DNA of 64,000 nucleotides from Octopus bimaculoides (lineage: Eukaryota). Below, in pieces: positions 1 to 64,000 of this stretch. The number at the start of each line of letters is the position of its first letter. The stretch's first letter is position 1. Made by a program: the position numbers and the translations under genes. The notes beneath the pieces are model-generated. The model saw only the letters and a program-made list of their open reading frames with translations, was not told where the DNA came from and searched no databases. The stretch lies in the NCBI RefSeq assembly GCF_001194135.2, contig NC_068989.1, positions 7,401,973 to 7,465,972 of the forward strand, in the 5' to 3' direction.

Positions 1-14
1 ACATACATATATAT

Positions 15-49
<35 letters not shown>

Positions 50-139
50 CAGATATATATAAATATATATATTCGTAAATATATATATATATAAATATAT
101 ATATATGTATGTATATTCTTATATATACATCTATCTATT

Positions 140-190
<51 letters not shown>

Positions 191-494
191 ATCTATCTAT
201 ATCTATCTATATCTATATATATATATATTTATTTATTTATATACACACACACACATACAAACCTCTAACCAAACAGTCATGTCTGCATCCACCCATGCCT
301 ACTCTTCCAGAAAAAAAAAAGTAAAACCACATTTGATTATGTAGTCCTAGATACACCATATGCAAAACAGAAGACAAGCGAGCTATTCATACTTGCAAGG
401 ACTTTTATCACATATTCCCTTTATCAAAGTCGAACATTAAACAACAACAACAACAACAACAATCACAAAAATAGCCAAAAAGAAAATATCTTAC

Positions 495-570
495 TTGAGT
501 GAGTCAGGGAGATGAAACTGAATAAACCCAAAATAAAAAGGGAAACTAGGGATATTGTTGTGATCTTCAT
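495..570 (-). CDS. First coding exon (signal peptide) of an unidentified secreted protein; gene continues beyond the left edge
   Basis: ATG at 570 reads MKITTISLVSLFILGLFSFISLTHS+1 nt (basic N-region, hydrophobic core, small residues at the end). It is followed by a GTAAGA donor at 494 (phase 1). Upstream tandem CAG acceptors lie at about 618 and 625. Not in the ORF track because it is too short. Confidence 0.65.
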
Positions 571-857
571 GTCTTCAGGGTTCTTCACTGTGAACCAAAT
601 TCCTCAAAACTTTTCAACTGATAACTGATAAATGACAACCAAGATCTGTCGACAGATTTCAGAGAATCTCATTAAAGCATTTTAATTTTCGTTTCCTGTT
701 ACAATGCGTGTGTGTGTGTGTGTGTGTGTGTCTGTGTCTGTGTCCCCCGCATGTGTGTATCTGTCTGTCTGTTGTTCTTTTCCTCGAATATTCATCCGGG
801 TTTGGTTACAAACATTCATAACTTATTAGTGATGTTGAAATTGATGCTGTTGCCAAT

Positions 858-1845
858 GGTGGTGGTGGTGGTGCTTGTGGTGCTTGTGGNNNNNNNNNNN
901 NNNNNNNNNNNNNNNNNNNNNNNNNNNNNNNNNNNNNNNNNNNNNNNNNNNNNNNNNNNNNNNNNNNNNNNNNNNNNNNNNNNNNNNNNNNNNNNNNNNN
1001 NNNNNNNNNNNNNNNNNNNNNNNNNNNNNNNNNNNNNNNNNNNNNNNNNNNNNNNNNNNNNNNNNNNNNNNNNNNNNNNNNNNNNNNNNNNNNNNNNNNN
1101 NNNNNNNNNNNNNNNNNNNNNNNNNNNNNNNNNNNNNNNNNNNNNNNNNNNNNNNNNNNNNNNNNNNNNNNNNNNNNNNNNNNNNNNNNNNNNNNNNNNN
1201 NNNNNNNNNNNNNNNNNNNNNNNNNNNNNNNNNNNNNNNNNNNNNNNNNNNNNNNNNNNNNNNNNNNNNNNNNNNNNNNNNNNNNNNNNNNNNNNNNNNN
1301 NNNNNNNNNNNNNNNNNNNNNNNNNNNNNNNNNNNNNNNNNNNNNNNNNNNNNNNNNNNNNNNNNNNNNNNNNNNNNNNNNNNNNNNNNNNNNNNNNNNN
1401 NNNNNNNNNNNNNNNNNNNNNNNNNNNNNNNNNNNNNNNNNNNNNNNNNNNNNNNNNNNNNNNNNNNNNNNNNNNNNNNNNNNNNNNNNNNNNNNNNNNN
1501 NNNNNNNNNNNNNNNNNNNNNNNNNNNNNNNNNNNNNNNNNNNNNNNNNNNNNNNNNNNNNNNNNNNNNNNNNNNNNNNNNNNNNNNNNNNNNNNNNNNN
1601 NNNNNNNNNNNNNNNNNNNNNNNNNNNNNNNNNNNNNNNNNNNNNNNNNNNNNGGTGCTGGTGGTGATGGTAGTAGTGGTAGTGGTGGAGGTAATATTGG
1701 TGGTGGTCGTGGTCGTGGTGATTATGGTGGTGGTCATGGTTGTGGTGGTGGTGGTAATGGTAGTGGTGGTGGTGATTATGTTGGTGCTGGTGGTGATGGT
1801 AGTAGTGGTAGTGGTGGAGGTAATATTGGTGGTGGTGGTGGTAGA
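858..1845. repeat. (GGT)n-type trinucleotide low-complexity tract spanning an assembly gap
   Basis: GGT/GAT/GTA-rich tracts on both sides of the N-run at 890-1653. Similar low-complexity DNA lies at about 4975-5416. Confidence 0.85.
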
Positions 1846-2689
1846 GTTGGCGCCAATGTTTATAATTTTTGATGCATGGATGCACACTACAAATGCCTTC
1901 CTTTCATTAACTTTATCTCTCACAGCAAAATTACACAAACATTCATACATAAACATGAATGTATGTCATCATTCATTCGTCATCACTTGACCATCCACGT
2001 TTCCATGCTTGCCTGGGTCAGAGGGAGTTTATTGACACAGTTTCCCTACATCTGGATGCCCTTCCTGTTGCCAACCCTCGCCAGTTTCCAGGCAAGGTTG
2101 TTTTTCCCCATGACCAGAATATTTGGAAATGAACAACACTGCTTGTATAACAGTGACACTCATTTACAACTTTCAGAGAATTTCCTGACAAGGAGACACA
2201 AACACACACACATACACACATGCATGCGCACACACACACACACACACACACTTGTATATACATACATATTTTTTCTCTTTTCTCTTTTACTTGTTTCAGT
2301 CATTTGAGTGTGGCCATGCTGGAGCACTGCCTTTAGTCGAGCAAATCGACCCAGGACTTATTCTTTGTAAGTCTAGTACTTATTCTTGGGTCTCTTTTGC
2401 AGAACCGCTAAGTTATGGGGACATAGACACACCAGCATCGGTTGTCAAGTGATGTTGGGGGGACAAACACAGACACACAAACATATACACATACACACAC
2501 ACACATATATATATATATACATATATATGATGGGCTTTTTTCAGTTTCTGTATACCAAATCCACTCACAAGACTGGCTGGCTCAGAGCTGTAGTAGAAGA
2601 CATTTACCCAAAGTGCCACATGTTACCAGTAGTGAGTGCCACATGTTACCAGATGCTCAAGAGCATCCTGACATTATATACATATAATG

Positions 2690-3375
2690 AGGGGGATGAG
2701 GTGGTGAGGTACAACCTTCGAACATTGGGCCTCACTGACGCTATGACTTCTGACCGAGACCTTTTGAAATATGCTGTACGTGAGAAGACCAGGCAAGCCA
2801 AGTGAGACCTAAATCCAAGGCCTCTGCCAGGGGTGTAGCCAGCCCACTTATGTGTACCTTTTCTTCATTCGACACTAAACTCTGTTTGCGAAGACCTGTT
2901 GAGACAAGTAAAATCGAAATCAAATTAAATTCGACAACTGGCACCCATGCCAACGTCGTCTCCTTCATTGGACATGAAACTCGGCTTGCAAAGACCTGTT
3001 GGGGCAAGTGAAAACGAAATTGCGATGGCACCTGTGCCCAGCGTCGCCTTCCTGGCACTTGTAAGACATTCGAGCGAGATCATTGCCAGTGCCGCTGGAC
3101 TGGCTCCTGTGCAGGTGGCATGTAAAATACACCATTTTGAGCGTGGCCATTGCCAGTACCGCCTGACTGGCCCACGTGCCGTGGGCACGTAAAAGCACCC
3201 ACTACACTCTTGGATTGGTTGGCATTAGGAAAGGCATCCAGCTGTAGAAACTCTGCCAAATCAGATTGGAGCCTGGTGTAGCCATCTGGTTCACCAGTCC
3301 TCAGTCAAATCGTCCAACTCATGCTAGCATGGAAAGCGGATGTTAAATGATGATGATGATGATGATGATGATGAT
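2690..3375 (+). mobile_element. RTE-clade LINE 3' end (ORF2 C-terminus plus 3'UTR, (GAT)n tail)
   Basis: Encodes DEVVRYNLRTLGLTDAMTSDRDLLKYAVREKTRQAK*. The 3'UTR ends GGAAAGCGGATGTTAAA(TGA)n. Confidence 0.8.
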
Positions 3376-3426
<51 letters not shown>

Positions 3427-6400
3427 GTATACATAGGTGTTTTCGCTCAATAAACACTCACAATGCCCGGTCCGTCCAGAAATCAAAACCATGATCCTAT
3501 GATCTCGAGTTCACTGCCCTAACCACTGGGTCATTACACTTGCACAGCACAACAATATAGTATTGGTATCATTTTACATTCAACTAAAATATCTTCATTT
3601 CCCTAATTCAATAGTGTAATATTATTTTAAACGGAATTGGGATTTTACACAAAAACACTTGAAAAATTACTAGAAACAGTATGTCCGGTTAAACAGAGAA
3701 GAAACAAATATATAAGGCAGAGAGTTAGTCACAAGTTTAATTAACACATAATTAGTCTCACGGGCAAATTAAAGCCCCGCTGCAACCTTAATGAATTAAC
3801 CAGAGAGCCTACTTTCACAGCAAAATTAAATATAATTACACACACACACACACACACACACATTTAAAAATATATATTTTATTCTATTATTCTTTTACTT
3901 GTTTCAGCCATTTGGCTGCGACCATGCTGGAGCACACCTCCTTAAAAGGTGTTAGTTCAAAGAAACTGATCCCAGGACTTATTCTTTGTAAGCCTAGTAC
4001 TTGTTCTATCAGTCTCTTTTACCCAACCGCTAAGTTATCGGGACGTAAACACATCAGCATCGGTTGTCAAGCGATGGGGGTTCGGGCAAACACAGACACA
4101 GACACACACACACACACAAATATATACATATATATATATATATATTGGTTTATGGGATTACTTTAGGCTTCCTGTCCATAAAGGGTTANNNNNNNNNNNN
4201 NNNNNNNNNNNNNNNNNNNNNNNNNNNNNNNNNNNNNNNNNNNNNNNNNNNNNNNNNNNNNNNNNNNNNNNNNNNNNNNNNNNNNNNNNNNNNNNNNNNN
4301 NNNNNNNNNNNNNNNNNNNNNNNNNNNNNNNNNNNNNNNNNNNNNNNNNNNNNNNNNNNNNNNNNNNNNNNNNNNNNNNNNNNNNNNNNNNNNNNNNNNN
4401 NNNNNNNNNNNNNNNNNNNNNNNNNNNNNNNNNNNNNNNNNNNNNNNNNNNNNNNNNNNNNNNNNNNNNNNNNNNNNNNNNNNNNNNNNNNNNNNNNNNN
4501 NNNNNNNNNNNNNNNNNNNNNNNNNNNNNNNNNNNNNNNNNNNNNNNNNNNNNNNNNNNNNNNNNNNNNNNNNNNNNNNNNNNNNNNNNNNNNNNNNNNN
4601 NNNNNNNNNNNNNNNNNNNNNNNNNNNNNNNNNNNNNNNNNNNNNNNNNNNNNNNNNNNNNNNNNNNNNNNNNNNNNNNNNNNNNNNNNNNNNNNNNNNN
4701 NNNNNNNNNNNNNNNNNNNNNNNNNNNNNNNNNNNNNNNNNNNNNNNNNNNNNNNNNNNNNNNNNNNNNNNNNNNNNNNNNNNNNNNNNNNNNNNNNNNN
4801 NNNNNNNNNNNNNNNNNNNNNNNNNNNNNNNNNNNNNNNNNNNNNNNNNNNNNNNNNNNNNNNNNNNNNNGTTGCAGTTTCAGCGAGGTGGGGTGGGGGG
4901 AGAAGTGCTTTCTGAGGTAATTGTTAATTCTTGGAAGTTGTTGTTTCTAGCAAACAATAACATATAGTTCTAAGAACAACAACAACAACAATTATTATTA
5001 TTATCCTATTAATGCGGAAACAGTTAATGACGATGATGACGATGATGATGATGGCAACAATAATGATGATGATTATTGTGTTGGTAGTGGTGGTGTTATT
5101 ATTGTGATGGTGGTGGTGGTGGTGGTGGTGTTATTAAACAACAATAATTATGCTGGTACTGTTGTTGCTACAGTTGTCAGTGATGATGATGATGATGATG
5201 ATAAGAAGGCGGGGAGGGGAGGGGAGAAGGAGGAAGAAGATGAGGAAGGTGAGAAAGAGGAAGGGGAGGCGGAAGAGGGAAAGGAGGAGGAAGAAGAGGG
5301 AGGGGAGGAGGAGGAGGATAGTGCAGTGGTAATTGCAGTGGTGGTGGTAGCAATGACAACAACAGCAACAACCATGTCAATAACAGTAGTGGTGGTGGTG
5401 GTGGTGGTGGCGGTGGNNNNNNNNNNNNNNNNNNNNNNNNNNNNNNNNNNNNNNNNNNNNNNNNNNNNNNNNNNNNNNNNNNNNNNNNNNNNNNNNNNNN
5501 NNNNNNNNNNNNNNNNNNNNNNNNNNNNNNNNNNNNNNNNNNNNNNNNNNNNNNNNNNNNNNNNNNNNNNNNNNNNNNNNNNNNNNNNNNNNNNNNNNNN
5601 NNNNNNNNNNNNNNNNNNNNNNNNNNNNNNNNNNNNNNNNNNNNNNNNNNNNNNNNNNNNNNNNNNNNNNNNNNNNNNNNNNNNNNNNNNNNNNNNNNNN
5701 NNNNNNNNNNNNNNNNNNNNNNNNNNNNNNNNNNNNNNNNNNNNNNNNNNNNNNNNNNNNNNNNNNNNNNNNNNNNNNNNNNNNNNNNNNNNNNNNNNNN
5801 NNNNNNNNNNNNNNNNNNNNNNNNNNNNNNNNNNNNNNNNNNNNNNNNNNNNNNNNNNNNNNNNNNNNNNNNNNNNNNNNNNNNNNNNNNNNNNNNNNNN
5901 NNNNNNNNNNNNNNNNNNNNNNNNNNNNNNNNNNNNNNNNNNNNNNNNNNNNNNNNNNNNNNNNTCCTTTCAGGGTCGATAAATTAAGTACCAGTTACGC
6001 ACAGGGGTCGATGTAATCGACTTAATCCCTTTGTCTGTCCTTGTTTGTCCCCTCTGTGTGTAGCCCCTTGTGGGCAATGAAAAAATAAGAATCTGAAAGA
6101 AACCCATTGCATATATACATACATATATACATACATATATACATACACATATATATATGTCGTCGTCGTTTAATGTCCGCTTTCCATGCTAGCATGGGTT
6201 GGATGATTTGACTGAGGACTGGTGAAACCAGATGGCTACACCAGGCTCCAATCTGATTTGGCAGAGTTTCTACAGCTGGATGCCCTTCCTAACACCAACC
6301 ACTCAGAGAGTGTTGTGTATATATATATATGTATTTATGTATGTATTTGTGTGTGTGTGTTTGTCCCCACACCATCGCTTGACAACCAATGTCGGTGTGT

Positions 6401-6586
6401 TTACGTCCTCATATTTTAGTTGTCTGGCAAAAGAGACCGATAGAATAAGTACTAGGCTTACAAAGAATAAGAATTGGGGGTTGATTTCTTTGATTAGGGC
6501 ATGGCTCCAGCATGGCCACAGTCAAAATAACTAAAACAAGTAAAAGAATAAACGAATATTCCAGCAGCTATCAAAGTGAGATTTCA

Positions 6587-6940
6587 TATGAAAGACATGC
6601 TAAAAAGTTCCAGGCTTTAAGGGTATCGTGAACGGCCCAGCTGGAGGTCCAACCTGAAGAACACCTACAATAAATGCGTAAATCTGAGAGGGGTATCATC
6701 ATCCTTGTTTAACATCCGTTTTCCATGCTGACATGGGTTGGATGGTTTGACTAAGGTCTGGAGATCCAGTGGGCTGCACCGGGCTTCAATCTGATCTGGC
6801 AAGGTTTCTACAGCTGGATGCCTTTCCTTATGCCAACCACTCCGAGAGTGTAGTAGAATATGCTGAATAAAATTATTATCAACTGATCCTCCTGTATATT
6901 TTTTTACCCAAAGCCAAGAATTTTTCAGCACCCTCTCATA
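6587..6940. mobile_element. Mariner-like MITE (TA ends) with a nested RTE tail at about 6695-6860
   Basis: Imperfect TIRs TATGAAAGACATGCTAAAAAGTTCCAGGCTTT and AAAGCCAAGAATTTTTCAGCACCCTCTCATA. A related single end lies at about 63870-63927. Confidence 0.5.
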
Positions 6941-7017
6941 TATCTTTGTATCAACATATACAAAATTTTTATGTATACATACTTGGAAGACGTAATATGT
7001 ATAACATTATGGAGATG

Positions 7018-7054
<37 letters not shown>

Positions 7055-7199
7055 CGTTAGGAAGGGCATCCAGCTGTAGAAACTCTGCCAAATTAGATTG
7101 GAGCCTGGTGTAGCCATCCGGTTGCACCAGTCCTCAGTCAAATCGTCCAACCCATGCTAGCATGGAAAGCGGACGTTAAACGATGATGATGATGATATA

Positions 7200-7229
7200 C
7201 CGACTGACAGTCAGTCAGACAGACAGACG

Positions 7230-7295
<66 letters not shown>

Positions 7296-7420
7296 CAGAC
7301 AGACAGACAGATAGATAGATAGACAGACAGAAAGAGAGATAGATAGACAGACAGACATATAGATAGATAGACAGACAGACAGACAGATAGATAGATAGAT
7401 AGATAGATAGACATATAGAT

Positions 7421-7457
<37 letters not shown>

Positions 7458-7501
7458 TAGATAGACAGACAGAAAGATAGATAGATAGATAAATAGATAG
7501 A

Positions 7502-7541
<40 letters not shown>

Positions 7542-7557
7542 TAGATAGATAGACAGA
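7200..7557. repeat. Compound (GATA)/(GACA)/(GA) microsatellite
   Basis: Direct reading. A similar (TATC)n/(TA)n tract lies at 1-250. Confidence 0.95.
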
Positions 7558-8115
7558 TGTGCGTGCATTCACTTTAGCATAGATGTAACCCATAGTTTAT
7601 AGATTTTTTTACAAGAGAATTACCTCCCTTGACGTCGGCCTAAAAGCTAATGTTAAATTCATCCGGTGCAATCTGATGTCACTGCATCTCCATCTCGGGG
7701 GTTTTTCCTTCCAACCTCTTTACAGATACACACACACAAACACACATACACATAAACACATGTCCACACACTCAAACACACATATCCATACATCCTAGTA
7801 CACACACACACACATATATATATATACACAACATGCAAGGTGGTTCGCGTACGTTGAGGTAACATTCCTATATTTGGCTTTGACGGCTGTTTGCCCCTTT
7901 TTTATTATATTGCACTATATTTATATATATTCCTAGATATCTAAATACTTCTGTTGAACCACAGATATAATGCCGAATTCTATATTCCAAGGGTGTGGTG
8001 CACTTTAGTGTTTATTTTCTGTATATCTATTGTCAGGACTATCTCAGATTATCTCATCTAAATCAAGCACTGAAATTCCTTCTGTCCCTCGATGCCAAAT
8101 CGTATGGAAATGCTA

Positions 8116-8170
<55 letters not shown>

Positions 8171-11100
8171 NNNNNNNNNNNNNNNNNNNNNNNNNNNNNN
8201 NNNNNNNNNNNNNNNNNNNNNNNNNNNNNNNNNNNNNNNNNNNNNNNNNNNNNNNNNNNNNNNNNNNNNNNNNNNNNNNNNNNNNNNNNNNNNNNNNNNN
8301 NNNNNNNNNNNNNNNNNNNNNNNNNNNNNNNNNNNNNNNNNNNNNNNNNNNNNNNNNNNNNNNNNNNNNNNNNNNNNNNNNNNNNNNNNNNNNNNNNNNN
8401 NNNNNNNNNNNNNNNNNNNNNNNNNNNNNNNNNNNNNNNNNNNNNNNNNNNNNNNNNNNNNNNNNNNNNNNNNNNNNNNNNNNNNNNNNNNNNNNNNNNN
8501 NNNNNNNNNNNNNNNNNNNNNNNNNNNNNNNNNNNNNNNNNNNNNNNNNNNNNNNNNNNNNNNNNNNNNNNNNNNNNNNNNNNNNNNNNNNNNNNNNNNN
8601 NNNNNNNNNNNNNNNNNNNNNNNNNNNNNNNNNNNNNNNNNNNNNNNNNNNNNNNNNNNNNNNATATATATATATATATATATACATGTATCGATCTTAT
8701 TTAAATATATAATATATAAATTTGCTCGATCGATCATACGATCGTAGAAAGCCACTATTGTATTTATACATGTGTGTGTGTGGGGGATTTAATCTTCACT
8801 CTGTGTTGCTATTTACTAATTAGTGCATCTGTTTGTGTGTATGTGTATCTGGCTACATATGTGTGTGTGTGTGTTGTGACTAATTATATTGTTAATCAAT
8901 TTCAGACACCGGTGCGATACATTCTAACTTTCACTTCTGACCATGTCGTTTGTCTTTGGGGTTTTTTTTGTGATCTTTTTCTTTTTTCTGTTTTATTTTC
9001 TTCCTTCTCGTTATTGTTGATTCCAATTAGAATTACATGTTTCTCCTCGTTCAAGTTGTTCCTATGTCAAAAATACATATTTCTAAATTCCGACTCTGAA
9101 ATGCATAAAAGCGCCGAGCCATTAATCTTTACTTTCTGCATATTTAACGAGTGTTTCGTTTTTAATATTCCTCCGCTATTAAATACAAAGTTCACTTTTT
9201 GATTACTCATCTTTGTAACTGACAGCCTCCTTCCCATGGCAACCGATTCCACTTTATATGGGGTGGGTATATTAAGCAGTTACTTGATGTAAGGGATAAA
9301 ATTACCGGCAAGTTAAGACTACTTGTCAGTTTCGATTCTCGACTAGATCTCATCCACTCCACTTCACCGTGGGCCATTTTATGTCGTTGATGTCTTTGTG
9401 GCTGGTGAGGTACGGGCATCACAACATATCCTAGCTTTCTCTTCTATAAACCAGAAATATTCTCTTATCGAGAATAATTAAGATTTCATTATCAGCCCTG
9501 TTCACACACACACACAAACTGCAAAATATGGCTTGAACCAGGCCTTTTCGGAAGTTGTATAAATAATCCTAATCCACAAAGCGGAAGATCTTAAGAACAC
9601 GAATGCAATACATGTTGTGGTTATTTTTAAATTTAGAATTACAGAATAAAATGATGGGATCTTTTTTGCTTTATTTTTCTTTCTCCATCTTCTGCTCATT
9701 CATTCTCTCTTTGAGTCATTCTGTTCTGTTCGTATATCTCTTCTCCTTTCGACTTGAAATCCGAGCGAACTTCATTTTTCCACACAGTTCGACTCGATGC
9801 GTATTTAACTGTCATCTGAACAGTTTCAAACCCTTATAGTTCCTTCAGATCGCTCGTCACAATTACTGCCATGGTAGGTTTCTGTCGTGAACTAAGGTTT
9901 ACTTCTTAAAACGGTGCTGGCAGGTTTATATTGCCAGTGAATAAATATTATGTTCTGTAGCTCAGTGCTTTAGAAAAATAGACAGAATCCCCTTACTTGA
10001 CAAACAGGTCAAGGATGATAACAGGAAAAACATCCGACCCCAAAATACTACTTCAAATGAGTATGTATCCAACTTAGTCGTTGAAAACTGGACTTAATAA
10101 TACAAGTTGTGTTGGTGATTATAGTCATCGTCGTTGTTTCTGTATTGATGTAGGATACCCTTTTCTGTTCCTCAGTGCTACCCCCATTAGTTGAGGGGTT
10201 TGGTCCTGCAACTGACCTATATAAATGTCATTTCCTCCAATCCATCATGTTCGCTTTTTATCTGTTATTAATGTGATGAGCTGGCAGAATCAGTGGCACA
10301 CAAAATGCTGGCAGCATCTCTTCCAGTTCTATACATTCTGATTTGAAACACCAAGATCAACTGTGCTTTTCATCATTTAGGGATCGATAAAATAAGCTAT
10401 CAGTCAGACACTGGTGTTGATGTAATTGACTTAGCCCCTCCCCTCAAAATTGCTGGCCTTGTACCAAAATTTGAAACTGTTATATCTGTTGTTTGTTTTT
10501 TGTTTATCTCTCAGGTGTGTCATTGTGTAAACAAAATGAGGGAAAAACTGAAATGTCCTTTGCTGCCCACTTCTTTATGAATGGGAATTTGATTTGATAC
10601 CAGTAATTTCCACAGGTCAGTAACTCTATCTTTCCCTTCATTGTTGTTGTTACTATCATTGTCCTTGATCAGTAGCTGTGACCAAATCCACTTAGTCATC
10701 TAAACGTATTCAGAGCAGAACATGTGGTGAAAATTAGTTATTTAGATTGAGTAAAACAGAATGAATATAGCAAATTATTTTTAATCAATAAAAGCTAAAT
10801 TTTGAGCAGTAATTTATTTTCCATGTTTTTTTTTATCTTATCAACATGTGACCCTTTTAGATTTTTCCCTGACACATCTTCTCCACTATCCTGTTTCTTT
10901 TCCAAATGGGGTGGCCATGTACTTCCCCTACCACGAGACATCTGTTCTTGTCCTGTGTCTTACTTTAACCTCACACCTTCTAGCATACAACCTCTTCCTT
11001 CATTATTAATTCTCCCCTCATTTGGTGGGGGTCTTGTCCTGTGAATTACTTCGTAACCTCACTAGTACCGGTGCCACATGAAAAAAAAAAAAAGTACTCA

Positions 11101-12062
11101 AAAGTACAATCTGGAAAGTGGTTCGCATTAGGTAAACCATCCAGCCACAGAAACCATGCCGAAGCAGATTGTGGAGCCTGGTGCAGTCCACTGGCTCTCC
11201 AGCTCCTGTCGATCATCCAACTCAAACCAGCATGGAAAACAGAAGTTAAATGATGAAGATTAGGATCATAATGGGCATAGGCTTCGCTGTTTTTATTAGG
11301 AAGACGTTCGTATGTAACTAATGTGAAATGCAGAAAACAATGGACTGTAAGACTAACAGGGAATTAAAAAGTATCAGAGAATGGATGCAAGGGAGATAAG
11401 TTCACTATTATGTACACTAAGTGGAACTAATGGACAGCTACGTATAGATGGAAAACTGTTGTGTATCGATATAGAAAGAAGTAAAGTCAGGTTTAAGGAT
11501 GTTGAGGATCACAGTGCAGGGTCAGGACAAATGATTTACTGTATGGTAGAACTGTCCAACCTGTGTGAACTTGGAAAATAGAAATGGAAACGGATGATAG
11601 TGATGATGCCAGTTTGACTTTGTTACAAAAAAGAGAAGTTATTTTGTCGTTCTGTTGTATTAATATTAAAAACTTAATGAATTTCAACTATTGTTTTCTT
11701 TCAGTTGCCTGACCTGCCACAGCACGTGTCCCACTTTTGCTGCATCTGTTGTCCAGCTTACATAACCGTTGCCCTGCCTTGCCACACCAGTTTTCTTCAG
11801 CAGCTGTACGACTTACCACACAACGGTTGTCCAGTTTATCATAGTTATCGTCGTCCCACCTTCCTATAGCAACGTCTCCACCATACCTTGACCAGCGGCT
11901 GTTTTCTGTTTTGGCCTAAAACACCAGTTACCCAACGTTATTACACCGATAATGTAGCTTCCCACACAAATATCCCCAACAAAACAGTTAAACCTCATAA
12001 CAGTGCCTAGTTGTTTAATTTAAACTACCATTTGCCTGAGTTACTCTGCCAGTAGTGCCAGA

Positions 12063-15000
12063 ATGAATGACATTGCAAAAGATCGATTTGACAACCAAAA
12101 TGGATGTTATCAGTTGGAAGAGGATAACAATCACACGTTTGAGGTGTCCTCTGATGACATTTGCAAGTTTGGCTTTTGTGACATAGGCCTCATTGTGGAA
12201 CACGAACTCATTGAGTGTCACAAACAGGTCCTGTCAGAAAACAGTCAGTACTTCAAAGCAATGTTTGAAAGTACTATGAAAGAAAAATCTCAAAAGACTA
12301 TAGACCTTAAATGTGTGTCGCTCAATAGTTTCAAAGTGATTTTAGACTTCTGTTATAGTAAACCAGCCCCTCTTCTCATCGACCGCGACAACATCTTTGA
12401 TGTAACACGCATAGCTGACATGTTGAATTTTTCTGAAGTGTTCACATTATGCAAGAATTTCTTATGGAGTCTTGTAAGTCAGAACTGTTTTGATGTCCTC
12501 ATGTTAGCCTCCACTTTGTTTATAAAAGAGCTGCACAACTACTGCACTGCTTATGTCCTCTGGAATTTCAAAACCATCAAAGACAATGAAGATTTTGTCT
12601 TCTTAACTAAAGACGAGCTACAGAACTATCTCAGTGACAGCAGACTTAATACAGTTTCAGAGCTTCCTGTGTATAAAAGTATTATTACATGGGTAAGTGT
12701 TGAATACTTCTAGTCACCATCTTTCTTTGTTGCTATTTTATTATTATTACAACTACTTATATGACTATTATTTCTAATATTTATAATAATAATAACAATG
12801 ATATTTATCAAGATAAACCATGATCCCGGACAACGGACGAAATATTTCAAAGAACTATTTTCATCGTGTGTCCATGTTGGTTTAATGTCCAGTGAAGAAT
12901 TAGAAGTTCTTCAAGAATCAGACCTGGTGAAATCCACTCCGAATGTTTTACAAACAGTCGAGTCAGCTTATGTTGATCAAGATTCAAGTGCAGCAAATAA
13001 CGACTCAGTAAGTAAACCGCATCCTTTTCTTCATCTTCCTGTGTACCTGAGTGTGTGTGGGGTGTGTTTTGAGTAAGGGGATACTTCCCTGCATATTACT
13101 CTTTTCTTTGTTTCAGTCTTTGTTATATTGTATTTTGTTTCTTGTTTGCAATTCATTTCTAGACTGGAGGTTCGAGGAGACCTTCTCATCTACGACAGAT
13201 TCCTCAAGCGCTGTTGTGGGTTGGTGGAGACAAGAGCAGACTCTGCGATAAACCGAGTCCCCATTGGAATGTAATGAGATGGGACGCTACTGCCAAAGAA
13301 TATGTGAAGTTGGATGATATGTACCCTGTGACATCACCGGTGGAAGCTGACATGGGTTACAGGGTGTGCAGTTTGGGTAAGAGAACGATCTATTAAATAT
13401 CATCATTGTCATCATCATCATCATCATTGTTTAACGTCCGCTTTCCATGATAGCATGGGTTGGACGATTTGACTGAGGACTGGTGAACCAGAAGGCTACA
13501 CCAGGCTCCAGTCTGATTTGGCAGAGTTTCTACAGCTGGATGCCCTTCCTAACGCCAACCACTCCAAGAGTGTAGTTGGTGCTTCTTACGTGCCACCAGC
13601 ACATACTGGGGTCAATGTAATCAACTTCGCTCCTTTTCTGAAACTGCTTGCCTTGTGCCAGCATTATGTTAATTGCAGGCATGGTTCTGTGGTAAGAAGT
13701 TTGCTTCCCAACCACTTGGTTCCAGGTTCAGTCCCACTGCATGGCATCTTGGACAAATATATTCTGTGAGGGGATTTAGTAGACAAATATAAAAAAGTCT
13801 ATCGTGTCTGTGTGTGCAGGAGTATGTTTGTGACTCCTTGATTATCACTGTCATACAAGCAATGTCATTCATTTCCACTGTTCTGTGAGAATGTATCTGG
13901 CTACAGGGAAATATTACTTAGCTTGGAAACAGGAGAAGGTTAGTAACAAGAAGGGCGCCTGGCCATAGAAAACCTGCCTCAATAAACTCCGTCTGACCCA
14001 TGCAAGCATGGAAAAGTGGATGTTAAAATGATCGTGATATTTATACATTTTTTATTATCTGTTTTCTCTTTTTTTTTTTTCTATCAAATTCTGCAGGTGT
14101 GGAGGTCTATGTATTGGGAGGTGAAGCTAAACTTGGAAGTAACAAATGGCAGATACAGACCTGGGCTTACGATTTATTAAAGAGGAAATGGGTCAGAAAA
14201 GCATGTCTCCTGCAACCCCGTCGGCACCATGCTGTTTGTGTCCTTGACGACGACATCTATGTGATTGGCGGATTTACCAAATACCGTGAGATTACAGTCA
14301 GCGTCCATTGCTACCATTCTAACAATGGTATGTTTACAGATCCTTTATCATTTATGTTTTACTTGTTTCAATCATTGGACTGCGGTCATGCTGGGGCACC
14401 ACCTTGAAGGGTTGTGTCAGATAAATGGGCCTCAGTGCTTATATTTTAAATCTGGTTCTTATTCTACCAGTTACATTTACCAAGCGGCTAAACTATGGGG
14501 AAGTAAACAAACCAACATTAGTTATCAAGCAGTGAGCAGGAAGGTGGAACAAACACATAAACACACACACAACAGGCTTCCTCACAGTTTCCATCTATCA
14601 AATTCACTCGCAGGTGATTGGTTGGCCTGAGGCAATAGATAACTGGCCCACAGCGCTGCACAATGGTATTGAACCCAAAACCATGCACTTACAAAGCAAG
14701 CTTCTGAATCACACAGCCATATCTGTGCCTATTGGTATTAGTTTCTTTAAGCTATTATATTTGCACCTCTAACCAGTTGGTGTTTTGGGTGGCAGCAGGG
14801 GACCCAAATTTCTATGCATAATAAATTCTATTTCAGATGTAAAATTAATTTACAAATTTCCTGTGAGGTAACATCCATAGTCGTCCTTCATTTAGTTATC
14901 CTACATTTCAAATAGTTAACTGATAGCATCTGATTAGACCTCACAAAAGATCGAAATCAATTCAATTACTGGACCTTGTCCTCAATATTGAGTTTAACTC

Positions 15001-16566
15001 TTTTGGTAACCAACCGGTCCAAAACATCCACTGGTTCTTTCAATCAAGCTTCCTATTTTAAACACCAAACAAATAACGACAAAATTAATCTCAATAATTC
15101 TTCAATATTTGCAGGATTAATTGATATGGTGTTGTAGTGACGTCATCTTGAGGGTCTCCAGCATGCATGCGCAGGGTTGGAACCTTCTGGAAAGCCTGCC
15201 GAAAGGTCCCTGATGCGCATGCACAGAAAACTAGCAGCAGCAGAGTTTTTGTATCACCAGACTCGAGATGCAGCCACTGAACTATGCAGACGTGTCCTCA
15301 GCAGCTCTCTGTTCACCTCTGCTGCTGACCATTATTTGACCAGCTCTGTGTAGCTGGATTTCTGTGAAGAATGCCTTCATAAAGTATGACTAACTCCGAC
15401 CAATTCAATTCTTTGGTTTCTTGTCCAGTCATCCAAATTTGTTGGTTCCTGTGTGACCATCTGAATCTGTTGCCTCTGGGATGACTAGCTCCCAAGTCTC
15501 TTGGCTCTGGTGCATCTGTGTTGATCTAGCACAGCTGTTCAGATATGTTGGCTCTCATACAACCAGCCTTGATTCATTGACTCTTTTATAACTGGCCTCA
15601 GTGTCTCGAAACTAGTATGATTAAGCCTTAATCTATTAGAACCAGTTACAATATAGATGCACTTTTAAAGTATCATTTCCTAAATTAATTTGAAATTATT
15701 TAGCTTTTATATTTTTTTATTTTGCCATTAACCCATTACCTCCCATAATTCTATTAACTGGAATTTTTTTATGGAACTTTGATTTCTAGCATAAAACAGC
15801 CTTAGAAACACGCTGGAATGCTCAAAATAACATTTTAAATAGAAATAAGCGAGATATTGGGTGAAAAATTAGCAAACCTCATTTGAATATCAGAGAACTA
15901 TACCTAGTAGATATAGCAAAAAGGTTAGATATGTGTAAATATTGACAGATAATTACGAAATTTGTAATTTTTAAGTGATCTCATATGAGATCACTGGTAG
16001 GTAATGGGTTAAAAAAAGACCCTGCACAAAACAAACTATTTTGAATTGATGTCTTCTTGTTTTCTTTCTATCCATAAACTACAGATTCCTGGACAGTATG
16101 TTCTGACTTAATAAGACCGGAATTTGCTGCTACGGCCGCTGCACTAAACAACAGAGTATATTTATTGAAGACATTGATTATCCAATGTTATAATCCTTCC
16201 AGTAACCAGTGGACAATCGTCACCACCGATGTACCACCAGCAATAACTCCTGGCTTTACTGTCATGTCAGCTATTACCGTTGGCAACTCACTCATCGTAC
16301 AAAGTGGCTACAACAACAAACTGTATCTATACGACCCCTATGCTGAAGACCAGGACCAAGCATGGACTGCCCTCGGCTGTTTCAAAGATGTCTTTGGAAG
16401 CTGTGCAGAACTGGATGGCAAAATCTATTGCATGGGTAATGACAGTAACCATATGGAAACTTATGATATAGAGTCACAGACATTTGGCATTGAGATGTCA
16501 GTCTCCTGCCATTTATCTCGAAGTTTCTTAGTAACTGTGCCGTTCTACAAGGAAACCATGACATAA
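12063..16566 (+). CDS. BTB-BACK-Kelch (kelch-like) protein, 583 aa, 5 coding exons
   Basis: Exons 12063-12692, 12813-13007, 13163-13376, 14097-14327 and 16085-16566 (1752 nt), all GT-AG with consistent phases 0,0,1,1. BTB: CHKQVLSENSQYFKAMF. BACK: NCFDVLMLA...LNTVSELPVYKSIITW. Kelch repeats: LLWVGG, VYVLGG, IYVIGG, CYNPSSNQW. The specific KLHL/KBTBD orthologue cannot be assigned by eye. Confidence 0.92.
15133..15650 (+). mobile_element. Putative solo LTR
   Basis: Begins TGTAGTGAC and ends AGTTACA (TG..CA). The 5' part is homologous to 61808-61955 (minus), which starts at the same TGTAGTGAC boundary. No clean TSD is visible. Confidence 0.45.
15728..16012. mobile_element. TTAA-flanked MITE, third family, in Kelch intron 4
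   Basis: 18-bp TIRs TTAACCCATTACCTCCCA and TGGTAGGTAATGGGTTAA (17/18 match). Contains an internal perfect 22-bp palindrome at 15974-15995. Confidence 0.8.
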
Positions 16567-16959
16567 AACATTAAGCACCTTAATGTCATTTCACTTAAAA
16601 ATAAAAATATTTTTTGCTGTAATTTTTTCACTTAGGAGAGCGCCATAGAGTAGAAGGTAAGCTCCTGACAAACTTGGAGATCAAGTTTCACTTCCAGATC
16701 AGAGCTGTGTCACTTCACCTACATCACTAGTACACTTGGAAGAGACATGAACATCACAACATCCATTCCCTTCATAACAGTTTTACACTTCACGACCATC
16801 ACCTACAGATGATGGGAGAAGCCACTACAGAGAATCTTCCCTGAAACATTATGAACAAAATTGTAACAATATCTAATATCAAGCCATATCTGCCAGCTCT
16901 TTGACCAGAATTTTCTACCATTTATTTTACGAGCTTTTTGCTTGTCATGCAATAAGACT

Positions 16960-16994
<35 letters not shown>

Positions 16995-17637
16995 GATTTT
17001 ATATTTGTGTGTGTATATATATATATATATAAATATATACATACATAGATACATACATGTGTAGTTTATATTAAATTTGCCTTGCAATACCTGTAATTTA
17101 CTAGGTGAAATGCTTATGATCGTTATTGTTAGATCCAGCTATGGTCAGATTTACTGTGAAACGGATGTTGTCAAGTCAATAGAATGAAGCATTTTACTGT
17201 ATGGCTACTATTAATTGCTGTCTTTAATGCAGGACATGCTGTCCTACGAATTTAGGGACTGAAAAGATGTAGTCCCTACACTAAATTCAGGAATTTGTTG
17301 AGGCAAGGAATTTTGCCTTTTACTGAGTAGATTAACTGACTACATAGATGTTCCCTAACTGGTTGTTGTTGTTGTTGTTGTTGTTGTAAGTAAAATGGTT
17401 TGGGTTTGCCTTCCTGCCATTAAGAAATTTTTTATTTCAATGTCAGAACAGAGATAATGACCATCACCAACAAATCATGTGCTCAGTGTCCCCACCGTAC
17501 AATTAAAAGTCACCAGCACAAAACTGTTTAATATGATTCTATATTTGTGAGAAGAGGAATTTATATCATGCATATTGTTTATATCAGTAGGACGGGTGAC
17601 TTAATCTTCATTATTGATTTCACTGTATTTCGGCTGG

Positions 17638-18030
17638 TGTGGAGGCGCAATGGCCCAGTGGTTAGGGCAGCGGACTCGCGGTCATAGGATCGCGGTTTCG
17701 ATTCCCAGACCGGGCGTTGTGAGTGCTTATTGAGCGAAAACACCTAAAGCTCCACGAGGCTCCGGCAGGGGATGGTGGCGAACCCTGCTGCTGTACTCTT
17801 TCACCACAACTTTCTCTCACTCCTACTTTCTGTTTCTGTTGTGCCTGTAATTCAAAGGGTCAGCCTTGTCACACTGTGTCACGCTGAATCTCCCCGAGAA
17901 CTACGCTAAGGGTACACGTGTCTGTGGAGTGCTCAGCCACTTGCACGTTAATTTCACTTGCAGGCTGTTCCGTTGATCGGATCAACTGGAACCCTCAACG
18001 TCGTAAGCGACGGAGTGCCAACAACAACAA
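17638..18030 (+). mobile_element. Full-length tRNA-derived SINE (family with (CAA)n tail)
   Basis: Head GGAGGCGCAATGGCCCAGTGGTTAGGGCAGCGG...GGTTTCGATTCCC (A/B boxes); tail GTGCC(AAC)n. Further copies at 20279-20630, 39974-40165 and 59241-59469. Confidence 0.85.
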
Positions 18031-19249
18031 CAAATTTCAGCTGGTGTACATTCCAGTCTTCAGGTGTCTTGGATTGTATTGAAATTCTGAACCTAACCTT
18101 TTATTTCATCTGTGAAGGTACACAGTTTTCATTCCCTTCTCTGTGTTTCGTGACATGTTTTGTTTCAGTTGATTTTTTTGTGAATTACCTCAGTGCCTTG
18201 CATCGTGGAGTAGATAAAGATGTTGGTTAATGCGTTGCAATCACCAACAGGTTCTGAGTTCAATCCCAGGCAAAGCAATAAGATATTCACAAAAAAAAGT
18301 CCACTGAAGAAAAAAAATGTCATGAAACGCAGAGAGCAGAATAAAAACAATGTACCCCCATGGATCTAATAAAGATTCAGGTTCAAAATTCTAACACAGG
18401 TGAGTTCAACACAGAACACCTGAAGATGGCTGAAGAGCACAACAGCCAAAACTGTAGTGAAATCTGCAATCAAGAGAAGGACACCAGTCCACTTAATATA
18501 AACAGGTATACATAACAAAACTGTTTATTTTTGCAATCCAGATTCTATTCCATTGTGCCTATCAAAGATATCTGTTGTTTGTTTCCACAACTGGCTTGCA
18601 AGACATGTTAATAGCAGAGTGATGCACATGACCTCTCAACCGGAAACATGTTGGTAAGCTTGGGAACACACCTCATGGTACTTTATGGAAAACATACAGT
18701 AATCAGGGCTATTTACAGAGTACATCTGCTATGGTGATCTCAGCCCTCTGTTGATTCATTTTCTCTTTCGGCACTTTATGGTGAATTTCCTCTATGGCAT
18801 TGGGGTCTTCTATATTTGCTAGCACTTTACAGAGCGCTTGTTTTATGGTGGCCATTTTTAACCTGCCTCAATAATTAATTATCACTAATTACAGCTAAAA
18901 ATAAGTGTATATAAATAACAAACAGCAAATATCATGCATTCATTCTCTTTCACTTAACATTTATTTATTTATTGAATTAAAAAATATATATACATACCTT
19001 TATTGTTGGCCTTTTTTTCTCAAATTGTAATTTTGAATCTAGTCAATGTCACCTTAGCTTTTCGTCCATCCAGGAACAAGAAAATGATACCCGTAATATA
19101 CTGGGGATGATATAATGAACTACACCCTCCTTAATATGTCCCTAGCATGGTCGTATGATTAAGAAGTTTGCTTTGAAAGCAAGTGGTTCCAGGTTCAGTT
19201 TCACTGCATAGCAACTGGAAACTGTGGAAGCCGACCTCTATAGTGTCCT

Positions 19250-19790
19250 TTCTATTATAGGCACAAGGCTTGAAGTTTTGGGGGAGGGGACTAGTCAATT
19301 ACATCGACCCCAAAATTTCACTGGTACTTAATTTATCTTTTCTACAAGGCCCAAAATTTTGGGCTATTAGATCAACCTCAGTACTCAACTGGTGCTTAAT
19401 TTACCAACCCCAAAAGGATGGAAGGCAAGGTCGACCGCAACGGAATATTATATATTTTTTCGTACTCTAAGCACAAGGCCCGAAATTTTGGGAGATGGGG
19501 GTCACTTGATTAGATCGACCCCAGTACGTAACTGATATTTATCGACCTCGAAAAGATGAAAGGCAAAGTCGACCTCAGCGGAATATTATATATTGTTTTC
19601 TACTCTTGGCACAAGGCCCGAAATTTTGGGGAAGAGAGGGGGTGGCCATTCGATTAGATCGACCCCAGTACGCAACTGGTACTTAATTTATTGCCCCCCC
19701 CCCGCCACAAAGATGAAAGACAAAGTCAACCTCGGCAGAATTTGAACTCAGAATGTAGTGATGGGCGAAATACCGCTAAGTATTCAGTCC
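19250..19790 (-). mobile_element. Head-to-tail cluster of 3-4 partial SINE copies (same family as 44690-45225)
   Basis: Recurrent GGCACAAGGCCCGAAATTTTGGGG...GATCGACCCCAGTAC...GGCAAAGTCGACCTC unit. Confidence 0.75.
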
Positions 19791-20278
19791 AGCATGCAGG
19801 GGTGGCTGTGTGGTAACAAGTTTGCTTCTCAACCACCGGCTTTTGGGTTNNNNNNNNNNNNNNNNNNNNNNNNNNNNNNNNNNNNNNNNNNNNNNNNNNN
19901 NNNNNNNNNNNNNNNNNNNNNNNNNNNNNNNNNNNNNNNNNNNNNNNNNNNNNNNNNNNNNNNNNNNNNNNNNNNNNNNNNNNNNNNNNNNNNNNNNNNN
20001 NNNNNNNNNNNNNNNNNNNNNNNNNNNNNNNNNNNNNNNNNNNNNNNNNNNNNNNNNNNNNNNNNNNNNNNNNNNNNNNNNNNNNNNNNNNNNNNNNNNN
20101 NNNNNNNNNNNNNNNNNNNNNNNNNNNNNNNNNNNNNNNNNNNNNNNNNNNNNNNNNNNNNNNNNNNNNNNNNNNNNNNNNNNNNNNNNNNNNNNNNNNN
20201 NNNNNNNNNNNNNNNNNNNNNNNNNNNNNNNNNNNNNNNNNNNNNNNNNNNNNNNNNGTTTCTGTGTGTGTGTGTGTG

Positions 20279-20630
20279 TGGAGGCGCAATGGCCCAGTAG
20301 TTAGGGCAGCGGACTCGCGGTTTCGATTCCCAGACCGGGCGTTGTGAGTGTTTATTGAGCGAAAACACCTGAAGTTCCACGAGGCCTCGGCAGGGGATGG
20401 TGGCGAACCCTGCTGTACTCTTTCACCACAACTTTCTTCCTGTTTCTGTTGTGCCTGTAATTCAAAGGGCCAGCCTTGTCACGCTGAATATCCCCGAGAA
20501 CTACGTTAAGGGTACACGTGTCTGTGGAGTGCTCAGCCACTTGCACGTTAATTTCACGAGCAGGCTGTTCCGTTGATCGGATCAACTGGAAACCTTGTCG
20601 TCGTAACCGACGGAGTGTCAACAACAACAA
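20279..20630 (+). mobile_element. tRNA-derived SINE, (CAA)n family
   Basis: Near-identical to 17638-18030 with small deletions. Confidence 0.85.
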
Positions 20631-20984
20631 CTTTGCTTGTGCACAAATATACACATTTAAAAATAGATACTTGATTAGCAACTAATATGGGTAATTTACA
20701 AATGAATTATGGGGGTAAATTCTTGGTGTACAGTGGCTGAATGGATAAGAAATTTGCTTCGCAATCATGAGGTACCAGTTTCAATTCTGCTACATGGCAT
20801 CTTGGGTAAGTTTCATCCGATACTTTGGGAGTGGAACTCAGTAGAAAGAGACTGTATAAAGATCCATCCAAGTCGACCTTGGCGGAATTTGAATTCAGAA
20901 CGTAAAAACATGAAATACCGCTAAGCATTTCGCCCGGTGTGTTAACATTTTTTATTCCTTTACTGCCCACAAAGGGCTAAACGT

Positions 20985-21062
20985 AGAGATCTCGAGCAAA
21001 GCCACACTGGAGGTCTGGCATGCTGGCTAAAACAACTTTAGGTTCCATCACTTTGGATAACT
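20985..21062 (-). pseudogene. 78-bp exact copy of CPSF2 CDS (23082-23159) between two SINE fragments
   Basis: Identical by direct comparison: AGAGATCTCGAGCAAAGCC...CACTTTGGATAACT. Confidence 0.9.
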
Positions 21063-21777
21063 AGAATGGACAACGGACGTTAAACGATGATGATGATGAA
21101 TGCAAGATTAATTTAAAACAATGTGAAGAAATAAGCAATATGTTTGACAGAGTAATCCGAATGCTAGTGTTAACTCAAAACTTGTATCAGACGATGGATG
21201 GAAAGCCTTCTGCTAAAGGCAGATGTCAAGCAGAATCCTGTATCCACCACACTTAATCCATTGATGGATTATAGGTCTGATGTTAAGAGTAGGGATATCA
21301 GGACATACCATGAACCCGATATAACTGCTAAGAGGCTGGTGGACAGGAACATTGGAACAAAAGTACACACAAGTGACAATCATAAGAGACACAAACAAAT
21401 ACATCTTACATTTATCCAGTTTTATGTGCCAGAATTTTGTTAGACATCACCAAAGTTGATAGCCCCAAGTAGTGAGACAGAAATAAGGATAATCACAGAG
21501 TCGGAGTTATAGACAAAAGATGATGGAATGTAAAACATGTATTTATGAATGAGCACGATCATAGATATTCATGTAAGCATTATAAAAATTTTAATTAATT
21601 TTTTTTTAAAAATGGAAAAAAAAAAAAAAATCTTCCAAGAATGATGAAAAACACCATCTCACTTTGGCACTTTTTGGTATTTTATTATTATTGTTGTAGA
21701 TGTTGTTGTTGTTACTGAAGTATCTGTCCAGGAAAATGAAGATAGAAACAATTAACAAAACAAATGAGAAAAAAATA

Positions 21778-24108
21778 TCATACAATAGCATATTGCTGGT
21801 AGACAAGGTCCCGAATTACAAAATAGTCTGGGCACAAAGCCCCTTCCAGCTGTAATTTGCCAGCCTCATTCTTTCTAATAGCAACTTTGTTATTACAGAT
21901 AAGAACCCCAGCTGTGAACTCTGCCTGGATCCCAGCTTGTAGAAAGAACATCTTCAGATCTGAAAGTTTGGGTTCATTGATAAATACCGGTGTGTGTCCT
22001 GGTTGTTTGTTACTCGGAAGAGCTTCGAGCGTTGGAACATGGATGTGAGCTTCTTCTTCCTCCTTTTCTGCATCTACATTGTCTTCTCTTTTAAACAGAT
22101 CCATTAATTTCTTCTTTTCTAATTCTTCTGCTGCGGGTTCTGTTTCTTCCGGTTCGTAACGTGCACTTGTGTCTGTTTTGGCTTCTTTCAAGTCCAACTG
22201 GCCCTCGATCCAAGCCAGCTCAGCATCTCGAGCACGAGAAAATGTCAGTGCCGACACTACGTAGTCCTTTAACTTCACCTGATAAATATGGCTCTCTCGA
22301 GTGGCATCAACAATGTCACCGACATGTGGAGCAAATATACGAGTTTGAGACAAGCAACCACTACTTAAACAGAACTCTTCCAAACTCTCCGTGGGATCTG
22401 GTCTGCCATGGATTAGGATTAACTGGCGTGGTTTAATCTGTGTTATGATTTTACGAATTGACTCACCATCCGATCGACCCTCGAAATCAATGTATTTTAC
22501 ATTGGCATGGATTTCCAATGTTATCGTAGACGACACACATTTGGTTGGTACTTCAGACATGTCCTGCATGGCTTCATCTTCCGGAACAGATTTTTCTTGT
22601 GTGACTTCTTCATCAGCAGGAGGCAGATCTAATATCATATAATCCTCAGTTCGAATAATTTCACCGCATTCATCCCACTTGAGTCTTTCTTCATAAAACG
22701 GGAACATTGGGTAAGCTTTCTTTGCTTGTTTGAAAAAACCTGACCGAGAGTTTCGGTCACTTTTCATCATGAGATCATGTTTAGCTTTCGTGATGTTGCT
22801 GGACCCCTCCACTTCCATTTCCAGATCGCTATCATCGCTTGATTCCATGTCTTCTGCCTCACGCTTGGCTTGTTTAGTTTTGAGTCGTTCTTCTGCTTCC
22901 TTCTCTTGTTTTTTCTTCAGGTATTCCTCCAATTCACTTCCTTCTAATTTCACACGGCGCCTCATTTCAACAGTCACCGTTTTGTCTTTCGGGTGATCAA
23001 TAAGCCACCGTGCCAATGTGCCTATTGAAGTACGGCATGTTAGAATGATGCTGTTCTTGGCGTTACCACACCATCCCATGAAGAGATCTCGAGCAAAGCC
23101 ACACTGGAGGTCTGGCATGCTGGCTAAAACAACTTTAGGTTCCATCACTTTGGATAACTCTGCAAGATTGTGACACAACTTGAGATGTTTAAAATGGAAA
23201 GGGTTGTTGCGGTGGTCTTCAAAAGCACGCATGATTTTATCGCTCATCCACTCCACCTGTGACTTCGCAAACTCAACCACATTGAAGCTCACGTTATTTA
23301 AAAGAGCTAAAGAATAGGTGGACAGTCCAGAATCGGGACTACGCCACATTTGGTCAAGAAGCTGAGCCAGTTCCAGAACACGGCCTGATGTGTCTACAGC
23401 CACCAAAACGTTACCGTTATTCCTCATGGTCGACAAAATGGTAGTCATGAGTTGTTCATCTCGCAGACGCCGCCGAGACTGAGTATAAGTGGAATTCAAG
23501 GAGTCTGTAATCAAAAGTGAGGGTCGATTGATACTCTCCAAGACACAACCGTTCAAGTGCCGCTCTTTTTTGTGGTTATAATCAACAGCATAGACAATTT
23601 CTTCTTCGTCTCCATCTTTTACTATTTTCCATATCGTGCCGCCAATCATGTGACCAGCGGGCAGAGGTGTTATTTGTAAACCTTGACCTTTTCCTTTCAA
23701 ATTCACGGTCTGGCTGTATTTCAGCTGAGTGATTTTATCAAACGCTGCATCGATATCATCTAAGGTAAATATATTGAACTCCTCGTTGTTATGCCTCGAC
23801 TGGTATAGATCATACATAAACATCTGTCCCATTTTATAAACGGGAATCGTGGCGTAAACGGGACAAGTAAGACCGCATTTTCCGACCATGTACGGCAGAG
23901 CCCCAAGATGATTGTGATCGGGGTAGGTCAAGAGAACAGCATCGATGAGGTGGGCATGCCGCTTCAGTTCGCGGATGTATGTCATGTTAAAATCTTCGTT
24001 CCAGCCACAATCCAAAAGAAAACGGAACTCGTCAACCTGCAGGAGGTAACAGGGAGGGGATTCATCGTAAGCACCAGAAAACACTTGTAATTTAACAATA
24101 GAAGTCAT
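21778..24108 (-). CDS. CPSF2: Cleavage and polyadenylation specificity factor subunit 2 (CPSF100), single-exon CDS, 776 aa
   Basis: Uninterrupted 2331-nt ORF. Starts [36 protein letters not shown], contains [24 protein letters not shown] and [11 protein letters not shown], and ends [23 protein letters not shown]. These are hallmark CPSF100 sequences (inactive metallo-beta-lactamase/beta-CASP fold). Confidence 0.98.
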
Positions 24109-25120
24109 TTTGTAATCAGGAACGGAGTAAACAAATTTTTAACAAAAGGCAATAATGATCTGTGTATTTTGCAAACAGCGTGACAGTCAGGAAACAGAGA
24201 ATGCCGAGTTAGCTATATGTATATTTATATATATATACATATATATATTTATATATACATATGCTTTGTATGTGATGAACGTTAACGTTACTTCAATGGA
24301 TGGAATTTAAAAAAAAAAAAGAAGTCTTTCCACACTTAGCTTTTTACAATACAGCCAAGCTGTTCGAGAGGGTAACACAAAAGTCCAGAAATAAAGGTAA
24401 TTCCAATAGAGTAAGGAAAAAAATAGTAATAAACCGGTTAATTAAAGATAAAGACAGCCGCTTCGGAAGCCGACGGCAGTCATTTTTAAATAACAATAGA
24501 TTACTTCCCTTGAATCAGTGGAACTCTTGTGGAAAAAAACTATGGAATGTTAAAAGGGTTTCCACTATTTCTTCTGAGTCCTGGTTCTTGGAATTGTTCA
24601 TTGATTAAATGTTAATGGATGATTTCATTATTTATAAAAGAATTTAATGCTGACAAGAAATACCATTGTTGTGTTTATTATTTTCTCATTTGTTATGTGA
24701 TGTATGTCAATATGTAGGTATATGCGTCACCAATTTTTTGCCTTTATTTTTTCACCTTAAATTCTGATATAATTACAATCTACACACTCTGAAAAGTATT
24801 TGTAAAATATTTCCTTAAAAAAACAAAATAACCTTTTTCTGAAAGTTATGAGGAAACAAAGTCAATGGAGAACACTTTTATAGAGATACTAAACAAAAAA
24901 TTCGCAGATTCAGATGAGCATCCGTAGAATTGACGATGCTGTAGATATTTTCGAATTTGCTTAACTCATTTTTCTCCAAAAAATATGTTTTTATAAAATA
25001 TTAAATACTATCTTTATATATAATTATAAAAATTAGCTCAGATTCAATCTTATTTTAGATGCGAACATTTCTATCTGAATAAGTAATTATTCTAAATAAA
25101 TAAATAAAAGTGCGGGAAAT
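24109..25120. promoter_or_regulatory. Probable bidirectional promoter between CPSF2 (-) and DSCC1 (+)
   Basis: The start codons are about 1 kb apart head-to-head. The interval is nearly free of SINEs and contains a small CpG-richer patch (AGCCGCTTCGGAAGCCGACGGC, about 24457-24478). TSS positions are not determinable from sequence. Confidence 0.6.
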
Positions 25121-28100
25121 ATGGCTGGTCAAACAAATGCTGGTGGCATTGACTTAAGGTTAGTCTCGAACTTTTCTCTCATTCATTGTATCTTTTTTCA
25201 CTTCGTCTTCGTTAATTCCCAGCTCTTTCGGTGTTTGTTATGAGCTTCGATTCTATTATCCTTAGTTTCTTCCAAAGTCTTGTTTTTACAAGAAAGAACG
25301 CAAAATAATAACGAGTTAAAAACGAGGCATTTATTTTGTTTACGTATTTCACAGGCGTGGCTGTGTAGATAAGAAGCTTGCTTTACAACCACATGGTTTC
25401 AGGTTCATTCCCACTACGTGGTACCTTGGGCAAGTGTCGTTCTTCTGCTATAGCCCCAAGACCGACCAAAGCTTTGCGGGTGGGTTTGGCAAACGGAAAC
25501 TGTGTGCCAAATCTGAGTGGATTTGGTAGGCGGAAACTGAAAGAAGCCCGTCGTATATATATNNNNNNNNNNNNNNNNNNNNNNNNNNNNNNNNNNNNNN
25601 NNNNNNNNNNNNNNNNNNNNNNNNNNNNNNNNNNNNNATATATATATATATATATATATATATATTTCTTTCCATCATAACAAGACACCCATGTCTATCC
25701 CCTCTTTAACTTAAATCCCTCAACTGGCATAATACCATGACCCCTGCTCAATACTACTCCCCTCCCCCAGTTGAGGGGTTTTGTTTTGCAAGCTGCTTGG
25801 TGTCCCTGTCAGTGCTGGTGACATGGAAAAGTCACTGGTGCAGGTGCCAGTCATCGAGTATGGTTCAATTACAATTAGCAAGGCATCCTGTATAGTTATG
25901 GTGCTAAAAAGCACAGAATTATTAATAGTAGACTGTTATTTCTGTACTTTTAAGCACTATACATTGACCCTAGGGCTATGGTAGAATTGCCCAAGATGGC
26001 ATACAGTAGGACTAAACCTGAGACCACATAGTTGGGAAGATAACTTTTCAGCCACACAGCAATGGCCATCTCTGCAGTGACAGAAATATCGTTGATTCTT
26101 TTCTTACCGTTTTGTGTTTTTTCTTTATTTTATTATTATATTTACAGAACTGCTGAAGAAGTCAAAAAGGTTTTAAATTATGCTAAAATACAACCATCTG
26201 AATTTAAACCATTTGTACAATGTATCAACTTCTCTGAGAGTCTTGAGAATGAGAACCTCAAACTTTTGGAAATCGATGCGTCCATCATGGACTCCCTTGT
26301 TGAAGGACAGCAGTGAGTATCATTGCATTTTATTTCAATTCTGCGGTTTTATAGTTTTTTTAATATTTTCTACAAGATCATCATTATAACAACTATTTTA
26401 CTGTGTTTGTTGTCTGGGTCAGATGGAATTTGTTTCTCCATGGCCTAAACATATCTTTATCGCAGCTTAGATATGAAAGACACCAGTTGCATGACAGTGA
26501 CACTTGGTTACAGCCATCACGTGATGTCAAAGAAGTAAAACACACATACATACATACGATGGGCTTCTTTCAGTTTCCATCTACCAAATTCATTCACAAG
26601 GTTTTGGTCAGCCCACTGCTATAGCAGAAGACACTTGCTCAAAGTGCCATGCTGTAGGACCGAACCTAAAACTATGTGGTTGGGAAACAAGCTTCTTATC
26701 ACTCAACCATACCAGCACCTGATGACTATCATCGTCATCATCATTGTTTAACGTCCGTTTTCCATGCTGGCATGTGTTGGACGGTTTTACTTAAGACTGG
26801 CAAATCAGGATGCTGCACCAAGCTCCACTGATCTGGCAAGGTTTCTACAGCTGGATGCCCTTCCTAATGCCAACCACTCTGAGAGTGTAGTGGGTGCTTT
26901 TTATGTGCCACTGGCATCGACCACGCTTGAATGGTGCGTTTTTATGTGCCACCAGCACAGGTGCCAGTCAAGCTGGTGATGATGATGAGGGTTCATTTAC
27001 TGTCTGTTTTCCATCCTGGCTTGGATTGGATGGTTTGACAGGAGCAGGTCATGCCAGAGAGCTGCACCAGGCTTCAATTGTCTGTTTTTGCAAGTTTCTA
27101 CAGCTGGACGTGCCCCTACCAACACCAACCACTTTACAGAGTGTACTGGCTGCTTTTTACATGGCTCCAGCACAGGTGTTTTTTTTTACATGGCACCAGC
27201 TTTAGTGGAGTCGCCAAGTATTACTATTGTGATAGTATTATATTGGTTTCCAATGCTCCATTGTAATTTCCCTTCTAAATTTTATGCTTGACCCTTTATT
27301 ACTACTCCTTCTCTTTTACCCTTAGTGTTGTTATCCGTGGTGACAAAGCAGATGGAGCTGTACTCTGTACAAAAGAGAAGACGTATGAACTAAAAGAAGC
27401 AGAAACCTCCAATTCTTTACTCATCTTGCCAGACTGTGTCACCGAGAATCTGGCTTCTGATGGAGAATTAACTATAAATCATCTTCAGGTAAATTCTTTG
27501 TTCATTTGTCTTTGGTTTTATTTCCTGTGTGAAAGGCAGACTAAAACTTCTGAATACTGAAGATTAGTTACCATCAATATTATTATTAATATAGTTCTAT
27601 ATTTAAGAGACGAGGAATTATGTACATTATTTACATTTGACGGATATTTGTCCTCATCTTGTTTGTTGTTAACACAATGCTTCGGCTAATATACCCCCAA
27701 GTCAAGTGTCACATAAAAAGCACACATTACACTCTCAGAGAGGTTGGCATTAGGAAGGGCATCCAACCGTAGAAACCAACCAAAAACAGACTGGAATTTA
27801 GTGCAGCCTTCCAGCTTACCAGTTCCAGTCAAACCGTCCAACCCATGCCAGCATCAAAAGCAGACGTTAAATGATGATCATGATGATGAAATATATATAT
27901 ATCATCATCATCGTTTAGCATCTGTTTTCCATGCTGGCATGGGTTGGACGGTTTTGACAGGAGCTGGCCAGGCTCCAGTTGCCTACTTGGTATGGTTTCT
28001 ATGGCTGGAGGCCCTTCCTAATGCCAACCACTTTACAAAGGACACTGGGTGCTTTCTTATGTGCTACCAGCATAAGTACATTTTATGCGGCACTGGCATG

Positions 28101-31100
28101 AGTGCATTTCATATGGCACCAGCATGAACATGTATCATGTGGCACCAGCACGAGTGCATTTTACATGGCACCAGCACCTGCAAGACAAAGACCTCTCAGC
28201 TGGAAGGGAAGTGGGCAGTCTCAAGAAACTCCACCTGACCTAGACAACCATAGAAAAGTGGACATTAAAATATGGCATAGTGGCTAAGAAGGCAGGCTAC
28301 TAACCCCAAGATTCCTAGTTCGATTCCAAGCAGTGACCTGAACAATAATAATAATAATAATAATAACATTGAAAAATACCTTAGGAATGAGAACCCAGGT
28401 TTGAAATTTCCCCAAGACACCTGCTGAAGGCTGGAGGGTATATTAGCCGAAACGTTGTGTTAACAACAAACAAGATGAGGACAAATATCCGTCAAATGTA
28501 AATAATGTACAACAATAATCTTCTAATCCATTAATGCATAGCTGACAGAAATGTTAGCATGCCCGCCGAAATGCTTAACGGTATTTCGTCTGCTGTTACA
28601 TTCTGAGTTCAAATTCCACCAAGGTCGACTTTGCCTTTCATCCTTTCAGGGTTGATAAATTAAGTACCAGTTGCGTACTGGGGTCGATCTAATCGACTGG
28701 CCTTGTGCCTAGAGTAGAAAAGATAATATGTATAGGTGATCACCTAATTCTATGAGTTTATAAATCTGTTTGCAGCGACAATAATCTTGTAACTCATAGC
28801 ATCCAGAAAAATGGATGCAGGAAAAATTACTATTGCATGGTAAGTAAACTTCCCAGTGCTGTATAAGTAAGCAGGCACTGCATAGAAATAAACCAACTGT
28901 ACACACGTACGAAACAAGTAATAGTAATTTTTCTTGCATGCTATGCATTAATGGGTTAATCTTTAATCTTTATTCATTTGTCAATGTTATGTTCTACAGG
29001 TTGTTTCTTCATTAAAGACTTACTATGAGATGAAACCCTGCAGAGCGAAACTGGAAAAACTGCGACATGTGTTGGAAGAAAATATTTACAGCGGTCAGGA
29101 GTGTGAAGATGATGAAGCACACCAGGGCAAAAAGGTGGATTTTGACACCCAGTTTAATATAAATATCTGTGTGTGTGTGTGAGAGAGAGAGAACATATGT
29201 AGCATATGTGTATGAGACGGTCTGGCACAGCTGTTTNNNNNNNNNNTATGTAGCATATGTGTATGAGACGGTCTGGCACAGCTGTTTTGGTACCACCCAG
29301 AACCATGTGGTTGGTAAGCAAGCTACTTACCACACAACCACTCCTGTACCTACAGAAAACACAAATGAAATGATAATTGATCAATAAAGTTTATTAATCT
29401 GTGCATCAAATACATTTCATCCTGTATCAAAATTAGAAAATTCTGATAGGAATGTATGTCCACCTCATCCCCACTTGATAACCTATGTTGGTTTGTTTAT
29501 ATCCCTTTGACTCGGCAACTTGGCAAAAGAGACCAACAAAATAAATACCAGACTTAAAATTAGTACTGGGGTCAATAATCCAATGACCTAAACAACCAAA
29601 AGAAGAAATTAAGACCAGTAAATCTATAATACATTAAAAGTGAAGTTCAATCTTGCTTGCTTGCAATGTTACACAGCCAAACTGGCACATAATGAGAAAA
29701 TACCTTGAAAGTAAAGTGCCCCTGAAATGTGAATATAAAACAAGTTGTGTAAATCCGACCAGTAGTTGAGATATTCAGGGTTTTGGGGGTATAAATATCC
29801 AAAATGGTGCATAATGGGAAAATACTCCAAAAATAACTTAACCCTGAAAGGGAAGAAACTCTAACCTTTCCATTAGACACATTATGATGGGCAAAATATT
29901 TGAAAATGACTTTAACAATATTGTAAATATTTCACAAGACACCTGTTTGTAACCTCCATGTGAAATAGCTTTTTTNNNNNNNNNNACAACTGTTTGTAAT
30001 AAAGGACCACGAATGTCTGTTAGGTGGTAGCAGGGCATGCAATAAATAACTTTCCTTTTCTGGGAAAAGGGTCCATTTACGTGTGATTTCAATGTCCCCT
30101 TTGTTCAAAGCATGTAAATTAACATAGAAAAGCAAACAAAACCCACAAAACAAAACTCCGTTGCTAGGAAACCCAATGGATTATGAGTTGTCTAGTATTG
30201 ATAGAAACTTGCCATGTTTCAGACAAAAGATAAAGTATATGGAAGATCTGTTTGACAACAAAATATTTCTTTCCACATTACAGTACACCACAGAGGACCT
30301 GCTTGATATTGTCCAGGCTAGTGAGAAAGAGCTGTTTGCAGGGTTGAAAAAGTTAAATATTTGTTTTATAAACGGTAAGTAGTTGTTGTTCTTCATATTT
30401 TTGCAGTGTGTCTATCATAGAATGAACATTATTGAACTATAATTCTGGTGATTGTGGAACAGATGTATCACTTGGTTTCACATCATAACTTGATCCCTGG
30501 ATGCTTTCAGTGGATTAAGGGTCTCAGGCTGCAGGATAACTGCTTTTTCTTACAGTTTTTCTTGTACAGTGTCAGTGTTTGTTAGAGGGTACAAGTAGAA
30601 GTCGTTCTCCACCCTGAAGAGAACATCTATCAAGAGCTCAGGTCTTTTGGGTAACAACTCAAAAAGCATTTTTTCCCATATTTGCTGAATATAAATATAT
30701 ACCTTTGTGTAATATCCTTTTCTACTCTAGGCACAAGTCCCGAAATTTTGGCGGAGACGGGGCCAGTAGATTAGATTGACCCCAGTGCGCAACTGGTACT
30801 TAATTTATTGACCCTGGAAGGATGAAAGGCAAAGTTGACCTTACTGGAATTTGAACTCAGAACGTAAAGGCTGACAAAATACTGCTAAGCATCTCACCTG
30901 GTGTGCTAACGTTTCTGCCAGCTCGCCACCTTAATGATAATAATAATCTTTTCTACTCTAGGTACAAGGCCCAAAACTTTTGGGGAGGGGGCTAGTCGAT
31001 TAGATTGACTCCAGTATGCAACTGGTATTTAATTTATCAACCCTGAAAGGCAAAGTCAACCTTGGCGGAATTTGAACTCAGAACATAGACAGATGAAATG

Positions 31101-33836
31101 CCGCTAAGCATTTTGCCCGGCATGCTAACGTTTCTGCCAGCTCTCCGCCTTATATCTTTGTGTAATATTGCAGTATATTGCATGTGATCCATGTTCAGCT
31201 CATCTGATATAGGTGAAAAAAAAAAAACAATACTTTTGCATTTGACCTTTGCCTGACATGGTGAACATGGATCACATGCTACCTAGGGCCTCCTTCAGTT
31301 AAAGCTGACCATGCGTAGTATCCTTGCAGTTTTCAGTTCAGCTGGAGCAGTGTCTCTGGTAGCTAAACCTATATGTGAGTAACAGTCTCTCTCACATAAA
31401 ACAGTGGTTCCCAGAGTGGGTGGTACTCCACCCACCCCTTGAGGGGNNNNNNNNNNNNNGGGAAAGATCCAAGGGGGCATTGAAGAAAAATAAAATGAGT
31501 TTGTGTGTTGAAACAACGACTATTGAAAAGGCTGCAAGACGCAACAAAAATTTTAGAAAAATAAATAAGTAAATGAATGGAAACTTTACTGGTGAGTGTG
31601 TTAAATAATAAGGCACTAAAGGGGAATGACTCTCCCCAAACACAACAAAATGTATTTATTAGTTTCTTTTTTGTTTTCTTTTGAGCAGGTTATTGGCGCA
31701 TGCTTGACTTTGATTTCAAAAGTCAGGTTCTTTCCCACATCTTACAGCTGAGTGAAGAGGAAGACGGCTGGATGGATTCTGGAGTTCCATTGGATGCTTG
31801 CTGTCAAATACTTGAGGAACTTTATCTTAGGTCAGTAGGAGTTATTTGCTAGAGTGGCGAACAGAAAGCCACACAATATTTTGTTTCACTCTTCACTTTC
31901 TGAGTTCAAACCCTACCAATGTCAGCTTTTCATTTTATCTTTCTTGGGTTGATAAAATAAATTACTAACAACAAACTGAGGTTCATTTTACTCGATTCTA
32001 CTTCTCTCAAATTTCTGACCTTGTGCTTATCATCATAATCATCATCATCATCATCATTATTATTTAATGATTGTCCTCCAATGTTTGGCATGGGGTGGGC
32101 AGTTTGACCAGAGGTAGCAAGTCAGAAAACTGCGTTTGAGGCTGTATTGTCAACTTAATAAGTAATAAATAATAAGTACTATTCAAGCGTTGGTCAATGC
32201 CAGTGCTGCCTGACTGGCTCCTGTGCCAGTGGCACGTAAAAAGCACTATCCGAACGTGATCAATGCCAGGCCCACCTGACTGGCTCCTGTGCCGGTGGCA
32301 CATAAAAAGCACACACTACACTCTCGGAGGGCATCCAGCTATAGAAACCTTGACAGATCAGATTGGAGCCTGGTGCAGCCTACTGGCTTGCCAGTCCCCA
32401 GTCAAACCATCCAACCCATGCCAGCATGGAAAACGGACATTAAACAATGATGATGATGATATTAAACATGACTTGACATGAATCAACTAATTTTAACTTG
32501 ATACGAACCTTTTCAGGGTTGATTCCAACCGTTTTATCTGCATAAGTTGACATAAATGGTTTGATGCTTTTTCTAACTTTTTTCTGTTTCATTTCAAAAG
32601 ATGTGTCATTGAACATGTTCTCAAGTGCTATACTGATGAAGTTGATGGTGTAACAGGTGAGACTCAGTCTTTACTTGTTTTTTTTTTTTGTTTTTTTTTT
32701 TTTTGCATTTTATTCTTTGTAATTGAGGTATTTATATATAGGCGATGGCATGGCTATGTGGTTTTGTGTTCAATCCCATTGCATGGCACCTCGGGCAAAT
32801 GTCTTCTACTGTTATCCCTGGGCTGACCAATATCTTGCAAGCAAATTTGGGAAGGAGTGATTTGGTTATCATTTCTAGCAAATTGAACAATTTGACTCTC
32901 GTGCCAGTATATTATTTCTAACCCCGGGTCAACTGATCGAGCAGATACAGGATCAAATGGCACCCCAGCCATGAACGTTTTGTCTCTTTTGTTTTTTAGA
33001 CATGGTATATCTAGGATCACATTAGATAATGTTTCCTTGAAGATTGTAGGATGTAATTTGAGGGAAATTTCAATGTTATTTCTAGGCTGTTACAACAACA
33101 TAAAGCAGCATTGTCATTCTAAAAAGTAAACCCAAGTATTCTACCTTTTTTTATGTTCAGACTGGCCAGATCTGGCCTCTCACACCTATCCTATAATGTC
33201 ATTGTAAACATTAACAATCTTGTCATCAACATCTCAGGGCTGTAATTGTTTATCAATTTGTAAATTTTGTTTTCTCATTCTTTCAGGAAAGCTTTATAAA
33301 TTGAGTGAAGATAAAGTCTGTGCCTTCTTCGCTGAGCTGACACTAAGGAATGCTGGGAAGGTAATGTATTTTAAACTGATTTCTTATCACACACACACGC
33401 AAATTAAGTGATTGTGTGATTGTATACTTTTCTTTTTGTTTTTTCTCAGTTCAACTTGGCTGAGTTCTTGGAAGTCTGGAAGCAGTGTGTTCCAGAAGGG
33501 ATGACAACCAACCTAAGACAGACCGAAGTAAGTCACATGATTTCCGTCGTCATCATCATCATCACTGTTGTCATTGCTGTCATCCTTATCATCATCAAGT
33601 TTTCCTTGCTCACATAAATTGTAATAATTTACAAGACCGCAGCCTCCTCAAAATTAATCTTAGGTAACACATCTGCACTTAGCAGAAATAAAGGCATCCC
33701 AGATAATTATTTCAGCAAGTTTAAGGTGATTTCTTTTGTGCTGTAAACCATTTATCATTTCTGTGTTGCCCTCTTCTTCTCCTGATCCCCTAAGCACATG
33801 CTTATTTCGTTTAATGGCTAATCCAGCACTGCTATG

Positions 33837-33880
<44 letters not shown>

Positions 33881-36184
33881 CAGTGTCTCCATCTTAGTTG
33901 CTCGCATTTATGTCTTTGATACCATTCTCAGAGTTCGCTCTGGCGCTTTATCATTAGGTTCTTCATCTATTTCTCAACTTCTCCCACCTACCCCTTTTAA
34001 TGTGGGGTACCCATATTTCTCCTCCATAGCAAGAAGTGTATGCTTGTCCCTCTATCATAGGGCCATCTCCCCATCTCAAACACTCTTTTTCCTTAGTCCC
34101 CAGTTCTTTTTCTGTCTTGGAAGCTGCTTGGTGGCATCACTAGTGCCAAGAGCATGAAAAAAAGCATCCAGGTATGCATAATAAAGTGTTCAATTAATAA
34201 CTTGTAATGTCTCTCTTCCTCCCTCCACCCTCTCTCTCTTTCTCTCTCTCTCCCTCTCTCAATCTGTTTGTGTTTCTTTTTGCACATGCATGTGCATATG
34301 TTTGTCTCCAATGCCAAAATGTCCTGTTGCCCAAAACATTTTGAATGTCCAGTCAGTCATGCCAAGTTGTCAGCGCCCAAACAGCAGTGCCCAATAGTCT
34401 CATTCTGCTTTCTAGTACATTTTTTGCATGGATTTTTAAAAAAATCTTTTAAATTTTCAATTTTTTGTCACTATACAGGGTATAGCTTTAGTGAGTAGGG
34501 AATCAAAACCAGAGGTTATATGGTACTTCTCTGCAGAAGACTTACCTGAAGATTTGGCAGAACGGTAAGTTCATATTTTCAATTAGTTTTTATAATTTAA
34601 TTGGACAATAGACATTAAATGATAATGATGATGATAAATAAAATAAAATTAATTTTTGCTTCTTTATGCAGGTTTTCAATATTATTTCAAGCTCGTGGAA
34701 AATGGACCCTGGATGAAATTACACCTTATCTTACGTAAGTCAACTGTGTGCCATCCTCTGCCCCTTGATTGAAAAATATTATTTCTTATTTTATCAAATG
34801 GAAAAAAACTATGATGTCTTTGACCGGTTACTTTTCAAATCTTAATGCTCTTCATTTTATTGCTGAGGGACAATATGGCCTTATTTATTTTCATAGTGGA
34901 GCAGTTATGGACAAACTACAGACCTTCTGAGTTGCATGTGTAACGAAAAATTATTTTGAATTACTGGCACTTGTGCCGGTGGCACGTGAAAAAACATTTG
35001 AGCAAGGTCGTTACCAGTGCTGCTGGACTGGCTCCTGTGCAGGTGGCACGTAAAATACACCATTTTGAGCGTGGCTGTTGCCAGTACCTCCTGACTGGCC
35101 TTCGCGCCGGTGGCATGTAAAAGCACCCACTACACTCTTGGAGTGGTTGGCATTAGGAAGGGCATCCAGCTGTAGAAACTCTGCCAAACCAGATTGGAGC
35201 CTGGTGTAGCCATCTGGTTCACTAGTCCTCAGTCAAATCGTCCAACCCATGCAAGCATGGAAGGCGGACGTTAAACGATGATGANNNNNNNNNNACGTAA
35301 AAGCACCCACTACACTCTTGGAGTGGTTGGCATTAGGAAGGGCATCCAGCTGTAGAAACTCTGCCAAACCAGATTGGAACCTGGTGCAGCCATCTGGTTC
35401 ACTAGTCCTCAGTCAAATCGTCCAACCCATGCAAGCATGGAAGGCGGACGTTAAACGATGATGATGATGATGATTAGTGGCACCAGTGCCACTTAGAAGC
35501 ACCCAGCTCACTGTGTAAAGTGGTTGACCTTAGGAAGGGCATCCAGCTGTAGAAACCAAACTAAATCAGACTGGAAACTAGTGCAGCTTGCCGGCTCTGG
35601 TTAAACCATCCAACCCATGCCAGCATGGAAAACAGACGATAAATGATGATGATGATCCATGTTTCATGCAGCCTGCTTCTTGAAAAAAAAAAAATGGTTG
35701 CCTCTACATGTAGTAGGGCAATCTGATCTTTGCTCTTCAAACCCCTAATGGTTATAGACTCATCAGTTACCAGTTATCTGGCTGTCACCTTGTGTGTAGG
35801 ACAAACATATACACACACATATACATATTTATATATATATATATATATATACGACGGGCTTCTTTCAGTTTCCATCTACCAAATCCACTCACAAGGCTTC
35901 GGTCGGCCCGAGGCTATAGTAGAAGACACTTGCCCAAGGTGCCACGCAGTGGAACTGAACCTGATACCATGTGGTTGGGAAGCAAGCCTCTCACCACACA
36001 GCCACTCCTGCACCCATTTTTCTTTGTTTTTACTTATTTTTCTGCTACGTTGTTTGTTTTTTTCTTCTGTTTTAGGGACCTGGAGACTGGGAAACTAGAT
36101 GTAAGCAGTATGTTACTGAAATATGCACGTGCTTCAACGCAAAATGCACAGAAGATTTATACATCACGAAAACCAGTTTTATGA
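25121..36184 (+). CDS. DSCC1: Sister chromatid cohesion protein DCC1 (CTF18-RFC subunit), 399 aa, 12 coding exons
   Basis: Exons 25121-25158, 26148-26312, 27326-27488, 29000-29134, 30284-30374, 31689-31830, 32601-32656, 33287-33360, 33450-33527, 34479-34564, 34672-34734 and 36076-36184 (1200 nt), all GT-AG and in frame. Motifs VIRGDKADGAVLCTKEKTYELKEAETSNSLL, QASEKEL, NGYWRMLD, FLEVWKQCVPEG, KWTLDEITPYL and LLKYAR match DCC1. Exon 1 is short and is the least certain. Confidence 0.95.
27728..28045. repeat. Tail-to-tail inverted pair of RTE 3' tails in DSCC1 intron 3
   Basis: 27728-27885 (+) and about 27900-28045 (-), separated only by (GAT)n-(TA)n-(ATC)n. Confidence 0.75.
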
Positions 36185-36310
36185 AAGTTGAAGACCAAAG
36201 CAGAATGGCATCAACGTTTGATTGAATCTTTTAGAAAATGCTGTCCCGAACCCAAAAGATGACACAACATTATTGTATGCAGACATACATACTTATATGC
36301 ATACAATCCT

Positions 36311-37355
36311 TTAACCCTTTAGCATTCAGATTACTTTATGGATCTTTTTTAAAACGGGGACCACATTTTTCATTAACGAAACACTTTGAAACTTGGAACA
36401 CTGGTAGAATGTGTCATATAAAACATCTTTTTCTCTTAGTCTTCTTAAAAAAAAAAGAAATCCATAAATTATTCCATGTTAAAGTTGTCGTATTTCTGTA
36501 ATTTCAACCAATCACTGACGTCCATTCAGCCGATATACATTAAGTGCCGACTACATAAACAAACAATTCTGAAACAATTAACCCTAACCCAAATAAAACG
36601 AAGGTATGGAGATTAAATACGCTTTACATCGCTTAATCAGCCAAAGGAGTAAATGTAAACAACTGAATNNNNNNNNNNNNNNNNNNNNNNNNNNNNNNNN
36701 NNNNNNNNNNNNNNNNNNNNNNNNNNNNNNNNNNNNNNNNNNNNNNNNNNNNNNNNNNNNNNNNNNNNNNNNNNNNNNNNNNNNNNNNNNNNNNNNNNNN
36801 NNNNNNNNNNNNNNNNNNNNNNNNNNNNNNNNNNNNNNNNNNNNNNNNNNNNNNNNNNNNNNNNNNNNNNNNNNNNNNNNNNNNNNNNNNNNNNNNNNNN
36901 NNNNNNNNNNNNNNNNNNNNNNNNNNNNNNNNNNNNNNNNNNNNNNNNNNNNNNNNNNNNNNNNNNNNNNNNNNNNNNNNNNNNNNNNNNNNNNNNNNNN
37001 NNNNNNNNNNNNNNNNNNNNNNNNNNNNNNNNNNNNNNNNNNNNNNNNNNNNNNNNNNNNNNNNNNNNNNNNNNNNNNNNNNNNNNNNNNNNNNNNNNNN
37101 NNNNNNNNNNNNNNNNNNNNNNNNNNNNNNNNNNNNNNNNNNNNNNNNNNNNNNNNNNNNNNNNNNNNNNNNNNNNNNNNNNNNNNNNNNNNNNNNNNNN
37201 NNNNNNNNNNNNNNNNNNNNNNNNNNNNNNNNNNNNNNNNNNNNNNNNNNNNNNNNNNNNNNNNNNNNNNNNNNNNNNNNNNNNNNNNNNNNNNNNNNNN
37301 NNNNNAACATTAAACAAATGGAATCTTTGGGCCGGTTTAAATGCTAAGGGGTGAA
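36311..37355. mobile_element. Long member of the TTAACCCTTTAGCATT MITE family (spans an assembly gap)
   Basis: Left TIR TTAACCCTTTAGCATTCAGATTAC at 36311; right end AATGCTAAGGGGTGAA at about 37340-37355. Confidence 0.55.
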
Positions 37356-39510
37356 TAATAGAGGATCGAGACAAAAATGATTTTAAGTCCATTTAACGTT
37401 TTGTTTTAGAATTTTATTCACTTTCCATTCTTTAAAAATATTTCATTTGAAAATCACAGTACAAAATATCCATTAGAATAATAATAACAGGAATAAAAAA
37501 TTTCCTATTAAAAAACAAAACAATGAAACGGCTATGGTGTGTAACAGTCATTCTTTTCTTTTTGTTGAAGAATTAACAATAAATGTGAAGGCAATTGGAT
37601 TACCTTTAAGCAAGAGTGGGAAAGAACCTGCACATTTAATTTCCTCTTGTTCCATACTGCACAGCACTGTACAATAATTTCTTTTGACTTGGTGTGAGGC
37701 CAGTTTTTTTTTTATACTGTGAAGCTATGTGGCTCAGTGGTGTGTGGTGGCAGGGTTTGCACACATGATCATAAGATCGTGGTTTCAATTCCCCGGACTG
37801 GACCGTGTGTTGTGTTCTTGAACAAAACATTTTATTTCATGTTGCTCCAGTTCCAGTTTCATTCAGCTGTAAGTGAATTCCAACAATAGCCGGGAAGTTT
37901 ACCCTGTGACCGACCAGCATCTCATCTCATTCTTTGGGAATGTTGCAATGTCAGTTACATGATATGGAAACTGGATTAAGCGCTAGCCTCACGAGTCCTG
38001 GGGCCCATGACAAACCTAAGTACACAGAAGGGCATATTTCTTTCATTTGAATTTTACAAACTCCAGGGATATCAGACGCAAAATCATTTCCAGAAATATT
38101 TTCATTCAAAACCTGGACTTGACCAGAACAGCTCAAACTAAACAAGACTAGCACTTTACTGTTTTGCCATCGTACACTTTACTGCAATGATTAATACAAC
38201 TTCAGTATATTACTGGTATTTATTTTTTCCTAACTCTGAAATAATTTGGAAGTAGAAACAGGAAGCACCAAACTAGACATTGTCAGGAACCTCAGTTCAA
38301 TATTAAAAATTTTTTTTTTATCAGATTTTCCCATCTTTTCTGTCACTTTTGTAGAAGAAAGTTATTTTTACCTTTAATGATAGCAAAGATTCTTCTCTTC
38401 TAGATTAAACAACTGATCTGATGTTTATATATTACATCGGAAAGGTAAAGTTATACTAGGGAGATGGGTTCAATTCCAATTGTATTTTATATTCAATACT
38501 TGACAGGATGTTTATTTCTAAATTTTAGAAATTCTGAGTCTGAGAATTAATGTCTTTTCCATTGATAAAATTTTTTAAAACGAAAACATTAGCAATTAAT
38601 TAATGAACACTGGATTTAGAAATAGCGTTGTTAAACTATTTTAATTAGAAAAGACAAAAAAATAAACTGGCAGCAATTAGTATTTAACTTTGAAATTAAT
38701 TTCAAGATTGTAGCATTAAACTCTGCCAGATCAGATTGGAGCCTGGTGAAGCCATCTGGTTCACCAGTCCCCAGTCAAATCGTCCAACCCATGCTAGCAT
38801 GGAAAGTGGACGCTAAACGATGATGATGATGGCATTGTAAGAAAGAGATACAACCTAAGGATGGGAATGAAATTTGCTTGTGGGATCCAAACCTGTTACA
38901 CTGCTTCATAGATATTCTAGTGGATTCCCAAGCTTATAGAACCGAGATAGTTATAGATACCAAACCAATGAGGGGAGCCTGCATATGGTGACTTGACCTG
39001 CTAAAAATAGTTCACAAAAAGTTTCAAATCACACTGTACAATCTTAAAAAAGGAAGGACACATTATTAATGTGGTCAAGGGATAGAATGTATTTGATCAT
39101 AGATCTACCCAGTTTGGGCTCACCTGGGACTAAATAACAGGTATAGGCACAAAATTTATTTAAAAAAAAAAAAAAAGCCCGATCATATGACTTGTACTTC
39201 TATCTCTGTGTAGTGCAAACCTCAAATTTAGCTTATTTATTGCACTTAATTTTTTTAACAAGTTTTTTTTATTTTATTGCTGCACACCAACACACTTTTG
39301 TATGCATATACACGTTCATCATAAAAATGTACCTAAAGTATCAATATAAAGAAAGGTTGTTGGGGAAAACGAATAACGAAACTCAATATTGACACAGTTA
39401 AATCTGAGATGAAACTCCCAGCTGCATCGTTGTCTTGAAATTTGTAAATAATTCTTATAAGGAATGTAAAAGAACCTTTTTTTTTTTTAACTTTTTTTCT
39501 TTTTTGTAGT

Positions 39511-42500
39511 TTAGAAATTGTTCATTTCACAGTATTGCATTTTACCATTTCGATGCCAGTCAAATTTCCAAACAGCATTGTTTTCATGTTCTGTGACATA
39601 CAAAGTTTTGGAACGTGGCTCGAAATGAATGTTGCTTGGTTTTACAAAAGGACATTTGATTCTTTGGATAGGATTTCCACCTTTTGAGTTGAATACTTCT
39701 ATGTGACCACTGCCCCAGTTGGCTACAAGCAGGTTGTTGTCGTCATCAAAGTCCATGCCGTCTGCACCACCCTCGTGATCACCTATTTATAGAGGAAGGA
39801 AAGAAGTAAGGAAAGATGATTCAGATTTACAAGATTGACCTGACAGTAAATCAAAATTCCATAAATACTTAATATCCAAATTTATTTATTCATTTGGGAA
39901 AATGGTGTCGCTCAAGAAGGACTCCTGTTTGAACAATTTTCATGATGTTTCATATTTAGATGCTTTTATTATTGTGGAGGCACAATGGCCCAGTGGTTAG
40001 GGCAGCGGACTCGCAGTTTCGATTCCCAGACCAGGCGTTGTGAGTGTTTATTGAGCGAAAACACCTGAGGCTCCGGCAGGGGATGGTGGCGAACCCTGCT
40101 GTACTCTTCTACCACGACTTTCTCTCACTCTTACTTCCTGTTTCTGTTGTGCCTGTAATTCAAAGAAGCCAGTCGTATACTCTCTCTCTTTTACTCGTTT
40201 CAGTCATTTGACTGCGGCCATGCTGNNNNNNNNNNACCATGTGGTTGGTAAGCAAGCTACGTACCACACAGCCACTCCTGCACCTTGTTTACCTTTGTAA
40301 AGAGTTACGTCAATCCTTTTTAAAATAACAACAATAATAGTAATAATAAACAACCATACAAGAATAAAGAATGGAAACTTTACCTGGTATAGTAGCCCAG
40401 ACTTTCTTATTTGAAACACATCCTGGAGCTTCAATGTCATAACTCCAGAGAAGTTTCGTCGGAGTTTCTGCTACAATCAACTTCTGAGGTCGTCCATCGT
40501 TCAGATGTAAGACTGCAATTCCATTGGGAAACTTTAGACCTGTGTCAATTTTAATCATTTCTCCATCTGTGTAGCAGTAGACACTGCCAAATGGTTCCTG
40601 CAAAATAGGTGGAAACATTGAGCATATAACAAATGTACTGGAGTATTGACATATTACTTAAAATACCAGAATGCGTCTGGTATTCTTGCTGGTTGCTGCT
40701 GTGACGTTTTTCGTCTCCCTTCGATATTGTTTTCAACAAAGCTCGTCAATAGGAGATGTTATCTCAGGACAAACACCACAGTAACTGGCCTATCAATGGT
40801 ATATATACATTAAGTATGGCACAGAGACGATTATTTTAATTTAATACTGCATATACCAGATTTCTATTCAGCACATTGACTATTTAAGGTGTTCCTGTTG
40901 TGACTATCCCATCTGATTTTCAAACACGGTGTATCTAGAACTACATAAGTTTACATAGCATTCATTTTTAATTTTAACCCTTCACTTACCAACCTGGCTG
41001 AAACCAGCTCTGGCTCTGAGTACAAATGTCTTGTTTCCATAAGTTTTAAATTAAAATCTTCCACCAAACATTAGTCACAATTCATGTTCCTAACACTAGC
41101 TTAATGGTAACGAAGTTATTTTACTAAATTCTTTGTTATATTTAAAATTAATTGAAAGAAACACAGAGCATCTCAAAATAAATACAGTAACGAAAGGGTT
41201 AAGCTAGTTGAAGAAGATTTGAATGCTATTTCTAGCAGGTCGAGTGGTACATATAACGGAAAGATTACTTACCTCCGTTGATCGCCTGTATGGTGCTGGT
41301 GCAATATCTCCTGCTGGAGCTGTAATCCAAAGATTTCCTTGATAATCAAAGGCACAGTCATTGCAGCCTTGCATACATTGACCGGTCGAATCAATTGTTG
41401 CAACCTAAATATGGAATGGTAAAACATAAAATAAGCACTATTCTATATTTTTGAGATGAAGAATTATGTACGTTCTTTACATATATGTGTCCTCACCTTG
41501 TTTGTTGTTACAACAATGTTTCGGCTGATGTATTCTCCAGCCTTCATCAGGTGTCCTGGTGGAATTTCGAACCTGACCCTTTATTTGACTAAAGGGGTAC
41601 TCTGTTCTCATTCCTAAATTTTTATTTTTTTTTTGCTGATGTTATTAAAAGAGGCAGCACATATACTTGGGCACAATGACCTCCTAAACAGACTTAGTGC
41701 AATTATGAATGTAATATGGAAACTAGTATTAAGAAAAGATAAAATATTATGTTTATAAGCCCCAAAATTCACTCTATAATTGCCTATGGGCATATAGCGT
41801 AGTGAATAAGAGCGTGGGCTGCTAACCCTTGGATTCCGAGTTCAATCTCAGGCAGGGACTTCGGAAATAACATCATCATCATCGTTTAACGTCCGCTTTC
41901 CATGCTAGCATGGGTTGGAAGATTTGACTGAGGACTGGTGAAACCGGATGGAAACACCAGGCTCCAATCTAATTTGGCAGAGTTTCTACAGCTGGATGCC
42001 CTTCCTAACGCCAACCACTCAGAGAGTGTAGTGGGTGCTTTTACGTGTCACCCGCNNNNNNNNNNNNNNNNNNNNNNNNNNNNNNNNNNNNNNNNNNNNN
42101 NNNNNNNNNNNNNNNNNNNNNNNNNNNNNNNNNNNNNNNNNNNNNNNNNNNNNNNNNNNNNNNNNNNNNNNNNNNNNNNNNNNNNNNNNNNNNNNNNNNN
42201 NNNNNNNNNNNNNNNNNNNNNNNNNNNNNNNNNNNNNNNNNNNNNNNNNNNNNNNNNNNNNNNNNNNNNNNNNNNNNNNNNNNNNNNNNNNNNNNNNNNN
42301 NNNNNNNNNNNNNNNNNNNNNNNNNNNNNNNNNNNNNNNNNNNNNNNNNNNNNNNNNNNNNNNNNNNNNNNNNNNNNNNNNNNNNNNNNNNNNNNNNNNN
42401 NNNNNNNNNNNNNNNNNNNNNNNNNNNNNNNNNNNNNNNNNNNNNNNNNNNNNNNNNNNNNNNNNNNNNNNNNNNNNNNNNNNNNNNNNNNNNNNNNNNN

Positions 42501-45500
42501 NNNNNNNNNNNNNNNTCTTGCACACCACAACTGATGCTTCTTATGTTCAGCTTTTCTCTCAAGATACTTACACTCTGACGGGTATGCACACTGACATTAC
42601 ACATCCAGCGGAGCATACTGGCTTCATTCCTTGCGAGCTTACGCATGTCCTGTGTATGCTTGTTTTTGTGTTTGCGCTTGTCCTCCCCTACCCTTTTGAT
42701 AACCTGTGTTGGTTTGTTTATGTCCCTGTAGCTTAGTGGTTCAGCACTATAGAATACCTTAGGAATGAGAATGTATAAAATAAGCAGTTTACAAAAGTGA
42801 CCCTTTCTTCGGACAGCATTCTCCCAGGGATGCAAATTATGTTTAATCAATAAACCAGCATCCTTCATTTGCCAATAATAGTCATTAAAACAACAATATA
42901 AAGAATAATATCAAATTGTTTGAGAAAGTTCAGGGAGCTTTTACTTCTGTTGGTAACCAAAGGTCTCTCTCTCTGTCTTCTAGTAAAAGGAAGATTGTAT
43001 GATGCATGTGTACAAACTGCGATGCAACATGAGAGTGAGATGTCGTTAAACGATGATGATGATGATGATGATGATGAATGGGAAGGTGTTTAGGATTTAA
43101 ACTGGTGGAAGGTTTTAACTCAGATCATTTTAAAACATGGCGTCTGTGTGATAGAAGCAGGTGTGAATTCCAGCTAGTTGGTATGTATAAGATTAAGATA
43201 GCATTGGGCTCAAAATCCAATTCTAATCTGATACCAGCTATGTGATGACATACAAGCACTACTTATAGCAGACAGCACTCAAAACCTTTATTTGGTCGCC
43301 TGACCTATTAGAAATAAAGCTTATACCACACCGAAGGTATGGTCGTGTAAAGAAGCTTGCTTTGCAACTGTGTGGTTTCTGGTTCAGTTCCACTGTACAC
43401 CACCTTGGGAAGTAGAACGTATAATAATTCTAGTGAAATACATTCACTGATTTCAAATTTAGAAATAATACATTTCCTGTCGGCTTTGTAAACATAAGGA
43501 CACAGGAAATGTCTCCCCCTTGTAAACATAAGGACACTGGAAATGTGTGAAGGCCAACAGGAAGCAGTGCAGCTTCTTAGGTCCAAAACAACAGTAGTAT
43601 TATTCCCTTCATGGGACTGTCAACATTAAGTTGACAACATACAGCTACTTCATTGTATCACTACTGCATAAATCTCTCTGAGAGATTTAGAAATGTATTA
43701 TTTCTATTTTTTAAATCATTAAATGTATTTCACTAGAATTATTATATATTTACAAGAGCTTGACAGGCCATTGCTACTCCAGATTGATGATGAGCAAATA
43801 CTCAGAAACATGTCTCCGGATGCAGGGTTAGCTAAGTGGAGGTGCTTGTCTCCCCCTTGTAAGTATAAGGACACAGGAAATATGTCAAGGCCGACAGGAA
43901 GCAGTGCAGCTTCCTAGGTCCAAAACAACAGTAGTATTATTCCCTTCATGGGACTGACAACATTAAGTTGACAGCATACAACTACTTCATTGTATCACTA
44001 CTGCATAAATCTCTCTGGGAGATTTAGAAATGTATTATTTCTAAAAATGGAGTAAATTCGTTTGACTAAAATTCTTCACGGCAGTGCCCCAGCATGGCCG
44101 CAGTCTCATGTCTGAAGCCAAAGCAATAAAGGAATCGGATGGCCAGGAGGTTGATGAATGACATAATATTACTTTGACAGTATTTCAAACTGGCATTCCA
44201 TCATTTATGATCAAAAGGATCCCAGTTGGTCTGACCAACTGAAATTAACATGCAAGTGGCCGAGTACTCCACAGACACGTATACCCTTAACTGTAGTTCT
44301 TAGGGTGTGGCCCTTTGAAATACTCATTTTGATCAGCTGAGTGGATGGGAGCAATGTGAAATAAAGTGTCTTGCTCAAGGATACAATGTGATATCGGGAA
44401 TCGAACTCGCGACCTTATGATCATGAAGTGAATACTCTAACCACTAAGACATGCACATTCACACCTCCCCCTGGATGGAATGCCAGTCCATCACAGGTTT
44501 ACTTACTCACGACTAGGTGGACTGGAGTAATGTGAAATGCAGTGTTTTGCTCATGAATACAACACACTGCCCAATTCAGAAACTGAAACCGCGACCTTAT
44601 AATTCTAAATGCAACATCTTAACCACTAGGCTACATGCCTTCTTAGGAGTTGTTCACTTGACTATTGTGTCAATACTAGCTGCTTTGAAGGCAACGAGCT
44701 GGCAGAAATGTGAGCACGCCAGGCGAAATGCTTAGCGGTATTTCGTCTGTCTTTACGTTCTGAGTTCAAATTCTGCCGAGGTCGACTTTACCTTTCATCC
44801 TTTCGGGGTCGATAAATTAAGTACCAGTTATGCACTGGGGTCGATGTAATCGACTTAATCCCTTTGTCTGTCCTTGTTTAGCCCCTTGTGGGCACTAAAG
44901 AAATAGGAAACATTCTCGGGTCAATCTAATCGACTGGGCCCCCTCCTCCAAAATTTTGGGCCTTGTGTCTAGAGTAGAAAAGAATATTGTTACTTCTACC
45001 GAAGGCGGCGAGCTTACAAAAACATTAGAATGCCAGGCAAAATGCTTAGCGGTATTTCGTCTGTCTTTATGTTCCGAGTTCAAATTCCGCCAAGGTCGAC
45101 TTTGCCTTTCATCCTTTTGGGGGATCGATAAATTAAGTACCTGTTGTGTACTGGGGTCGATCTAATCGAGTGCTCCCCCCTCCCCCATAAATTTTCGGCC
45201 TTGTGTCAAGAGTAGAAAAGAATATTAACTGCTTTGAGATATTTTGAAGTAGCAACAAGCTCACCTCCTGCTAAATCTTTTACCTAATCACCGCCTCAGT
45301 TCTGACTGCCACCTAACAAGCTCCGCCCACAATATCCTGATAAAAAACCACTAATCAGCTCTTCCAATTACAAAAGTCAAAGAATAGTTGTCTGATATTT
45401 GTTTTTCCTGGTCTGTTATAATAACAACCTAACGTGTCTCCTTTTTTGAACTTAATGTAATCTCACACAAATAACACCTCAGCACATTCTTTTATGAACA

Positions 45501-48500
45501 TTTAACACACCTGACCCAATTCATAAATAATATAAAGCTTTCTGCTAAGAATCGCTCAAATACTTTTAAAAACATATGACAACAAAACCAAGCATATATT
45601 TTCAAAATAAGCAATTGTCACAACCGTGGCTGTTACAGATGATTTATATAATTGGAAACAGCAGGATTGTCACCACCTGCTGTATGCGTTTCTAGCTAAC
45701 ATTATCAGTCACACTGCAAAACAAGAGTCTTCATGAACTTAACTCTAGATAAACAATGTATTTTACTCATAAAGTCCTGTGGCAGTCTTGTAACACAGGT
45801 TTGTTGTTATCCATTCATTGTTGCAAATTGCTGACAGACAGATGGAAGATTAACCATTTAGCATTCAGATTATTCAAGCAAATGTAACATTTATTCATAT
45901 TGTTTCCAATGAATCATGCATTACGTTGTAACTTCAAGATTTCAAAGGTATGATTGCTAATTTTCAAAATGACATTTTAGAGTTGGTGTGAGAGTCCAGA
46001 TCTGACTAGGTTTAACATAAGACAGGTAGAATAATATTTGGGCTGGATTTGGCCTGCTTAAATGCTAAAGGATTAACATTCCTTTTATCTTTCTAGCAGA
46101 AGTTTTCCATTTAAATAATTGAAAAATCAATAATAAATCTCTCCACATTTCGGTGGCAAATATACTTCACGATGTGCTACTAGTGTTTTACATCTCGCTC
46201 AGAGATTTATTATCGCTTGTTTCCACTTTTTCGAGATCAGCGATGATTTGTCACTGGAAAAAGCATATAGTATTTTGCGTTTGGAATCAGTTCTCATCCC
46301 TAGTTGATGGCAGGTTACTTATTACTTTATTGCCCGCAAGGGGCTAAACATAGAGGGGACAAACAAGGACAGACAAAGACATTAAGTTGATTACACCGAC
46401 CCCAGTGCGTAACTGGTACTTAATTTATCAACCCCGAAAAGGATGAAAGGCAAAGTTGACCTCCTGCGGAATTTGAACTCAGAATGTAATGGCAGACGAA
46501 ATAGCACTAAGCATTTCGCCCGGCGTGCTAACGATTCTGCCAGCTCGCTGCAGGTTACTACCCAGAAACCCAGGCCTGTGTATCACGTAAAGCTGGAGAT
46601 GGGAACAATGATTTCCCTTCGCAAATACTAATCGGACACAGACAGTGTGTCGTTAGCCAGCTGGAGGAGATGTCTTCCTGGGGCTATAAACAACAGTAGC
46701 ATCGTCCCCTATGGGACCACCACATTTAGATGCCAAATATGCTTCATCATTGAAAAATGTTATTTTAAAAGCACTGAGATGATGTGACCTCTCCACATAA
46801 CTACTGACATCTCTCTCTCTTGGTCTGTCGATGCCTTTGAATGACACATCGGGCTGTCAGTGATCACCAGTTACCTCTGTCACTGTCATACTGGTATACT
46901 GCAAGTAATTTTTTAACAGCCTGTGATGGTTTGGCTTGTTTTCAATATTTTATTATTAACAATTACTGTACTCAGCAGACATACTTCCATCCAAGTTCCT
47001 AAGTCTACAACACTTCATCTCCCATTCATAATATGGCTGCATTATATGCAGAACAATTTTTGCATACAATTAATAATAAAAGAAGTGCGTTTTAAGCACA
47101 GACAAATATGGCAATTATTATTCTTTCTAATTTTGGTATGTGACCAGTGCTGGATTAACCAATACGCAAAAGAAGCACATGCTCAGGCCATCAGGGGAAG
47201 GAGAGAGGCAACACAGAAATGGTAAATGGTTTACAACACAAAAGAAATCACTTGCTAGAATAATATTCAAGATGCTTTATCTCTAATATGGATAAAAGCA
47301 GATGTGTTATGGAAGATTAATTTTGAGGATCTGATCAAAGACTTTGCAATTAAAAAAAGTAGGAGAAAACTTTTCAAATATAAGCAATGTGGAAGTATAC
47401 ACAAATAAATATTATTTTCCATGTTACTGTTAGTTTTGTTCCATTTTGAAAAATAGAAATTTATTTTATGGTTTATTAATTGTTGTAGCCTATGCCAGTG
47501 GTGTATAACCTTGCCCACTTATGAGTACTCTTCATTCATTGTGCCATCGTGAATAGTAAGACAAGCAAGACAAAAAAATGTGATTGATAGCGTGAATGAT
47601 CTTTACTACTTGGGAGCCTGGAAAAAAGATCAAAGCTTGTTAAAATGAAGGAAAATCATTGAATTTACCTGTTTATATGTTCCATTGAGTTTCACCTGAA
47701 GCAAACCAAGTCTCATGTCGGCCACAAAGAGGTTATCAAGGCGATCAAACTGACACCCAGCAGGGATTCCACCATAACCGTTGATTTCAGGTTCACACAG
47801 AATGGCATTCTGTCAAAATAAATGGTATATGATTAGAAACGGAATCAGGACACATTATTTATTTGCTTCTCGATGCTCCAGGAAGTCTATCTCTTATGTA
47901 TACCAATTGTTACCTGAAGGTATCAATTGGTATACATAAGTAGGTATATCAATACCTACTTGTTTCAGTCATTGGACTGTGGCCATGCTGGGGCATCACA
48001 CTGAAGTGTTTTAGTTGAACAAGTCAACCCCAGTACTCATAGTTTTTATAAATCTGGTACTTATTTTATTAGTCTTTTTTTTGCCAAACGGCTAAGTTAC
48101 AGAGGTGTAAACAAACCAACACTGGCTGTCAAGTGGTAGGGGAGCAGTGAGAAACGGTGACAGACAGGCAAGCAGACACACATATATGTATACACACATA
48201 TATATATGTACATATATGTAGGTAAATATATATGTGTGTGTGTATATGTATGTGTGTGTGTGTATACACTTTTTACCTACACTATTCACTTGTAAGGCAT
48301 TGGTTGGACCAGGGCTACAGTGAAAGACACTTACCCAAAGTGCTGGGCAATGGGGCTGAATCTGAAACCACATGGTTGCAAAGCGAGTTTCTGAACCACA
48401 CAGCCGTACCTATAACTACATGATCACATTTTTAAAAATTCAATCACATTCACACTTCCATGTATGTCACTTAACATTTTGTATCGAGTAGACAATCCTT

Positions 48501-51500
48501 AATGCAGTCCTTTTCATATTTTGAAAACCCTTAATAATTCATTAAGCTAGTGTTACTAACATAATACTTTACACAAAAGACTAACATACACTGCTTTCTC
48601 TACCTAGTTTCACATGAGTACCATGGGAAAGTACAGTTCGTTCTCATAAATAGTAAAAACCTTTGTATCATTAGCAAGTATCGTCGATACTCTCAGGTCA
48701 ATAAAATAAAGTACTGGAATTCATCATCATCATCATCATCGTTTAACGTCCGCTTTCCATGCTAGCATGGGTTGGACGATTTGACTGAGGATGGTAACAA
48801 TTAATACCCTGACTTTGTACCTAAATTAGGAACAATTATTATTGGAAAATTATGTACAAATGTACTCTAATTGGGATCAATGTCCTTGATAATGAGATGC
48901 AATTACTTTCCTTAGATAATGGGGAATTTCAAACAATCCTAGTAGTTCCTAGTAGAGTAGATATCCGTATTAATTCTTTAGCATTTAAGCTAGTCATATC
49001 CAGCCCAAATATTTTATCTGTTTTATGCTCAAACCAGCTAGATCTGATCTCTCACACCTACTCTGATAATGTTATTGAACTCTCAACCCGAGTCTCATAT
49101 CGGCTAAAAAGAGGTTATCAAGGCGACCAAACTGACATCCGGCAGGGATTCCACCATAACTATTGATCTCGGGTTCACGTAGAATGTATAATTAATTCAA
49201 AACAATGGCAGTAAATAAGCTCTACATTTGACAGAAAAATCTGTATGTTAAAGGGTTAATGCAGCTCTTATAATTATGCTGATCCTTGTAAGGAAAACTA
49301 TCAAGCTTGTTGGTAACAGTAGCTAAGATACCTATAACTACTAGGAGTGCTTTTACAAAAACCCTCCACAGTCTTCGCAGTTACCTCGCTAAGTCCTGGT
49401 ATTTCCTTATTTTTTCCCCCCTGTCCTTTAACTGCCACATTCATATCAGCAAGCATAGCCACATCTATGATGATGCACTCTTTAGATACTTTGTCGTCGT
49501 CGTCATTTAACATCTGCTTTCCATGCTAGCATGGGTTGGACGATTTGACTGAGGACTGGTGGACCAGGAGGCGACACCAGGCTCCAATTTGATTTGGCAG
49601 AGTTTCTACAGCTGGATGCCCTTCCTAACACCAACCACTCCGAGAGTGTAGTGGGTGCTTTTACGTGCCACCGGCACAAGGGCCAGTCAGGTGGTACTGG
49701 CGACGGCCTCGCTCAAAATGGTGCATTTTACGTGTCACCTGCACAAGAGCCAGTCCAGCAGCACTGGCAACGATCTCGCTCGAATGTCATATTGGCAACA
49801 GCCATGCTTGAAATGGTGTATTTTACGTGTCACCTGCACAAGAGCCAGTCCATCGGCACTGGCAACAATCTCACTCGAATATCTTTTCACGTGCCAGGGA
49901 GGCGACGTTTGTCCAAGATGATAATGTCCAGTCATCTTTCCTGAATCTCAAACTCAGTTTGTACAGTGAAGTCCCACAAGAATTCAGACTGATTATTCTA
50001 TCAAACTCTCTGTTTGATGTTAGTACCATTCTCTGCTTACTTCAAAAATCTCCTGACACGTTATTAGTAATTTTCCCCCACCAAGCTGAGCTTAGTTATA
50101 TACGCTTTTGTTTTCCCCATTTAGTTCTTAGTCTAACCGTTACAGTTTAAACAATACTGGTACAATACCTTGAACAATAGATACTAGCTGTCGGATGTCA
50201 TAAAAAAGTATATCTACCAACAGCTTTGATGTCGTTCAGAAACCCTGGCAACTGACAATATACTCATCAAAGTCACCTGTTCAGATAACATCTGGTACAG
50301 GTTTTCAGAATTCAATAATTGCACAATGAGCAGCAGATGCATGTAAGTAAATATTAATAGATGTAGCTAAAAATACATCCATCAAAGCAATGTGATAAAG
50401 AAATACAACTCCAGTAACACACCGGATATTGCTAACCTCATCAAAACTTCTCAAACGCAATAGATGAAAACAAGGAGTGACTGATTCAGTATTGACTCAG
50501 ACATTGATTTATCAATTTATGGTAGCACTGACTTCGACTCCCTCTTGGACTCTGACTCCTGTGTTTCAAATTAATCCAATATTTCTGACATCGATTGAAA
50601 GCTCAAAACAAGGATGGTTAAGGGAAGTCATCAGGATGCTTTGTGTCATCCAAACCTGTTGAAGTTTGACTTTAAAGAACATAACTGTGTCTCTGAGGCA
50701 TTTTTCTTACTTGTGAAGTGTCTTTGTTGCTCCCAAGGCCTAAGGAAGAGCCCTCCATGAGCGCTAGCTTATAAGCCACCCTATCGGGCGGATTTTAAGC
50801 TCGTTAATAATAATTGGATATTTTAAAAACAAACTTGGTTAGATATAAACCTTCTTTTCAGAATTCTAACATTGTTTTTTTTTATATAAAATTTAAGCGA
50901 ATGAAATATGAAAGATTATACGAAATGAGATACAAAATTATATTATAAAAGATTGAAGAGTTGATCCCTACAAAATTTAATAAAGAAACATTGTATCTAT
51001 AGAACAAGGGTTAAATAAAAATAAAAAAATTTACTAACAGGTGTGAATATGGTTGTGTTGTTAAGAAGCTTGTTTTGCGACCATGTAGCTTTGAGTTCAA
51101 TCCCACAGTACGGCACTTTGGGCAAGTGTCTATTACTACATCCTGGGCTGACCAATACCTTGTGAGTGAATCTGGTAGATGGAAACTGGGGGGAAACCTG
51201 TCATAAACATGTATGTGTGAGTGTGTGAGACATTGTGTTTGTCTCTTCCCCACCATTTGACAGTTGGTATTGGTCCCTGTAACTCAGCAGTTCAGTGAGA
51301 GAGCCTGATAAAATGAATACCAGACTTCAAAAAAAAAAAAACAAGTGCTGGAGTTGGTTTGTTCTGCCAAACCCTTCAAGGCAGTGCCCCAGCATGGCCT
51401 CAGTCCAACGACTAAAACAAATAAGAAGAGAAAAAGAAAGAAAGATAGATAACATCTTGTTCATAAGAAAGAGAACTGCTCCTCTCAGCTCCACCATCTC

Positions 51501-54500
51501 AGAAGTCCTTAAGTAGGAGTCGATAATTTTCAGTGCAGGAAGTCTACTCTGTAAAGTGGTTNNNNNNNNNNNNNNNNNNNNNNNNNNNNNNNNNNNNNNN
51601 NNNNNNNNNNNNNNNNNNNNNNNNNNNNNNNNNNNNNNNNNNNNNNNNNNNNNNNNNNNNNNNNNNNNNNNNNNNNNNNNNNNNNNNNNNNNNNNNNNNN
51701 NNNNNNNNNNNNNNNNNNNNNNNNNNNNNNNNNNNNNNNNNNNNNNNNNNNNNNNNNNNNNNNNNNNNNNNNNNNNNNNNNNNNNNNNNNNNNNNNNNNN
51801 NNNNNNNNNNNNNNNNNNNNNNNNNNNNNNNNNNNNNNNNNNNNNNNNNNNNNNNNNNNNNNNNNNNNNNNNNNNNNNNNNNNGCCCGCCAAAGCAGACC
51901 TTGCCGATGCTGGTGCTACATAAAAAGCACCCAGTCCAGTTTAAAGTGGTTGGCATTAGGAAGGGCATCCAGCCATAAAATGCCCGCCAAAGCAGACCTT
52001 GCCGATGCTGGTGCTACATAAAAAGCACCCAGTCCAGTTTAAAGTGGTTGGCATTAGGAAGGGCATCCAGCCATAAAATGCATGTCAAAACAGTGGAGCA
52101 TGGTGCAGTCCTCTGGCTTACCAGCTTCTAACAAATTGTCCAACCCATGACAGCATGGAAAATGAACATTAAATGGTGATGGTAATTATGATGACGATAT
52201 GATGACGATGATAGCATTTGTTGGTGATTGTGCATTTTTACCAACTTCGACTCAACGGCACTGACCAATGCATAATCAAAATGGAACTCAGAATTAAACA
52301 ATTGAAAAGAACATAGACAGGTGCAGGCAAGATTGTGTGGTTAAAAAGCTCACTTCGCAACCACAAGGTTTTGGGTTCAGTCCCAATGTGTGACACCTTA
52401 GGCAAGTGTCTTTTAATATAGCCTTGGGCTGACCAATGCCTTATGGGTGATTTTGATAGCTGGAAACTATGTGGAAGCCCACCGAGTATGTGTATGGTTG
52501 TGTGTGTGCGCGTGCACATGTATGTATGTTTGTTCCCTCTACCACTGCTTTGTAACTGGTGTTGGTTTGTTTATGTCCCTGTAACACTGGTCTGGCAAAA
52601 GAAATTGACAGAGTAAATACCAGACTTTAAAAATAGTATCGGCTTGAACTTAAAATGCTCCAAGGTGGTGGTCCAGCTTGGCTGCAGTCCAATGAGTGAA
52701 GCAAATAAAAGAAAAGATTTAAAAAACTTAAAACTTCTTAGCAAATTTTTAGAAATATAAAATGGTTAAGTTGGACACAGAACACTCAGATATCAACCGA
52801 CACCATAGGAGACCACTGAACACAAAACACAACCATACATATACACACATCTTTGAATAACTGGCTGAAACATGTGAAAACCTGTTTTTACTTTTGCTGG
52901 ATAAAACAGCAAATATTTTATATACTAAGTAATTAAATAGTCAAATCAATGCTAATAAACAAGGCATGAAAAAAAAAAAAAGAGATGACAAATATTTCTG
53001 TAGCTATATTTAATCAATATTTCAATGCTTATCATTATTATTATCATTCTGTAGTCTTATTATTATCACGTGCTTTCACTGCACTACCAAGCGCAGCTCT
53101 GTGTTCCTTGGGTATGTGCTGTGGTTTGTTGTGATGCTCTTATGGTTACTGCATTGAAAGTGTTTTATGTAGGATGTGTGCGGTGCCTAGTAGTGCTATT
53201 TTCTGTATGTTATATATATTTGTAAGTCCTGGTGTTTTTGTTACATATTTGTCTGAATATTTTTTTTATCATACCTAATACGCCCACTATGATAGGAATT
53301 GTTTCTGTTTTTAAACTCCACATTCAGGTTACCTCTATTTCCGGGTCTTTGGATTTTGAAAGTCTCTCCATTTCTTTTAGAGAAATTATTATTATTAAGG
53401 CGGTGAGCTGGCAGAATCATTAGCATGCTGGACAAAATGCTTAGCAGTATTTCACCTGTCCTGGTCTTCTTAGCCCACTTGTATGTTTCTTCTAACTCAT
53501 GTTGCAGGTGCACAGCATCTCCAGGGTTTTCTATCACCTGTGGGACTTTTGTATCATCTGCATAACTTGTGATCGTGGCTAAGGGCATATCTGAGAGGAC
53601 CATTATAGACAGTAGTGGTCCCAAAACAGTGCCTTGCAGAACCCCACTCACTGTTTGCATGTCATTGGCTACTACTGAAGAAAATGAATTAGCTTAAGTT
53701 TGTACTCAATATTTTATTTATTGTGTGTGTGTGTGTGTGTTTGTGTGCTCATGCATGCAGTTTGTGTGCTCGTGCATGCATAAATTGAGATTTCTTAAAG
53801 CTATAACCACAAAGAGTTATTTGTTATGTTACGCTTACCCCCTACTGGTTGATCTTTTCCATTTCTTTGTTACGTTAAAATGTTTTGTATTTTCTCTTTA
53901 TCGTCTCCTCTTCTCTCTCTCCCTTCATCCCTTTCGCATGGAAAAGATCAAAATTTAGGATCTCAGATTCACAAACAATATGGACATTGTTCATGATGTG
54001 AAAGTGACGCCAACATTAATTTCAGATAATGGAGCTATCTACGTATGGACCAAAAGTAGCCAGAGACATACAGCCTAAAGGAAGCACCCAAAATCTCTCC
54101 AGTCTTAATTTCCACAAAGCAAACTGGAAATTGATCCAAAAAGAGATCCTTAGACAGAAATACAAAGAGATACAAATGAGAAAAAAATACCAAAAATGCA
54201 TGAATATTGCATATATTTCTATAGCAATATTCTTTTCTACTCTAGGTACAAGGCCTGAAATTTTTGGGGAGGGGGCCAGTCGATTAGATTGACACCAGTA
54301 CACAACTAGTACTTTAATTTATCAACCCTGAAAGGATTTCTATAGCAGTATTATCATGCTAGAATGGACATATTGTGATATATAGAACTAAGAAAGTCAG
54401 AACAGATAAACTGAATAAGATTACTCCATAGCATTATATTTCTGATTTGAAATATGAAATCAAAGTTCTAAATGAACAGATATAAATAAAGGAAATAACA

Positions 54501-57500
54501 TTAATACATGGGTGTGTTTGGAAGCTTATAACTGGAGAGGCATGGAAGGATATACATTCAGGAGATAAAAAATGTGAGATAAGGCATGATCAACTGGAAG
54601 TAATGTGAATAGATAGGCATTAGGTTTGACAGATTAACATTAGAGTTAATCTGAATACTTGAATTAACCCTTTCATGACCAACCTGGCTGAAACCAGCTC
54701 TGGCTCTGAGTACAAATGTCTGGTTTTCATAAGTTTTGAATTAAAATCTTCCACCAAACCTTAGTTATAAATTATGTAACTAACACTAGCTGAATGGTAA
54801 CTAAGTCATTTTACTAAATTCTTTGTTATATCTAAAATTAATTGAAAGAAACACAAAACATCTCAACATAAATATGGTCACAAAAGGGTTAAAATATATA
54901 ACAGAGAAACAATTCTTAACCCTTTTGATACCATCCCAGCTGAAACCACCTCTGGTTCTGAGTACAAATGTCTTGTTTCCATTATGTCAGACATAAGAAG
55001 CATCAGATGTGGTGTGCAAGAGAGATGACTGTGCTGGTATGGTCATGTGCTGCGTATGGATGAGGAGAGCTGTGTGAAGAAATGTCACACTGTGGAAGAG
55101 GTAGACCCAAGAAGACACAGATTGAGGTGGTGAAGCACGACCTTCGAACGTTGAGCCTCACAGAAGCAATGACAAGCAGCTGAGACCTTTGGAGATATGC
55201 TGTGCTTGAGAAGACCCGGTAAGCCAGGTGAGACCCTAGTCGTGGTTGATGCCGGTGTCACATAACTGGCCCATTTAAAAGCACCCTTGGGCAATATGCT
55301 GTGCTTGTGAAGACCTGTTGAATGGAGTGAAATTGTAGTCGTGGCCGACGCCAGTGCCACCTGATTGGCACCCATGCTGGGTGTAGGTATATATATAGCT
55401 GTGTTTGTTGGTTTGTTTTCTTTCCGTAAATGATAAAGTTGTGGGTGAAGATGTTTATGTTAGCGTATGGTGTGTAATGTGTGTGTGCAGGGTGGGGGGT
55501 CTGTGTATATGTGGGGATACAATTTGTGTGAAGGGGTATGTGTTGNNNNNNNNNNNNNNNNNNNNNNNNNNNNNNNNNNNNNNNNNNNNNNNNNNNNNNN
55601 NNNNNNNNNNNNNNNNNNNNNNNNNNNNNNNNNNNNNNNNNNNNNNNNNNNNNNNNNNNNNNNNNNNNNNNNNNNNNNNNNNNNNNNNNNNNNNNNNNNN
55701 NNNNNNNNNNNNNNNNNNNNNNNNNNNNNNNNNNNNNNNNNNNNNNNNNNNNNNNNNNNNNNNNNNNNNNNNNNNNNNNNNNNNNNNNNNNNNNNNNNNN
55801 NNNNNNNNNNNNNNNNNNNNNNNNNNNNNNNNNNNNNNNNNNNNNNNNNNNNNNNNNNNNNNNNNNNNNNNNNNNNNNNNNNNNNNNNNNNNNNNNNNNN
55901 NNNNNNNNNNNNNNNNNNNNNNNNNNNNNNNNNNNNNNNNNNNNNNNNNNNNNNNNNNNNNNNNNNNNNNNNNNNNNNNNNNNNNNNNNNNNNNNNNNNN
56001 NNNNNNNNNNNNNNNNNNNNNNNNNNNNNNNNNNNNNNNNNNNNNNNNNNNNNNNNNNNNNNNNNNNNNNNNNNNNNNNNNNNNNNNNNNNNNNNNNNNN
56101 NNNNNNNNNNNNNNNNNNNNNNNNNNNNNNNNNNNNNNNNNNNNNNNNNNNNNNNNNNNNNNNNNNNNNNNNNNNNNNNNNNNNNNNNNNNNNNNNNNNN
56201 NNNNNNNNNNNNNNNNNNNNNNNNNNNNNNNNNNNNNNNNNNNNNNNNNNNNNNNNNNNNNNNNNNNNNNNNNNNNNNNNNNNNNNNNNNNNNNNNNNNN
56301 NNNNNNNNNNNNNNNNNNNNNNNNNNNNNNNNNNNNNNNNNNNNNNNNNNNNNNNNNNNNNNNNNNNNNNNNNNNNNNNNNNNNNNNNNNNNNNNNNNNN
56401 NNNNNNNNNNNNNNNNNNNNNNNNNNNNNNNNNNNNNNNNTGGTTAGCTTGCTTACCAACCACATGGTTCCGGGTTCAGTCCCACTGCGTGGCATCTTGA
56501 GCAAGTGTCTTCTACTATAGCCTCGGGCCGACCAAAGCCTTGTGAGTGGATTTGGTAGACGGAAACTGAAAGAAACCCGTCGTATATATGTATATATATA
56601 TATGTGTGTATGTGTGTGTATATGTTTGCGTGTCTGTGTTTGTCCCCCCAACATCGCTTGACAACCGATGCTGGTGTGTTTACGTCCCCCGTAACTTAGC
56701 AGTTCGGCAGAAGAGACTGATAGAATAAGTACTAGGCTTACAAAGAATAAGTCCTGAGGACCATTGGCTCGATTAAAGGCGATGCTCCAGCCTGGCCGCA
56801 GTCAAATGACTGAAACAAGTAAAAGAGCTGATAAAAGTGCTTTCATTTTCTCTATGAAAATGTCTTCAGTGTTTGCATTAACTCCCCCTGATTTGAAGGC
56901 TGGACCTCAATGTTACGGCTATACCGCAAAGGAATGTAACTATTACCACAAGGCATTTAGAGCAGTACTCGACCCGGATATGTACGGTGTGAGGTATAAT
57001 TCCATACACTTCCTTTGTGTGTGTGTGTGTGTGTGTGTGTAAGGAGGGGGAGAAATGGTGAATGTAATAAACTGTGAACAGCTGGTACTTTTTTCAAACT
57101 CATTGCAAACGGGTATTATTACTGCATAAATCGCATAACTAAATCTTGATACAATTTTTTTTTTGCTCCCTTCATAGTTTTAGCTTTGCCCCGTGTATAA
57201 AATCGCACCCCAGTATTTTCAGATAAAATCGGTCACAGAATCGGTGCAACGTATACAAGAATAAATACGGCAATTGTTTAGAATTTAGTGCAACAAGAGC
57301 TGTGATTGTTGTACGATATCCACAAATTCCGGGAAATACGAGACCGACAACCAGTTTTAAATAACCATGTCTCTTTTATTCAAATGAGTAATTCTTTTGA
57401 CGAAGGCATAACTAACCTAATTTCTTTTATAACATACAAACGTATGATATGATTCAGCGCCTATTCAAGGAAATGAATAATCATTGAATTATGAATGTTG

Positions 57501-58439
57501 GAATACGTACTAATATAATTTATACTATATCGATATTGCATACCCTTCGACGTGGAAATACAATAAGCATTTTCTCCCTCGAATTTTTAATCCACCACTT
57601 TTTCGATCTCACGATGTACTTTTGTTTCTTTGTCCATATGTGTGTGTGGATAGATAGATAGATAGATGATTAGAGTTAGACAGATAGAATGATAGATAGA
57701 TACTTATCAATATTAAGAATGGTCTCAGTTCTCAATCACAGAAACTTGAAAAGCATATGAAAAAAATCGACGTGTAGTATAAATTAAGAAAGAGGGCCAA
57801 GTGATGGATTACCAGGGATCTTTTGCAACAACTAAACCGTTAAGAAGTATTTGTTTGATTAAAATTAAGACCACAACTCTAATTTAGATTATCAGCTGGA
57901 CCTAATATATTTTTGCCCGGATGTAAAACGGGACCGCCTTACCGATTCTCTGTTCCCTATAAACCTATGTATGTAAATNNNNNNNNNNNNNNNNNNNNNN
58001 NNNNNNNNNNNNNNNNNNNNNNNNNNNNNNNNNNNNNNNNNNNNNNNNNNNNNNNNNNNNNNNNNNNNNNNNNNNNNNNNNNNNNNNNNNNNNNNNNNNN
58101 NNNNNNNNNNNNNNNNNNNNNNNNNNNNNNNNNNNNNNNNNNNNNNNNNNNNNNNNNNNNNNNNNNNNNNNNNNNNNNNNNNNNNNATATATATATATAT
58201 ATATATATATATAATAATTTCTAAAAGATGATCGATATCGAACGATGAAAATTTTCTTCACTTACTTTATTTGTTTTCAAATTCACACACAATATCTGGC
58301 CGGCAGGTTTATCGTTTTTTTCCACTTCGGGAGCCACAACGTAAAAACAACCTGATTTATCAAAGACAGGGCCTTCTGAACCAAGAACATCTGATGCCAC
58401 TTTGGTAAATAAAGGTTCATCGACTGGTATACTTTCCAT
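39511..58439 (-). CDS. Squid-type diisopropylfluorophosphatase (DFPase; Ca2+-dependent six-bladed beta-propeller phosphotriesterase, SMP-30/gluconolactonase superfamily), 310 aa, 5 exons
   Basis: Exons (minus strand) 58439-58266, 47809-47669, 41404-41273, 40597-40384 and 39782-39511 (933 nt), GT-AG, phases 0,0,0,1. Collinear with Loligo vulgaris DFPase: EPLFTKV, EGPVFDK, APEVE, GYGGIPAGCQ, FVADMRLGLL, MQGCNDCAFDY, FPNGIAV, LIVAETPTK, HEGGADGMDFD, LLVANWGS, KPSN, VTEHENNAVWKF. Confidence 0.96.
40974..41202. mobile_element. TTAA-flanked MITE, second family (AACCTGGCTGAAACC...TCTGAGTACAAATGTC core)
   Basis: TIRs TTAACCCTT and AAGGGTTAA, about 229 bp. Further copies at 54664-54892, 54917-54980 (partial), about 60540-60652 (partial) and 60675-60903. 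Confidence 0.8.
42517..42672 (-). mobile_element. RTE-clade LINE ORF2 fragment next to an assembly gap
   Basis: DMRKLARNEASMLRWMCNVSVHTRQSVSILREKLNIRSISCGVQ. The matching 3' tail lies across the gap at about 41875-42055. Confidence 0.75.
43511..44043 (+). repeat. Direct duplication of 196 bp (43511-43706 and 43848-44043)
   Basis: The two copies are collinear with scattered substitutions. A partial third copy lies at about 63779-63861. Confidence 0.85.
44690..45225 (+). mobile_element. Tandem/composite SINEs of the GAAGGCGGCGAGCTGGCAGAA...GAGTTCAAATTC family
   Basis: Repeated unit TTCTGAGTTCAAATTCCGCCGAGGTCGACTTTGCCTTTCATCC...TAAGTACCAGT...GGGGTCGAT. Similar clusters (approximate): 19250-19790(-), 30715-31150(-), 28545-28725(+), 46320-46550(-), 5964-6090(+), 20860-20985(-). 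Confidence 0.8.
45850..46076. mobile_element. TTAA-flanked MITE, TTAACCCTTTAGCATT family
   Basis: Imperfect TIRs TTAACCATTTAGCATT and AATGCTAAAGGATTAA. A longer, gapped relative lies at 36311-37355 and a fragment at about 33155-33215. Confidence 0.75.
47145..47410 (+). mobile_element. Internally deleted hAT transposon relic
   Basis: Terminus-like CAGTGCTGGATTAACC at 47145. 47268-47400 encodes QDALSLIWIKADVLWKINFEDLIKDFAIKKSRRKLF, resembling the hAT transposase C-terminus. A related terminus (reverse) lies at about 33790-33831. Confidence 0.65.
47893..47959. other. Near-perfect fold-back (17-bp stem + mismatch + 4-5 bp) followed by an 8-bp hairpin
   Basis: CTTATGTATACCAATTG (47893-47909) pairs with CAATTGGTATACATAAG (47924-47940); GTAGGTAT (47940-47947) pairs with ATACCTAC (47952-47959). 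Confidence 0.9.
48970..49259. mobile_element. TTAA-flanked (piggyBac-like) MITE carrying the DFPase exon fragment
   Basis: Ends TTAATTCTTTAGCATT and ATGTTAAAGGGTTAA. Both arms match the sister copy at 45850-46076 in reverse orientation, but the central part is replaced by DFPase sequence. Confidence 0.8.
49084..49186 (-). pseudogene. Partial copy of DFPase exon 2 embedded in a MITE
   Basis: Ungapped 103-nt match to 47702-47804 with 14 mismatches. Translates as ILREPEINSYGGIPAGCQFGRLDNLFLADMRLGL. It has no acceptor AG or donor GT and is bracketed by in-frame TAA stops. Confidence 0.9.
49300..50130 (-). mobile_element. Degenerate R4/Dong-like (restriction-like endonuclease) non-LTR retrotransposon fragment
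   Basis: After removing the nested insert the minus strand reads WY*HQTESLIE...FLWDFTVQTEFEIQER*LDIIILDK|VSKECIIIDVAMLADMNV. This is the characteristic WYxH / LWDFxIQTD / (PD)IxIxDK..ECxIIDVAxP RLE region. Confidence 0.75.
49496..49907 (-). mobile_element. 5'-truncated RTE tail/SINE inserted into an older RLE-type LINE, with a 6-bp TSD
   Basis: Standard RTE 3'UTR on the minus strand, flanked by TTTGTC at 49490-49495 and 49908-49913. Confidence 0.85.
53462..53660 (-). mobile_element. CR1/L2-like LINE reverse transcriptase fragment
   Basis: SGVLQGTVLGPLL...YADDTK...LQHELEETYKWA (RT motifs PQG..LGP and YADD). Confidence 0.85.
53955..54170 (+). mobile_element. CR1/L2-like LINE endonuclease C-terminus/linker fragment
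   Basis: DLRFTNNMDIVHDVKVTPTLISDN (LDLxFTN...SDH-like), then, after a frameshift, LNFHKANWKLIQKEI. Confidence 0.7.
54664..54892. mobile_element. TTAA-flanked MITE, second family
   Basis: High similarity to 40974-41202, with TTAACCCTTT and AAAGGGTTAA ends. Confidence 0.8.
54985..55380 (+). mobile_element. RTE-clade LINE 3' fragment
   Basis: Degenerate IRSIRCGVQER..CWYGHVLRMDEESCVKKC..GRPKKT..EVVKHDLRTLSLTEAMT. Confidence 0.75.
56441..56826 (+). mobile_element. tRNA-derived SINE with internal (TA)/(TG) microsatellite (most abundant family in the window)
   Basis: ...GCTTACCAACCACATGGTTCCGGGTTCAGTCCCACTGCG...(TA)n(TG)n...GCAGTCAAATGACTGAAACAAGTAAAAG. Other copies (approximate): 2288-2620(-), 3895-4110(-), 6355-6550(+), 14358-14720(-), 25354-25560(+), 26555-26720(-), 35830-36012(-), 47958-48410(-), 51040-51425(+), 52320-52712(+), 60065-60500(-), 61510-61806(+). 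Confidence 0.85.
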
Positions 58440-60064
58440 GGTATCTCGCACTTGACGACGTCCGTAACATAGAACTTCAACGTTGCAAATATGTTGATAC
58501 GAATGTCTCTTACTCTGTCTTTCTCACATTGTCACCACTCTTCCTCACTCTCATTTCCATATTCTCTCTCTCTCTCTCTCTCTATCTATCTTTCCCTCTA
58601 ATTTCTCATTAATTCACATCGCTCCTTACACAGCTTTTTCATTCTCTTTCTGTTCACACACCTTTTTGGGGTTTTTTTTGTTTCATTTCGTTCATTTCAT
58701 TCTTCTAACTTATTAATTTTTCCTATTTTTTCTGTCATTTCACTACCCCCCCCTCTTTCTCTCACTCATTACTCCTCTTTCATTATTATTTAAATATTTC
58801 TCATCATTCACCGGCAACATCTCTTACACATCTACAAGAAACAGCAAACTACGTGGAAACTAATGATGGTTTCGTGACAGTAAATAAATAACACGACCAA
58901 AAATTATAAGATAACAGGTAGCATACTTGATGCCGTAAAGAACGAAAAAAAAAACTGTTTCGGAATAAACTATTAGTACCTTATGGGGAAAGAAAAGTGA
59001 CAGAATTGGAATATAAAATATAGAGAAAAAATGAAATTCTGGGGAGAAAAGAGAAAATCTTTGAGAATCTAATATCCGTGTACGAAACAGAATACTTAAA
59101 GAAAAAAAAAGAAAAAAGCCCAACACCTGTTTGTTTACCATCAGGTATACTGAAACTCCGCAAATAACAACAAAAACAACAATAATAATAATAATGAATA
59201 AATAAAAAAATATATCTTTATATATATGTATATCTTAAGTGTGGAGGTGCAATGGCCCAGTCATAGGATCGCGGTTTCGATTCCTAGACCGGGCGTTGTG
59301 AGTGTTTATTGAGCGAAAAGACCTAAAAGCTTCACGAGGCTCCGGCAGGGGTGGGGGTGGAGTGTCTGTGGAGTGCTCAGCCACTTGCACGTTAATTTCA
59401 CGAGCAGGCTGTTCCGTTGATCGGATCAACTGGAACCCCTCGACGTCGTAAGCGACGGAGTGCCAACAACATATCTTAAGTAATGAAAACGATCATTGCC
59501 CGAACGATCGATATTAGTAAGAAAAGACTGAGATAACCCCACCAGAATAAAATTAAAGAAAAATTAACATATGAAAGGGAATCATTATGCTAGCACAACT
59601 GATAACACCAGACACATTCGGGTACCGGTTGCATTGATAACAAGCTCGATGAGGCGTCCTTTTGGGGTTAAAAAATGGTAGTTAAGTCGGTTCGTACGGA
59701 ATAGCTATGATGAAGTGGAGACAAGCATTACTTTACAGAACAGTTACTACTTTCAGTTCTTATAGAAATATTCTAATTACTTTGCTTTCTTGTTTTATCG
59801 ATCTTCACTATATTCTATATTTCATGAAATTTTCGGGGTTGTCTCACCTTGCTTTTTTTTTAAATTTTGTTCTTTGTTATCACAACTAATCATTTCGTTG
59901 AGGGATTCCAAACGATTTTTCACTTCTGGACCCATTTCTTTACCGTTTTACTCTGATGGGCCGTCATAACCATTCGATGTTTAATAACTGGTTTTACAGA
60001 GACATTTTGCAAAATTCGAATTTTGCTTTTCATCCATTCATTTTCTTTTCTTTTTTTTATTTTT

Positions 60065-60500
60065 TTACTTGTGTCAGTCATTTGACTGCGGTCACGCTGG
60101 AGCACCGTCTTTTGTCGAACAAATTGACCCCAGGATTTATTCTTTGTAAGCCTAATACTTATTCCATCGGTCTCTTTTTGCCGAACTGCTAGAATACGGG
60201 TACGCAAACACACCAACTTCGGTTGTCAAGCGATGGTGGGGAGACAAACACAGACACACAAACATATAAGTATATATATATATATATATATATATATAAG
60301 TATATATATATATATAAGTGTGTGTGTGTGTGTGTGTGTACGATGGGCTTCTTTCAGTTTCCGTCAACCAAATCCACTCACAAGGCTTTGGTCGGCCCGA
60401 GGCTATAGTAGAAGACACTTGCCCAAGATGCCACGCAGTGGGACTGAACCTGGAATAATGTGGTTGGGAAGCAAGTTTCTTACCACACAACCACTCCTGC
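60065..60500 (-). mobile_element. Near full-length copy of the microsatellite-containing SINE
   Basis: Reverse complement of the 56441-56826 family, including the tRNA-like head. Confidence 0.85.
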
Positions 60501-60674
60501 ACCTTTGTAGGTTTGCAATAGAGAAGATAATAGGAAGATAAATTGTGACTAAGGTTTAGTGGAAGATTTAAATTCAAAACTTAATGGAAACAAGACATTT
60601 GAACCACAGAGCCAGAGCCGGTTTCAGCCAGGTTGGTACCAAAAGGGTTAAGAATTGTTTTCCTATTATATATT

Positions 60675-60903
60675 TTAACCCTTTTGTTACCATATTTCTG
60701 TTGAGATGCTTTGTGTTTCTTTCAATTAATTTTAAATATATCAAAGAATTAGTAAAATAACTTAGTTATCATTAAGCTAGTGTTAGGAACATAAATTGTG
60801 ACTAAGGTTTGGTGGAAGATTTTAATTTAAAATTTATGAAAACCAGACATTTGTACTACAGAGACAGAACCGGTTTCAGCCGGGTTGGTACCAAAAGGGT
60901 TAA
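60675..60903. mobile_element. TTAA-flanked MITE, second family (reverse orientation)
   Basis: Reverse complement of 40974-41202, with TTAACCCTTTTG and CAAAAGGGTTAA ends. Confidence 0.8.
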
Positions 60904-61807
60904 TGGAATAGCAAAGGAAAGTATTGATTGTACTCACTGTGCAAAATTAGTCTCTACTTAGATTAAAATAATCTTCTTTTTCCAGTAGTCATCAGGTCCA
61001 GTCAAAGACCACAAGGACCAAGAGAAATTCCACTCTAAATATAATGATTAATGGTACTTATGTGTGCAATGACTTAAATAGCACTTATGTGCTTGAGACG
61101 TAAGAGAACTGAGATGATGTAATTGTCATTATCCTCACCATCATTGCTGCCTCAGCCACCATCGCTGCCACCACCACCACCACCAACATTACCACTGCCG
61201 CCGCTGCCACCACTACCACCATCATCATCATTTGCCATCCAATTTTCCAAGGTTGCATGAATCAGACCAGATGGAATTTGTTGAGGTAGGTCTTCTTTGA
61301 CTGGATGCCTTTCCAGTCTGTGACCCTCACCTGTTATGAAAGGAAGTAAAATTTTCCCCATAGCTAGACATGTTTTATATGCAAGACTGGAAACGGACAA
61401 TCATATATGCATGATGGTGATGCTCAAATGCTGTTTAGACCATCACACCATGTCTAAACAAGGATGCATATAAACACATACACACACACACAAATATTTA
61501 CATACATAGAGGACTGGCTGTGTGGTAAGAGGTTTGCTTGCCAACCACATAGTTCCAGGTTCAGTCCCACTGCGTGGCACCTTGGGCAAGTGTCTTCTAC
61601 TATAGCCTCAGGCTGACCAAAGCCTTGTGAGTGGATTTGGTAGACGGAAACTGAAAGAAGCCCGTCGTATATATGTATGTTTGCGTGTCTGTGCTTGTCC
61701 CCCCAACATCGCTTGACAACTGATACTGGTGTGTTTACGTCCCCGTAACTTAGCGCTTCGGCAAAAGAGATTAATAGAATAAGTACTAGGCTCACAAAGA
61801 ATAAGTC

Positions 61808-61955
61808 CAGAAGGTCCAGAAAAGGCGGGAACGCGTTGATATAGGATGACCACGCATGCACATGAGGGACTTCCTACATGCCTTCCGGAAGACATGTCCC
61901 TGCGCATGCGTGGATGAACTTCCCAAAATGGCAACTGGTATTAGGTGTCACTACA
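61808..61955 (-). mobile_element. LTR-like fragment related to 15133-15650
   Basis: Shared start TGTAGTGAC and core GCATGCGCAGGG..CTTC(C/T)GGAA..GTCCCT.ATG(C/T)GCATGC. Confidence 0.45.
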
Positions 61956-62562
61956 CTCTATATCAATATAACAAAAGCATTCAATCCTATTGGTTATAAT
62001 CAATGCCGTCAGCATTAATTTGTATCCGAGTCTATTGTGAGCAACTGAGCCAGTCCATCCTTATGGATGCAAAAGGTTAGGGTTAGGGATGTGGCAGTTC
62101 AGACTAAAGGTAGTATAGATGAGCCAGGGGAATCTATCACTGTAAAAAATTGCTAAGGGACAACAAATTGTGAGATGCTCTTTGCGTCTTTGATGCCTGT
62201 CCCCTTGACATCTGTTATTTTCGATCTGGTCCGTCCCCTCATTGATGACAAGCCACCACTTTAGGTGGTACTTGGCAAGTATCCCTCAGGTATTTGGGTC
62301 TGGGTCAATACACTCATAGAGGAAAGTGGCCTTGAGCTGGTTTCAGCTTTATTAGTTATAATAAGTTTAAACAAATATCAGTCTTATAATTTTGTCACGC
62401 TAATGATATAACAGGGCAAAGATTACTTATCTCAGAGAATTTAGTTTGTTTATATTGAAGATAATCCTCTCTTGCAGACATCAGTGTAGTTATGAAGTTT
62501 GCTTCGCAACCAGATGGTTTTGTGCCACTGAGTGACACCTCGGGCTAATATTTCCCACCATT

Positions 62563-63390
62563 AATGTGGTGTGCAAGAGAGATGACTGTGCTGGTATGGT
62601 CATGTGTTACATATGGATGAGGACAGCTGCGTGAGGAAGTGTCAGCCCCTAACTATGGAAGGAACCTGTGGAAAAGGTAGACCCAGTAAGACATAGGATA
62701 AGGTGGTGAAGCATGACCTTTGAACACTGGGCCTCACAGAGGCAATGACAGGAGACCGAGACCTAAGGAAATATGCTGTGATCAAGAAGACCCGACAACT
62801 AAAGTGAGATCACAGCTACATATGTTCCACCCAGTTAAAAGCAGCCCTGATGCATCGTGCGATATATGCTTGAGAAGACCTGTTGAGTCAAGTAAAACCA
62901 ATATTGTAGCTGTGGCCAGTGCCGCCTGACTGGCTCCCATGCTGGTGGCATGTAAAAAGCACCATCCAAATGCGGTCGATGCCAGGTCCGCCTGACTGGC
63001 TCCCGTGTCGGTGGCACGTAAAAAGCACCATCCGAGCATGGCCAATGCCAGTTTCCCCTGACTGGCTCTTGTGCGGGTGGCACATAAAAAGCACCAACAG
63101 AACATGGCTGATGCCAATACCCCCTGACTGGCACCCATGCCGGTGGCATGTAAAAAGCACTATCCGAACGTGAACGATACCAGGCTCGCCTGACTGGCTC
63201 CTGTGCCGGTGGCATGTAAAAAGCACCCCTTACACTCTCAGAGTGGTTGGTGTTAGGAAGGGCATCCAGCTGTAGAAACATTGCCCGATCAGATTGGAGT
63301 CTGGTGCAGCCTACTGGCTTGCCAATCTCCAGTCAAACCATCCAACCCATGCCAGCATGGAAAGCAGATGTTAAACGATGATGATGAGGA
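62563..63390 (+). mobile_element. RTE-clade LINE 3' end with a 66-bp tandem array in the 3'UTR
   Basis: Degenerate ORF2 tail (WYGHVLHMDEDSCVRKC...GKGRP). About 4.75 x 66-bp repeats at 62915-63228, then the common RTE tail and (GAT)n. Confidence 0.8.
62915..63228 (+). repeat. 66-bp tandem repeat, about 4.75 copies
   Basis: Unit starts at 62915, 62981, 63047, 63113 and 63179. Consensus GCCAG..C.GCCTGACTGGCTCC.GTGCCGGTGGCA(C/T)GTAAAAAGCACCATCCGAACGTGGCCGAT. Confidence 0.9.
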
Positions 63391-64000
63391 TGAACAGAAA
63401 TTTGAAACCCATTTTATATTCAAATCATAAACACAACAGGCTTACTCACTAGAAAACAGGACGCCAAACCTCTTGGACCCAGACTAATATCAGGCTGAAC
63501 TCGATTGCTATCTCTTGAGTAGAGAGAAATGAAAGATAAGAAACTTGATCTTTCTGTACAAAATATATTTTTTTCACTTCTCTTTTCTATCTTTTTTCTG
63601 TCCTCAACGAATCTAATGAATGCACAAACCACTCCTTTTTATCTCTTTCAACCAAGATCATCTTCATCGTCATCATTTAATGCCCACTTTTCGATGTTTG
63701 CATGGGTCAGGCAGAATATGTTGAGGCAGATTTTCTATGGTCAGACGTTCCCCTTGCCCCCCACACTCATCTGTCACTTTAAGTTGACAACATACCATCA
63801 CTTTACTGTGCTGCTACTGCATAAATCTCTCTCAGAGATTTAAAAATGTATTATTTCTATTTTCAAGATAATATTCTCCTGTGGTTTCTTTGAGCCAAAG
63901 CCAGGAACTTTCCAGCACCTCCTCGTAGCAATAAGGGTAACAAAAACAACAACAGAGCAATGAAATTGTTTATTGGTAATGATAAATATAAATCTCAATA

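What the first reader, a model, noticed from the sequence alone, without database searches (positions are those of the whole stretch)
48970..49259. DFPase exon-2 fragment captured inside a piggyBac-like MITE, with synonymous-biased divergence implying a hidden DFPase paralog or formerly functional exon
Seen: 49084-49186 is an ungapped 103-nt copy of DFPase exon 2 (47702-47804, 89/103 identical). It sits between the intact TIR arms of a TTAA-MITE and replaces the central segment present in the sister copy at 45850-46076. Codon comparison gives 10 of 14 differences at synonymous third positions; only C>R, G>S, D>G and V>L change. Established: Pack-type non-autonomous DNA transposons acquire host gene pieces, commonly explained by template switching during gap repair. 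Inference: a neutral copy that had diverged this much at synonymous sites should carry many more replacement changes. The donor was therefore probably under purifying selection for most of the divergence. It would be either a second DFPase gene elsewhere or a duplicated/alternative exon 2 that later lost its splice sites. This would be Pack-TE-like exon capture in a cephalopod, involving a nerve-agent-degrading enzyme gene.
Basis: partly seen in the sequence, partly recalled or inferred. Interest (0 to 1): 0.78.

Follow-up and report, generated by a model that had tools for sequence, protein, structure and literature searches.

The report
DFPase exon piece trapped inside octopus MITE
A 103-base piece of the octopus DFPase gene's second exon was copied long ago into the middle of a small "jumping gene" sitting 1.4 kb away in the same gene; this is an ordinary repair scar of a known kind, except that its oldest differences from the exon are oddly silent.

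Summary
49084-49186 is an ungapped 89/103 copy of DFPase exon 2 (47702-47804). It lies between the two arms of one TTAA-flanked MITE whose family has a few thousand genomic copies, and it replaces about 41 nt of the family's core. The insert is single-copy. In four organism-A datasets and one related species, only this copy and exon 2 match it at 80% or more. No relic of the other DFPase exons exists, and each Octopus proteome has one DFPase. An extant hidden paralog is therefore not supported. The chimera is orthologous in O. sinensis, O. vulgaris and a fourth species, so it is old. It has no splice sites, is absent from RNA, and has evolved neutrally between species (omega about 1). It fits the known single-copy Pack-TIR class: repair gap-filling inside a transposon using a nearby template, with CATT microhomology at one junction. 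A neutral-copy model with exon and copy branches tied to the same time is rejected (LRT 8-10, bootstrap 0/350). CpG-aware simulations give at most 1.6%. This is either chance on 34 codons or a lost, once-constrained donor. Best reading: capture in cis from exon 2 (about 0.55); lost second exon 2 or paralog (about 0.3).

The parts
48970..48973 (.). TTAA target-site copy at one end of the MITE
   Evidence: Read depth rises from 0-3 to hundreds here. Family members have unrelated AT-rich flanks outside it.
48974..49079 (-). MITE arm (3' arm in gene orientation). Family terminal repeat is CCCTTTAGCATT.
   Evidence: 79% identical to sister 46076-45968. Depth about 1000-1900 per run at about 0.7x sampling, so roughly 2-3 thousand copies. 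The family consensus continues as ...CCTACAATGTCATTCTAAAAATAAAC where this copy switches to exon sequence.
49080..49083 (-). Four unassigned bases at the junction: CTCT here, CTTT in O. sinensis and O. vulgaris
   Evidence: They match neither the MITE consensus nor exon 2.
49084..49186 (-). Captured fragment of DFPase exon 2 (exon nt 6-108; open frame ILREPEINSYGGIPAGCQFGRLDNLFLADMRLGL)
   Evidence: 89/103 identical to 47702-47804. Single copy in the genome. RNA depth zero. Orthologous in O. sinensis, O. vulgaris and organism B.
49183..49186 (-). Junction microhomology: AATG on the + strand, CATT on the gene strand, shared by exon 2 and the MITE consensus
   Evidence: Exon reads ...CAGAATGGCAT, MITE consensus reads ...GATAATGCATG, and the element reads ...TAGAATGTATA.
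49187..49255 (-). Other MITE arm (5' arm in gene orientation)
   Evidence: 19/21 match to the family consensus directly after the junction. Depth about 1000-1900. 71% identical to sister 45926-45850.
49256..49259 (.). TTAA at the other end
   Evidence: Depth falls to single-copy level after 49259.
47669..47809 (-). DFPase exon 2, the nearest and most likely template (homologous part 47702-47804)
   Evidence: AG and GT splice sites are present. RNA contigs cover 47667-47809 and join it directly to the end of exon 1.
45850..46076 (+). Canonical sister MITE in intron 2, core about 45927-45967
39511..58439 (-). DFPase gene. Coding exons lie at about 58266-58439, 47669-47809, 41273-41404, 40384-40597 and 39511-39782. 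The chimeric MITE lies in intron 1.
   Evidence: tblastn and splice-site reading. The translation is identical to XP_014768571.1.

Best explanation
This is a single-copy Pack-TIR-type chimera.

Proposed sequence of events:
1. A piggyBac-like (TTAA) MITE was already sitting in intron 1 of the DFPase gene.
2. It suffered a break in its core, either an internal break or an abortive excision.
3. During synthesis-dependent repair the growing strand left the MITE template and copied 103 nt of DFPase exon 2, which lay 1-2.5 kb downstream on the same strand.
4. It returned to the MITE at a CATT microhomology. The other junction took up 4 stray bases.
5. About 41 nt of MITE core were replaced.

This happened before O. 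bimaculoides, O. sinensis/O. vulgaris and a fourth species split. The chimera never amplified, is not spliced into mRNA, and has decayed neutrally since.

Shown: the structure, the copy number, the orthology, the lack of expression and the neutral crown evolution. Inferred: the repair mechanism, and that the neighbouring exon 2 was the template. On this reading the excess of silent differences on the oldest branch is chance, or rate heterogeneity, on 34 codons.
For: - Both arms belong to one high-copy family, in the correct mutual orientation, bounded by TTAA. The inner breakpoints are only about 41 nt apart in the consensus.
- The insert is single-copy.
- The only other homologous sequence in the genome is exon 2, 1382 nt away in the same orientation.
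- There is 4-nt microhomology at one junction and a 4-nt filler at the other.
- These are the hallmarks reported for animal single-copy Pack-TIRs: 57% lie within 15 kb of the parent, mostly under 5 kb; 68% have microhomology at a breakpoint; and breakpoints are internal (PMC8277862).
- The chimera is orthologous and collinear in O. sinensis and O. vulgaris, where a later SINE-like insertion is nested in one arm. It is also present in organism B.
- Copy versus copy between species gives Sd=2, Nd=7, omega about 1, with a 9-nt deletion in one lineage.
- RNA depth is 0 on the copy against about 100-190 on exon 2.
- Four to seven changes on the copy's stem branch (4-7%) fit the stem divergence of the arms (at most 10%).
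Against: The oldest differences are almost all silent. Between the ancestral copy and the ancestral exon there are 5-8 silent differences against 1-2 replacements.

I fitted a codon model in which the copy is neutral from its origin and paralogous branches share the same time.
- The model is rejected with LRT 9.95 (chi-square p=0.0016); 0 of 350 parametric bootstraps reach that value.
- It remains rejected at p=0.001-0.013 after dropping the junction codons, the CpG codons or the outgroup, or after changing codon frequencies.
- Forward simulations with CpG transitions up to 20-fold faster give at most 1.6% for even a conservative version of the pattern.

Exon-copy dS is about 0.5-0.6. That is several times the copy-copy distance of about 0.1, and larger than the MITE arms' age allows.

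Caveats on this counter-evidence: only 34 codons are available; the finding was selected because of this pattern; and with free branch lengths the test has no power (p=0.38).
Confidence: 0.55

Rival explanations
1. Same repair-capture mechanism, but the template was a second exon-2 sequence that was functional at the time. It could have been a tandemly duplicated alternative exon 2' in intron 1 or a nearby DFPase paralog. It had been diverging from exon 2 under purifying selection and has since been deleted. The 103-nt insert would then be its only relic.
For: - Silent excess on the pre-speciation branch: omega on that branch is 0.06-0.12, LRT 8.1-10.3, bootstrap 0/350, and simulations give at most 1.6% under the neutral alternative.
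- Neutral evolution afterwards.
- Exon-copy dS exceeds what the age of the MITE arms allows.
- The position, upstream of exon 2 in the same orientation, is where a tandem exon duplicate would lie.
- Intron 1 has turned over heavily, so a deletion is plausible. Exon 2 lies about 23.7 kb into the O. sinensis gene, against a 10.5-kb intron 1 here.
Against: - No third exon-2-like sequence in the window or in the O. sinensis, O. vulgaris or Argonauta loci.
- None in whole-run contigs of organism A or organism B at 80% identity or more.
- No relics of exons 1, 3, 4 or 5.
- No flank homology indicating a larger tandem duplication.
- One DFPase per Octopus proteome, and one in Argonauta.
- It requires an extra entity and its complete loss before the species split.
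Confidence: 0.3
2. A still-existing DFPase paralog elsewhere in this genome, closer than 86% to the insert, was the donor.
For: Only the synonymous bias itself.
Against: - Exactly two contigs cover the insert in each of X1, X7, X2 and X12: the copy itself with 0 differences and exon 2 with 14 differences. The same is true of organism B.
- Raw-read depth over the insert is 1-4 at 80% likeness.
- No extra copies of the other exons.
- A single DFPase protein cluster.
Confidence: 0.02
3. The fragment is an old duplicated exon decaying in place, and the two MITE arms are independent half-elements that happen to flank it.
For: Position and orientation relative to exon 2 fit this. The silent bias would also fit a formerly functional exon.
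Against: - The arms are complementary halves of one family, correctly oriented, with outer TTAA ends and inner breakpoints 41 nt apart in the consensus.
- The family has roughly one copy per Mb, so two truncated copies bracketing 103 nt are very unlikely.
- The fragment lacks 38 nt of the exon and all splice signals.
- No intron flanks are shared.
Confidence: 0.03
4. The insert is currently used as an alternative or exonised exon of DFPase.
For: The 34-codon frame is open in O. bimaculoides.
Against: - RNA depth is zero in two raw RNA runs and two RNA contig sets, while exon 2 has about 100-190x. Transcripts join exon 1 directly to exon 2.
- In-frame TAA stops lie on both sides, and there is no usable AG or GT.
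- Replacements and a 9-nt deletion have accumulated in each lineage.
Confidence: 0.01

Closest known systems
Single-copy Pack-TIRs of animals, formed by transposition-independent gap-filling (Tan et al. 2021, Nat Commun 12:4280, PMC8277862)
   Same: - TIR-transposon termini on both sides with a host fragment in the middle.
- The parental sequence lies under 5 kb away in cis.
- Microhomology at a breakpoint and a short de novo insertion at the other.
- Internal breakpoints with a small gap in the TE.
- Single copy.
- piggyBac-type Pack-TIRs are on record there (medaka piggyBAC-N1_OL).
   Different: - The host is a cephalopod. That survey of 100 UCSC genomes lists no octopus or mollusc.
- The TE gap is about 18% of the element, against a median of 4.6%.
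- The age of capture cannot be checked against an 'empty' orthologous MITE.
- The exon-copy divergence is unexpectedly silent.
Pack-MULEs and other Pack-type elements of plants
   Same: A non-autonomous TIR element carries a gene fragment between intact ends.
   Different: Many Pack-MULEs are multicopy and have transposed after capture. Here there is no sign of mobilisation after capture. The superfamily also differs (TTAA/piggyBac-like).
Filler DNA and internal-deletion derivatives from P-element or Ac/Ds gap repair
   Same: A break inside or at a transposon is repaired by copying, with template switching to nearby sequence and short homologies at the joints.
   Different: Those events were observed experimentally. 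Here the process is inferred from an old scar tens of percent diverged.
Tandemly duplicated, mutually exclusive exons
   Same: A second copy of an exon lies in the upstream intron in the same orientation, and the divergence pattern resembles two constrained copies.
   Different: There are no splice sites, only 103 of 141 nt are present, the fragment is embedded in a transposon, it is not expressed, and no flanking intron homology exists.

Membership tests
Pack-TIR (TIR transposon carrying a duplicated host fragment) | Both termini belong to one TIR-TE family, in inverted orientation, with target-site duplication | tested here: met
   The arms match the sister copy and a family of a few thousand copies. 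The terminal repeat is CCCTTTAGCATT and TTAA lies at both ends. TTAA is always the target for this family, so the duplication carries little information on its own.
Pack-TIR (TIR transposon carrying a duplicated host fragment) | The internal segment is non-TE sequence with a parental copy elsewhere in the genome | tested here: met
   The insert has depth 1-4 against about 1000-1900 for the arms. The only other match is DFPase exon 2.
Pack-TIR (TIR transposon carrying a duplicated host fragment) | Gap-filling signature: cis parent, microhomology at a breakpoint, internal breakpoints | tested here: met
   The parent lies 1382 nt away. CATT microhomology is at one junction and a 4-nt filler at the other. 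The gap is about 41 nt of the 227-nt sister copy.
Pack-TIR (TIR transposon carrying a duplicated host fragment) | An orthologous 'empty' TE in an outgroup, showing that capture followed insertion | not testable with these tools
   All four Octopus species examined already carry the chimera. Argonauta intron 1 has neither the MITE nor the copy and is not alignable.
Pack-TIR, multicopy or mobilised subclass (Pack-MULE-like) | Several copies of the same chimera with different flanks | tested here: not met
   One locus only in four organism-A datasets and in organism B.
piggyBac-superfamily MITE | TTAA target site and CC(C/T)-initiated terminal inverted repeats | tested here: met
   The family consensus reads TTAA|CCCTTTAGCATT at both ends, and flanks diverge immediately outside TTAA.
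piggyBac-superfamily MITE | An autonomous partner encoding a piggyBac (DDD) transposase with the same termini | not tested
   No search for the autonomous element was made. O. vulgaris repeat annotation lists PiggyBac families (PMC13282606) but was not linked to this MITE.
Alternative or mutually exclusive exon | Splice acceptor and donor sites, a frame compatible with neighbouring exons, and presence in transcripts | tested here: not met
   There is no AG or GT at the borders and TAA stops lie in frame on both sides. Only 103 of 141 nt are present. RNA depth is zero.
DFPase paralog or pseudogene | Other exons of the gene present as a second copy, or a second protein in the proteome | tested here: not met
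   Exons 3-5 are at single-copy depth and there is no second exon 1. There is one DFPase cluster for O. bimaculoides, O. sinensis and O. vulgaris. tblastn finds nothing else in the window.
Processed (retro-)copy | Spans exon-exon junctions, carries a poly(A) tail, has target-site duplications of LINE type | tested here: not met
   The homology lies wholly within one exon and is bounded by MITE sequence.

The most novel reading that the evidence does not exclude
The 103-nt insert is the only surviving trace of a second, once-functional DFPase exon 2 in the ancestor of Octopus. That sequence would have been either a tandem alternative exon in intron 1 or a lost paralog. It was copied into the MITE shortly before the extant species split, and the donor was deleted afterwards. 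On this reading the transposon has preserved a molecular fossil of a lost coding sequence.
Probability: 0.3. Interest if true: 0.55.

Novelty: new member of a known kind. Interest (0 to 1): 0.33.

Why it matters
This is a clean, datable animal example of a DNA transposon picking up a coding-exon fragment by repair in cis. The host lineage, cephalopods, was not covered by the one systematic animal survey I found (PMC8277862). It has no visible consequence for DFPase: the fragment is not spliced in and is decaying. The only point of wider interest is the silent-site excess. If a lost constrained donor is confirmed, it would show that Pack-type captures can preserve relics of vanished exons or genes, and it would reveal past duplication of a gene that is single-copy in the Octopus and Argonauta data examined here.

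Tried and rejected
1. A codon model with free branch lengths had no power, because it places all silent changes on the exon stem (p=0.38). I replaced it with a model that ties exon and copy branches of the same genome to the same neutral time.
2. CpG hypermutability as the cause of the silent excess: dropping the two CpG-boundary codons still gives p=0.013. Simulations with CpG rates 5-20x higher give at most 1.6%.
3. Junction artefact (codon GGG at the edge of the homology): dropping it still gives p=0.005.
4. Gene conversion from exon 2 into the O. sinensis/O. vulgaris copies as the explanation for why replacements look lineage-specific: rejected, because shared silent differences are interleaved with those sites.
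5. RNA-editing-templated capture: only one of the old differences is A>G.
6. A larger tandem duplication: there is no homology between the flanks of exon 2 and the rest of intron 1 apart from SINE-like and microsatellite repeats.
7. Homology extending into the acceptor region (BLASTN 47702-47821): the extra 17 nt are better explained by the MITE consensus, which matches 19/21.
No species that would break up the stem branch could be added.
9. One of three differences in the organism-B copy lies within about 30 nt of an aligned piece's end and could not be located. Organism B was therefore used only as a robustness check.
10. Literature: no report of DFPase duplication in cephalopods or of Pack-type capture in molluscs turned up in the searched library.
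Full report
**What is there**

The window carries one DFPase (diisopropyl-fluorophosphatase) gene on the minus strand. It has five coding exons, at about 58266-58439, 47669-47809, 41273-41404, 40384-40597 and 39511-39782. Its translation is identical to XP_014768571.1 of Octopus bimaculoides. The exon-2 peptide matches the solved Loligo DFPase structures.

The finding lies in intron 1, 1382 nt upstream of exon 2 and in the same orientation.
- 49084-49186 is 89/103 identical to 47702-47804 without gaps, with BLASTN E about 5e-27 within the window.
- It covers exon nucleotides 6-108 of 141, so it lacks the first 5 nt, the last 33 nt and both splice sites.

**The MITE frame**

- The arms 48970-49079 and 49183-49259 align to the two ends of the sister element 45850-46076, at 79% and 71%.
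- I laid genomic reads on 48900-49330 at 80% likeness. Depth was about 1000-1900 per run over both arms at roughly 0.7x genome sampling, which implies a few thousand copies. Flanks outside the two TTAA ends were at single-copy depth, and the insert had depth 1-4.
- The loose-end consensus from the same call gives the canonical family sequence across both breakpoints. The family core continues ...CCTACAATGTCATTCTAAAAATAAAC... after about 49076 and ...CAAGATAATGCATGATTAATTC... before 49191.
- One junction therefore lies in a 4-nt stretch shared by exon 2 and the MITE (AATG on the + strand, CATT on the gene strand; 49183-49186).
- The other junction carries four unassigned bases (49080-49083).
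- About 41 nt of core (sister 45927-45967) are replaced by the exon fragment.
- The terminal repeat CCCTTTAGCATT next to TTAA fits a piggyBac-like MITE. I did not look for the autonomous partner.

**Copy number and the hidden-paralog idea**

- Whole-run contig sets of four organism-A datasets from three studies (X1, X7, X2, X12) each contain exactly two contigs matching the insert at 80% or more. One is the locus itself, with 0 differences and spanning both junctions. The other is exon 2, with 14 differences.
- A related species about 5% diverged (organism B) also has exactly two: an orthologous copy and its own exon 2.
- Exons 3, 4 and 5 are at single-copy depth, and there is no second exon 1.
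- tblastn finds no other DFPase piece in the window or in the three fetched loci.
- The protein database holds one DFPase each for O. bimaculoides, O. sinensis, O. vulgaris and Argonauta hians.
- An extant paralog closer than 86%, and other MITE copies with the same insert, are therefore not supported.

**Age**

- In O. sinensis (L001) and O. vulgaris (L003) the same chimera sits at the collinear place in intron 1. It has both arms and the exon fragment, a 9-nt deletion in the fragment, and a 410-427-nt SINE-like element nested in one arm.
- Argonauta hians (L002) has exon 2 only.
- The capture therefore predates the split of these Octopus species.
- In the arms, 17 of 170 positions differ from the family majority in all three species. 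Two are specific to O. bimaculoides and 7 to O. sinensis plus O. vulgaris.

**Function**

- RNA reads and RNA contigs cover exon 2 at about 100-190x and join it directly to the end of exon 1. The copy has depth zero.
- The MITE arms put TAA stops in frame 4 codons upstream and 3 codons downstream of the fragment. There is no usable AG or GT.
- Between species the copies differ by Sd=2, Nd=7 (omega about 1), against omega 0.06 for the exons.
- The fragment is not an exon now, and it cannot have been one since it came to lie between these arms.

**Mechanism**

The anatomy matches what Tan et al. (PMC8277862) describe for single-copy Pack-TIRs in animals. Their features are: a break inside a resident TIR element repaired by copying with template switching to a nearby filler; 57% of cases within 15 kb of the parent, mostly under 5 kb; microhomology at a breakpoint in 68%; and internal breakpoints. 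piggyBac-type cases are listed there, but no octopus or mollusc is. I infer the same process here, with the neighbouring exon 2 as the natural template. The process itself is not observed.

**The silent-site excess**

Even so, 10 of 14 silent gives p about 0.01-0.05.

Using the orthologous copies, the replacements C>R, G>S and D>G are specific to the O. bimaculoides side, with one of them possibly unresolved in organism B. The O. sinensis/O. vulgaris side has its own replacements: Q>H, A>T and D>N, plus I>S in O. sinensis only. The differences shared by all copies against all exons are CTA, CCC, GAG, GCC, GGA and GGG (silent) and GTG>TTx.

I wrote a GY94-type codon likelihood for 34 codons and 7 sequences.
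- With free branch lengths it has no power (p=0.38).
- With exon and copy branches of the same genome tied to the same neutral time, 'copy neutral from its origin' is rejected against 'free omega on the copy's stem branch'. LRT is 9.95, chi-square p=0.0016 and omega 0.06.
- No replicate among 350 parametric bootstraps reaches the observed value, and the null distribution is well calibrated: 5.7% of replicates exceed 3.84.
- The result holds at p=0.001-0.013 without the outgroup, with equal codon frequencies, with organism B substituted, and after dropping the junction codons or the two CpG-boundary codons. It weakens to 0.04-0.09 only after removing four informative codons.
- Forward simulations with CpG transitions up to 20-fold faster, at the most favourable branch length, give at most 1.6% for 'at least 5 silent and at most 1 replaced codon'.

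**What the excess means**

Either it is a roughly 1-in-100 outcome on a very short sequence that was picked out because of this pattern. Or the sequence that was copied had been evolving as coding sequence apart from today's exon-2 lineage, as a tandem alternative exon 2' or a nearby paralog that has since been lost.

Against the second reading:
- It needs an extra entity that has vanished without trace from four species.
- A donor far from this locus would leave the position of the chimera, 1.4 kb upstream of the homologous exon in the same orientation, as a coincidence.

A tandem exon 2' would explain the position equally well. I put plain cis capture from exon 2 at about 0.55 and a lost constrained donor at about 0.3. 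The remainder goes to minor alternatives: two independent half-elements, an extant paralog, or current exon use, each of which is contradicted by a direct test above.

**Verdict**

- The Pack-type capture is supported, and it is a new member of a known kind.
- The extant-paralog and in-place former-exon readings are not supported.
- The synonymous bias is real and remains unexplained. Resolving it needs genomes of other octopodids, which these tools could not reach.

Noticed in passing
window 48716-48843, 49494-49555, 47948-48011, 39940-40340, 41000-41260: Pieces of an extremely abundant SINE-like repeat. Summed contig depth runs into the millions and RNA read depth into the thousands. It flanks the chimeric MITE on both sides (direct repeat D5).
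   Followed up: partly
L001 23767-24193; L003 23705-24114: O. sinensis and O. vulgaris carry a 410-427-nt SINE-like insertion, with an internal (CA)/(TA) microsatellite, nested in the arm of the orthologous chimeric MITE. It is absent in O. bimaculoides.
   Followed up: partly
window 49185/49186 (organism B contig): In the related species (run X20) the contig carrying the orthologous copy leaves the window sequence exactly at the exon/MITE junction. It continues as TCTTGTACTTGTTTCAGTCATTTGAC, which resembles the start of the SINE-like insertion seen in O. sinensis and O. vulgaris. This is either an independent nested insertion or a contig break at a repeat.
   Followed up: no
window 47782 and 47686 (exon 2 codons 10 and 42): O. 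bimaculoides has Asn (AAC, AAT) where O. sinensis, O. vulgaris and organism B have Asp (GAY). The MITE-borne copies and Argonauta have AAT at codon 10, so Asn/Asp toggles at this position.
   Followed up: partly
window 39796: A 12-nt indel polymorphism just upstream of exon 5 among organism-A datasets: the 12 nt are left out in X7 and X2 contigs.
   Followed up: no
window 40374-40635 (exon 4 and flanks) in organism B: Organism B differs from the window at about 30 of 358 positions here, including a cluster of transversions at 40412-40433. This is much more than in exon 2 or exon 5, so this part of DFPase (around ...EAPGCVSNKK...) evolves fast.
   Followed up: no
window 1-2000 and 4001-6000: Very low G+C (0.21 and 0.17), with GC skew +0.43 in the second block. 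These are probably long simple or satellite repeats.
   Followed up: no
window 58288-58460 (exon 1): The contig sets of runs X1 and X2 hold no contig for exon 1, although X7 does. This is likely an assembly dropout and illustrates that contigs show presence, not absence.
   Followed up: no
window 48160-48270: A compound (CA)n/(TA)n microsatellite with many slipped read joints in RNA and DNA.
   Followed up: no
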